Positions 1 to 64,000 of a stretch of 64,000 nt of DNA are shown here, one piece after another (the stretch's first letter is position 1; every line of letters starts with the position of its first letter). Below the pieces are notes generated by a model that saw nothing but the letters and a program-made list of their open reading frames with translations, searched no databases and was not told where the DNA came from. The stretch is from Macrostomum lignano (lineage: Eukaryota), in the NCBI GenBank assembly GCA_002269645.1, contig NIVC01001077.1:62001-126000 (forward strand), written 5' to 3'. Made by a program: the position numbers and the translations under genes.

Positions 1-2786
1 GCAGTCGTCAAACAGGACGGCCACTTGGGTGTTGTTGAAGTCGGTGAGCACGTAGGCTGTGAAGCTGCTTGTGAGAGTCTGGGGGAGGAGGGAGCGGAGC
101 GATAGCTTGGTTGCTATGCAGTTGCTATGTGGTTACTATGCGGTAACAATTATGTTGCTATGCGGTTGCTATACTGTAACTATGATGTTGCTATGCTGTA
201 ACCATGTTGCCATGCGGTTGCTATGCTGTAGTTATGTGGTTGCTATGCGGTTGTTATGCTGTAGCTATGTGGTTGCTATGCGGTTGCCATGTGGTTGCTA
301 TGCTATAGCTATGTGGTAGCTATGCGGTTGCTATGCGGTTGTTATGCTGCTTTAAATGAGAGGCAGCTAGATATCGGCTGTACTTTTGCGGTTGCTATGC
401 CACAGAAAAGTAAAGCAATGAAAAAATTCTGTGAAGCCTTTGACAACCTGCTAGAAATAACATTAATAATTGTTAAGAAGAATTTGGAAGAATTTTTATT
501 GCAAAAACGTAACAAACATACCATAAATTTACCTGCTAAACTAGTTATTTTTTCCAGCTAGCAAGACTAAATAAGAATAAAGCTTACGTCTGGCTTGACC
601 AGTTGTCATCAATAATTAATTATTTAGCTAATCAACGAGTACAGAGCAATCAAATTAAAATTTTTAATGAGCCAAGTCGCCAAATTCTCGACCAAATTTT
701 ATGGCGAGTTTAGGCAAAGACCACGTGATGCCATGGCTTCGTAAACAGCCCTACAGTCGTGATTTTGCTTTGCTATCCAGTTGTTTAGATAGACTTGAAA
801 ACAGCCGGCGCGAAAAAGTAATTTTTAAAAGTACACGCTGACATATTTAAGTTTAAAAAAATAAGAATTCGACACTTCTTTCTTTTTTTCAAGCTCAAAA
901 TTATAGGCAAATTTCGTACCCTGGAAGCGTAGCTCTCCGCCACGTGTTTGTACTGCACAGCCGCTGCCCACTGCGGCGCCTGTAGCAGCGCGGCTGTTGG
1001 CGAGACGCTCAGCAGGTGGGCCCGGACCACGCTCGGGTTGGAGTCGTATGAGTTGGCGGTGATTTGAGTCGACTGCAGATTTTGGTTTTAAGTAACAGAA
1101 TTTACTCAGAAATGCTGATAAGAGCACCTGGCTTTATTGGGACACACCTGTTGACTGATAAGAGCGCCTGGCTTTATTGGGACACACCTGCTGACTGATA
1201 AGAGCACCTGGCTTTATTGGGACACACCTGCTGACTGATAAGAGCACCTGGCTTTATTGGGACACACCTACTGACTGATAAGAGCACCTGGCTTTATTGG
1301 GACACACCTGCTGACTGATAAGAGCACCTGGCTTTATTGGGACACACCTACTGACTGATAAGAGCACCTGGCTTTATTGGGACACACCTGCTGACTGATA
1401 AGAGCGCCTGGGTTTATTGGCACACACCTGCTGACTGATAAGAGCACCTGGCTTTATTGGGACACACCTGCTGACTGATAAGAGCGCCTGGGTTTATTGG
1501 CACTCACCTGCTGACTGATAAGAGCACCTGGCTTTATTGGGACACACCTGCTGACTGATAAGAGCAACCTGAGTTTATTGGGACACACCTGCTGACTGAT
1601 AAGAGCGTCTGGGTTTAGTAAAAATTAAATTTGAACATTTTAAGCAATAACTGTGGGCATATTACTAAATATTACGCAATAATTATTCGCTGACTCACCC
1701 CTGATGTGTACTTGTTCGACCAGAAGGCGGCCACAATGCCGCACAGGCTGGGAGTTTTTACCCAATATTGTGCGGCCGAATCGAACTCAGGGTAGTTGCT
1801 GGGCAGGCCGGACATTGGCCCCGGACGGCTGAACTTGTTGAAGCCGTTGGCAACTTTTCTGCGCTGAGCGGCGTCCAGCGACATGTCCGTGAACGCCAAA
1901 ACACCCGTCCTGGTGGCCTGGGGTGGTTAGGAATGCGGGCACGGTTGAGTCACTTCTCAGACTCACGGAGCCTAATTCTCTCTGTCGGAATACCGCAGCA
2001 GAATTAAAAAAAAGCTTACATAGAATGCTGACGCAAACCGATCCCCAATCGGGAATCGCATAGCCTGAGACAAGGGATAAATCAGCTTCAAGTCCGTCAG
2101 GACATCCCAACTGCTGTCGAAACCCGAAGGCACCACCGATGTGTTCGGGTCTAAAATAAAGGTTTAAGAAAAATAGTGTTTAATCAAAACTGATTCATTT
2201 AGGATGGCAAAACAAAGTTGAAGATGTCACTCACTGCAACAGTTGTTGCTGCCTCCTAGTTTCTGGGTGTACGGGCTCAAGCACTCGCAGGTGTAACCGC
2301 CGTCGGTGTTGGTGCACGAGCCTCTGGGAGCCGCGTCGCAGTTGTTAAGGGACCTGTCTGAGCACTCGTCTTTGTCTGTTTGAGAACAAAAAAGTTTTTA
2401 TATACATGTAAAACTTTCAAAGTAGAAGCCAAACCTTGAGAAGCCAAGCCTTGAGAAGCCAAACCCTGAGAGGCCAAACCTTGAGAAGCCAAATCCCTGA
2501 GAGACCAAGCTCTACAAAAGCCAAAACCGGGACAGCTTACCCACGCAGACTTGGCCGGACATCTTGTAGCCAGAGTCGCACACGCAGTAATAAGACCCAA
2601 TCGTATTAACGCAGGACTTCATGCCGAATCTCAGCGTCCCATTGTTCCTGCACATGTTGCTGCTGAGCGAGCACTCGTCGAAGTCTTAGCAAAATTAGGA
2701 AGGATTAGAAAAATTAGCAAACTAGCAAATTAGCAAAATTATTAACAGCGCCAACTGACTAACTAACTAACTAACTAACTAACTAT

Positions 2787-2820
<34 letters not shown>

Positions 2821-2850
2821 GACTAACTAACCAACTAACTAACTTACTAT

Positions 2851-2940
<90 letters not shown>

Positions 2941-2941
2941 G

Positions 2942-2994
<53 letters not shown>

Positions 2995-5900
2995 TTAACT
3001 AACTGACTAACTAACTAACTAACTAACTAACCAGCTAACCAACCAACTTGCATCTACTACTAAACTAAATCATTAATTTACTCACTCACTCACTCACTCA
3101 CTCACTCACTCACTCACTCCCTCACTCACTCACTCACTCACTCACTCACTCACTCACTCACTCCCTCACTCACTCACTCACTCACTCACTCACTCACTCA
3201 CTCACTCACTCACTCACTCACTCCCTCACTCACCTTCGCAGGGCAGGCTGACATTTTTAGCCGCGTATCCGGTAGCGCAGGCGCACAGAAACGTGGAAGC
3301 GCCGTTCTTCTGGGTCACCGAGCAGCCAGTGGAAAACGGGCCGCATGGGTTCGGGGTGCACGGGTCAGTAGGCACTAAAAATGCGGGCAAACGCAAACAT
3401 GGACTTCAACAGACAATTGCATGAAGCCGAGGACAGCAAAGCAAAATCCTCGTACCAACACACTCCGGTAGAGACGTCACGAAAGTCTCCGAGTCGGGAC
3501 CGAGGCCTGCGTTTTCACAATAACTGCTGCTTGACGTCAGCCGACCGCAATTGTCCTTGCACTGCCGTCTTCGAATGTTTAAGCACGAGCCGCAGGTGGC
3601 CGAGCAGCTCTCCAAAACCCAGTCCGAATAAGAGAAACCCGTGAGGCAAGGGTCAGCTGTAGTTGTAGTTGGCGGCAGGGCAGTAGTTGAGGTGGCGCTA
3701 GCTGTGGTTGTGGTGGCGCTAGATGTGGTTGTGGTGGCGCCAGCTGTGGTTGTGGTGGCGCCAACTGTGGTTGTGGTGGCGCCAGCTGTGGTTGTGGTGG
3801 CGCCAACTGTGGTTGTGGTGGCGCCAGCTGTGGTTGTGGTGGCGCCAGCTGTGGTTGTGGTGGCACCAGCGGTAGTTGTGGTTGTGCCAACAGTAGTCGT
3901 AGTTGCTCCAGCTGTGGTTGTGCCAGCTGTAGTTGTGGTTGCGCCACCTGTGTTTGTGGTTGTGCTAGTTGTGGTTGTGGTTGCTCCAGCTGTGGTTGTG
4001 CCAGCTGTAGTTGTGGTTGCGGCATCTGTGGTTGTGGTCGCGCCATCTGTGGTTGTGCCAGCTGTGTTTGTGGTCGCGACATCTGTGCTTGTGGTGGCGC
4101 CAGCTGTGGTTGTGGTGGCACCAGCGGTAGTTGTGGTTGTGCCAACAGTAGTCGTAGTTGCTCCAGCTGTGGTTGTGCCAGCTGTGTTTGTGGTCGCGCC
4201 ATCTGTGGTTGTGGTCGCGCCATCTGTGGTTGTAGTTGCTCCAGCTGTGGTTGTGGTTGCGCCATCTGTGGTTGTAGTTGCTCCAGCTGTAGTTGTGGTT
4301 CCGCCAGATGTGGTTGTAGTTGCGCCATCTGTGGTTGTAGTTGATCCATCTGTGGTTGTGGTTGCTCCAGCTGTAGTTGTGGTTGATCCATCTGTGGTTG
4401 TGGTCGCGCCATCTGTAGTTGTGGTCGCGCCATCTGTAGTTGTGGTTGATCCACCTGTGGTTGTGGTTGCAGCATCTGTGGTTGTGGTTGATCCACCTGT
4501 GGTTGCGGTTGATCCATCTGTGGTTGTGGTTGATCCATCTGTGCTTGTCGTTGCTCCAGCTGTAGTTGTGGTTGATCCATCTGTGGTTGTGGTTGCGCCA
4601 TCTGTGGTTGTGACTGCGCCAGCTGTACTTGTGATCGCGCCATCTGTAGTTGTGGTCGCGCCATCTGTAGTTGTGGTTGATCCACCTGTGGTTGTGGTTG
4701 CGGCATCTGTGGTTGTGGTTGATCCACCTGTGGTTGCGGTTGATCCATCTGTGGTTGTGGTCGCGCCATCTGTGGTTGTGGTCGCGCCATCTGTGGTTGT
4801 GGTCGCGCCATCTGTGGTTGTAGTTGCTCCATCTGTGGTTGTGGTTGATCCATCTGTGGTTGTAGTTGCGCCATCTGTGGTTGTAGTTGATCCATCTGTG
4901 GTTGTGGTTGCTCCAGCTGTAGTTGTGGTTGATCCATCTGTGGTTGTGACTGTGCCAGCTGTAGTTGTGGTCGCGCCATCTGTAGTTGTGGTTGATCCAG
5001 CTGTAGTTGTGGTTGCGCCATCTGTGGTTGTGGTCGCGCCATCTGTGGTTGTGGTCGCGCCATCCGTGGTTGTAGTTGCTCCAGCTGTAGTTGTGGTTCC
5101 GCCAGATGTGGTTGTAGTTGCTCCATCTGTGGTTGTAGTTGATCCATCTGTGGTTGTGGTTGCTCCAGCTGTAGTTGTGGTTGCGCCATCTGTGGTTGTG
5201 GTCGCGCCATCTGTGGTTGTAGTTGCTCCACCTGTGGTTGCGGTTGATCCATCTGTGGTTGTGGTCGCGCCATCTGTGGTTGTGGTTGCGCCATCTGTGG
5301 TTGTGGTCGCACCATCTGTGGTTGTGGTTGATCCATCTGTGCTTGTCGTTGCTCCAGCTGTAGTTGTGGTTGCGCCATCTGTGGTTGTGGTCGCGCCATC
5401 TGTGGTTGTAGTTGCTCCATCTGTGGTTGTGGTTGATCCATCTGTGGTTGTGGTTGCTCCAGCTGTAGTTGTGGTTGATCCATCTGTGGTTGTGACTGCG
5501 CCAGCTGTAGTTGTGGTTGCGCCAGCTGTAGTTGTGGTCGCGCCATTTGTGGCTGTGGTTGATCCAGCTGTAGTTGTGGTTCCGCCAGATGTGGTTGTAG
5601 TTGCTCCATCTGTGGTTGTGGTTGATCCATCTGTGGTTGTGGTTGCTCCAGCTGTAGTTGTGGTCGCGCCATCTGTGGTTGTGGTTGATCCATCTGTGGT
5701 TGTGGTTGCGCCATCTGTGGTTGTAGTTGATCCATCTGTGGTTGTGGTCGCGCCATCTGTGGTTGTAGTTGCTCCATCTGTGGTTGTGGTTGATCCATCT
5801 GTGGTTGTGGTTGCGCCATCTGTGGTTGTAGTTGATCCATCTGTGGTTGTGACTGCGCCAGCTGTAGTTGTGGTCGCGCCATCTGTAGTTGTGGTCGCGC

Positions 5901-8900
5901 CATCTGTGGTTGTGGTTGATCCACCTGTGGTTGTGGTTGCGGCATCTGTGGTTGTGGATGATCCACCTGTGGTTGCGGTTGATCCATCTGTGGTTGTGGT
6001 CGCGCCATCTGTGGTTGTGGTCGCGCCTTCTGTGGTTGTAGTTGCTCCATCTGTGGTTGTGGTTGATCCATCTGTGGTTGTGGTTGCTCCAGCTGTAGTT
6101 GTGGTTGATCCATCTGTGGTTGAGGTCGCGCCATCTGTGGTTGAGGTCGCGCCACCTGTGGTTGAAGTTGATCCATCTGTGGTTGTAGTTGCTCCAGCTG
6201 TAGTTGTGGTCGCGCCATCTGTGGTTGTGGTTGCTCCATCTGTGGTTGTGGTTGATCCATCTGTGGTTGTAGTTGCTCCAGCTGTAGTTGTGGTTCCGCC
6301 AGATGTGGTTGTAGTTGCGCCATCTGTGGTTGTAGTTGATCCATCTGTGGTTGTAGTTGCTCCAGCTGTAGTTGTGGTCGCGCCATCTGTAGTTGTGGTT
6401 GCGCCAGCTGTGGTTGTGCTTGATCCATCTGTGGTTGTGGTCGTACCAGCCGTGGTGGTTGTAGTAGGCGCTTCAGTGGTGGTTGTAGTAGGCGCTTCAG
6501 TGGTGGTTGTAGTAGGCGCTTCAGTGGTGGTTGTAGTAGGCGCTTCAGTGGTGCTTGTAGAAGGCGCTTCAGTGGTGGTTGTAGTAGGCGCCGCAGTGGT
6601 GGTTGTAGTAGGCGCTTCAGTGGTGGTTGTAGTAGGCGCTTCAGTGGTGGTTGTAGTAGGCGCTTCAGTGGTGGTTGTAGTAGGCGCTTCAGTGGTGGTT
6701 GTAGTAGGCGCTTCAGTGGTGGTTGTAGTAGGCGCTTCAGTGGTGGTTGTAGTAGGCGCTTCAGTGGTGGTTGTAGTAGGCGCTTCAGTGGTGGTTGTAG
6801 TAGGCGCTTCAGTGGTGCTTGTAGTAGGCGCTTCAGTGGTGGTTGTAGTAGGCGCTTCAGTGGTGCTTGTAGTAGGCGCTTCAGTGGTGGTTGTAGTAGG
6901 CGCTTCAGTGGTGGTTGTAGTAGGCGCTTCAGTGGTGGTTGTAGTAGGCGCTTCAGTGGTGGTTGGAGTTGGCGCCGCAGTGGTGGTTGTAGTAGGCGAT
7001 TCAGTGGTGGTTGTAGTTGGCGCTTCAGTGGTGGTTGTAGTAGGCGCTTCAGTGGTTGTAGTAGGCGCCGCAGTGGTGGTTGTAGTAGGCGCTTCAGTGG
7101 TGGTTGTAGTAGGCGCTTCAGTGGTGGTTGTAGTTGGCGCTTCAGTGGTGGTTGTAGTAGGCGCTTCAGTGGTGGTTGTTGTAGGCGCTTCAGTGGTGGT
7201 TGTAGTAGGCGCTTCAGTGGTGGTTGTAGTAGGCGCTTCAGTGATGGTTGTTGTAGGCGCTTCAGTGGTGGTTGTAGTTGGCGCTTCAGTGGTGGTTGTA
7301 GTAGGCGCTTCGGTGGTGGTTGTAGTAGGCGCTTCAGTGGTGGTTGTAGTTTGCGCCGCAGTGGTGGTTGTAGTAGGCGCTTCAGTGGTGGTTGTAGTAG
7401 GCGCTTCAGTGGTGGTTGTAGTAGGCGATTCAGTGGTGGTTGTAGTAGGCGCTTCAGTGGTGGTTGTAGTAGGCGCTTCAGTGGTCGTTGTAGTAGGCGC
7501 CGCAGTGGTGGTTGTAGTAGGCGCTTCAGTGGTGGTTGTAGTAGGCGCTTCAGTGGTGGTTGTAGTAGGCGCTTCAGTGGTGCTTGTAGTAGGCGCTTCA
7601 GTGGTGGTTGTAGTAGGCGCCGCAGTGGTGGTTGTAGTAGGCGCTTCAGTGGTGGTTGTAGTAGGCGATTCAGTGGTGGTTGTAGTAGGCGCTTCAGTGG
7701 TGGTTGTAGTAGGCGCTTCAGTGGTGGTTGTAGTAGGCGCTTCAGTGGTGGTTGTAGTAGGCGCTTCAGTGGTGGTTGTAGTAGGCGCTTCAGTGGTGGT
7801 TGTAGTAGGCGCCGCAGTGGTGGTTGTAGTAGGCGCTTCAGTGGTGGTTGTAGTTGGCGCTTCAGTGGTGGTTGTATTAGGCGCTTCAGTGGTGGTTGTA
7901 GTAGGCGCTTCAGTGGTCGTTGTAGTAGGCGCTTCAGTGGTCGTTGTAGTTGGCACCGCAGTGGTGGTTGTAGTTGGTGGTTCAGTGGTGGTTGTAGTAG
8001 GCGCTTCAGTGGTGGTTGTAGTAGGCGCTTCAGTGGTGGTTGTAGTTGGCACCGCAGTGGTGGTTGTAGTTGGTGGTTCAGTGGTGGTTGTAGTAGGCGC
8101 TTCAGTGGTGGTTGTAGTAGGCGCCGCAGTGGTGGTTGTAGTAGGCGCTTCAGTGGTGGTTGTAGTTGGCACCGCAGTGGTGGTTGTAGTTGGCGCTTCA
8201 GTGGTGGTTGTAGTAGGCGCCGCAGTGGTGGTTGTAGTAGGCGCTTCAGTGGTGGTTGTAGTAGGCGCTTCAGTGGTGGTTGTAGTAGGCGCTTCAGTGG
8301 TGCTTGTAGTAGGCGCTTCAGTGGTGGTTGTAGTAGGCGCTTCAGTGGTGGTTGTAGTTGGCGCCGCAGTGGTGGTTGTAGTAGGCGCTTCAGTGGTGGT
8401 TGTAGTAGGCGCTTCAGTGGTGGTTGTAGTAGGCGCTTCAGTGGTGCTTGTAGTTTGCGCCGCAGTGGTGGTTGTAGTTGGTGGTTCAGTGGTGGTTGTA
8501 GTAGGCGCTTCAGTGGTGGTTGTAGTAGGCGCTTCAGTGGTGGTTGTAGTAGGCGCTTCAGTGGTGGTTGTAGTAGGCGCCGCAGTGGTGGTTGTAGTAG
8601 GCACCGCAGTGGTGGTTGTAGTAGGCGCTTCAGTGGTGGTTGTAGTAGGCGCCGCAGTGGTGGTTGTAGTAGGCGCTTCAGTGGTGGTTGTAGTAGGCGC
8701 TTCAGTGGTGCTTGTAGTAGGCGCTTCAGTGGTGGTTGTAGTAGGCGCTTCAGTGGTGGTTGTAGTAGGCGCTTCAGTGGTGGTTGTAGTAGGCGCTTCA
8801 GTGGTGCTTGTAGTAGGCGCTTCAGTGGTGGTTGTAGTAGGCGCTTCAGTGGTGGTTGTAGTAGGCGCCGCAGTGGTGGTTGTAGTTGGCGCCGCAGTGG

Positions 8901-11900
8901 TGGTTGTAGTAGGCGCCGCAGTGGTGGTTGTAGTAGGCGCTTCAGTGGTGGTTGTAGTAGGCGCTTCAGTGGTGGTTGTAGTAGGCGCTTCAGTGGTGCT
9001 TGTAGTAGGCGCTTCAGTGGTGGTTGTAGTAGGCGCTTCAGTGGTGGTTGTAGTAGGCGCTTCAGTGGTGGTTGTAGTAGGCGCCGCAGTGGTGGTTGTA
9101 GTTGGCGCCGCAGTGGTGGTTGTAGTAGGTGCCGCAGTGGTGGTTGTAGTAGGCGCTTCAGTGGTGGTTGTAGTAGGCGCTTCAGTGGTGGTTGTAGTAG
9201 GCGCTTCAGTGGTGGTTGTAGTAGGCGCTTCAGTGGTGGTTGTAGTAGGCGCTTCAGTGGTGGTTGTAGTAGGCGCTTCAGTGGTGCTTGTAGTAGGCGC
9301 CGCAGTGGTGGTTGTAGTAGGCGCTTCAGTGGTGGTTGTAGTAGGCGCTTCAGTGGTGGTTGTAGTAGGCGCTTCAGTGGTGGTTGTAGTAGGCGCTTCA
9401 GTGGTGCTTGTAGTAGGCGCTTCAGTGGTGGTTGTAGTAGGCGCTTCAGTGGTGGTTGTAGTAGGCGCTTCAGTGGTGGTTGTAGTAGGCGCTTCAGTGG
9501 TGGTTGTAGTAGGCGCTTCAGTGGTGCTTGTAGTTTGCGCCGCAGTGGTGGTTGTAGTTGGTGGTTCTGTGGTGGTTGTAGTAGGCGCTTCAGTGGTGGT
9601 TGTAGTAGGCGCTTCAGTGGTGGTTGTAGTAGGCGCTTCAGTGGTGGTTGTAGTAGGCGCCGCAGTGGTGGTTGTAGTAGGCACCGCAGTGGTGGTTGTA
9701 GTAGGCGCTTCAGTGGTGGTTGTAGTAGGCGCCGCAGTGGTGGTTGTAGTAGGCGCTTCAGTGGTGGTTGTAGTAGGCGCTTCAGTGGTGCTTGTAGTAG
9801 GCGCTTCAGTGGTGGTTGTAGTAGGCGCTTCAGTGGTGGTTGTAGTAGGCGCTTCAGTGGTGGTTGTAGTAGGCGCCGCAGTGGTGGTTGTAGTAGGCAC
9901 CGCAGTGGTGGTTGTAGTAGGCGCTTCAGTGGTGGTTGTAGTAGGCGCCGCAGTGGTGGTTGTAGTAGGCGCTTCAGTGGTGGTTGTAGTAGGCGCTTCA
10001 GTGGTGCTTGTAGTAGGCGCTTCAGTGGTGGTTGTAGTAGGCGCTTCAGTGGTGGTTGTAGTAGGCGCTTCAGTGGTGGTTGTAGTAGGCGCTTCAGTGG
10101 TGGTTGTTGTAGGCGCTTCAGTGGTGCTTGTAGTAGGCGCTTCAGTGGTGGTTGTAGTAGGCGCTTCAGTGGTGGTTGTAGTAGGCGCTTCGGTGGTGGT
10201 TGTAGTAGGCGCTTCAGTGGTGGTTGTAGTAGGCGCTTCAGTGGTGGTTGTAGTAGGCGCTTCGGTGGTGGTTGTAGTAGGCGCTTCAGTGGTGGTTGTA
10301 GTAGGCGCCGTAGTGGTGGTTGTAGTAGGCGCTTCAGTGGTGGTTGTAGTAGGCGCTTCAGTGGTGGTTGTAGTTTGCGCCGCAGTGGTGGTTGTAGTTG
10401 GTGGTTCAGTGGTGGTTGTAGTAGGCGCTTCAGTGGTGGTTGTAGTAGGCGCTTCAGTGGTGGTTGTAGTAGGCGCTTCAGTGGTGGTTGTAGTAGGCGC
10501 TTCAGTGGTGGTTGTAGTAGGCGCTTCAGTGGTGGTTGTAGTTGGCGCTTCAGTGGTGGTTGTAGTAGGCGCTTCAGTGGTGGTTGTAGTAGGCGCCGCA
10601 GTGGTGGTTGTAGTTGGCGCCGCAGTGGTGGTTGTAGTAGGCGCCGCAGTGGTGGTTGTAGTAGGCGCTTCAGTGGTGGTTGTAGTAGGCGCTTCAGTGG
10701 TGGTTGTAGTAGGCGCTTCAGTGGTGGTTGTAGTAGGCGCTTCAGTGGTGGTTGTAGTAGGCGCTTCAGTGGTGGTTGTAGTAGGCGCTTCAGTGGTGGT
10801 TGTAGTAGGCGCTTCAGTGGTGGTTGTAGTTTGCGCCGCAGTGGTGCTTGTAGTTGGTGGTTCAGTGGTGGTTGTAGTAGGCGCTTCAGTGGTGGTTGTA
10901 GTTGGCGCTTCAGTGGTGGTTGTAGTAGGCGCTTCAGTGGTGGTTGTAGTAGGCGCCGCAGTGGTGGTTGTAGTAGGCGCTTCAGTGGTGCTTGTAGTAG
11001 GCGCCGCAGTGGTGGTTGTAGTAGGCGCTTCAGTGGTGGTTGTAGTAGGCGCTTCAGTGGTGGTTGTAGTAGGCGCTTCAGTGGTGGTTGTAGTAGGCGC
11101 TTCAGTGGTGGTTGTAGTTTGCGCCGCAGTGGTGGTTGTAGTTGGTGGTTCAGTGGTGGTTGTAGTAGGCGCTTCAGTGGTGGTTGTAGTAGGCGCTTCA
11201 GTGGTGGTTGTAGTAGGCGCTTCAGTGGTGCTTGTAGTAGGCGCTTCAGTGGTGGTTGTAGTAGGCGCTTCAGTGGTGCTTGTAGTTGGCGCTTCAGTGG
11301 TGGTTGTAGTAGGCGCTTCGGTGGTGGTTGTAGTAGGCGCTTCAGTGGTGGTTGTAGTAGGCGCTTCAGTGGTGGTTGTAGTAGGCGCTTCAGTGGTGGT
11401 TGTAGTAGGCGCTTCAGTGGTGGTTGTAGTAGGCGCCGCAGTGGTGGTTGTAGTAGGCACCGCAGTGGTGGTTGTAGTAGGCGCTTCAGTGGTGGTTGTA
11501 GTAGGCGCCGCAGTGGTGGTTGTAGTAGGCGCTTCAGTGGTGGTTGTAGTAGGCGCTTCAGTGGTGGTTGTAGTTTGCGCCGCAGTGGTCGTTGTAGTAG
11601 GCGCTTCAGTGGTGGTTGTAGTAGGCGCCGCAGTGGTGGTTGTAGTTGGCGCTTCAGTGGTGGTTGTAGTAGGCGCCGCAGTGGTGGTTGTAGTAGGCGC
11701 TTCAGTGGTGGTTGTAGTAGGCGCTTCAGTGGTGCTTGTAGTAGGCGCTTCAGTGGTGGTTGTAGTAGGCGCTTCAGTGTTGGTTGTAGTTTGCGCCGCA
11801 GTGGTGGTTGTAGTTGGTGGTTCAGTGGTGGTTGTAGTAGGCGCTTCAGTGGTGGTTGTAGTAGGCGCTTCAGTGGTGGTTGTAGTAGGCGCTTCAGTGG

Positions 11901-13190
11901 TGCTTGTAGTAGGCGCTTCAGTGGTGGTTGTAGTAGGCGCTTCAGTGGTGCTTGTAGTTGGCGCTTCAGTGGTGGTTGTAGTAGGCGCTTCGGTGGTGGT
12001 TGTAGTAGGCGCTTCAGTGGTGGTTGTAGTAGGCGCTTCAGTGGTGGTTGTAGTAGGCGCTTCAGTGGTGGTTGTAGTAGGCGCTTCAGTGGTGGTTGTA
12101 GTAGGCGCTTCAGTGGTGGTTGTAGTTTGCGCCGCAGTGGTCGTTGTAGTAGGCGCTTCAGTGGTGGTTGTAGTAGGCGCTTCAGTGGTGGTTGTAGTAG
12201 GCGCTTCAGTGGTGGTTGTAGTTTGCGCCGCAGTGGTCGTTGTAGTAGGCGCTTCAGTGGTGGTTGTAGTAGGCGCCGCAGTGGTGGTTGTAGTAGGCGC
12301 TTCAGTGGTGGTTGTAGTAGGCGCTTCAGTGGTTGTAGTAGGCGCCGCAGTGGTGGTTGTAGTAGGCGCTTCAGTGGTGGTTGTAGTAGGCGCTTCAGTG
12401 GTGGTTGTAGTAGGCGCTTCAGTGGTGGTTGTAGTTTGCGCCGCAGTGGTGGTTGTAGTTGGTGGTTCAGTGGTGGTTGTAGTAGGCGCTTCAGTGGTGG
12501 TTGTAGTAGGCGCTTCAGTGGTGGTTGTAGTAGGCGCTTCAGTGGTGCTTGTAGTAGGCGCTTCAGTGGTGGTTGTAGTAGGCGCTTCAGTGGTGCTTGT
12601 AGTTGGCGCTTCAGTGGTGGTTGTAGTAGGCGCTTCGGTGGTGGTTGTAGTAGGCGCTTCAGTGGTGGTTGTAGTAGGCGCTTCAGTGGTGGTTGTAGTA
12701 GGCGCTTCAGTGGTGGTTGTAGTTTGCGCCGCAGTGGTGGTTGTAGTAGGCGCTTCAGTGGTGGTTGTAGTAGCTAAAATTATTCATGTTGGAGTGTTGG
12801 CACTGGTTTTATATTGTGGAGTTAGTTCATCCAGTATTCGGTACGAGCTATATATGGTATATTTTTACTTACCAGCTTTAGAGGCTGTGACGAGAATAAG
12901 GACTGGAAGTAGGTTTTGTGCATCGTCATTTAATAGTATTTATAAGCCCAGAAATCTAATGCATGTACATGTAGCTCATCAGTCGAATGTGTGTAAAGTA
13001 TTGAAACACTGTCCTTACCTGTGACCAGCGCTAGTAGCACGGATGGCGTCGCACTTCTCGGCAAGCTGCCAGGGCGGAACCGGACCGTGGCCTGAAGATT
13101 ATGGAAGAATGAAAAAATATTAAAACGGAAGAAATGCAAAAGTAAAGTTGGAAATGATTAGCGAAACTTTACCGGTGCTAGTTTGCACAT
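1..13190 (-). CDS. Giant Thr-rich mucin-like secreted/surface protein: (TTTTTEAP)n and (DG/AG-x-TTTT)n blocks, TSP1, EGF, two calcium-binding EGF domains, NIDO-like domain; 3'-incomplete
   Basis: Hand-spliced exons (minus): 13173-13190, 13019-13091, 3456-12773, 3234-3374, 2541-2684, 2235-2375, 2020-2150, 1699-1917, 920-1072, 1-78. All GT-AG and phase-compatible (10416 nt = 3472 codons in the window). TSP1-like WVLESCSATCG..RRRQC; EGF DPCTPNPC..CACATGY; cbEGF DFDECSL..CVNTIGSYYCVC and DKDECSD..CTNTDGGYTCEC. NIDO-like segments FPIGDRFASAFY-ATRTGVLAF, IVAAFWS, PQWAAAVQYKHV, SSFTAYVLTD. The two small 5' exons (MCKLAP/ATVRF..VLLALVT) are less certain. Confidence 0.85.
105..345. repeat. Degenerate 10-bp repeat (GTTGCTATGC)n in a mucin intron
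   Basis: Repeated gttgctatgc/gtggttgcta units within intron 79-919. Confidence 0.85.
1113..1612. repeat. 40-bp minisatellite, ~12 copies, in mucin intron 1073-1698
   Basis: Unit ctgactgataagagcacctggctttattgggacacacctg. Confidence 0.95.
2428..2500. repeat. 15-bp repeat (gccaaaccttgagaa) x5-6 in mucin intron 2376-2540
   Basis: Directly visible; gives the SQGLA repeats in shadow ORF 2277..2600. Confidence 0.85.
2752..3233. repeat. Adjacent microsatellites (CTAA)n (2752-3045) and (CACT)n (3079-3233) in mucin intron 2685-3233
   Basis: Directly visible; on the sense (minus) strand they read (TTAG)n and (GTGA)n. Confidence 0.95.
3650..6439 (-). repeat. Coding 21-bp tandem repeat (DGSTTTT/DGATTTT/AGATTTT, ~130 copies), mucin PTS block 2
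   Basis: Plus-strand units such as gatccatctgtggttgtggtt and gcgccatctgtggttgtggtc; same reading frame as block 1. Confidence 0.95.
6440..12773 (-). repeat. Coding 24-bp tandem repeat (TTTTTEAP, ~260 copies), mucin PTS block 1
   Basis: Plus-strand unit ttcagtggtggttgtagtaggcgc with recurrent variants (AAP, AAQ, EPP, TTSTT); open in frame with ORF 3406..11460. Confidence 0.95.
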
Positions 13191-13311
13191 CAGGACTGTT
13201 CGCGATGATGAAATGCAGTGTTGCAGTGCGGTCTAGTTTGTCAATTGTCAGGCGAGAGAGAGACAGCTTGCTTAGATGCTGGACAGTTCCCCCGCTCTCC
13301 GCGCAGTCGGG

Positions 13312-13353
13312 CTCTTATACAGCCTAGACCGGCCTATTGGTGGTTGCCATTGG
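13312..13353 (-). promoter_or_regulatory. Putative core promoter of the mucin gene (TATA box plus two CCAAT boxes)
   Basis: Minus strand TATAAGAG at 13312-13319 and CCAAT at 13336-13340 and 13349-13353. No other ATG lies between the TATA box and the ATG at 13190. Confidence 0.5.
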
Positions 13354-13792
13354 CAACGTACAAATCCGCGCGCGCTACGGACGCGGACTGGTCCTGGTTG
13401 CTGTCCTATTGAATTATTAAGCGTACTTAATTAAACACACACACACACCGCCAATGCGTGTCTGCGCTGGCGGTGAGCACTTTCTCCGTCTCCAAATGTC
13501 CTTGTCGCCAGGACAATGAGAGCTAATCTAATCCAAGTGGTGAGTAGCGAATAATTCATACTATATTGTTTTAATTATTTAAGCCTGCCTATAGATACGA
13601 TTCTTACATTTCATCAACTTGTCGCCAAGGTATTTTTGCTGCCAAGTAATAAATCATTTATTAATTGAGGTCAAGCAAGTTTCAATACTATAGTAGTGCA
13701 AATGATAGCTATAGTATATTAATAACACAATTGTAATGCACTGATTCTTTGACAATCTCAAAGCAAGTTTTTTTTTGTTTTGTTCTCCTGCG

Positions 13793-14190
13793 ACAGTGTT
13801 TTGTGACCAACTGGTTGCGACAGTGACATTGTGTTCTGTGACCAACTGGTTGCGACAGTGACATTGTGTTCTGTGACCAACTGGTTGCGACAGTGACATT
13901 GTGTTCTGTGACCAACTGGTTGCGACAGTGACATTGTGCTTTGTGACCAACTGGTTGCGACAGTGACATTGTGTTCTGTGACCAACTGGTTGCGACAGTG
14001 ACATTGTGCTTTGTGACCAATTAGTTGTGACAGTGAATTTGTGTTCTGTGACCAACTGGTTGCGACAGTGACATTGTGTTCTGTGACCAACTGGTTGCGA
14101 CAGTGACATTGTGTTCTGTGACCAACTGGTTGTGACAAGGACTTTCTGTTTTGTCACTTTTGTGCACAACTGGTTGTGTTAGTGACATTG
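13793..14190. repeat. 35-bp minisatellite, ~10 copies, intergenic
   Basis: Unit tgtgaccaactggttgcgacagtgacattgtgttc (period 13802 to 13837). Confidence 0.9.
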
Positions 14191-14709
14191 TTCTGTTTTC
14201 AATTGTCACAGAGATATTCCTTCAGAGACCCGAGTCCCAAAAAATTCTTTCGCTAGCGTTCTCAGTGACTTTCCTAGTGCTCTTATCGACTATCTCTTAC
14301 TAAAGAAATGCTCTTACTAAAACTTATTAAAGTACAAACAGATGTACGGTTTAGCATGGCATAAAAAGGAAAGATAAAAACGTCAAAAAAAGTTTTAGAA
14401 TTTTTTCGGGCTCATCTTTTCTAAAAAAAACAGCGCACAATTACCTGGAAAATTGTTTTTTAAGTGAATAAAATTGTGCGCATTCAGATTTTTAGGATAT
14501 ATTTAGTATATAGGATTTTTTCTCAGTAGCGAGTTACACGGCTAAGCAAAGAATATAGAAAACTTCAGAATAAATAATCAGCCAATGCTACTGCTAGTGG
14601 CATGTTGTACTGTACTTTTTGAAGAGTTTTATAGCACAAAAATTGATGAATAAATTGGTTTTACATGTACAGTCTAAAAATTATATTTACGAATAAGCAT
14701 GAAATTGGT

Positions 14710-15270
14710 CGGGTAAATGTCGGTCCCTTTGATCTGTGTAAGTGGGTGAATATCGGTCCCATTAATCTGCTTAGGTGGGGGAGTGTCGGTCCCTTCGATC
14801 GGTGTACACTGTAGGTGGGTAATTGTCGGTCCCTTTGATCGGTGTAGGTGGGTAATTGTCGGTCCCTTTGATCGGTGTAGGTGGGTAATTGTCGGTCCCT
14901 TCGATCGGTGTAGGTGGGTAATTGTCGGTCCCTTTGATTGGTGTAGGTGGGTAATTGTCGGTCCCTTTGATCGGTCTAGGTGGGTAATTGTCGGTCCCTT
15001 TGATCGGTGTAGGTGGGTAATTGTCGGTCCCTTTGATCGGTCTAGGTGGGTAATTGTCGGTCCCTTTGATCGGTGTAGGTGGGTAATTGTCGGTCCCTTT
15101 GATTGGTGTAGGTGGGTAATTGTCGGTCCCTTTGATCGGTGTAGGTGGGTAATTGTCGGTCCCTTTGATCTGCTTAGGTGGGGGAATGTCAGTCCCTCTG
15201 ATTACTCGTGTGGGGGAATGTTGGTCCCTTTTGATCTGCTTAGGTGGGAGAGTGTCGGTCCCTTTGATCT
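14710..15270. repeat. 33-bp minisatellite, intergenic
   Basis: Unit gtaggtgggtaattgtcggtccctttgatcggt; explains ORF 14783..15274. Confidence 0.9.
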
Positions 15271-16566
15271 ATAGTTTGAAAATATTTTTGTCTAATTGAC
15301 TTTAAAACCGATTTTGTCATTGAAAAAGTCCGTGACAAGTGAGAGGCCATAGGAAGAGAAGCAACTCAAGTCAGAAAAGTACAAAACCCAATTAAACACG
15401 CTAAATAAGTAGTGCTTTTTGCAAGTAAAATATTAGCAAAATAAAGCAAGCACACAGGCACACACAAATTGTATACACATTCGAGCTATAGCATGTATAG
15501 AAACGCATTTCAAGTACTTTATGTACTTTAGCGATTAGTTAATTCTTTGGTTTAATATAATAGAAACTGTATTGGGTGAGGACACACTGAACTAATACAC
15601 ACTACACAAGCTAGGTGGGCTATAGAAAAGCCGGATTAGCCACTCATACTACTACTCGCTGTTCCAAGTAGTAGTAAATCGAGTAAATAATATATTGGAT
15701 GAATATTGATGTCTGACTAGAATAAAGCATTTTAGAAGACAGAAGAAACAAGGTTAGCGGTGATCATCTATCATTTAAATAGACGCGATTTGAAACAGAA
15801 ATAATGAAAGCGATACTGCTTCAAGGCTGAATTGGCGTGTCAACTACATGAAAAAAAACGAATTGAGCCGATACAGAAACACTGTACAGGAGAAATGAAC
15901 AAAATTTATGAGCGAAACTCAATTTAAGTACACAAAAGTCGCAATGAACAGGCTATAAATTTTAGACAGATTTTCATACCGCTGCTAATAAATTTAGCCA
16001 TGAATTGCGCAGCAGGGGGGGGGGCTAAGGAGTTAGCGTCAATACTTATAAGCTAATTAAATCTATTGGAACAGAAATTAAAAGCTTGACTTGACATTAT
16101 GAACCAACTAATTAAGGGTATTTTCTAAAGCTAACAAATTATTTCAAGGTTATTACATGTAAGTGCACACAGCACAAGCACGCGTGAAATGGAAGTTAAC
16201 AACAGTAATAAATAAATAAACACGCACCCATACACTGCTGTAATATTACCAACTTCTATTGGCAGTTACATTATAATTTACATTACATATTATTTTCATA
16301 ACTGAGTACACTAAATCAGAAATCAATTTTTAAGGCCCTGTGAGACGCTTGACTAATTATTAGCTCGTAATTATGGGAATGAGAGCTATCTTAACGCATG
16401 AAAACAGATACAGTTTTGGTCAGCTTAACTCCACACACCTAGTTTATGCTGTCACAAGGCGGAGAAGTCAAGCCAATGTCCTTATCGGTGGGGCGTGGGG
16501 TTTAGCCAGGAGCTTCTTTTGAAAGGGTGCTATTTCATTTTAGGGGTGTCTTTATATCATTGTCGA

Positions 16567-16762
16567 CAGCACCAGAGGCGCCAGCACCAGAGGCGCCAGC
16601 ACCAGAGGCGCCAGCACCAGAGGCGCCAGCACCAGAGGCGCCAGCACCAGAGGCGCCAGCACCAGAGGCGCCAGCACCAGAGGCGCCAGCACCAGAGGCG
16701 CCAGCACCAGAGGCGCCAGCACCAGAGGCGCCAGCACCAGAGGCGCCAGCACCAGAGGCGCC
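16567..16762. repeat. Perfect 15-bp repeat x13 just downstream of the Csk stop codon
   Basis: Unit cagcaccagaggcgc. Confidence 0.95.
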
Positions 16763-16800
16763 TTAATGACATTGGCTCAACTTCTGTACCAGTTGGCAGT

Positions 16801-19800
16801 TCAATTAGCCTCAATAGTCTTCAACTGCTGCACTATTTCGTCAAAGTTTGGCCGCTGTTCCGGAGTCAGCTCCCAGCAGCGGCGCATCAGTTTGTAAACG
16901 TCCGACGGACAGCGTTCGGGCATCTCCATTCGGTAGCCGTTTAGCACGTGTTTTAACACCTGATCGGTCTTAATCCGGGGATAGGGCATCCGGCCAAACG
17001 TGTAGATCTCCCACAGCAGCACGGCGAACGACCAGACGTCAGATTTGGTGGAGAACTTGGCGTGATCTTTCACGCACTCCGGGGCGGTCCACTTCAAAGG
17101 TATTCGCTCCTGGGCACCGGGAGCTGCTCCGCCGCTGCCACCGTTCGAATGCTGTTTGCTATCGCGAAACGATTTCGCTAGCCCGAAATCCGCCACCTTG
17201 GAGGAATCAAAGCGGTTTAGGAATCCTCAAAATTATAGTTATTAGATAGATATGGATATGGCAAAGGCTGCCTACCTTGGCTCGACAGTCATCATCTAAT
17301 AGAATATTCCGAGCAGCCAAATCTCTGTGCACCAGCTGCTTGCCGGCCAGGTAAGCCATGCCAGCTGCGATGTCTCTGGAATCGCGAGCGATGTTGCATT
17401 AGGATCTGATTTACATGTTGCATTAGGATCTGATTTAAATGTTGCATTAGGGTCTGATGTGCATGTTGCATTAGGGTCTGATGTGCATGTTGCATTAGGG
17501 TCTGATGTACATGTTGCATTAGGGTCTGATGTGCATGTTGCATTAGGGTCTGATGTGCATCATGTTGCATTAGGGTCTGATGTGCATGTTGCATTAGGGT
17601 CTGATGTGCATGTTGCATTAGGGTCTGATGTGCATGTTGCATTAGGGTCTGATGTACATGTTGCATTAGGGTCTGATGTACATGTTGCATTAGGGTCTGA
17701 TGTGCATGTTGCATTAGGGTCTGATGTACATTTTGCATTAGGGTCTGATGTGCATGTTGCATTAGGGTCTGATGTACATGTTGCATTAGGGTCTGATGTA
17801 CATGTTGCATTAGGGTCTGATGTGCATGTTGCATTAGGGTCTGATGTACATGTTGCATCTGGATCTGATGCAGACTTATAAAAAGAGCCTAGTGTACACG
17901 TACACTGAATCAAGAGGGCCTGATGTACACTGAATCAAGAGGGCCTGATGTACACTGAATCAAGAGGGCCTGATGTACACTGAATCAAGAGGGCCTGATG
18001 TACACTGAATCAAGAGGGCCTGATGTACACTGAATCAAGAGGGCCTGATGTACACTGAATCAAGAGGGCCTAATGTATCTAGATACACTGCAAGGCAAGA
18101 TATCAAATGTCAACCGAGACTGCAACTTACAGGGCAAATTGTATCTGATTCTCTGGCATAATGACAGTCTGTCCTCGCGATCTCAGATAGTTGAGCAGCG
18201 AGCCCTTGCTCAGCAGTTCAGTCACCAGCATTGGCTGTCCATCCTGCCAGAGCAGCTCGATAAATCTAACTAAATTAGTGTGATTCAGTTTTCGCATCAG
18301 TTCGGCTTCTTCGCTTAGAGCGGCAATTTCTGCTTCAGTTGGCGGTTTCGAATTGTTATTAGCGGCATTGCTGCCGGCCAGTTCAGGCGCGGCCGTGGAA
18401 GCGGCAGCCGCGGCGGCACCACCGGAGATCATGCATTTGACGGCCACCTGTTCGTTTCTATACGTGCCCCGGCGCACCTCGGAGAATTCGCCACGGCCAA
18501 TCACCTCGTGAATTTGTAGATCGCCGTTAGACGCCTGAAAATGCCGCTGCTGATGGGGATGCTGAGGCTGGTGATGAAGATTCACCTGTGACACGTCGAC
18601 ACCTTTAACTAATTCGCAGCAGAGACCGTCGGCGTCGTTGCGATAGTGCTGCACCAGCAGGTCCAGAGGGTAGAATCTGCTCTCCTCGTCTATTGTGTAA
18701 TAAAATCTGGCCGAATTGAACGTCACCTTCTTGACGTGGTAGTGGCTCACCTGGAACAGACGCGGACAGGTTAGATATAGACATGCTATGGATGCAGTGA
18801 TGGACAGACAGACATGCTATAGCTGGAGATAATGGACAAGCAGACATGCTAGGGATGCAGGTGATGGACAGGCAGACATGCTAGGGATGCAGGTGATGGA
18901 CAGGCAGACATGCTAGGGATGCAGGTGATGGACAGGCAGACATGCTAGGGATGCAGGTGATGGACAGACAGACATGCTAGGGATGCAGATGATGGACAGA
19001 CAGATATGATATGGATGCAGGTGATGGACAGACAGACATGCTAGGGATGCAGATAATGGACAGACAGACATGCTAGGGATGCAGATGATGGACAGACAGA
19101 TATGATATGGATGCAGATGATAGACAGACAGACAGATATGATATGGATGCAGATGATAGACAGACAGACATGCTAGGGATGCAGATGATGGACAGAGACA
19201 TGCTAGGGATGCAGAGGATGGACAGACAGACATGCTAGGGATGCAGATGATGGACAGACAGATATGATATGGATGCAGATTATAGACAGACAGACATGCT
19301 AGGGATGCAGATGATGGACAGACAGATATGATATGGATGCAGATGATAGACAGACAGACATGCTAGGGATGCAGATGATGGACAGACAGACATGCTAGGG
19401 ATGCAGATAATGGAAAGACAGATATCCTATGGATGCAGATGATGGACAGACAGACATGCTAGGGATGCAGATAATGGACAGACAGATATGATATGGATGC
19501 AGATGATAGACAGACAGACATGCTAGGGATGCAGATGATGGACAGACAGACATGCTAGGGATGCAGATAATGGAAAGACAGATATCCTATGGATGCAGAT
19601 GATGGACAGACAGACATGCTAGGGATGCAGATAATGGACAGACAGACATGCTAGGGAAGCAGATGATAGACAGACAGACATGCTAGGGATGCAGATAATG
19701 GACAGACAGACATGCTAGGGATGCAGATAATGGACAGACAGACATGCTAGGGATATAGATAGAGAAAAGATCTCTTCCATCAGAGAGAATGATAAAGAAA

Positions 19801-20887
19801 ATTTGCCAGAGCCGGAACAATTACAACTACAGTCAGCAACAAAAGAATTGTTTTGAAGTTCGCACCTGGTTGCTGAAGACAACAGACAGGGTGAGGTCGC
19901 CGGGATGGTTTGAGCTCAGGCGAACCAGAAATAGGCCGTTGATATTTCTGGGCACCAGTCGTTTGTCGGTCTCTGCCCGACTAATGGAGCCGTGAAACCA
20001 AGGATACGCGGATAGATCCTCAGAGTCGCCTAAGGCTATATAGTTCTCAGGCACCAGGCCTTTCTGGTGACGCGAGTTCTCAGCCACAATCCAATTGGGA
20101 TCCTGCGAAATCGGATTAGTAATTAGAACGATTGAGCAGTGCGAATTCCCCATACAGTATAATACCCTTGGGGATTTATTCATCCCCATGAGAATTCCCC
20201 CATTCAGTATAATAGCCTTGGGGATTTATTCATCCCCATGAGAATTCCCCCATTCAGTACAATACCCTTGGGGATTTATTTATCCCAACGAGAATTCCCC
20301 CATTCAGTACAATACCCTTGGGAATTTATTCATCCCCATGAGAATTCCCCAATACAGTATAATACCCTTGCGGATTTATTCATCCCCATGAGAATTCCCC
20401 AATACAGTATAATACCCTTGGGGATTTTTTTATCCCCATGAGAATTCCCCAATACAGTATAATACCTTAGGGATTTATTCATCCCCATGAGAATTTCCCA
20501 AAATACAGTATAATACCTTAGGGATTTATTTATCTCCATGCAAATTCCCCTGACATAATTAAGTTTAAATTTATGAGACTGATCAAAATTCCCATATAGT
20601 TAAATTTTTTAAACAGATTCATTCCCACAAAATTTAGCCCTATATGCCAAAATATAATTCAGATTCTAAAGTATCCCTATTTGAAGAAAGATGAAAAACA
20701 AACTAAATTGAAACAAAGAATTGGAAAAATTATTTACATCCAAGCATTCCACAACAGTGAGATCTTCGCCTTCCTTGATTGGCAAATCCTCAGCGCACTT
20801 GCCAGCATAATCGAACAGTACAAAAACAGTCTGGCCAACAGATATTTGTCGCGGAGCTGTTTGGCTGGCTGTCATTGCCGGATGCAT
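16801..20887 (-). CDS. CSK: C-terminal Src kinase (Csk)-like SH3-SH2-tyrosine kinase, 500 aa
   Basis: Exons 20738-20887, 19866-20102, 18131-18750, 17276-17375, 16801-17196 (all GT-AG, phases 0,0,2,0; 1503 nt). SH3 ([27 protein letters not shown]), SH2 ([24 protein letters not shown]), kinase ([52 protein letters not shown]). No N-terminal myristoylation Gly, no activation-loop Tyr and no C-terminal Tyr tail, as expected for Csk rather than Src. Confidence 0.92.
17390..18075. repeat. Two abutting minisatellites (24-bp at 17390-17872; 25-bp at 17895-18075) in Csk intron 3
   Basis: Units gcattagggtctgatgt(g/a)catgtt and tacactgaatcaagagggcctgatg. Confidence 0.93.
18772..19757. repeat. ~28-32-bp minisatellite in Csk intron 2
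   Basis: Units like gacagacagacatgctagggatgcagatgatg. Confidence 0.92.
20140..20545. repeat. ~50-bp minisatellite, ~8 copies, in Csk intron 1
   Basis: Unit gggatttattcatccccatgagaattcccc(c)attcagtataataccctt. Confidence 0.9.
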
Positions 20888-21429
20888 TGTCTCAATTGAC
20901 AAAGGCGAACTGATTGTTTTTAGTTGAGTAATTTAAATTTACATAAAGTATGAAAATAAGAGAGCAGCATTAATAATAGATTATCTAGAATAGGAAAAAT
21001 ATAATTTTAGGGCAAATTTGTTTAATAAATAACAAACTTTTTACTTATGTGCAAATGAATATAATAATATATATAATAAATATATTAGATTCTTCTGATC
21101 TAATTTGATGCTCATATACACATTTTGTGTTGTTCATTTGGAGCCTGACTCCATAGAGGTCATGAAAGAAATGCAGGAGTTACAATACAAGCACAAACTG
21201 CAAGGACAGATTTCTTTATTAAACTGTATGAGATTTTTGGCAATAGCAGAGTACTGTCAATGTGTCAAATAAGGCTTGCTTAAACACTAGCAGAATGCAA
21301 GACAAAGACTTCTATTTCTACTTTCTATTGAAAGAGAACAAACTTTCTATTAAGTTTGTTCTATAGAGGACAGTCTCGAGCCTTAGCCTTGATATACAGT
21401 GTTTTGAAGCCTCAAAGCAATATTATCAT

Positions 21430-22030
21430 TCTTGGAAAAAAAGAATGTGATGATTTTTTATTGGAGGGATATGTTTGCTAGAGCACATGGCACATGTGAC
21501 TTCAAATGGCCAACAAAATCATCAATTTTGGATGACCAAAAGACGATACACATTTTTTCTGTTAAGCATGTTGAAAAGTTTGCTGATTTTGTTTTTAAAG
21601 ATAAGATATGGATAACCAAAGAAAGGAAGAATGATGATTGTTTCACTGGGGTTGATGTTTTCAGCTTTAGTGGTTTGTTGTGGGTTGACTTTATTGGTAG
21701 TGAATTTATTGATGTTGTAGTAGATGAAAGCAAGTGGGTAGCCTGTGTGCAGGTGTTGTCTACCATTTCAACTGCTCTGGTGGCCAGAGCGTCTCCTATG
21801 TGGGGAAAACAAAGAGGCACTTGCATACCAGAACCAGAGAGCACTGGCTCAAACCATTGGCCATTCAAACCCACCTCTTAGAATGCAATAGCTGCTCCAA
21901 CAGCATTCCTAATGAATGCTTTATAATAATTATCGACCAATGTACATCTGACTATAAACTTAAGATTCTTGAGGTCATGCACATAAAAGTTTTGTCCCCC
22001 AACCTCAACACTCAACTCTAACATAGTGGC
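21430..22030 (+). mobile_element. Penelope-like retroelement 3' fragment (GIY-YIG endonuclease), degenerate
   Basis: ORF 21734..22021: VVYHFNC..SYVGKTKRHLHTRTREH..AIQTHL..KLKILEVMHIK..PNLNTQ, the typical PLE GIY-YIG pattern. No intact RT seen. Confidence 0.8.
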
Positions 22031-22402
22031 GTAGACTATGTTCTCTATGTTTTTTAAGTTTTGAGAGAGAACACCAACTACGGACTACACTGCTCTGCCA
22101 AAATTTCTGTCCCTGACCTGCCTATTAATCTTTGGACAAATTTACTGTATAGAATAATTAATTACTCAACAAATCTTTTTTTGCCTCACACAAATACTTA
22201 TTATTGTTAGCCTCAGTTTCTTGTTTGTTCTAATAAAATAAACCTGAAGATGCACCATGGAGTGCAAAACAACGTGTCAACTTTGTTAAATGTTGACAGT
22301 TGGTTTTTTATTCTTATTATTACACAAGCTATTAAAAACTGATAGACATGTGTTGTGTTGCTGCTGTGGTCCCAGTTGGCACTTTGAATCAAAACCTTAG
22401 TT

Positions 22403-24927
22403 CTAGGGTGGGCAAACTCTGGCCCATGGGCCAGATCTAGCCTGTGAGGCTCTATTTTCTGGCTTGCCACATAGCTTATCATTTGCATTAAAATCTAGCC
22501 TGTATAAGCCTGGCATTAGAATTTCTAGATTCTAAGGCTACTACTAAAGAGTCCAGACTTTAATAAGCAAACAAAGACTAAGCTATTCCCTTCTCACTTT
22601 ATAGGATATTGTTAGATTCTAAGATTCAAAGATATGGGGTGCCTAAACTTAAGCTCAATTTTGGCTGCATGTCCGTCCTTTTGGGCAAATGGCATACATC
22701 TATAAGTTTTTCCCCTTTCTAGTAGTCTTCCTATCAAGCCTTAGACATTGTTATATTATCTAGAAAAAAAAGAGTTGGTTTGGCCCCTGCACTGTTTAGT
22801 AGGCTATAGCCTGCTGTTGGTAGACCATTTCCTCCTAAATTTGCTTATTTATGTGCCTATTAACTAAAATTTTCTCCTTAAATAAAATATTTTCTTTATT
22901 GTCATAGTGTGTCTCTTATCTATCTAATCATGTCTACTATACCTAAACTTGCTGAAAAGAGAAAAGTAGATCTCAAGTATTGGGCCTTTAAAGCTGATTA
23001 GTAGGAGAAGTATTTTTTGTTGAGCACTTTGGCTAGGCGCAGTGTCTTATCTGCTTTAAGATTATGGCTATCTTTAAAGAATTCAATGTGCGTCGCCACT
23101 GGGAAACTAATCACTAAACATTAGTCTATGCTTCAATCAATGCTTGCTAATAAGAAGAAAGCAAAGCTGTCTAGCAACCTACAGATGACTTTGCTCTTCT
23201 ATAAGCAGACCATTAAGGCAACAAGTTGACTTGTGCAAGTTACAAGGTCTCCTATCTACTAGCTTGCTAGATAAAGCCTTTCTTAGCTAGGGATTTCACT
23301 TCATCAAGGAGTGCCTTGTGGCTATGATGAACTTTGTCTATCTAGAACAGCATTCTGCTTTTGAGAGCATGAGCCTCTCATCCTATACTGTTTAATTTGA
23401 CAGCAAATTGAAGAAATGTTAGACAATGTGCACAACTTGCTAAAGACCTGCTGCTCTAATCCAATTGCATTCTCCCTAGCTCTTAAGAGAGCACTAACAT
23501 GAAGGATACAGCCTAGCTAGCCATTTTTATCCAAGGAGTCACTGCTGACCTTAAGATTCACAAGGAGTTTCTGCAGCTTGTCCTACTGCATGGTACCACC
23601 AATGGCAAGGACATATTTGATGCTGTGCTTCACTGTGTTGAAAAGCACTCACTTAATCTTTCTTGTCTTATATATATGACAACCAATGGTGTCCTAGCTA
23701 TAGTCCTTTTCATACTAGGTGCACGCTTGAACAAAAATCAATAGTTATAAATGCATGTAAAAAAATGAGTGCATACCTATTCTTAAAACTTTGCCAGTTT
23801 TGCGACAATAAATGACCTTTTTTATTTTATAATAGACCCTTTTTGACAGATAATTTGGTTAATTTTTTTTGCTTTTTTGGCAATACTATTTATAGTCAAC
23901 AATTGATATATGCAAATTTGTTTAAATGCTTTATTGCAAGCTTAAAAACTTAGAAAGCAAAAAATTTATGCTAAAAAGGAATTTTTCACCTTTTTTTCTA
24001 TTTCACAATAACTTTTTTGCGTGATTCTATAAAGTGCACACTATGTCTATGTGTATTTTTTTAGGAGTGATGCATGCCAACTATATACGTCTATTTTTGT
24101 ATGCAAGGCCAATGCATGCCTGAATTTTCAGGCATATACTACATGATCTAGAATGTAGTGTCTTAACAATGACTAGAAAGAAGAAAGGCACCATATCAGT
24201 ATCACTGCTAATGCATCACTATGAGACTTCTGGCTATACCCAGCCAATACAAAAAATGCATTGCATTATTTAGGGCTAGGCCCCTATCAGGAGGCCCTAG
24301 GTACCAAGTCTGCCAAACTTGCCGATATCATGTTGATTGTGGTAAAATTGGTCAATTCCATCCTCTCTAGCAACCTTAACTATTACCAGTTCCAGACTCT
24401 AGTGGACAAGATGAATGCACATTATGGAGACCTAGGCCTACTCTACTTCTGCAAAGTCTGCTGGCTGAGCTGAGCCATGGGGCCATTTTTCTATTGCTAG
24501 GGCCTAGTACTATTTTTCATCATTAAATACCAATTGTATAATCTGTAGCAATGAACTAATAACTTTTTCATTAGCGCTGATATTATTGCCTACAATCTAC
24601 ATAATACTACATATTTTATTATTTATAAATATAATAATATAGCTAGGCCTACATATTTTTTAAATGTCTTTTATAGGCCTACTTAAATTTCTCATCTATG
24701 TTAATTCAAGACTTTAGGCCGATATAAAGCATATATATCTGCATATTCCATGATTTTAATATTGTAATCAAGCCTACAATTACAAGCTTGATATGCAAAT
24801 AAACTATCTACCTACCTACTACCTAGGCCTATCTACCAAGAAAGTTGCCTCGTTATTGAGCTGTGGCCCGCGGCTGTTCAATGAAAGTATTATTTGGCCC
24901 ACTCTCTAAAAAGTTTGCCCGCCCCAG
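22403..24927 (+). mobile_element. Decayed hAT DNA transposon (Buster/SPIN/GTF2IRD2-like)
   Basis: 16-bp TIRs ctagggtgggcaaact / agtttgcccgccccag (14/16). 8-bp TSD ccttagtt (22395-22402) / ccctagtt (24928-24935) with central TA, typical of Buster. Transposase remnants from ATG 22930: KRKVD..EKYFF..QCLIC..KEFNVRRHWET, FSLALxESTx..DTAxLAIFIxGV, HCII..QEAL, YGDL..VxWLS. Many stops and frameshifts, and an AT-rich insertion at ~23710-24170. Confidence 0.9.
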
Positions 24928-26334
24928 CCCTAGTTACTAGTTCTGGTTGAAAAGATGGTAGCCTTCAGATAGCAATGTAAAAAATAAAGTTAGATAAGGC
25001 ATTGCGTAGTAGTAGAAGAAATATAATGAGACAGGCAATGAACATACGATATTTGCCATAACTTCTGTAGCATAGTCTCGTTTTTTGGCCAGTGCCGTTT
25101 TCTAGCCGCTTCCTTCATACTGTGGTAGGGCGAAGCTACCACTGTGTTGAATGACTCAATCAATGTAACCCACGGTTGGCACCTTTCCCGTCATCTGCTG
25201 CCCCATCCCCTGCCCCATCCTTTGCCCCATCGTCCGGCATTAATAATTTTTTTTGTTTTTATTTGCATGCGTTTTCTGTTTCCGTGGTTCCGTCCGCTGC
25301 CCAATCCTTTGCCCTATCCTCTGCCCCATCCCTTGCCCCTTGCCCTTTTTGCCCCATCCGCCGCAGGAATTCCCGGTTTTTAATATTTATGTGGCCGGTT
25401 TGGACCGCAAACTTGTTTATGCGCTTGCTCTTGCTCGCTCTCCTTTTCCTTCTCCTTCTCCTTTGTTTGCTTGTTTGTTTAATTAGTTTAAGTCCAGTGT
25501 TTAGTTCATTGAGAACGACCCCCGTAATACTTTTCCTTGTTCTAGTTTAAGGAGTTAATTTGCTTACACTTTAGAAGCTTAACCAGTTACTCTTATTCCG
25601 CACCCGGCATCGCCGCGGCAACTCTCGTTCGTTAGCAATAAAATTGTCGGCAAAAAATCTAATACTTAACAAACATAACGCCTGTTTTACAAATAAGTTC
25701 ATTAATTAATCTCAACTCTGAACGAGCTCTGAGATCTCAACGTTCCGTAATACGAAATCACGGTGGTGGCAGCGCTACACTACTGAAAGAAGTCAGTTAA
25801 GCAAATCAGCTAACAGCAGTGAAATTACGGTGTCAAGACCATTGAGTCTACAATCTGAACGACCGTGCCTGCTCAAGACCGCTCGACTACGATTACGACT
25901 ACCCTAAATACTAAATTGAGGACACGGCAGACGGAGTATTCCTGGAGAAAAGCAATTCGAATCATTCAGTGAAATTTTCCGGCTTTGCGAGTGCCGAGTT
26001 TAGGAAGGCGGAATTCAAAAGTTAGAACCACCCATTTTCCGGTGTCAGCTAACGACAGACCGATTTCAAATTATCAATTCTTTTCTCCGCCCCACCTCAA
26101 TACACATCCTTTCCAGGAAAATGGCTTTATTTTAAAGGAAGTATAACAAACCAAAAAAGATAAAAATATTGATTTTAGAAAATTGAATGTAGTCGCCTGA
26201 AAAAAACTTTAAATAATGCTGGTTAATACTTATTTCAAGCTATTTTTAGAATAGTGCTTTTTCGACCTTTCATAGAAGCAGCCAGCTCAGCCCATCAGCT
26301 GAGCCCGCGCATGGAGCATTGAGTCTGTTAAATA

Positions 26335-29300
26335 GGTTCCTGGACACTTCGTCATCTTAAAACTTCGTCATCTTGATGACGAAGTTACCATGGATTTTGG
26401 ACGTTTCGTCATATCAAAAAATAGTTAGTAAATCTAGATGACGAAGTGACCGAATTTTGAGGACACTTCGTCGTCATCCCAAGATTTCGCAAGGCTGTAA
26501 GTTGTTATTCGATTGTTATATTGTTATAAATTGTTATTCGGTCAATTTAGTCTGTAACAAGCATACGTACAAACCTTAGAGATTTAGTATATTTGGAAGT
26601 ATTAGGTTTAGGATTAAATACACACTTAGAAATTTAACTTGTCGCTATATAATTGGCATCCACTCTATCGCCGCGCTGGCCTGCCACGCCCAAGCGATCT
26701 ACTGCGCCGTCGGCGACTCCAGCTCGCAGGCCATCTCATCCGCGCCGAGTCGTACTGCCCACAGCCGGTGCAGTAGATGCTGCTGCTCACGCTGCAGGCA
26801 CCCTCTACCGGCGAGGTCAAGCGCGAACTTGGCGTTACGTCGACTGTCTGCTGGCTGACTGCCGGTGGCGCGGCCTTTGTTCGCGCCCAAGCCATGAAAT
26901 GCTAGTGCTCGCCATTTATAGTTCTTGGCCTAACTGTTAAAACATAATCAACACTTCAAAAATATGAAGTGATGATAAGGCCTGGCCAACAGCATAGTGT
27001 TGCTGCTTAATTTTAAGCTTTTTCATAAACAAAAAGTAACTGAAAGTTCGATTCGAAAAAATTCTGTAAACTTTTGGCTCGTACCCTAATAGGTTCAACT
27101 TGCCAATGATGGGTTTCGACCTTCGGGCTCCTTGTTAGGGAAGCCTTCGGGCCTCAGGCTCAGAAATAAATCAATTAGAGACCTGGCCCCCACTCCTGTC
27201 AGATGGTTAGCCCCCATGGTAGCTTGATCGTGTGGCGAGCAGTCTAGGTCCTATAGCTAAGAGAGGGAGAGCGAGAGACGAGCAGGGAGAATTTTGAAAG
27301 TAGAAATTAGCTAATCCGCAGATCAACTAACTTGCTGCCACCAGCCCGTGCGCCCTGGCTCACCACACCGGGACTCTCGAAATCGGGCTTCCGACTAGAA
27401 GGGGCTTTGCACTTACCCGCCAACTAGTGTCTTTTGCTGTCAATCTCGAAGTCATAGCCGATGACAAGGGACACTGCTGGGACTAGATCGCATTGGCCAT
27501 GCAGGTACAGAGGGGACTTGTGCAGGGGATTCTTGCAGTGGCGAGACTATGGGGTAGCTACATGTACTATTACATTGCTAAATACGAAGATATGTACTTT
27601 TGGCCTTCAACGCGCCAACTAGCCTCTCATAGCGCTGATGATAGACTAACTCGAACGTCAGAGACCTCGCACGATTCATTACCCGAGCCGCTTGGCTACC
27701 CTAGAGTGCACAAAGTACATCTCTGGCGTCGATTCTGCACTTCTGGCAGTTTTGCTCACTGATTTGATAGATTGGTCGACTGAGAACTGCCTTGCCATTG
27801 GTCCACTGTGACCGGCGCCTACTAGCTTAGCTACTCATCTGAGCCATCGGCGATCAAAGAAATAAAACCGATAAAAATAAGTGTTAGATTTAACCTTCTC
27901 CTTAGTTCGCTTCACACTTCAGATTGAATTGGAGTTTTAGACTACTAGCAGTATTATTGAATGATTTCTGCCTCAGCGACAGCACTACTGAACAAAATGA
28001 GCAAGTGTGCGCCTAATCCAGCTACTGCAACAGGGGACAGATAGGGGATCACCCAATCAAGCAAGTCTAGGTAGCCTCTCACCCAACCAATCAGAAACTC
28101 AACAGCCGGAGACCAGGTAATCCACAGTGACCGAATCGGCTTGATGCTCTGCAGCTGTAGACTCGGGATGATGCTGTCACAATCTTCGCTGTTAGCTAGC
28201 AGGTGATGCTCTTCACTTGATGTTCGCTGCTGATGACCGGGGGACTCGTCCTTGATGATGAGGGGGGGGAGTCGCAATCCGGGGATCAAGAAACGACGGT
28301 CAGGCTCCGGGAGGTCTCCAGCTAGACCAAGTTCCCAGGAGGTTGAGGTCCGAGCGGGCCAAAAACACCGGTTTAAATAGCCGCCAACTGGACCGCAGTT
28401 TGTTATAATGGAACACGTCGATTCTGATTGGCTGAGCCGTTTTGTTAAAATGAGCGCCGAATTTTCTGATTGGCTAAGCTTGTTGCTACCCAGAATCACG
28501 TGACCGGAAGATCCTATCAGTTTCCACAGGGTCGTAAAAAGATGACAGGTGCGGCCATAAATCAATCAAAATCGCAACAAAATGATTTATGACTTTTCGC
28601 GTAGGATTGACAGAAATTAATGAAAAAATATACATTAGAAAGCTCTTATTAAATAGAAAGTGAAGATAATGAAGAGAAATCACTAATCGCTAATCCCAAG
28701 GTACTTTTAGGGGTAAAACGTATAGCTGTCAAAGCTGTCACACGCTTGAGTGAACACGAACAATAGGCTCTGACCTCATAAATCTTGATGGCCTGTCAAA
28801 ATGATGAGAAAAAAGCTACCGCCCGCATCCTCTCAGACCATCTGGCGCCTGCCTCAACACTGAGTGAGGCGCAGGTGGCTGTCAGACCAGCTTCGAAAGC
28901 GATGATTTATGACCCAAAAAGCTGCGCCTATGTTATTATGACTACTAGTATGACCAAACATTATATCTAGTATAGATTCTATGACAATTCGCAGAAAAAG
29001 AGTAAAATGCCCTTAGCCTGCTTGTCAGTAGGCTAGTAAGTTTAGAGCCCATGTGCTAGCGCGGGATTTGGGAAAAAGTGCGTCCTCATCACCAAGCTCT
29101 AATAATTATTTTTGCTTCCTTGTTAAAGCCCTAATATTGGCATTATCACTTCTACAACCGAAGGGGAGGCAACAAAGTATAATGTATGGCCATACATGTG
29201 TAGTTACGTAATGGATTTCTCTTTAAGGACTTAACCAACCCTTGAATCACAATTCCCCATACAGTCTGAGCTAATTAAGAGTTACGTAATGGATTTCTCC

Positions 29301-31233
29301 TTGCTCCACCTGCAGGGACTTAACCAACCCTTCACACGCATACAGTCTGAGCTATAGAGCGTTTTCACCCCCTAAATGTGCTAAGCCGTACGTTTTTGTG
29401 TCTATGAGTGCAACGTGCCAATTCTCCAACCAACTATAACCACAGTGGCGGATCCATTTCCCTGATGTCAGGGAAGTCTGTGCATGATACAATTCTATCT
29501 TTAATTTACTTTAAAATGTATAATTGGAGGCCAGGCATGGCCTGAGTCATGCGTGCTTGATTTTGAAGCTGCTGTTTAGCAGTCACTGCGCTCCGTTTTC
29601 CCTCATGCTATTGCAGGGCTGCCTATTCCACTACTCCCAAGCAATTTTTCGCCGTGTACAGCACATGGGCCTCCAGCGAGCCTATCTCGAGGACCCTGGC
29701 ACGCGAGAATTCTGCCGCTTGCTCATGGCGCTGCCTTATCTGCCAGGCGAACACATGGCTGATGGGCTTGCCCAGGTTATCGCTGGTGTTCAGTCTCCAG
29801 AACTACTCGACCTTGCCGAGTACGTCACCAGCACCTGGCTGGACAGCCCGGTGCATAGTGTCCAAGAGATAAGCGTGTTCGCCCAGTCGATTCGAACTAA
29901 CAACGAGTGCGAAGGCTGGCACCGGCGACTAAAGCAGCGGGCGGAGCACACCCTGCAGCTGCATGACTCTATGGAGTTGCTGCACAAGGAAGCCGAGCTA
30001 GCTTGTGCCAGTTTACGCCTCCCTGGTGCGCGAGCAAGGAGCCCAAGAGCGTCAGTGCAAGTTGCGTTACCAGCAGCTGCAGGAGTCTGCAGAGCGCAAC
30101 TGGGCTAAATATCGAGCTGGCGAACTCTCCATTCGCAGCTTCCTGCTTTAGCTGCTCTCGCCTGGGTCACATCCCTCTCGGTTCGGCGGTCAAGTGCAAG
30201 GTCATCAGTGAGTATATATTTTATGTACGTAAGTTCTTCCTTGATTTTTAAAATCAGCTATGGAATTATTCTATTCGGACAAAATCACTTTTGTAGTTGT
30301 GTAGTAACTTCGAAATTTTACTTAGCTACATTTACCTAAGAAAAATTTAGCTACATTTAGCTACACTTAATATTAGTTGGTACTAGCCTATTAATTCTGC
30401 AGTAATTTAAATGTGTCGGTCTTAATGCTATTCTCTTTGTGCTTTGTGAACTTTGTGATCTTTGTGCCTACATGTATAGCTACGAATTACGGTATTTAAA
30501 GACTATCTTTGTGGGTCGTAACTCCGCCATTGTCTGGTCCCAAGCCCAGAATGTGAAAGGAGGAGGGCGACTATATGTAGATACATATGCATGTATAATG
30601 TCTAATCTTAATCTTTATACATGTAGTTGCATGTACGAGTATACGTATATGTTACATAGGTCACTGGTCAGATCGTCATAATCCATTTTGTCATTCCGGA
30701 TGACGAAGTGACTAAAAGCAAAGTAGCTTTGAAAAATAATATGACGAAGTGACAAAATATCTAGTTATGCTGGATACTTCGTCATCAACCAATTAATCTG
30801 TGTAAGATTCGAGTTAGTGTTTTTTTTAACTATGAGCTGCGGCAAGCAGAACCGAGATCGACAGGTTTTATCAATCGAGATGACAAAATGACTGGGATCA
30901 TTAGGATTTCCAAGTAAATATGTTTGATTGCCACGTTAATTCACTTGAAGTTGGAACTAATATGATTGGTGAAAGACAAAAATGACTTTCTTCAGGTAGT
31001 GCATGCTAATTAAGATGACGAAGTGACCAAAGTCGAGGTGAGCACCCCAGACACCCAGATGACGAAATGACTAGGAACCGTTACATATATATAGCAAAGT
31101 TTTTCATACAAAAAGTGGATGACGAAGTGTCCTGGGAGTAGATGACGAAGTGTCCAGGGAATAGATGACGAAGTGTCCAAATTAGTAGGCCTAATGTGGA
31201 TGACGAAGTTGTAAGATGAAATGTCCAGGAACC
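26335..31233 (+). mobile_element. Mutator-like (MULE) element, ~4.9 kb, with TIRs, subterminal GATGACGAAGT motifs and internal cargo
   Basis: Left end ggttcctggacacttcgtcatcttaaaacttcgtcatc matches the reverse complement of the right end (..gatgacgaagttgtaagatgaaatgtccaggaacc). 9-bp flanks tgttaaata / tactaaata (7/9). Many gatgacgaagt copies at 26345-26480 and 30698-31210. MULE transposase remnant inside. Confidence 0.85.
29535..30180 (+). pseudogene. MULE transposase C-terminal remnant
   Basis: VLDFEAAV*QSLRSVFP, then a frameshift into GCLFHYSQAIFRRVQHMGL..LMALPYLP..YVTSTW..RTNNECEGWH (DFE / GCxFH / RTNNxxEGWH motifs). N-terminal half missing. Confidence 0.85.
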
Positions 31234-31604
31234 TACTAAATAGACTTGCCATGATTTTTACTGCATAGTTTTTTGACATGTGGTTTCATGTTTATAATCC
31301 ATCTATCTCAAAGTTAAAGTCAAACATTTATTGTTGCCATTGATAGGCCTGGCCCAGTAGGTAGGACTTCTCATTCTACCATTCTCCCATTGTCCTATTA
31401 GGCCTAGTAATGGTGTTAATTGCTTGATTTAGCTATTAACTAAATACAAATACTGATAGTGATAATTGTGATAGTTGTAATAGTGATAATTAGTGATAGT
31501 GATGATAATGATAATTGATTACTGTATGTATGATTGGTTACATAGCAAACAATTTATTTTAGTTTGTTTAGGCCTACAATATACAACTGTAATAATACAA
31601 CTGA

Positions 31605-32222
31605 AACTAAGTTGCAATCAGGAGAAACTAAGCTGCAATTAGGAGGAACTAAGTTGCAATTGGGAGGAACTAAGTTGCAATTGGGAAGAACTAAGTCACT
31701 ATTGGGAGAAACTAAGTAGCAATTGGGAGGAACTAAGTTATAATTGGGAAGAACTAATTTGCAATCAAGAGGAACTAGCTTGTAAGTCGCAATCAGGAGG
31801 AACTAAGTCACAATCAAGAAGAACTAAGTCACAATTGGGAGGAACTAAGTTGCAATCGGTAAGAACTAAGTTGTAATTGGGAAGAACTAATTCGCAATCA
31901 AGACAAGAGGAACTAGCTTGTAAGTCACAATCGAGAGGAACTAAGTCAGAATCAGGAAGAAATAAGTCGCAATCGGGAGGAACTAAGTTGCAATTGTGAG
32001 GAACTAAGTCATAATTGGGAAAAACTAATTTGCAATCAAGAGGAACTAGCTCATAAGTCGCAATCAGGAGGAACTAAGTTGCAATCAAGAAGAACTAAGT
32101 CCCAATCGAGAGGAACTAAGTTGCAATCAGGAGGAACTAAGTCGTAATTGGGAAGAACTAATTCGCAATCAAGAGGAACTAGCTTGTAAGTCACAATTGA
32201 GAGGAACTAAGTTGCAATTGAG
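31605..32222. repeat. ~21-bp degenerate minisatellite
   Basis: Unit gggaggaactaagttgcaatt with variants. Confidence 0.88.
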
Positions 32223-32607
32223 AGATTTTTCTGCCTGTTGTCTAGGTGTTGCAGTAGTATATTGAGGCGTATGATGGCAAATTTTTGAAGGTATGATACA
32301 TAGAAGGCTCCAATTTGTGTGCAGCACAATGGTATTAGAAGAAATTGTTTATTGCCCATGGTTTTAGCAAACTTGTAAGTCCAACTCAACTTCCTGTCAT
32401 CACAGATGTTTTATCTGTTGTAATGCCCCATAGTCTTGCAAAAAAACTGTCAGAATACTATCTTGAGTAAGTAAATCTTTTAGCATATCATGCTTTGTCT
32501 TGTTTCTGTGTTTGACAGTTGCTTAAATCTATAGAAGTACATTATTGGTTTGCTCTTCTCAAGCATCCAAAAATATATCATTAGGTAACTATTTATAACT
32601 GTTTGTA

Positions 32608-32644
<37 letters not shown>

Positions 32645-33762
32645 GTCCTCCAAGAAAAAGATATATAGATATATAGATAATATAATTAATATAATATTAA
32701 TATATTATATCTTTTTCTTGGAGGACTCTCACTTCTTTGGCCATCAGTCTCAGTCTCCCAATCTAAGTCCAAATGAATGGCTATATGTGGTCATTTGATC
32801 CGCACTTCAGTATCAGCATCAGTTGATGGGCAAGATTCTATAGCAATAGATTCAGTATGAGCATTACGCCATTGTACAAATTCTGTCTCAAGATATCTAG
32901 TTTCATTCATTTCAAAAACAGCTTCTCTTTTAACTAATATTACTTGAGAAAATAAATATGTGTGGGTTGTTATATCTGCACTATGAATCTCAATTTTCCC
33001 ATTCTGCATAGATATATCTCTATTAGAAGCAACAACCTCTGGATTTTGCACCACCATTAACAGTCTCTTTCTGTGTGAGCTTGCTCAATATTGGGATGGT
33101 GGTGCTTCTAGTTCCCTTGAATGTGCTGCAGCTGTACCATCATTTGATCCCTAGGCTACACTTAACTTAAGATTGCTAGTAATTTTTTTCTAATATCCAA
33201 TGCATACCAGAACAATTATTAACTTCTCCAGGAGTTATAGGACCAAGTTTCCATTATGTAAAGAGCAATGGATTTTGCTTTTCAACTGCAAAAAAGGAGC
33301 ACCAGTTGATAGAATAAATAGTCTAAGTCTTCATGGCCTTTTTCATCCTATTCACATGCAGAATTCAGTATACTTTCATACATTTCTGCTCACTGCATTG
33401 CAGCGCCTTTACCTACAAACACAAGTTGCATGTCATTATGTATAGTCAGGTTCAGGTCTATCTTTAAACGAAGTATATAATGACTCAAAAAATGTACACA
33501 CATATATATGAGTCGCTGGCGCATGAATGTATATATACAAGTTAGTTTGCCAGACATATAGTACAATATGTAGAGTATAGTCTACAGGGTACAGGCTATA
33601 GTGCAGTTTAGTACTGCAGTCTACAATGCTGCATAAGTGAATAAGTGAATGATAAATCAATGGGAAAGAAAGTGAGGGCAGAAAAAAAATGAAGAGAAAT
33701 GAGGTACTTCCATTTTTTAATAAGCACAAATGTGCAGTGTGCTATATCCCAGTCCTTTTTTT

Positions 33763-34120
33763 ATTAGAGGCAAGGGGTTGTGCACACCCTGGTGCATTTT
33801 AGGCGACATAGGCACACAACTGGCAAGAGGCATTATTGCCCATTCCACCAACTCCCCTTAAGCAGGCATACAAGCGCGCGGATACGTACGCAGACACACA
33901 TTCACACAGGAATGTACAGCGGTCCTAACTTTATATTATCATTAGTATCATTATATACATTTCACTGCGCCTTGGGGGGTTGGCTCTCAAGGCCATTAAT
34001 TGCACAAGCAGAGCCAAGCAGAGATTCCAATTCAGCCCTAAATTAATGTGACTGCACTTGGAATCGAGCCTGGGTTGCTGGCACACCAGAGCAGCTGCGT
34101 TACCGCTGGGCTATGCCCCC
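33763..34120 (-). mobile_element. tRNA-derived SINE, near full length
   Basis: Minus strand head GGGGGCATAGCCCAGCGGTAACGCAG..GGCTCGATTCC (A- and B-box-like). Body aligns by eye with copies at 42963, 58963 and 59685. Confidence 0.75.
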
Positions 34121-35759
34121 CCCCCCTAGTCTTTCAGTGTGGTGGTAGTACGAGTAGATAGGTAAGTCGCAAATCTGAACAAAACTAAGTTGCACCAGAT
34201 GGGTGAAATTTTGAGGTTGGGCATGTATAGATAGAGGCAAAGCTAAAAGAGAAAGGGGTGGCAAATCAATTGTTACTTAGTACATTAAAAGCCATTGGGA
34301 GCTACTGAAAGCTATAAGAAAGAAATTGAAGTTCTGCGTAAGGAATGTAAGCACCTTCAAAAGTATAAGGCAAGGAAGCCCAGCAAGTAATGGAGGAAAT
34401 GCTAAAGTAGAAGGCACATGAGCTGTCAATGGCTATATGTTGCTATGACCCTTGTGAGCAAGCTGCCAAAAATCCTAAAAGAACTGACAATTTTTTAAAA
34501 TGTTGCTTAGGGTTAGGATTAAACTAGCTTGTGTTTCTACTTTGTGACTTCATTTTGTGTGAAAATACAAGACAACCAAAACAAAAAACAGCCAAAAAAT
34601 TTCAAATTAAAATTTCATGGAAAGGAAAATTTGTATTTGCTTTTCTTTGTGCTTTTTTCATTTTTATAGCACATAAAAAGTAGAATATTCAAGTGGTGGC
34701 TTTTTTATCTAGTTGTACATACAATACCTATATATGAACCTCTAGAAACTGAGGCGCAAAATTTTTAAGCAGGTGCAAAAAGTTGCACTATGTCACTCCA
34801 AATACTGGATATAAGGATAGACAAAATTGATGATTGTCCCAAAGTTGAACCAGCAAAAAATGAGAATAAATAAAAAAGAATAAAAAGTTAAAAACAGTAT
34901 AGTATCATATCTATGTTTTCTCTTTCAAAAAATTAATTAAAAACAGAGAACATGGCTAATGATAGCATAATGTTGAATTTGCATGTTGAAAGTGGGAGAC
35001 TGAGCTTTAATGCCCAGAGCCTCAAGGATCTTAAGCTTGTAGCTAGATAAGTTTTAATTAAGAATTTTAAAGAGTTTTTCAGGCCTATAATTTGAATATT
35101 CTAAGAGATAAATATGAGTGAGTATTCTAAAAGATAAGTTTGTTGACTGACTTAGTATTCTCTATGTAGGAGATGCTTTGATAAACAGCAGTTAAAGCGA
35201 GATGGTAGATTTTTTATGAAAAGTACATTTTCCAAGGCATATTGCCCATAATGTACCTAATTTATTTAGACATTATATTTATTATAAAGATTATATCATA
35301 CTTTATCAAAATGTAACTTGCATTATTCCATAATTACAAGCATAATTTTTTAATGATTTTTGAAAGCTTAATGGTTTGTTGGTATCTATGTGATCAATTA
35401 AAGAAAAATAAGTAGACTAATTATTTTTAAAATTTAAGATTTAAAATTTAATTTTTAAGTAGGCAGCTTTACCCATATGAATATAAAGACCACAAATGAT
35501 AAGCAGTCCAGCTTTTCGCAAAAATGGGAGTATCTGATTTCAATTTCAGCACTATTATGTGAGCATAAATTTTTATAATAATGCCAAGTTATATTATTTC
35601 TAATAGTTTGGAATCTAAGATTACACTTAAAATAACTATATTGGAAAGTTCAAACTGTTTTTTAGTAATTTTGTATAAAACCTTGTCTTCAATAATTTAC
35701 TTGCTTGCTTTGAATTCAAATTGTTTTCTCTTACAGATATTTAGCTAAATTATAAAAAT

Positions 35760-37254
35760 ATGACTACTGTTGACAAGACCACTGTCAAGTCAGATAGTGA
35801 CTGGAAGCAAGTACTCACACCTGAGCAATATCATGTCACACGTGAGAAAGGAACTGAGGCTCCTTTCACTGGAAAGTTTGATAAATTCTTTAAAGATGGC
35901 ACTTATTCGTGTGTTTGCTGCAAGACTCCACTATTTCGGTATGTTTATAATGTCATAGCTTTTTTACTACCTTACCTACATGCCAGATCGTTTTATAATG
36001 CTTCTAGTGGTTAATTTTCTTGGTAGTAACAGTTTAACTTGTTTTGTAAGTAATTTGTTCCACATTGTCCAGCTTCTGTACTGGTAAGTACAGAACAAAG
36101 TGCATAATGCCTGATAGTGAGAAGGTTTAGCCTGCCATACACCATGTCAGAGTATACGCCTGCATATGCTTATACTCAAGGACTTAAGAGTCAGTGGAAT
36201 GAGTAGGTATAATTGCTCACTTTCTCACTGGCTGAGTTGACTGTCGACTTGCCCTTGATTTGTGACAGCCCTTCCCCTACTGCTAGCAAAGACTTACCCG
36301 ATCACTGACTGACTCACTGACTTACCCAATGACTGACTGACTGACTGACTGACTGATTAATGACTGACTGACTGACTGACTGATTAATGACTGACTGACT
36401 GACTGACTGACTGACTGACTGACTGACTGACTGACTGATTAATGACTGACTGACTGACTGACTGATTAATGACTGACTGACTGACTGACTGATTAATGAC
36501 TGACTGACTGACTGACTGACTGACTGATTAATGACTGACTGACTGACTGACTGACTGACTGACTGACTGACTGACTGACTGACTGACTGACTGACTGACT
36601 GACTGACTGACTGACTGACTGACTGACTGACTGACTGACTGACTGACTGACTGACTGACTGACTGACTGACTGACTGATTAATGACTGACTGACTGACTG
36701 ACTGACTGACTGACTGACTGACTGACTGACTGACTGACTGACTGACTGACTGATTAATGACTGACTGACTGACTGACTGACTGACTGACTGACTGACTGA
36801 CTGACTGACAATGTCTGACTGACTGACTGACTGACTGACAATGTCTGACTGACTGACTGACTGACTGACAATGTCTGACTGACTGACTGACTGACTGACA
36901 ATGTCTGACTGACTGACTGACTGACTGACAATGACTGACTGGCAGACTCACTCACACTCATTAACTAACTTACCGGCCACCCTGCTCACCCCCTTCAGCT
37001 CTGAGTACAAGTACAACTCCGGCTGCGGCTGGCCGGCATTTTTCAAAGCGGATGACGCCGAGGCGAGAATCGTTCGCCATCCGGACGACAGCATCCCTGG
37101 CCGGCCGCGCGTTGAAGTTCTGTGCCGCTCGTGCGGCGCCCACCTCGGCCACGTGTTCCAGGACGGGCCGCAGCCGACTGGTGAGCGCTACTGCATCAAC
37201 TCGGCCTGTTTGAACTTCGCCTCCGCTGACGGCGCGATCTGCGAGAGCGGCTGA
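35760..37254 (+). CDS. MSRB: Methionine-R-sulfoxide reductase B (Zn-binding, Cys-type), 144 aa
   Basis: Exons 35760-35938 and 36999-37254 (GT-AG, phase 2). [62 protein letters not shown]. Confidence 0.95.
36300..36945. repeat. (CTGA)n microsatellite with ttaa and caatgt interruptions in the MsrB intron
   Basis: Directly visible. Confidence 0.95.
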
Positions 37255-37344
37255 GTGCGCCTCTGCTTAACTGGCTCTTCTGGGCACCTCGAGAACCGAA
37301 ACTGAACTTGCATAGTCAAATCAAGTTGATTGCTTTGCATGAGA

Positions 37345-40045
37345 ATGAGACCATGAGAATCTTCCCAGGTGATCCTTCTGAGAATCGTCCCAGATTATCC
37401 CTATGAGAATCGTCCTAGATTATCCCCATGAGAATCGTCCTAGATCATCCCCATAAGAATCGTCCCAGATTATCCCTATGAGAATCTTCCCAGATTATCC
37501 CTATGAGTATCTTTCCAGATTATCCCCATGAGAATCTTTCCAGATTATCCCCATGAGAATCTTTCCAGATTATCCCCATGAGAATCGTCCCAGATTATCC
37601 CATGAAAATCTTCCCAGATTATCCCTATGAAAATCTTCCCAGATTATCCCTATGAGAATCTTTCCAGATTATCCCCATGAGAATCTGCCCAGATTATCTC
37701 CATGAGAATCTTTCCAGATTATCCCTATGAGAATCTTTCCAGATTATCCCCATGATAATCTTTCCAGATTATCCCCATGAGAATCTTTCCAGATTATCCC
37801 CATGAGAATCTTTCCAGATTATCCCCATGAGAATCTTTCCAGATTATCCCCATGATAATCTTTCCAGATTATCCCCATGAGAATCTTTCCAGATTATCCC
37901 CATGAGAATCTTCCCAGATTATCCCTATGAGAATCTTTCCAGATTATCCCCATGAGAATCTGCCCAGATTATCTCCATGAGAATCTTTCCAGATTATCCC
38001 TATGAGAATCTTTCCAGATTATCCCCATGATAATCTTTCCAGATTATCCCCATGAGAATCTTTCCAGATTATCCCCATGAGAATCTTTCCAGATTATCCC
38101 CATGAGAATCGTCCCAGATTATCCCATGAAAATCTTCCCAGATTATCCCTATGAAAATCTTCCCAGATTATCCCTATGAGAATCTTTCCAGATTATCCCC
38201 ATGAGAATCTGCCCAGATTATCTCCATGAGAATCTTTCCAGATTATCCCTATGAGAATCTTTCCAGATTATCCCCATGATAATCTTTCCAGATTATCCCC
38301 ATGAGTATCTTCCCAGATTATCCCTATGAGAATCTTTCCAGATTATCCCCATGAGAATCTTTCCAGATTATCCCCATGAGAATCGTCCCAGATTATCCCC
38401 ATGAGAATCGTCCCAGATTATCCTCATGAGAATCGTCCCAGATTATCTCCATGAGAATCTTTCCAGATTATCCCCATGAGAATCGTCCCAGATTATCCCA
38501 TGAAAATCTTCCCAGATTATCCCTATGAGAATCTTTCCAGATTATCCCCATGAGAATCTGCCCAGATTATCTCCATGAGAATCTTTCCAGATTATCCCTA
38601 TGAGAATCTTTCCAGATTATCCCCATGAGAATCTTTCCAGATTATCCCCATGAGAATCGTCCCAGATTATCCTCATGAGAATCGTCCCAGATTATCTCCA
38701 TGAGAATCTTTCCAGATTATCCCCATGAGAATCGTCCCAGATTATCCCATGAAAATCTTCCCAGATTATCCCTATGAGAATCTTTCCAGATTATCCCCAT
38801 GAGAATCTGCCCAGATTATCTCCATGAGAATCTTTCCAGATTATCCCTATGAGAATCTTTCCAGATTATCCCCATGAGAATCTTTCCAGATTATCCCCAT
38901 GAGAATCTTTCCAGATTATCCCCATGAAAATCTTCCCAGATTATCCCTATGAGAATCTTTCCAGATTATCCCCATCAGAATCTGCCCAGATTATCCCCAT
39001 GAGAATCTTCCCAGATTATCTCCATGAGAATCTTTCCAGATTATCCCTATGAGAATCTTTCCAGATTATCCCCATGAGAATCTTTCCAGATTATCCCCAT
39101 GAGAATCTTCCCAGATTATCTCCATGAGAATCTTCCCAGATTATCTCCATGAGAATCTTTCCAGATTATCCCCATGAGAATTGTCCCAGATTATCTCAAT
39201 GAGAATCTTCCCAGATTATCTTTATGAGAATCTCCCAGATTATCCCCATGAGAATTGTCCCAGATTATCTCCATGAGAATCTTTCCAGATTATCCCTATG
39301 AGAATCTTTCCAGATTATCCCCATGAGAATCTTTCCAGATTATCCCCATGAGAATCGTCCCAGATTATCCTCATGAGAATCGTCCCAGATTATCTCCATG
39401 AGAATCTTTCCAGATTATCCCCATGAGAATCGTCCCAGATTATCCCATGAAAATCTTCCCAGATTATCCCTATGAGAATCTTTCCAGATTATCCCCATGA
39501 GAATCTGCCCAGATTATCTCCATGAGAATCTTTCCAGATTATCCCTATGAGAATCTTTCCAGATTATCCCCATGAGAATCTTTCCAGATTATCCCCATGA
39601 GAATCTTTCCAGATTATCCCCATGAAAATCTTCCCAGATTATCCCTATGAGAATCTTTCCAGATTATCCCCATCAGAATCTGCCCAGATTATCCCCATGA
39701 GAATCTTCCCAGATTATCTCCATGAGAATCTTTCCAGATTATCCCTATGAGAATCTTTCCAGATTATCCCCATGAGAATCTTCCCAGATTATCTCCATGA
39801 GAATCTTCCCAGATTATCTCCATGAGAATCTTTCCAGATTATCCCCATGAGAATTGTCCCAGATTATCTCAATGAGAATCTTCCCAGATTATCTTTATGA
39901 GAATCTCCCAGATTATCCCCATGAGAATTGTCCCAGATTATCTCAATGAGAATCTTCCCAGATTATCTTCATGAGAATCTCCCAGATTATCCCCATGAGA
40001 ATTGTCCCAGATTATCTCTATAAGATGATTCCCGGATTATCCCCC
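37345..40045. repeat. 25-bp minisatellite, ~105 copies, starting ~90 bp after the MsrB stop
   Basis: Unit gagaatctttccagattatccccat, with higher-order variant blocks. Confidence 0.95.
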
Positions 40046-40429
40046 ATTAGAATCGCTCATATCAGTTTTAGTGACTTTAGTAAGTTCACATGCTTGATTT
40101 TTCCCAATTTTGGCAATATGAATATTTCTTGCAATTTTTACTGAATTTACTTCTGTTTTGAGATTTTGCAACAAAATTAATTGCTCATTTTATTCGCCTC
40201 AATTTTCTAGGTGCTAGCAAAGTGTTTGCACTAAAATGTACTGTTCAATCATTAATTGCCCGTCTTATGCAGTCGGATTTTAATTTTGCGAGAAATAAAA
40301 ATATTTTCTCTCTTATTAATTTTTGCAATGATTTTTTTACTCTAAAGTTTGTTTTTCAAGGTTTAGTTAGCTTGGGTTCTTTGTCACATCTACCAAACTA
40401 ACGTTATTCTGTTTAATCTCTGGGAATAT

Positions 40430-41502
40430 GCCTCTCCACTACATGAATCTGCTTCTCCACTACATGAATCTGCTTCTCCACTACATGAATCTGCTTCTCC
40501 ACTACATGAATCTGCTTCTCCACTACATGAATCTGCCTCTCCACTACATGAATCTGCCTCTCCACTTTGTGAATCTGCCTCTCCACTACATGAATCTGCT
40601 TCTCCACTACATGAATCTGCTTCTCCACTACATGAATCTGCCTCTCCACTTTGTGAATCTGCCTCTCCACTTTGTGAATCTGCCTCTCCACTACATGAAT
40701 CTGCCTCTCCACTAGATGAATCTGCCTCTCCACTACATGAATCTGCCTCTCCACTACATGAATCTGCCTCTCCACTACATGAATCTGCCTCTCCACTACA
40801 TGAATCTGCCTCTCCACTACATGAATCTGCCTCTCCACTTTGTGAATTTGCCTCTCCACTACATGAATCTGCCTCTCCACTTTGTGAATCTGCCTCTCCA
40901 CTACATGAATCTGCCTCTCCACTACATGAATCTGCCTCTCCACTACATGAATCTGCCTCTCCACTACATGAATCTGCCTCTCCACTACATGAATCTGCCT
41001 CTCCACTACATGAATCTGCCTCTCCACTACATGAATCTGCCTCTCCACTACATGAATCTGCCTCTCCACTTTGTGAATTTGCCTCTCCACTACATGAATC
41101 TGCCTCTCCACTTTGTGAATCTGCCTCTCCACTACATGAATCTGCCTCTCCACTACATGAATCTGCCTCTCCACTACATGAATCTGCCTCTCCACTACAT
41201 GAATCTGCCTCTCCACTACATGAATCTGCCTCTCCACTACATGAATCTGCCTCTCCACTACATGAATCTGCCTCTCCACTGCATGAATCTGCCTCTCCAC
41301 TACATGAATCTGCCCCTCCACTACATGAATCTGCCTCTCCACTACATGAATCTGCCTCTTCACTACATGAATCTGCCCCTCCACTACATGAATCTGCCCC
41401 TCCACTACATGTATCTGCCTCTCCACTACATGAATCTGCTTCTCCACTACATCAATCTGCCTCTCCACTATATGAATCTGCCTCTCCACTACATGAATCT
41501 AC
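40430..41502. repeat. 21-bp minisatellite, ~50 copies, upstream of ADA
   Basis: Unit ctacatgaatctgcctctcca; source of the LHYMNLP and ERQIHVV shadow ORFs. Confidence 0.95.
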
Positions 41503-42188
41503 ATGAATTTTATGGAAAATTTAAACTCATTCAAAATGGGCGACTCAAAAGCACGCTAGGCTGAAAAAGGCACTTCATTTTTATACTGTACGATTAAACA
41601 AAATTTTAGTTTCTATTTCTATCCCCAAAACCGCTGGCAACGATCCAACTCTAGCCAAAACTCTCCACTCTCTCATCACCAGCCTAAGCAGGGGGCCTTG
41701 TGACGCAAATTGCATCACCCAACAGGTTGTTGAGACGAGAGCCGCGGGCGTGGTGTGAATGGCGTCACTTGGGTCTGAGATCTGAGGAAAGTTTCAGGGG
41801 GGGGGGACTTAAACATGTTGCTGATTGTAAAAACCTCAAAGCGTTCTCTTGTCAGTTATATGCTTTGTTCTCTTGCTTCTATGCTTCTCTTTGGCCGCTA
41901 TTTTTCTGTGCAGATAAAAAACTGCTAAAGGTGCAGTGCCAATGCTCTGCCTTAGATTTGGCCTTATCAAATTTACTGAGAGTTACACACCCTTCTCTAA
42001 CCCTTCTCTAATTACTAGGGAGAGTACAGTGCTCTTCATCTCCGCTGTACAGCTGGGAAGGAGTGTACAGTGTGAGTATACTACACGCTTGGTCTTCAAA
42101 TATAATTAGGCTTGCATGGCGGCACCAGCGTGTTTTAGCTGGGTGTTCTATAGCACAGGGTCTCCGGTCAGAACACTGAAATCCTACA

Positions 42189-43893
42189 ATGTCCCGCGAT
42201 GTTGAAGAGATTCAGCGGCAAAGTTTGCACCGCGTGGAGCTGCACTGCCACCTGGAGGGTGCCCTCCGACCGGCCACGGTGCTCCAAGTAGCCCGGCGTC
42301 GCGGGCTCAAAGCGCCGGCCGACACGCCGGAGGCTTTTGCCGAATTTCTGCGCCGAAAATCGCCATCATCATTGGCTGAATTTCTCGCCTATTTTCCCCA
42401 GCTGGTGGAGTTTGCGGCCGGTGATCGCGAAGCTATCGGTCAGTTGGCGCAGGACTTCGTGGCCGATTGTGCCAGCAACTGTGTCTGCTACGTTGAGAGT
42501 CGTTTCTGCCCGAGCCTGTTCGCCAACTCTGAGCTGTCGGCCGAGGGCGTGCTCAGAGCCGTGCTAGAAGGCTTCGAGGTTGGGTCGGCTCGACACGGAG
42601 TAAAAGTTCGGGCTATCCTGTGCGCTCTGAGGAATGATCCAGGTAGCTTCCCAGGAGATTCTTGAGTGGGTCTCTCGCTTTTAACTCTTGGCTATTCCTG
42701 CCGTTCTTAAATAACTCCTTCCGGAAATTTTTGCAACAGACCCGTACTACGAGTAATTTCTATCTAAGTAACCTTACTTTGCAACAAACACACGAATGAA
42801 GTTATCGAACAAAGAAGCGCCGGCTAGATGTTAGGTTATAATAAATCAATCGCTTCAACATAAAGTGCGTTCCCTGAGGCTGCAATTATGGGAATAGTCT
42901 AATTCTGCTTAATAAATTAAAGCAATTGCTTGGCTCAAAATGGCCACTTTCGAGCAGAATCAAGGCTCGATTCCAAGTGCAGTCACATTACGCCGTAATT
43001 TGGGTCTAAATTGGAATCTTGGCTTGGCAAGTGTACATGCCTAACGATAAATAAAGTCTGGGCTGCTGTACACTCCTGTGTGAGTGCCTGTGCGTATGAC
43101 TGCGTACGTATCCGCGCGCTTGTGTGCCTGCTCAGGGGAGTCTGGGGCGAAATTAGCAGTAATGCCTCTCGCCGGTTGTGTGACAATGTCGCTTAAATAC
43201 ATTTAAATGTGCTGAGATCTCCCTGTTCTCACTAACTTTACCAGAGTACAAGCAGTCCTTCAATAAACAGCCTATACACTCCCCTCTGGCGCAGACGGCA
43301 GCTCGGAGACGCTGACCCTGGCCAAAGCCTACTCAACTCACGGCGTTGTCGGCGTTGACCTCGCCGGCGACGATCGAGCCGACGAGCTAGCCGGCGGCAC
43401 CTCGCCGAAGCTGATAGAACTCTTTCGTCAGGCCTCCGCCGCCGGGCTGCACAGGACAGTTCACGCGGGCGAGAACTCCGGCTCGGCTCTGGTCAGCGAG
43501 GCGCTGGACAAGATGAACGCCGAACGGATCGGGCACGGCTATCACTGTCTGGACGATCCGGCTGTCTATCAGCAGATCTTGCAGCGTCGGGTGCACCTGG
43601 AGGTGTGCCCACTGTCCAGCCGCCTGACGGGAGCCGTGCTGTCCGACTGGCCGCACCATCCGGTGCACCGGTTCGCCAGCGATCGGGCCAGCTATTCTAT
43701 TAACTCGGACGATCCAACCTTCACTGGCCAGTGGCTGGCTGAGGAATACCGACTGTGCGCTGAGCAGGTCGGGCTGCCGCCATGGGAGTTGGTTAAGGCG
43801 AACTACAATGCCGCTTGGGCCAGCTTCCTGCCTGATGAGGAGCGGCAACTGTTACTGGGACAGCTAAACGACTACTATAGGGTCAGGCTTTGA
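42189..43893 (+). CDS. ADA: Adenosine deaminase (amidohydrolase, ADA family), 350 aa
   Basis: Exons 42189-42642 and 43295-43893 (GT-AG, phase 1). Metal/catalytic motifs ELHCHLEG, VGVDLAG, TVHAGE, RIGHG, EVCPLSS, INSDDP. Confidence 0.92.
42963..43195 (+). mobile_element. 5'-truncated copy of the tRNA-derived SINE in the ADA intron
   Basis: ggctcgattccaagtgcagtcacatta..gcgtacgtatccgcgcgcttgtgtgcctg is the reverse complement of segments of the 33763-34120 copy. Confidence 0.7.
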
Positions 43894-43928
43894 GTTGGCT
43901 GGGGGGGGGGAAGCGTTAATTGTTTGTG

Positions 43929-44797
43929 GCATCTGTAGATAGAATGAGAAACAGTAGATAAACTCTATTGTCTACTACAGACTATACAGCATCTGTAGAT
44001 AGAATGAGAAACAGTAGATAAACTCTATTGTCTACTACAGTCTATACAGCATCTGTAGATAGAATGAGAAACAGTAGATAAACTCTATTGTCTACTACAG
44101 TCTATACAGCATCTGTAGATAGAATGAGAAACTGTAGATAAACTCTATTGTCTACTACAGACTATACAGCATCTGTAGATAGAATGAGAAACAGTAGATA
44201 ACCTCTATTGTCTACCACAGTCTATACAGCATCTGTAGATAGAATGAGAAACAGTAGATAAACTCTATTGTCTACTACAGTCTATACAGCATCTGTAGAT
44301 AGAATGAGAAACTGTAGATAAACTCTATTGTCTACTACAGACTATACAGCATCTGTAGATAGAATGAGAAACAGTAGATAAACTCTATTGTCTACTACAG
44401 ACTATACAGCATCTGTAGATAGAATGAGAAACAGTAGATAAACTCTATTGTCTACTACAGACTATACAGCATCTGTAGATAGAATGAGAAACAGTAGATA
44501 AACTCTATTGTCTACTACAGACTATACAGCATCTGTAGATAGAATGAGAAACAGTAGATAAACTCTATTGTCTACTACAGACTATACAGCATCTGTAGAT
44601 AGAATGAGAAACAGTAGATAAACTCTATTGTCTACTACAGACTATACAGCATCTGTAGATAGAATGAGAAACAGTAGATAAACTCTATTGTCTACTACAG
44701 ACTATACAGCATCTGTAGATAGAATGAGAAACAGTAGATAAACTCTATTGTCTACTACAGACTATACAGCATCTGTAGATAGAATGAGAAACAGTAA
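43929..44797. repeat. Near-perfect 60-bp minisatellite, ~14.5 copies, just after the ADA stop
   Basis: Consecutive 60-nt lines are nearly identical: actatacagcatctgtagatagaatgagaaacagtagataaactctattgtctactacag. Confidence 0.97.
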
Positions 44798-45404
44798 ATA
44801 ATTTGTGTGTGTGACATTTAGAAATAGGTAAAAATAGTTTTTCAAGAAAATTCTTGACCTGATACATGCAGATAATTATGCGCTGTTTCACTACTTTAAT
44901 TTAAGTAGTATATATGCGTGACTCTCCAATGGAAAATTGGAAAACTCCATGACGTCAAAAGATTTTGCTTCGAATTTCGAAGAGCCCTTGCTTCAAGAAA
45001 CACAATTAATTGATTACCTCGACTAGTATTTTAAAGGCATTAATAGATTTACCTATAACTTTGCGTCAGTTCTGTGGCAGACACTTTTGCTGCTTTTAAT
45101 GGTCAATTGCTCATCTTGTTTGCTTCTGGAAGCGCCAATTTTGAAATTTGAGCCATTTAATACTTGAGAACTGTTGGTCAACATTGTTATTTTGTGCTCA
45201 TGCTATCTCTATTGGCTTTTATTATTATTTCAAATGACTGTCATACTTTTTATAACTCAGTTTCATCTTTTTGGCAAGGATTTTAACAACTGATGCTCGT
45301 AAACAGCAAATGCATACATCAGATTTAAATTGACTTCTTTTCCGTATTTTGTTACACTGGCATGCTAGAGGGAATGGAAGATTGATGAAAAGGAAGGGTG
45401 ATGG

Positions 45405-45651
45405 GGTGAGATGAAGGGAGATGGATAGAGCGGGAAATGACGAGAGAGGAAGAGAGATGGGGAGAGAGGAAGGGAGATGGGGAGAGAGGAAGGGAGATGG
45501 GGAGAGAGGAAGGGAGATGGGGAGAGAGGAAGGGAGATGGGGAGAGAGGAAGGGAGATGGGGAGAGAGGAAGGGAGATGGGGAGAGAGGAAGGGAGATGG
45601 GGAGAGAGGAAGGGAGATGGGGAGAGAGGAAGGGAGATGGAGAGAGAGAGG

Positions 45652-45686
<35 letters not shown>

Positions 45687-45712
45687 AGAGAGAGAGAGAA
45701 GAGAGAGAGAGA

Positions 45713-45745
<33 letters not shown>
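45405..45745. repeat. Purine-rich 20-bp repeat (ggggagagaggaagggagat)n followed by (GA)n
   Basis: Directly visible. Confidence 0.92.
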
Positions 45746-46659
45746 GAATGTGGAGAGATACAGGGAGATAAGGAATATAATGTCTTTTTTCCGCCTTCTT
45801 ACATACGCAGCTGTGTTTCCGTTGCCATCTATACTCTACGCGTTTAAACAAGGCTACGTTGGCTGAATTAAAAGGTGTATGACTCACTAAGGTCTTTCGT
45901 CGGACTGCCATGGACCATAATATTGTAACACACTGCTAAGCGTACGTGAAAACCAGGCCTGTACATTTGCTGTTACGTAACTGAAGCCCTTCCCTTTGGA
46001 CCCCCGGAGGGGTAAAGCGAGGGTCGGGGCAAGAGAGGGAGACAGAGACAGTGAGGGGAGATAATTATAAAGGCGTACAACTAACTGTACACTGAAGCCT
46101 AGATGTACAGGATAGGGTAAGGGCAATTATTCCGCCGCCACTTTAAATTCAGCCACCCTTGCCCCCCCCTCTCCCCTCCACAGACCCCCTTGCATATCAA
46201 ACAAACTGAACAGGCAATCCCCATAACCAAGGTAAGGCCTTGCTTAGTAAATCTGCGAGCGTATAGGCTCCAATAAAAGGAGCAAACAACAGCACATTTA
46301 TTTAGCTCCTTAATTTCTACGAGAGGAGGAATTACACAGGACGGTTTCTGTCTTAGGCCTAAATCAGTATCGGTGAGTGGAATGGCAATGCATTAAGTAT
46401 TATTCATTTACTACGCTTTACTAAATCGTTGGCATTATTGACAATATTTTTCACACTACTATGGTTCTTTTTTGTTCTCTATTGATACATAACACTTAAC
46501 AAATAGCTAGGGTTGCGTAGGAAAGAAATAGGATTATTAACTTCAATTATTTTAATTATTTAAGTCAGACGAGGCTTACAATTCTCCAAAATGAGTCAGG
46601 TGACAGGTCAGATGGGGCTTCTACCTTCTATTATAAAAAATCAGTCAGGTGCGGCTTCA

Positions 46660-46790
46660 AAATCTGAAAATGTGTCAGACGAGGCTTCAATAATCTGAAA
46701 TTGTGTCAGACGAGGCTTCAATAATCTGAAAATGTGTCAGAAAAGGCTTCAATATTCTGAAAATGCGTCAGACGAGGCTTCAGTTCTATA
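46660..46790. repeat. ~31-bp repeat x4-5 upstream of the innexin ATG
   Basis: aatctgaaaatgtgtcagacgaggcttcaat units. Confidence 0.8.
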
Positions 46791-46916
46791 AAATAAATTA
46801 GGTTGAGTCACAATCGTCTAAAATGAGGCAGATAAGGATTCAATTATAAAACCGTGCAACATATAAAAATTGTCCGTGCGCACCCCCGCCTCAGGCCCGC
46901 TGGCACCGCTGCAACA

Positions 46917-49900
46917 ATGTTGGGCGCCGAATTCATCGACACAATCTCCAGCTGGGACATTCAGCACCAGGTCGGAGTTGAAGACTTCGCCGATCGCTGG
47001 AACTTCTTGTTCACTACCGGCGTGCTGATTATGTGCACCGTGATTGTCGCGGCCAGGCAGTACATTGTCGGCGAGCCAATCACCTGCTTCATACCTTCGC
47101 AGGTATCTGGATCCACATTCGAAGACTATATGGAGAATATCTGCTGGGTGCAAGGCACTTATCCTTTACCTGTCGACAGTCAGTTCTCAAATACGGAGGA
47201 GTTCTGGAAATCTCTGGCCAGCAAGAAGCTCAGTGAGTTCACAGTTTTCTATCAGTAGTGAGTAGTTTAATGACCGGGGCTTAGCACTAGTGCTTATTGG
47301 GCTTGATTTTATAGTGTGTGATCTATATAATGCATGTAACTAAGATACTGATGTAATGACCAATCAAAACCTAGGCTAATGACCAATCAAACACCTGGGC
47401 TAATGACCAATCAAACACCTGGGATAATGACCAATCATACACCTGGGATAATGACCAATCATACACCTGGGCTAATGACCAATCAAACACCTGGGCTAAC
47501 GACCAATCAGACACCTGGGCTAATGACCAATCATACACCTGGGCTAATGACCAATCAAACACCTGGGCTAATGACCGATCAAACACTTAGGCTAATGACC
47601 AAACGTACATCTAGGCTAATGTTTAATCATACACCTGACTAATGACCAATCATACAACTGGGCTAATGACCAATCGTACATCTAGGCTAATGTTTAATCA
47701 TACACCTGACTAATGACCAATCATACAACTGGGCTAATGACCAATCATACACCTGGGCTAATGACCAATCAAACACCTGGGCTAATGACCGATCAAACAC
47801 TTAGGCTAATGACCAAACGTACATCTAGGCTAATGTTTAATCATACACCTGACTAATGACCAATCATACAACTGGGCTAATGACCAATCGTACATCTAGG
47901 CTAATGTTTAATCATACACCTGACTAATGACCAATCATACAACTGGGCTAATGACCAATCATACACCTGGGCTAATGACCAATCAAACACCTGGGCTAAT
48001 GACCGATCAAACACTTAGGCTAATGACCAAACGTACATCTAGGCTAATGTTTAATCATACACCTGACTAATGACCAATCATACAACTGGGCTAATGACCA
48101 ATCGTACATCTAGGCTAATGTTTAATCATACACCTGACTAATGACCAATCATATACCTGGGCTAATGACCAATCAAACACCTGGGATAATGACCAATCAT
48201 ACACCTGGGCTAATGACCAATCATACACCTGGGCTAATGACCAATCAAACACCTGGGCTAACGACCAATCAGACACCTGGGCTAATGACCAATCAAACAC
48301 CTGGGCTAATGACCAATCAAACACCTGGGCTAATGACCGATCAAACACTTAGGCTAATGACCAAACGTACATCTAGGCTAATGTTTAATCATACACCTGA
48401 CTAATGACCAATCATACAACTGGGCTAATGACCAATCGTACATCTAGGCTAATGTTTAATCATACACCTGACTAATGACCAATCATACAACTGGGCTAAT
48501 GACCAATCATACACCTGGGCTAATGACCAATCAAACACCTGGGCTAATGACCGATCAAACACTTAGGCTAATGACCAAACGTACATCTAGGCTAATGTTT
48601 AATCATACACCTGACTAATGACCAATCATACAACTGGGCTAATGACCAATCGTACATCTAGGCTAATGTTTAATCATACACCTGACTAATGACCAATCAT
48701 ATACCTGGGCTAATGACCAATCAAACACCTGGGATAATGACCAATCATACACCTGGGCTAATGACCAATCATACACCTGGGCTAATGACCAATCAAACAC
48801 CTGTGCTAATGACCAATCAAACACCTGGGCTAATGACCAATCAAACACCTGGGCTAATGACCAATCATACACCTGGGCTAATGACCAATCATACACCTGG
48901 GCTAATGACCAATCATACACCTGGGCTAATGACCAATCAAACACCTGGGATAATGACCAATCATACACCTGGGCTAATGACCAATCAAACACCTGGGCTA
49001 ACGACCAATCAGACACCTGGGCTAATGACCAATCATACACCTGGGCTAATGACCAATCAAACACCTGGGCTAATGACCGATCAAACACTTAGGCTAATGA
49101 CCAAACGTACATCTAGGCTAATGTTTAACCATACACCTGGGCTAATGACCAATCATACACCTGGGCTAATGACCAAACGTACATCTAGGCTAATGTTTAA
49201 TCATACACCTGACTAATGACCAATCATACACCTGGGCTAATGACCAATCGTACATCTAGGCTAATGTTTAATCATACACCTGACTAATGACCAATCATAT
49301 ACCTGGGCTAATGACCAATCAAACACCTGGGATAATGACCAATCATACACCTGGGCTAATGACCAATCATACACCTGGGCTAATGACCAATCAAACACCT
49401 GTGCTAATGACCAATCAAACACCTGGGCTAATGACCAATCAAACACCTGGGCTAATGACCAATCATACACCTGGGCGAATGACCAATCAAACACCTGGGT
49501 TGATGACCAATCAAACACCTGGGCTAATGACCAATCAATCACCTAGGCTAATGTTAAATCATACAATAATCTAGGTTAATGAACAGTCAGGCATCAAGTG
49601 TCAATGACCCCACACTCGTCTGGGTCAAACACCTATTAAATACCTTTCTTAATACCCAAATTATACTCGAACACCTAAGGTACTAACTCATAAATCATTT
49701 TTCAAATGAACGAGAAGTTTTATAAATTAAGCAGCACTCTTAAGCAGCAATTAAGCAGTTTAGAATTTTGTTCGCATAAACAAGTTTAGAAATAGAATGA
49801 CATGATGGCACTCCAGGGGGGAGTTGCTTTCACCTGCCAGATCTGTAACTGTTGCTTTCAGCTTATTGCGTAATAACCTAACGATATCTACCAGGGCAGA

Positions 49901-52900
49901 CTGTGAAGAGTTTATTAAACACGTGGCTTTTATGCTCGGACGACGAGCGAGCGGCTTGGCTTTTAAGGATGCTAGAATTAAATTTTATGTGACTGACACA
50001 CGCTGTGACTCAAAAGCCGTGTTCAGACATACTTTTCGACCATAGTGCATGCCTGTGTACAGTATTGGCGCGCTTGTGTGTACTCAGAAGTCAACGGGAT
50101 GCGCAGAGTTGCCGTCAGCGCTGGTTGTGAGGCGATGTCGCTGAAGGCATAGGCCGCAAGCCCTCCTACAATTATGATTATCACCAAGTAGGCCTGACTG
50201 ATATGAATTAAGCAGTTTCAAATCGTCTTTCTCTCTCCGCCGCAGTGTACTACCAGTGGGTGCCGTTCATCCTTGGCCTGCAGACGATGCTGTTTTACCT
50301 GCCCCGTATTGTCTGGCTCGCCCTCGCTAGCCGGCGCTCCGGCGCCGATAGTCAGGCGCTGGTGGCGCGCGCCGCCGAGGCCGGCACCTCCGATGGGGAG
50401 GACCGCGAGAAAATCGTGCATCAGACTGCCGTTGACCTGGAACAGCTGCTGCTGCTGGCTAAAAGGTGCGCGGGCGCTTTGTTTGCTACTGTTAGTAGGC
50501 TGTGCAGTTTACTGCATATTTATCGCCCAATGAAAAAGTAAAAAAAGGTCACTGCACACGTGTCTGTGTATGTGATTGCAGCATTAAATACGAATTAATA
50601 ATTCTAGGATTTCCGCAAATAGGGATTCCAGTATTAACTAAGCATCAGAATCCCCAGATCCCAAATGGGGATTCCAGTATTAACTAAGCTTCAGAATCCC
50701 AGTTCCCAAATGAGGATTCCAATATTAAATAAGCATCAGAATCCCCAGATCCCAAATGGGGATTCATGTATTAACTAAGCATCAGAATCCCCAGATCCCA
50801 AATGGGATTGCAGTACTAATTAAGCATCAGAATCCCCAGATCCCAAATGAGGATTCCAATATTAACTAAGCATCAGAATCCCCAGATCCCAAATGGGGAT
50901 TTCAGTACTAACTAAGCATCAGAATCCCCAGATCCCAAATAAGGGATTCCAGTATTACGAGTAACTAAGCATCAGATTCCTCAGATCCCAAGTGAGGATC
51001 TATATTGAGCACAAGAGAGGATTAACTAATACCCACCCCGCTCGCAGATCCGAGCTGAGTCGCGGTGCTTTGAGCAAACTACTCGGTGCGGGCAAGCGTC
51101 TGAGCTCCGGACTCACAACTGGTTACCTGTTTGTGAAACTGCTCTACCTGGCTAATGGAATTGGGCAGCTCTATCTGATGCAGACTTTCCTGCGACTGGG
51201 AGCTAGCAACCACAGCAGCGTTCTCTATGGCGCTGAGATTCTGTCTAACATTGCCGCGGGCAGGGACTGGCGGTCCACCATGGTGTTTCCCAGGGTCACC
51301 TTCTGCAGGACGGAGTTCGCCATTTTTGGTGAGCAATGGGAGCTTGGAATTGGGGAGCTCGTCTGGGGCTGGGGGTCAGGGGTGGGGGTTGATCTAGGGG
51401 CTGGGGGTCTGGGGTGGGGGTTGATCTAGGGGGCTGGGGGTTAGGGAGCTTATCTAGGGGGCTGGGGGTCAGGGTGGGGGCTGATCTAGGGGGCTGGGGG
51501 TCAGGGTGGGGGGCTGATCTAGGGGGCTGGGGAGTTTGGGAGCTTATCTAGGGGGCTGGGGTCAGGGTGGGGGCTGATCTAGGGGGCTGGGGAGTTTGGG
51601 AGCTTATCTAGGGGGCTGGGGGTCAGGGTGGGGGGCTGATCTAGGGGGCTGGGGAGTTTGGGAGCTTATCTAGGGGGCTGGGGGTCAGGGTGGGGGCTGA
51701 TCTAGGGGGCTGGGGGGTTAGGGGGCTTATCTAGGGGCGGGGGGTCAGGGGTGACAGCTCATCTAGGGACTGGAGAGGCAGCTCATCTAGGGACTGGAGA
51801 GGCAGCTCATCTATGGACTTGGGAGGCAGCTCATCTAGGGACTGAAGAGGCAGCTCATCTAGGGACTGAAGAGGCAGCTCATCTAGGGACTGGAGAGGCA
51901 GCTCATCTAGTGACTTGGGAGGCAGCTTATCTAGGGACTGGAGAGGCAGCTCATCTAGGGACTGGAGAGACAGATCATCTAGGGACTGGAGAGGCAGCTC
52001 ATCTAGGGACTTGGGAGGCAGATTATCTAGGGACTGGAGAGGCAGCTCATCTAGGGACTGAAGAGGCAGCTCATCTAGGGACTTGGGAGGCAGCTTATCT
52101 AGGGACTGGAGAGGCAGCTCATCTAGGGACTGGAGAGGCAGCTCATCTATGGACTTGGGAGGCAGCTCGTCTAGGGACTGGAGAGGCAGCTCATCTAGGG
52201 ACTGGAGAGGCAGCTCATCTAGGGACTGAAGAGGCAGCTCATCTATGGACTTGGGAGGCAGCTTATCTAGGGACTGGAGAGGCAGCTCATCTAGGGACTG
52301 GAGAGGCAGCTCATCTATGGACTTGGAAGGCAGCTCATCTAGGGACTGGAGAGGCAGCTCATCTAGGGACTGGAGAGGCAGCTCATCTATGGACTTGGGA
52401 GGCAGCTCATCTAGGGACTGGAGAGGCAGCTCATCTAGGGACTGGAGAGGCAGCTCATCTAGGGACTGAAGAGGCAGCTCATCTATGGACTTGGGAGGCA
52501 GCTTATCTAGGGACTGGAGAGGCAGCTCATCTAGGGACTGGAGAGGCAGCTCATCTATGGACTTGGAAGGCAGCTCATCTAGGGACTGGAGAGGCAGCTC
52601 ATCTAGGGACTGGAGAGACAGCTCATCTAGGGACTGGAGAGGCAGCTCATCTAGGGACTGAAGAGGCAGCTCATCTAGGGACTGGAGAGACAGCTCATCT
52701 AGGGACTTGGGAGGCAGCTTATCTAGGGACTGGAGAGGCAGCTCATCTAGGGACTGGAGAGACAGATCATCTAGGGACTGGAGAGGCAGCTCATCTAGGG
52801 ACTTGGGAGGCAGATTATCTAGGGACTGGAGAGGCAGCTCATCTAGGGACTTGGGAGGCAGCTTATCTAGGGACTGGAGAGGCAGCTCATCTAGGGACTG

Positions 52901-53556
52901 GAGAGACAGATCATCTAGGGACTGGAGAGGCAGCTCATCTAGGGACTTGGGAGGCAGATTATCTAGGGACTGGAGAGGCAGCTCATCTAGGGACTGAAGA
53001 GGCAGCTCATCTAGGGACTGGAGAGGCAGCTCATCTAGGGACTGGAGAGGCACCTCATCTAGGGAGCTAACAGGTAGCCAGTTCGTGCTCATTGCCCTGA
53101 AACCCGGCTGCTAAGGAAAATCCCCCCTCACAATAATTGCAATCCAGGCGGAACGCAGAGGTACATCGCCCAGTGCGCGCTGCCGGTGAACATGCTGAAT
53201 GAGAAGATCTACATATTCCTGTGGTTCTGGATGGCGATAGGCCTGCTTATCACTGCCCTGTCAGTCCCAGCCTGGTTGCTCCGGGTGGCCAGCTGCCGCG
53301 GTCGGTCCCGCTACGTTCGCCGGCACCTGCAACTGCGCCAGGAGGGCCTCGCCGACAAACGCCTGGTCGGGGAATTCGTTGATCGATTCCTGCGCCACGA
53401 CGGTGTTTTCCTGTTGAAGATGATGCAGATGAATGTGGGAGACTTGGTGACGGGGATGTCACTCTGCACCTGTACCGCCTGTGGCTGCGGAAGCACCGCG
53501 AGAGGCTGGGAAGCTTCGACGAGGAGCTGTCACTGGCGTCTGGATCCTCGATTTGA
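46917..53556 (+). CDS. inx: Innexin (invertebrate gap-junction protein), with a probable 1-bp frameshift at 53452-53455
   Basis: Exons 46917-47232, 50246-50465, 51048-51328, 53148-53556 (GT-AG, phases 1,2,1). EDFADR, QYIVGEPITC, ENICWVQGTY, YYQWVPFIL, KLLYLAN, FPRVTFC, QCALPVNMLNEKIYIFLWFW, DGVFLL. Restoring one G gives GDLVTGDVTLHLYRLW..SI* ending at 53556; otherwise the frame runs to 53614. Confidence 0.92.
47355..49560. repeat. 24-bp minisatellite, ~90 copies, with higher-order blocks, in innexin intron 1
   Basis: Unit gctaatgaccaatca(a/t)acacctgg. Confidence 0.95.
50625..50990. repeat. ~42-bp minisatellite, ~8 copies, in innexin intron 2
   Basis: attaactaagcatcagaatccccagatcccaaatggggattccagt units. 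Confidence 0.9.
51355..53068. repeat. G-run array (51355-51750) followed by a 24-bp array (51751-53068) in innexin intron 3
   Basis: gatctagggggctggggg.. units, then cagctcatctagggactggagagg units. Confidence 0.93.
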
Positions 53557-53654
53557 TGTTGCGGAATTCATTTTTGCAACTCTAATTGATCAACATTGGT
53601 CTTTGTCCTGGTGAAATGTGCTCTTTGTGTATCTATTGGGGTTGGCATGCTCAT

Positions 53655-54790
53655 TCGGGATCTGGGATTTGGATTCTTTAATTGGGATCTGGGATTTGGA
53701 TTCTTTAATTGGGATCTGGGATTTGGATTCTTTAAAATTTGGGATTTGGGATCTGGGATTCGGTTTGATTGGCATCTGGGTTTTGGTTTAATTGGGATCC
53801 GGGATTTGGTTTAATTGGGATCTGGGATTTGGATTCTTTAATTGGGATCAGGGATTTGGTTTATTCGGGATCTGGGATTTGGTTTAATTGGGATCTGGGA
53901 TTTGGTTTAATTGGGATCTGGGATTTGGTTTAATTGGGATCCGGGATTTGGATTTTTTAATTGGGATCCGGGATTTGGATTCTTTAATTGGGATCTGGGA
54001 TTTGGATTCTTTAATTGGGATCTGGGATTTGGTTTCTTTAATTGGGATCTGGGATTTGGATTCTTTAATTGGGATCTGGGATTTGGTTTAATTGGGATCT
54101 GGGATTTGGTTTAATTGGGATCCGGGATTTGGATTCTTTAATTGGGATCCGGGATTTGGATTCTTTAATTGGGATCTGGGATTTGGATTCTTTAATTGGG
54201 ATCTGGGATTTGGTTTAATTGGGATCTGGGATTTGGTTTAATTGGGATCCGGGATTTGGATTCTTTAATTGGGATCTGGGATTTGGTTTAATTGGGATAT
54301 GGAATTTGGTTTATTGGAATCTGGGAATTGGATTCATTAATTGGGATCTGGGATTTGGTTTAATTGGGATCTGGGATTTGGTTTAATTGGGATCCGGGAT
54401 TTTGATTCTTTAATTGGGATCTGGGATTTGGATTCTTTAATTGGGATCTGGGATTTGGATTCTTTAATTGGGATCTGGGATTTGGATTCTTTAATTGGGA
54501 TCTGGGATTTGGTTTAATTGGGATCTGGGATTTGGTTTAATTGGGGTCTGGGAATTGGATTCTTTAATTGGGATCTGGGATTTGGTTTGATTGGGATCTG
54601 GGATTTGGTTTATTCGGGATCTGGGATTTGGTTTAATTGGGATCTGGGATTTGGTTTATTCGGGATCTGGGATTTGGTTTAATTGGGATCTGGGATTTGG
54701 TTTAATTGGGATCTGAGATTTGGATTCTTTAATTGGGATCTGAATTCGGATTCTTTAATTGGGATCTGAATTCGGATTCTTTAATTGGGA
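53655..54790. repeat. 21/27-bp minisatellite downstream of the innexin stop
   Basis: ttgggatctgggatttggtttaa and ttgggatctgggatttggattctttaa units. Confidence 0.93.
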
Positions 54791-55514
54791 TTCTGTATCT
54801 GGGATCTGTATCCTTCATGTGTAGTATCTTCCATTGTAAAATCAGGTAAAATCAGGAGAATTGCTTTCTCGGTTTTAACAAAAAACTATTCACTTGTATC
54901 GCATGCTTTTTTGTTTTATTTTAAGAAAAACGTCATCGTTTTACTAGTTGCAAGTTACTAATAGTAGCAAGTTCAGCTAATTTATAATTTTATGCTTTGA
55001 TCAATATATATAATCGTAATCTAAAATAATCTTATTGACTTTTAAATAAAATGAACCATGCTTCACTAAATCAATAGGCCATTAATAGGCTAAAATCAAC
55101 CTGTACAGCAGTACGCGCTCATATACATCTATTTTTTCTTTTAATTTCTTTGCAACCATCTACAAAATTATGTTTTACTGTTGGAGAGTCTCGACTGAGA
55201 TGATTGACAGGTTCAATAGACGCGCTGTGCTTTTTAAGAATCTCTTAAAGCACCTGTCCGTCTGTTTTGGCTTGGAAGATAACAGGCCTACTAGAGGGCG
55301 GAGGTCACACAAGCGGTGAGCCGTCTAGAGGTCAAAGTCTCAAATTTTATATATCATACTGAGTTCGCGGTCATTCATTTTTCCACTATTGTATTATTCC
55401 AATGCAATTCTGATCTGCACGGCTGTTTCACGTGTGGCACAAGATTGCCAGTGTTGCAAACAAGTAATGTTGTAATGTAGGAATCTCCCCATTCTCACTT
55501 TCACTTCTTCACTC

Positions 55515-56270
55515 TCCCAATGACCCTCATTCCCTTCTATGATCTTCACTCCCCTTCAAGACTCTCACGATCTCCCCATGACCCTCTCTCCCCCACGATC
55601 CTCTCTCCCTCATGACCCCTTCTCCCTAGGACTCACTCCCCATGACCCTCTCCCCCATGACCCTCTCTCCCCTTCATCAAGACTCTCACTCTCCCCATGA
55701 TCCCTTCTCCCCATGACCCTCTCTCCATGACCCCTTCTCCCTATGACCCAACTCTTTTCCTATGACCCTCTCTTCCTATGACCCACTCTCCGCATTACCC
55801 TCTCTCCATATTACCCTCTCTCCAGATTACCCTCTCTCCAGATTACCCTCTCTCCAGATTACCCTCTCTCCAGATTACCCTCTCTCCAGATTACCCTCTC
55901 TCCAGATTACCCTCTCTCCAGATGAACCTGTCTCCCCATGACCCTCTCCCCAAGACCCTCTCTCCCCCATGACCCTCTCCCTATAACCCTCTGTCCCCAT
56001 GACCTCTTTTCCTTATGACCCCCTCCCATGACCCTTTCTCCCCATGACCCTCTCCCCGAAGACCCTCTCTCCCTATGACCTTCCCCCCATGACTCTCAAT
56101 CTCTTAATGACCCTCTCTCTAGTGATCCTTCCCACTCTCCCTTCTCTCCCCTCTCCCCATTCTCTCCCCTCCCTTTCCCTTCATGACCTTTACCCTCCCA
56201 ATGACCCGATCCTCATGACCCTCACTCTCTTTATGACCCTTCTCTCCTATCTCTATGACCCTCACTACCT
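55515..56270. repeat. Pyrimidine-rich degenerate repeat (ccccatgaccctctctc / ccagattaccctctct)
   Basis: Directly visible between the convergent innexin and MCT genes. Confidence 0.8.
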
Positions 56271-56924
56271 ACCCTTTCATCACCATTACATGTGAACACC
56301 ATTCAATTTTATTAGATGAAGGTCAGCTCAGAGATTTTCTCATCTGACGAAATAACATGCAATAATTTTAAGAGCAAAGTTTCACACCGTTGCACTGAAT
56401 TGTGACGCAAAGTGTTTGTATACCATGGCTGATAGTGTATTTGGCTTCACCACCCTCCAGTCACTGCAATAGACTGCTGGCTACCTGCTATCTGTGTACG
56501 GGAAAAAAAAGATAGCTACAAAATGTAAAAAAGTCACTACAGTTGCTGCATGTAGTTCTTTTTCAAATCTGAAGCTCAAAAATCAGAGGCCGCCCAGGGG
56601 TCGAAGTCGCAATGCCACACCCCCAATAAGCGTCCGCTAGTCCTAATTCAACACTTTATTACTTTATAACCCCGATTCGTATCTCTTACATTGTTCAAAG
56701 TTAGTTGTAAATCGTAGGTATGTAAACAGTGCCACTTTTGTACCAGTAGTATAGATATCGATTCAACTTAATTGTAATTAATAGTAAAATATTTAATTCA
56801 ATGCTCTGTGCAGAATTTCTACTATTCGAGGCCTCGATGTGCTTTTAAGAAACAAAATGCAAATAAAAACCTAAAATAACTGAACTGTAAAATCGATTCA
56901 GTCTACTAGAATATCCCAACCCTG

Positions 56925-57672
56925 AAGTTTGATTCTCCACCACTGTAGCTTTGTCTTCTGCCCCTGAAGGTTGGTCTTCCACTCCTGACGTTTGATTCTC
57001 CGCCCCTAAAGGTTGGTCTTCCACTCCTGACGTTTGATTCTCCGCCCCTGAAGGTTGGTCTTCCACTCCTGACGTTTGATTCTCCGCCCCTGAAGGTTGG
57101 TCTTTCACTCCTGAAGTTTGATTCTCCGCCCCTGAAGGTTGGTCTTTCACTCCTGAAGTTTGGTTCTCCGCCCCTGAAGGTTGGTCTTTCACTCCTGAAG
57201 TTTGATTCTCCGCCCCTGAAGGTTGGTCTTTCACTCCTGAAGTTTGGTTCTCCGCCCCTGAAGGTTGGTCTTTCACTCCTGAAGTTTGATTCTCCGCCCC
57301 TGAAGGTTGGTCTTCCACTCCTGAAGTTTGATTCTCCGCCCCTGAAGGTTGGTCTTTCACTCCTGAAGTTTGATTATCCGCCCCTGAAGGTTGGTCTTTC
57401 ACTCCTGACGTTTGATTCTCCGCCCCTGAAGGTTGGTCTTTCACTCCTGAAGTTTGATTCTCCGCCCCTGAAGGTTGGTCTTTCACTCCTGAAGTTTGGT
57501 ATTCAACTCCTGAAGTTTGGTATTCAACTCCTGAAGTTTGGTATTCCACCCCTGAAGTTTGGTATTCCACCCCTGAAGTTTGGTATTCCACCCCTGAAGT
57601 TTGGTATTCCACCCCTGAAGTTTGGTATTCCACCCCTGAAGTTTGGTATTCCACTCCTGAAGTTTGGTCTTT
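56925..57672. repeat. 21-bp/42-bp minisatellite downstream of the MCT stop
   Basis: cccctgaagtttggtattcca monomers and 42-bp dimers; source of ORF 56845..57654. Confidence 0.92.
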
Positions 57673-57888
57673 CGCTCCTGTTACTGAATCAATATTTATG
57701 ATACTGCATTAACACATAGTCGGTGCAAACTTTACATTTTTCAATTTGCAGTGAAACTTCATACTATATTTGCAATCTGGCAAAAGTGCAAATTTGGCAA
57801 GGTTTCTTTAAACCGCAATCATATACTCGTACGCATTTAATATACTACGCATAGTAATTGGCCTATAAACTCGCTACAGTGTAATTAG

Positions 57889-60800
57889 TCACTGCATCTC
57901 CATGGTGTTGCGCCTTTCCTTGCCTGCCGGATACTGCCAGCGCAGCACGCAGGGCACCGGGTACAGCATCAGGCCGCTGACGAGGACGCAGACGCCGCAC
58001 ACGATGAACGGAATGTCGAATGACAAAGTCGAATCGAATAGGAAACCTGCGAGTGTTGTCAGTGAATGTGTTTTTCTGTTATTAAAATGTTTTCTCATTC
58101 AGCAAGCAAGCAGAAGCAAGCAGAAGCAAGCAGAAGCAAGCAGAAGCAAGCAGAAGCAAGCAGAAGCAAGCAGAAGCAAGCAGAAGCAAGCAGAAGCAAG
58201 CAGAAGCAAGCAGAAGCAAGCAGAAGCAAGCAGAAGCAAGCAGAAGCAAGCAGAAGCAAGCAGAAGCAAGCAGAAGCAAGCAGAAGCAAGCAGAAGCAAG
58301 CAGAAGCAAGCAGAAGCAAGCAGAAGCAAGCAGAAGCAAGCAGAAGCAAGCAGAAGCAAGCAGAAGCAAGCAGAAGCAAGCAGAAGCAAGCAGAAGCAAG
58401 CAGAAGCAAGCAGAAGCAAGCAGAAGCAAGCAGAAGCAAGCAGAAGCAAGCAGAAGCAAGCAGAAGCAAGCAGAAGCAAGCAGAAGCAAGCAGAAGCAAG
58501 CAGAAGCAAGCAGAAGCAAGCAGAAGCAAGCAGAAGCAAGCAGAAGCAAGCAGAAGCAAGCAAAAGCAAGCAGAAGCAAGCAGAAGCAAGCAGAAGCAAG
58601 CAGAAGCAAGCAGAAGCAAGCAGAAGCAAGCAGAAGCAAGCAGAAGCAAGCAGAAGCAAGCAGAAGCAAGCCGAGGCATCATTAAACTTGCCAGCAATTG
58701 GCGGGCCGACAAGCACCCCGATGCCCTGGAACAACAGCGTTAGTCCGAACGAGTCGCTCAACTTCTCCAAGCCGAGCAAATCCACCAGCACGGGTGATGT
58801 CAGAGTGACGTAAGTGCCTGCGGTTGGAGAAGTTAAAGTTGATATCGTTTAGAAATGGTGCATTTAAAGAGATTAGAAAAGCTCTATCACATCATCGCAT
58901 TCTAAAGTGAAAATTGGGCTTTTAAAGAATTTTTGGTAACCGTAAAGTGTTTTTTTATTTTTTTAGAGGCAGAGGGCTGCGTGAACCCTGGCGCGAAAGG
59001 ACATTGTCACAAAACCGGCGATAGGCGTTACTGCCCATTCCGCCAACTCCCCTGAGTAGGCACACACCTCATAGGAGTGTACAGCGGTCCTAACTTTTTT
59101 ATCGTTAGTCATGTACACTTCACTGTGCCTTGGGGGTTGGCCCTCAAGGCCATTAATTGCACGAGCAGAGCCAAGCCGAGATTCCAACTTAGCCACAATT
59201 TAATATGACTGCACTTGGAATCGAGCCTGGGCCGCTGGCACACCAGAGCGCCGCGCTGGACCACTGGGTATGATACACCCACCCACTGTAGTGTTTGTTA
59301 CGTCCGTTAACTGCAGTTGTTATTGGTTTGCGAAAGGTAGGCTACGGCATTTGTTAATGTAAACAAAAGTTTTTATTTTGTTGTTGCATCTACGGTTCAC
59401 TGACCAAAGATTGGGTTCGTTAAAGATTAAAATCAGTACTGCAGGTTCATTCTGTTCGTGCAGAGGTCTGGATTGTTTTGATAATTAAATCACTTGATTT
59501 TTATGCTGGCAATCTGCAAAGTTAAGCAAAATTTGCCGTGGTTAGTGCAGAGATGAATCTGCAGCCTCAAGCCCTCGATCTTAATGGGATTACCAGGGAT
59601 AAGCTCATTCTCTAAGCTCTTCTTCTTGGTCATTCAAGAGCTGTCTTAACTGGAATACCCATTCTGAAATGCTTCGATGCAACATCAGCAGCATACAAGC
59701 GCGCCAATGCTGTACGCAGGCACAGCACTCACACACACGCTCACACAGGGTGTACAGCGGCCCTGACTGTCTAATCGTCAGGCATGTACACTCTCTGTGC
59801 CTTGGGGGCTGACACTCATGGCAGCGCACGGAATCGAACCAGAGGTCGCGGCACCGCTGAGCTGCTCCGCCCCAGGCACCCCAACGCACCAATAAAGACG
59901 CCGAACAAAGCGCAGTAGGTGGCCATAAACCAGTAGGCGTCGCTCAGGAAGCTGAACACCAGCACGGTGCCAGCGATGGTCAGCGCCGAGTTGTACAGCA
60001 TCAGCTTGTTCACCCATTTCCTATCGGACAGAAAGCCGAAGGTCACCCGACCGACCATGTTGGAGATGCCGATGACGGACACCAACAGGGAGCTGAGCGT
60101 CTTCGAGATGCCGGCCTGCTGGGCGCGGTCGGGCACGAACAGAAACGGGGCGTTGAACCCGATGCTGCCCAGCAGGTTGGAGATGAGGAACATCACGAAG
60201 GAGATGTCGCGCAGCAGCGACAGGTTCATCAGGCCGGCCAGCTCCTCGCGGATCATCTCGCGCAGCGACCTGCCTTCAGCGTCGGCTTTTACCGCTGTCG
60301 CCGTCTCGCCCGTCTCCTCGTCGCGCAGCGTCGCAATGCTGGTGATGCTGCGGATGAAGTGCACCGGCCGGGTCACGTGGGTCAGCTGGATTCCCTGCGC
60401 CGTCCCCGCCGCCATCTTTGGCTGCTCCTCCAGGTCGATGCTGCCGGAGCGGGGCACCATCCGCTGCCGCTGGGACATGTCCTGCATGGACAGAAAGTCG
60501 CCGTAGCCGCCTGACTTGCCGCCGCCGCCGCCCCCTCGGATGGCGCGCATTCCTCGACCAGGCCGCCTGCCGTGCCCACCGGGGTTCAGCACGAGCTCCA
60601 TCTCATCATGCCGATCCAGCAGCTTCTGCAGCTCGCGCCTGGAATCTCCCGTCTTGCCGTCATTGGCGTGCGGCGGGACCTCCGTCTTGAGGTCGCCGTT
60701 GTCGGCCTTCTTAGCGACGTCGGCTGCCTCTTCGCTGGCCACTGTTGACGGCTTACGCAGTGGCAGTTCCAGGAGCGGCAGCGGCCGGAACATCGAGCCG

Positions 60801-61880
60801 AATACGGCGCAGTGCAGCAGGATGGCGGACAGAATCAGCATAGCGCCCCGCCAGGTGTACGTCTCGATCAATAAGCTGATGATCGGGCTGAAGATGAACG
60901 TGCCTGCGGGACGGGATAGGAATGGGAGGGGTGTAAAAGTGGGCCCGCCAACTCACTCCGCACCCACCTCACTCCGCACTCACCTCACTCGGCATTCACC
61001 TCACTCCGCATCCACCTCACTCCGCACCTACCTCACTCCGCACCCACCTCGCTCCGCACCCACCTCACTCCGCACCCACCTCACTCCGCACCCACCTCAC
61101 TCCGAACCCACGTCTTCACTCCGCACTCACCGAAACCAGAGCCACAGACGGCGATGCCGATGGCCGTAGAGCGCAGCGTCGTGAAATAGATGCCCACAGT
61201 GACAATCGTTGGCAAGTAGATGAGGCTCATGCCGAGTCCTGCAGCGGTGAGACGGTTACGTAATTATCGTTAGAAATTGTAATCACACTAACAATGCCAG
61301 CCCGACAAGCCCGACAGACACAGACACGCTAGCATTAGACACAGACACGCTAGCATTAGACACAGACACGCTAGCATTAGACACAGACACGCTAGCATTA
61401 GACACAGACACGCTAGCATTAGACACAGACACGCTAGCATTAGACACAGACACGCTAGCATTAGACACAGACACGCTAGCATTAGACACAGACACGCTAG
61501 CATTAGACAGAAAGCTTGAGCACCAACTCACCAACCAAGCAGCCAATGGTAATCACCAGCATCCAGGCCTCGGTGGCAAAGTAGGACACCGCGAACCCGA
61601 TGCTGCCAATCACGGCTCCCGTCATGGCGACTGGCCGGTTGCCAAATTTGGTGCTGGCTACGCTGGCCACCGGCCCGGCGCCCAGGGTGATGCCCACCAT
61701 GATGGAGTTGATCCAGCCCGCCAGCTGTCTGGAGGTGTTCAGCTCCTCCACCAGCTCGGCGGTCAGCACGCCGAACGCGTACGTGATGCCATCGATAACC
61801 AGATGCACGCAGAAGGCCGACGCCACCACGACCCAGCCCCAGCCGCCGTTCGGTGATTGATAAACCCGACCTGAAGTCAT
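57889..61880 (-). CDS. Monocarboxylate transporter family (SLC16/MCT, MFS) protein, 584 aa
   Basis: Exons 61532-61880, 61131-61238, 59890-60903, 58692-58817, 57889-58046 (all phase 1; last intron GC-AG). PNGGWGWVVV, YFTTLRSTAIGIAVCGSGFG, WRGAMLIL, long TM6-7 loop, GRVTFGFLSD, LVDLLGLEKLSDSFG, GPPIAGFLFD. Confidence 0.95.
58104..58670. repeat. Near-perfect 10-bp repeat (cagaagcaag) x~57 in MCT intron 4
   Basis: Directly visible; one variant (caaaagcaag) at 58561. Confidence 0.97.
58963..59280 (-). mobile_element. tRNA-derived SINE copy in MCT intron 3
   Basis: Aligns with 33763-34120 (agaggc..gtacagcggtcctaact..caaggccattaattgcac..gactgcacttggaatcgagcctggg..ggcacaccagagc). Confidence 0.78.
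59685..59889 (-). mobile_element. Diverged related SINE copy abutting the MCT exon 3 donor
   Basis: Perfect B-box GGTTCGATTCC (59830-59840, minus) plus the shared body gtacagcgg..tgtgccttggggg. Confidence 0.6.
60952..61130. repeat. 16-bp repeat (cactccgcacccacct) in MCT intron 2
   Basis: Directly visible; begins at the 5' splice site on the sense strand. Confidence 0.88.
61313..61510. repeat. 21-bp repeat x9 in MCT intron 1
   Basis: Unit gacacagacacgctagcatta. Confidence 0.93.
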
Positions 61881-62244
61881 TGCAGAGTCAATACGACAGT
61901 GTTGTCAGGCATGGAAATAGTTCTGCCTAATATTAGAGGCTGAAGATTACGTTTTGTTTAAAAAAACAGACAGTATCCAGTGCTTTCTACTAATGCGATT
62001 TATATAACTGCTGCCCATGAAAGGAGGGCATGGACCGGCGCAGCGATTGGACGAGACTTATAATGGCCTGGCGTGAGGCCTGCGCCTGGCCTATGCCTAG
62101 ATACAACTGAGTGGCGGCGCATTCATGCTAATTATTTATTAATGAGAAGCAATTCTAGCCACGCGTTGCAACCCTGATAGATTATTATTTTTATAGTCTG
62201 AATCTAGAAATTGATGCCATTTAGAATGTGCTATTCACAACGGA

Positions 62245-62822
62245 GCTACTCTCCCCTCCTGATGCTTCGTGGGGCGCCGCTACTCTCCCCTCCTGATGCT
62301 TCAGGGGGCGCCGCTACTCTCCCCTCCTGATGCTGCAGGGAGTGCCGCTACTCTCCCCTCCTGATGCTTCAGGGAGTGCTGCTTCTCTCCCCTCCTGATG
62401 CTGCAGGGGGCGCCGCTACTCTCCCCTCCTGATGCTTCAGGGAGTGCCGCTACTCTCCCCTCCTGATGCTTCAGGGAGTGCCGCTACTCTCCCCTCCTGC
62501 TGCTTCAGGGGTGCCGCTACTCTCCCCTCCTGATGCTGCAGGGGGCGCTGCTACTCTCCCCTCCTGATGCTTCAGGGGGTGCCGCTACTCTCCCCTCCTG
62601 ATGCTTCAGGGGGCGCCGCTACTCTCCCCTCCTGATGCTTCAGGGAGTGCCGCTACTCTCCCCTCCTGATGCTTCAGGGGGCACCGCTATTCTCCCCTTC
62701 TGATGCTTCGTGGGGCGCCGCTACTCTCCCCTCCTGATGCTTCAGGGAGTGCCGCTACTCTCCCCTCCTGATGCTTCAGGGGGTGCCGTTACTCTCCCTC
62801 CTGCTGCTTCAGGGGCGCCTCC
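62245..62822. repeat. 34-bp minisatellite, ~17 copies, upstream of MCT
   Basis: Unit gccgctactctcccctcctgatgcttcagggg(g/a)(c/gt). Confidence 0.92.
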
Positions 62823-63519
62823 TGAATCATCAGAAAATACTCTGTACCTGTGACCTCAAGAAAGGTGTATTTCTACTTTAATTTCACTGCCAAACTGGTT
62901 GCCACGGAGGACCACAATCTGATTTTACGGGGCTTCGATAAGTGATAAGATCTCAACACTTACACTACTGAGAACAAAGCTGCAAAATACTAACTGTTGT
63001 AAAAAAAACTAGAAAAATACTTCAGAATCTAGTTTAAAACAATGTTTTACGCAAGCCGGCTCAATCACCTGATCTGACAGCTTCTCTCTAGTCAAATCTT
63101 ATCTATCCAGATTGTATATAAGTATAACAAAATGCTATTATGCCTTGTTTCAGCTGGACACCGTTTTTAACATTATATGTTGTATAAGGCCATTGATAAA
63201 CCTTATCTATCACAGCTTACGCGATCGTATAAGGCCGGTGCTAGGCTGGGCTCCAATTGAGATAGGTAAATTCACACACCGCTGCACTCGGTAATATGAG
63301 TAATACCAGTGAGTAAGAGCGTGGGCGAGCAAATTCAAATTAACCGCTAAATTAATTGGAATGACCTCTTGTTTTACGCTTAAAAATTTTAAATTCAGGA
63401 TTTTCTGGGTAATGTACTTTACTACCTACTTATAGTAATTAATTCGGGAAGTCAATCCGAATTTCAATTTTATGAGGTAACGTTTAGATTATAGATATAC
63501 TTTTTCAAGGCATATCTAC

Positions 63520-64000
63520 CATTTAAATGCCCGCTACCCCTCTCTACCCTTTAAATGCCCACTACCCCTCTCTACCCTTTAAATGCCCGCTACCCCTTTC
63601 TACCTTTTAAATGCCCGCTACCCCTCTCTACCCTTTAAATGCCCGCTACCCCTCTCTACCTTTTAAATGCCCGCTACCCCTATCTACCTTTTTAAAGGCC
63701 CGCTACCCCTCTCTACCCTTTTAAAGGCCCGCTACCCCTCTTTACCTTTTAAAGGCTCGCTACCCCTCTTTACCTTTTAAATGCCCGCTACCCCTCTTTA
63801 CCCTTTAAATGCCCGCTACCCCTCTTAACCCTTTAAATGCCCGCTACCCCTCTCTACCCTTAAATGCCCGCTACCCCTCTCTACCTTTTAAAGGCCCGCT
63901 CCCCCTCTCTACCCTTTAAATACCCGCTACGCCCTCTATCTTTTAAATGCCCGCTCCCCCTCTCTACCCTTTAAATGCCCGCTACTCCTCTCTACCTTTT
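63520..64000. repeat. 28-bp minisatellite running off the right edge
   Basis: Unit aaatgcccgctacccctctctacccttt. Confidence 0.92.

What the first reader, a model, noticed from the sequence alone, without database searches (positions are those of the whole stretch)
22403..24927. RIP-like hypermutation (CpA>TpA plus CpG decay) of a hAT transposon in an animal genome
Seen, judged against well-conserved Buster/SPIN transposase motifs: LDESTD reads L-N-EST-N (ctt aa-, act aac; TpG>TpA twice). DTAQL reads DTA*L (CAG>TAG). FIRG reads FIQG (CGA>CAA). TTDGAPAM reads TTNGVLAI (CpG>CpA, CCA>CTA, ATG>ATA). DW reads D* (TGG>TAG). HQEAL reads YQEAL (CAT>TAT). NHRQF reads NYYQF (CAT>TAT; CGC>TAC, two steps). 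VRWLSR reads VCWLS* (CpG twice). The two TIRs differ only by TG>TA and CG>TG. Nearly all changes I could polarise are C>T/G>A, and about half are in CpA/TpG. TGG>TAG also occurs in the MULE remnant, and probably in its PHD-like cargo. Known: directional CpA>TpA mutation of repeats is the hallmark of fungal RIP, whereas animal 5mC decay is mostly CpG-limited. Inference: a repeat-targeted silencing/mutator system (heavy non-CpG methylation plus deamination, a RID/DNMT-like enzyme or an APOBEC-like deaminase) may operate in this lineage. Ancestral codons are inferred from family consensus, not from a real alignment.
Basis: partly seen in the sequence, partly recalled or inferred. Interest (0 to 1): 0.85.

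Follow-up and report, generated by a model that had tools for sequence, protein, structure and literature searches.

The report
Decayed flatworm hAT transposon, C-to-T bias
This is a dead, truncated hAT DNA transposon in the flatworm Macrostomum lignano whose decay is dominated by C-to-T changes, mainly at CpG and about 2-3-fold raised at CpA; this fits methylation-linked deamination better than a fungal-style RIP system, and the CpA excess is a single-locus lead.

Summary
Window 22403-24927 is a real hAT insertion: 16-bp inverted ends with 2 differences and an 8-bp target duplication matching 7/8. It is a decayed, C-terminally truncated transposase in Macrostomum lignano.

I polarised changes against seven relatives (70-88% nt identity to each other), with the element nested among them. 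GC>AT transitions are 112 of 166 substitutions; AT>GC transitions are 15. C>T hits 33% of CpA sites, 16% of CpC/CpT and 44% of CpG. CpA versus CpC/CpT gives OR 2.6-3.1, p 1e-3 to 1e-4, and a rate ratio of 2.1-3.1. Only 3 of 26 ancestral CpGs survive.

The RIP reading is not shown:
- CpG exceeds CpA.
- The CpA/TpG substrate index is not depleted (1.55; composite index negative).
- C>T and G>A are interleaved.
- Minisatellites in the window show no CpA excess.
- CpG loss follows a domain edge (o/e 0.06-0.15 inside, 1.10 just outside the right end).

M. lignano keeps DNMT1 and DNMT3. Best reading: 5mC deamination plus AT-biased decay. The cause of the CpA component is unresolved, and it rests on one element.

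The parts
22395..22402 (.). Left target-site duplication, CCTTAGTT
   Evidence: Matches CCCTAGTT at 24928-24935 in 7 of 8 positions. Central TA as in the Buster-clade nnnTAnnn pattern (pattern from own knowledge, Arensburger et al. 2011).
22403..22418 (+). Left terminal inverted repeat, CTAGGGTGGGCAAACT
   Evidence: Inverted match to 24912-24927 with 2 differences. Relatives have CA(G/C)GGGCGGGCAAACT-type ends.
22419..22929 (+). 5' subterminal / untranslated region
   Evidence: The first ~60 bp align to the 5' end of the relative in L004. All family CpGs are lost here (CCGG>CTGG, CGCG>CATG, CCGG>CTAG). CpG o/e 0.06, TpA o/e 1.12.
22930..23705 (+). Transposase remnant, part A (start ATG to ...TTNGVLAIV): zinc finger, DUF4371 and RNase-H-like region, with stops and frameshifts
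   Evidence: tblastn to P0001, codon alignment, 10 stops in the alignment frame. Relatives carry PF18658, PF14291, PF27073 and PF27046.
23706..24160 (.). About 455-bp AT-rich insert interrupting the transposase, absent from all relatives
   Evidence: In relatives ...DGAPAMVGEKKG... is contiguous. Both flanks align to the same ~15 family bases (GTCCTAGCTATAGTC / GTCTTAACAATGACT). GC 0.29. No other copy in the window. Identity unknown.
24161..24475 (+). Transposase remnant, part B (MTRKKKG ... VCWLS*), ending at about codon 350 of about 600
   Evidence: The C-terminal half, including the hAT dimerisation region, has no counterpart, so this copy is internally deleted.
24476..24911 (+). 3' non-coding / subterminal region
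   Evidence: The last ~75 bp align to the 3' ends of relatives in L001, L004 and L005. It keeps 6 CpGs, CpG o/e 0.51.
24912..24927 (-). Right terminal inverted repeat (reverse complement CTGGGGCGGGCAAACT)
24928..24935 (.). Right target-site duplication, CCCTAGTT
24936..26900 (.). Right flank: CpG-replete domain (context, not part of the element)
   Evidence: CpG o/e 1.10 against 0.06-0.15 inside the element.
20551..22394 (.). Left flank: CpG-depleted domain (context). Holds an SH3-like exon of a tyrosine-kinase gene (20666-20902, minus strand) and an ORF that looks GIY-YIG-like by eye (21734-22021)
   Evidence: CpG o/e 0.26, TpA o/e 0.72. SH3 hit is weak, E = 0.003 and below the curated cut-off. 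The GIY-YIG-like ORF has no Pfam hit.

Best explanation
A non-autonomous, long-dead copy of a horizontally spread hAT family (Buster clade, ZBED5/FAM200/GTF2IRD2-like) inserted upstream of, or in the 5' region of, a tyrosine-kinase gene of Macrostomum lignano. It lies at the edge of a CpG-depleted domain, which I take to have been methylated in the germline.

Its decay is ordinary in kind. Deamination-type C>T/G>A transitions dominate. They are strongest at CpG, where loss is nearly saturated, and they sit on top of an AT-biased background. C>T at CpC/CpT is about 4 times T>C.

There is also a real but modest hypermutability of CpA/TpG, 2-3 times CpC/CpT and strongest at A/T-C-A. The most economical cause is deamination of 5mC laid down at CpA by the non-CpG side-activity of a DNMT3-type enzyme in the same methylated domain. 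An intrinsic sequence-context effect is the alternative.

Shown: element anatomy, polarised spectrum, context ratios, the domain boundary and the lack of strand clustering. Inferred: methylation as the cause, and the DNMT3 origin of the CpA component.
For: Host identification: the MFS exon is 100% identical to a M. lignano protein.

Structure: TIRs, TSD and the transposase remnant.

Family and polarisation:
- Relatives from crabs, mantis shrimp, hagfish and unnamed ENA assemblies are 70-88% identical in DNA.
- The element is nested among them on a transversion-only tree, so the consensus polarises its branch.

Spectrum:
- C>T 50/208, G>A 62/201, A>G 9/174, T>C 6/181.
- By context: CpA 0.33, CpC 0.17, CpT 0.16, CpG 0.44.
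- Ancestral CpG retained in 3 of 26 cases.
- CpA versus CpY rate ratio 2.1-3.1, bootstrap 95% interval 1.2-3.9.
- OR 3.1, p = 1.3e-4 after alignment filtering.
- At codon positions 1+2, 24/70 against 13/128.
- Living relatives show no CpA excess under the same method.

Methylation-type geography:
- CpG o/e is 0.06-0.15 in the element, 0.26 in the left flank and 1.10 in the right flank.
- The right ~450 bp of the element keeps CpGs, while the left end lost them all.

Literature: M. lignano retains DNMT1 and DNMT3 and has low-level 5mC (PMC11292947, PMC9246332, PMC10658182).

Own knowledge: DNMT3 enzymes methylate CpA as their main non-CpG target.
Against: - Only one element was analysed, with 38 CpA events.
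- No methylation data were available for this locus or species, and reported 5mC in adults is low.
- The mammalian DNMT3 non-CpG motif (TACAG/TACAC) is not seen. There is no T enrichment at -2, CAG equals CAC, and TCA is as hot as ACA.
- At third codon positions the CpA/CpY contrast is weak at the looser threshold (14/44 against 18/65).
- The element's GC (36-41%) is below the window mean (46%), and its GC>AT to AT>GC ratio (about 6.5) exceeds that of the minisatellites (about 2.5). Some locus- or TE-specific process is therefore not excluded.
Confidence: 0.6

Rival explanations
1. RIP-like, repeat-induced hypermutation: a homology-sensing, DNMT-like (RID-type) system mutates C>T at CpA in duplicated DNA in the germline.
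For: - C>T at CpA is 2-3 times CpC/CpT.
- TpA/ApT rose from 0.27-0.59 in relatives to 1.03-1.07.
- Ancestral CpG>TpA double hits occur.
- Own knowledge: some fungi show RIP-like patterns at both CpG and CpA.
Against: - CpG is hit harder than CpA.
- (CpA+TpG)/(ApC+GpT) is 1.55-1.62, above the 1.03 RIP threshold, and the composite index is -0.5 to -0.6.
- C>T and G>A are interleaved (runs z = -0.8).
- Minisatellite arrays in the window, which are also repeats, show CpA 26/91 against CpC 31/90 and CpT 23/83.
- A MULE-like remnant nearby keeps its CpGs.
- The two ends of the element are decayed unequally, following the flanks.
- No RID-type enzyme is known in animals (own knowledge).
Confidence: 0.07
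2. Editing by an AID/APOBEC-like or other single-strand DNA cytidine deaminase acting on the transposon, for example during transposition or transcription.
For: - Strong C>T/G>A dominance.
- A 5'-neighbour effect: A/T before C 0.34 against G 0.19 and C 0.26, with ACA 0.50 and TCA 0.45.
- Own knowledge: an A/T-C-A preference loosely recalls APOBEC1/APOBEC3A-type contexts.
Against: - No strand asymmetry (C>T 0.24 against G>A 0.31) and no clustering.
- The main determinant is the 3' base (A or G), not the 5' base as for known AID/APOBECs. TCT and ACT are not raised.
- The only reported flatworm AID/APOBEC-like sequence was attributed to host contamination (PMC5889660).
- CpG saturation and the domain boundary fit methylation better.
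Confidence: 0.08
3. Nothing beyond CpG decay and context-free AT-biased drift: the CpA excess is chance or an artefact of using a cross-species consensus for a single copy.
For: - Single locus with 38 events. The lower bootstrap bound of the rate ratio is 1.2.
- At third codon positions the contrast is weak at one threshold.
- Minisatellites show no CpA effect.
- Part of the element's branch predates its death (transversion distance similar to the living relative P0016).
Against: - It is significant at every threshold tried for all sites (p 0.0006-0.035) and after alignment filtering (p = 1.3e-4).
- It is strongest at codon positions 1+2, where pre-death changes are least likely.
- It is symmetric on both strands (CA>TA 11/45, TG>TA 15/55).
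- It is absent in leave-one-out controls.
Confidence: 0.2

Closest known systems
hAT superfamily, Buster clade (Charlie/SPIN/Buster; source of the domesticated genes ZBED5, FAM200 and GTF2IRD2)
   Same: - 8-bp TSD with central TA and 16-bp TIRs ending ...GGGCAAACT.
- Transposase remnant about 50-53% identical in protein and 67-70% in DNA to intact relatives.
- Those relatives carry PF18658, PF14291, PF27073 and PF27046.
- Cross-phylum near-identity of relatives, as in known horizontally transferred hAT families.
   Different: - This copy lacks the C-terminal half of the transposase.
- It carries a ~455-bp insert, at least 10 stops and several frameshifts.
- Its own sequence gives only a weak, sub-threshold zinc-finger hit in Pfam.
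Methylation-driven CpG decay of silenced DNA in animals (5mC deamination)
   Same: - Near-complete CpG loss to TpG/CpA.
- Sharp CpG o/e boundary with the neighbouring DNA.
- The host retains DNMT1 and DNMT3 (PMC11292947, PMC9246332).
   Different: An added 2-3-fold excess of C>T at CpA, which classic animal CpG decay does not predict. Methylation at this locus was not measured.
Fungal repeat-induced point mutation (RIP)
   Same: Directional C>T/G>A, raised rate at CpA, large gain of TpA, many premature stops.
   Different: - CpG exceeds CpA.
- The substrate index is not depleted and the composite index is negative.
- No strand-coordinated runs.
- Other repeats in the window are unaffected.
- Dependence on duplication is untested, and no RID-type enzyme is known in animals.
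Non-CpG (CpA) methylation by DNMT3-type enzymes (vertebrate oocytes, ES cells, neurons)
   Same: CpA is the favoured non-CpG context. The effect is weaker than at CpG and sits in the same domain as the CpG loss.
   Different: No TACAG/TACAC-type flank preference. No evidence that M. lignano methylates CpA. A mutational footprint of mCpA has not been described in invertebrates, to my knowledge.

Membership tests
hAT superfamily | 8-bp target-site duplication | tested here: met
   CCTTAGTT / CCCTAGTT flank the TIRs, 7 of 8 identical.
hAT superfamily | Short terminal inverted repeats (about 10-25 bp) | tested here: met
   16 bp, 14 of 16 complementary. The same GGGCAAACT core occurs at the ends of relatives.
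hAT superfamily | hAT-type transposase (zinc finger, RNase-H-like DDE core, C-terminal hAT dimerisation domain) | tested here: inconclusive
   The N-terminal ~350 codons align to intact relatives with PF18658, PF14291, PF27073 and PF27046. The C-terminal half, including the dimerisation region, is deleted. The element's own Pfam hit is a weak zinc finger only.
Buster clade of hAT | TSD consensus nnnTAnnn | tested here: met
   CCCTAGTT and CCTTAGTT have TA at positions 4-5. The consensus is from own knowledge (Arensburger et al. 2011).
RIP (repeat-induced point mutation) | C>T transitions concentrated at CpA relative to other contexts | tested here: inconclusive
   CpA 0.33 against CpC/CpT 0.16, but CpG 0.44, and only 3 of 26 CpGs retained. 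CpA is raised but is not the dominant target.
RIP (repeat-induced point mutation) | RIP indices: TpA/ApT > 0.89 and (CpA+TpG)/(ApC+GpT) < 1.03; composite index > 0 | tested here: not met
   TpA/ApT 1.07 (met), substrate index 1.55 (not met), composite -0.48. For the coding part the values are 1.03, 1.62 and -0.59. Thresholds are from own knowledge (Margolin 1998; Lewis 2009).
RIP (repeat-induced point mutation) | Acts only on duplicated sequence, over the whole duplicated segment | not testable with these tools
   There is a single copy in the window. No M. lignano copies were reachable. Indirect evidence against: unequal decay of the two ends and unaffected minisatellites.
RIP (repeat-induced point mutation) | RID/Masc1-type cytosine methyltransferase homologue in the genome | not testable with these tools
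   The proteome is not searchable by organism here. The literature reports only DNMT1 and DNMT3 (PMC9246332).
AID/APOBEC-type DNA editing | Strand-coordinated clusters of C>T (or G>A) with specificity set by the 5' neighbour | tested here: not met
   47 C>T and 61 G>A are interleaved, 50 runs against 54 expected, z = -0.8. The 3' base is the main determinant.
5mC-deamination decay of a methylated domain | CpG>TpG/CpA loss far above background, confined to a domain | tested here: met
   CpG count is 41-78 in relatives and 5 here. Ancestral CpG fates were TG 9, CA 8, TA 3 and retained 3. CpG o/e jumps to 1.10 at the right flank.
5mC-deamination decay of a methylated domain | Cytosine methylation present at the locus in the germline | not testable with these tools
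   Only literature statements that the species has DNMT1, DNMT3 and low 5mC (PMC11292947, PMC10658182).

The most novel reading that the evidence does not exclude
Macrostomum lignano modifies or deaminates cytosines at CpA as well as CpG in silenced DNA in its germline, either through DNMT3-type non-CpG methylation or through an unrecognised deaminase. This would leave a heritable CpA>TpA footprint on transposons. It would be a RIP-like outcome in a bilaterian animal, reached by a different route.
Probability: 0.22. Interest if true: 0.7.

Novelty: new member of a known kind. Interest (0 to 1): 0.35.

Why it matters
As it stands, this is an ordinary dead hAT copy. Its decay pattern is mostly what CpG methylation plus AT-biased mutation produces.

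Two things give it some value:
- It is sequence-level evidence that M. lignano, a flatworm that kept DNMT1 and DNMT3 and whose methylome pattern is described in reviews as unknown, has sharply bounded CpG-depleted domains that include transposons.
- The 2-3-fold CpA excess, if it is reproduced genome-wide, would indicate germline non-CpG methylation or another context-specific mutator in an invertebrate. That can be tested directly with existing assemblies and one methylome.

The family is also a clear case of cross-phylum horizontal transfer, involving crabs, a mantis shrimp, a hagfish and a flatworm.

Tried and rejected
- Other copies in the window: none found by blastn.
- M. lignano copies through the protein database: none among 36 hits. 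The closest are about 53% identical and come from other phyla.
- Exact-ORF look-up of the 91-aa ORF spanning the left junction, to reach other assemblies or homeologous copies: not on record.
- The GIY-YIG-like ORF at 21734-22021 is too short for context statistics and has no Pfam hit.
- Plant-like CHG signature: rejected, since CAG 0.37 is about the same as CAC 0.36 and CTG is 0.15.
- Mammalian TACA(G/C) motif: not seen.
- CTAG enrichment (28 against about 8 expected in the element; 12 against 0-2 in the coding part) as a specific target: rejected. These sites arise from CCAG, CTGG and CCGG by the same transitions, and CCA is not a hot trinucleotide (0.23).
- First full-length MAFFT addition of the element misaligned everything after the ~455-bp insert. 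I redid it with two fragments.
- Per-array occurrence counts suggest CpA > CpY in the two arrays next to the element (18779-19754 and 20143-20550). Those counts are not independent events, so I did not use them.
- Wasik et al. 2015, the primary source for M. lignano methylation, is not in the held library.
Full report
**Source and setting.** The window comes from the free-living flatworm Macrostomum lignano. The exon at 59816-60871 (minus strand) is 100% identical to protein BOX15_Mlig016358g1. The window is packed with minisatellites, at least 30 arrays. It also carries exons of a tyrosine kinase, an adenosine deaminase, an innexin and a monocarboxylate-type transporter.

**Anatomy of the element.** The stretch 22403-24927 is a bona fide hAT insertion.
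- Its 16-bp inverted ends are CTAGGGTGGGCAAACT and, reverse-complemented, CTGGGGCGGGCAAACT.
- An 8-bp target duplication, CCTTAGTT / CCCTAGTT, flanks them. Its central TA is typical of the Buster clade.
- On the plus strand, from the ATG at 22930, lies a transposase remnant riddled with stops and frameshifts.
- The remnant is interrupted at 23706-24160 by an AT-rich insert of about 455 bp that no relative has.
- It stops at about codon 350 of about 600, so the C-terminal half, including the dimerisation region, is deleted.
- There is no second copy in the window.

**The family.**
- The best protein matches are about 50-53% identical. They are annotated 'GTF2IRD2-like' in snow crab, mitten crab, mantis shrimp and hagfish, and some come from unnamed ENA assemblies. 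They carry PF18658, PF14291, PF27073 and PF27046.
- These relatives are 70-88% identical to each other in DNA despite spanning phyla, which indicates a horizontally spread family.
- I fetched the DNA of seven of them, built a codon alignment and added the two coding pieces of the element.
- On a transversion-only distance tree the element attaches inside the group, between (P0016, P0001) and the rest. Sites where both sides agree therefore give the state at its attachment point, and changes can be polarised.

**Checking the observation.** At sites conserved in at least 85% of relatives the counts are as follows.

| Change or context | Count | Fraction |
|---|---|---|
| C>T | 50/208 | 0.24 |
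| G>A | 62/201 | 0.31 |
| A>G | 9/174 | 0.05 |
| T>C | 6/181 | 0.03 |
| All transversions | 39 | – |
| C>T at CpA (strand-symmetrised) | 38/114 | 0.33 |
| C>T at CpC | 17/100 | 0.17 |
| C>T at CpT | 14/90 | 0.16 |
| C>T at CpG | 39/89 | 0.44 |

For CpA against CpC+CpT, the odds ratio is 2.6 with p = 0.001.

The per-C figure understates the CpG rate because one hit destroys the site. Of 26 ancestral CpGs, 3 survive; the others became TG (9), CA (8), TA (3) or something else (3). That implies a per-C rate roughly 6-9 times the CpC/CpT rate, against 2-3 times for CpA.

**Robustness of the CpA excess.**
- With stricter conservation of both site and neighbour, the CpA/CpY rate ratio stays at 2.1-3.1. 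The bootstrap 95% interval at the 85%/85% threshold is 1.2-3.9.
- Removing poorly aligned columns gives 38/107 against 27/177, OR 3.1, p = 1.3e-4.
- The contrast is clearest at codon positions 1+2 (24/70 against 13/128), where changes made while the lineage was still functional are least likely. It is weaker at third positions at the looser threshold (14/44 against 18/65).
- It is symmetric across strands: CA>TA 11/45 and TG>TA 15/55.
- Applying the same procedure to each living relative gives no CpA excess, with OR at or below 1.3.
- Within CpA, A/T-C-A is hotter than G/C-C-A (25/53 against 13/61, p = 0.005). This last comparison is post hoc.

'About half at CpA/TpG' is too high, though: the share is about 35%, with about 36% at CpG.

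**Why this is not RIP as known.**
- CpG, not CpA, is the main target.
- The classic substrate index (CpA+TpG)/(ApC+GpT) is 1.55 for the element and 1.62 for its coding part, where RIP requires less than 1.03. CpG decay replenishes CpA/TpG, so the composite index is negative. Only the product index rose: TpA/ApT went from 0.27-0.59 in relatives to 1.03-1.07, and TpA count from 10-22 to 79.
- C>T and G>A changes are interleaved along the element (50 runs against 54 expected). This argues against a few strand-specific bursts, whether RIP cycles or APOBEC-type editing.
- The window's non-coding minisatellites are also repeats. Polarised against their own consensus, they show no CpA excess among distinct variants (CpA 26/91, CpC 31/90, CpT 23/83). 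Their GC>AT to AT>GC ratio is about 2.5, against about 6.5 in the element.
- A MULE-like remnant 5 kb away has a frameshift and stops. One of these is a TAG opposite Trp in its single homologue. It still sits in DNA with CpG o/e of about 0.7-0.9.

**Geography of the CpG loss.**
- CpG o/e is 0.06-0.15 through most of the element and 0.26 in the left flank. That flank holds an SH3-like exon of the kinase gene.
- It is 0.51 in the last 450 bp of the element and 1.10 immediately to the right.
- Compared with family termini, the left end has lost every CpG (CCGG>CTGG, CGCG>CATG, CCGG>CTAG). The right end keeps three.

The decay therefore follows a regional boundary that cuts through the element's right end, not the element's outline. 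That is what a methylated chromatin domain would produce. A mechanism that senses the repeat itself would not.

**Mechanism.** Reviews and a 2024 methylome paper state that M. lignano, unlike planarians and parasitic flatworms, retains DNMT1 and DNMT3 and has low-level 5mC. They describe its genomic methylation pattern as unknown (PMC9246332, PMC11292947, PMC10658182). The primary paper was not available.

The simplest account is deamination of 5mC in a germline-methylated domain plus AT-biased background mutation. For the CpA component I consider two causes.
- **DNMT3 non-CpG activity.** CpA is its preferred off-target (own knowledge). However, the vertebrate flank motif is not seen here.
- **An intrinsic context effect** at pyrimidine-purine steps flanked by A/T.

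A DNA deaminase is a weaker alternative. The context is governed by the 3' base, there is no strand bias, and the only reported flatworm AID/APOBEC-like sequence was judged to be host contamination (PMC5889660).

**Limits.**
- Everything rests on one copy and a cross-species consensus.
- No other M. lignano copy, homeologous locus or second TE family could be reached with the tools.
- No methylation data exist for this locus.
- The element's GC (36-41%) lies below the window mean (46%). Its GC>AT bias exceeds that of the minisatellites. Some locus- or TE-specific enhancement of C>T remains possible.

**Verdict.** The RIP-like, repeat-targeted mechanism is not shown, and several defining features fail. 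The element is a new member of a known kind. The CpA excess is a modest lead that can be tested.

Noticed in passing
L001-L007; proteins P0001-P0033: The hAT family is 70-88% identical in DNA, and up to 88% in protein, between crabs (Chionoecetes, Eriocheir), a mantis shrimp (Oratosquilla), a hagfish (Myxine) and unnamed ENA assemblies. The flatworm copy nests among them. This looks like cross-phylum horizontal transfer.
   Followed up: partly
window 23706-24160: An AT-rich insert of about 455 bp (GC 0.29) splits the transposase. Both flanks align to the same ~15 family bases (GTCCTAGCTATAGTC / GTCTTAACAATGACT), as if a long target duplication had since diverged, mostly by transitions. Its identity is unknown and there is no other copy in the window.
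   Followed up: partly
window 24500-25500: Sharp switch of CpG o/e from about 0.1-0.5 to about 1.1 within a few hundred bases at the right end of the element. Across the window, CpG o/e is strongly bimodal (0.14-0.34 against 0.7-0.97), suggesting mosaic germline methylation in this flatworm.
   Followed up: partly
window 3406-13024: Two huge coding-looking tandem arrays, 21-bp x 132 and 24-bp x 264. On the minus strand they read as a threonine-rich mucin-like ORF of 2684 aa (TTTTTEAP repeats) ending in a cysteine-rich tail. GC skew is about +0.5.
   Followed up: no
whole window: Exceptional density and diversity of minisatellites: at least 30 arrays with periods of 10-137 bp, many 85-100% homogeneous, several inside or next to genes.
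   Followed up: partly
window 29448-30108: MULE-like transposase remnant, judged by motif (DFEAA...FP...GCxFHxxQ...) with no Pfam hit. It has a frameshift and stops. The TAG at 29577-29579 aligns with Trp in the only homologue (41% identity). The surrounding DNA is not CpG-depleted.
   Followed up: partly
window 21734-22021 (+): A 95-aa ORF with a GIY-YIG-like motif by eye (YVGKTKRHLHTRTREH...), possibly the tail of a Penelope-like retroelement. Pfam gives no hit, so this is unconfirmed. It lies in CpG-poor DNA next to the hAT.
   Followed up: partly
window 18779-19754 and 20143-20550: In the two minisatellites nearest the hAT, which lie in the same CpG-poor domain, C>T variant occurrences are far more frequent at CpA (26/290) than at CpC/CpT (5/359). 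These counts include copies of the same variant and are not independent events.
   Followed up: partly
window 16801-20902 (-), 42189-42665 (+), 46854-47258 and 53186-53614 (+): Host genes: tyrosine-kinase exons with a weak upstream SH3-like exon, an adenosine deaminase exon and two innexin exons. The innexin exons are separated by about 6 kb that is largely minisatellite.
   Followed up: partly
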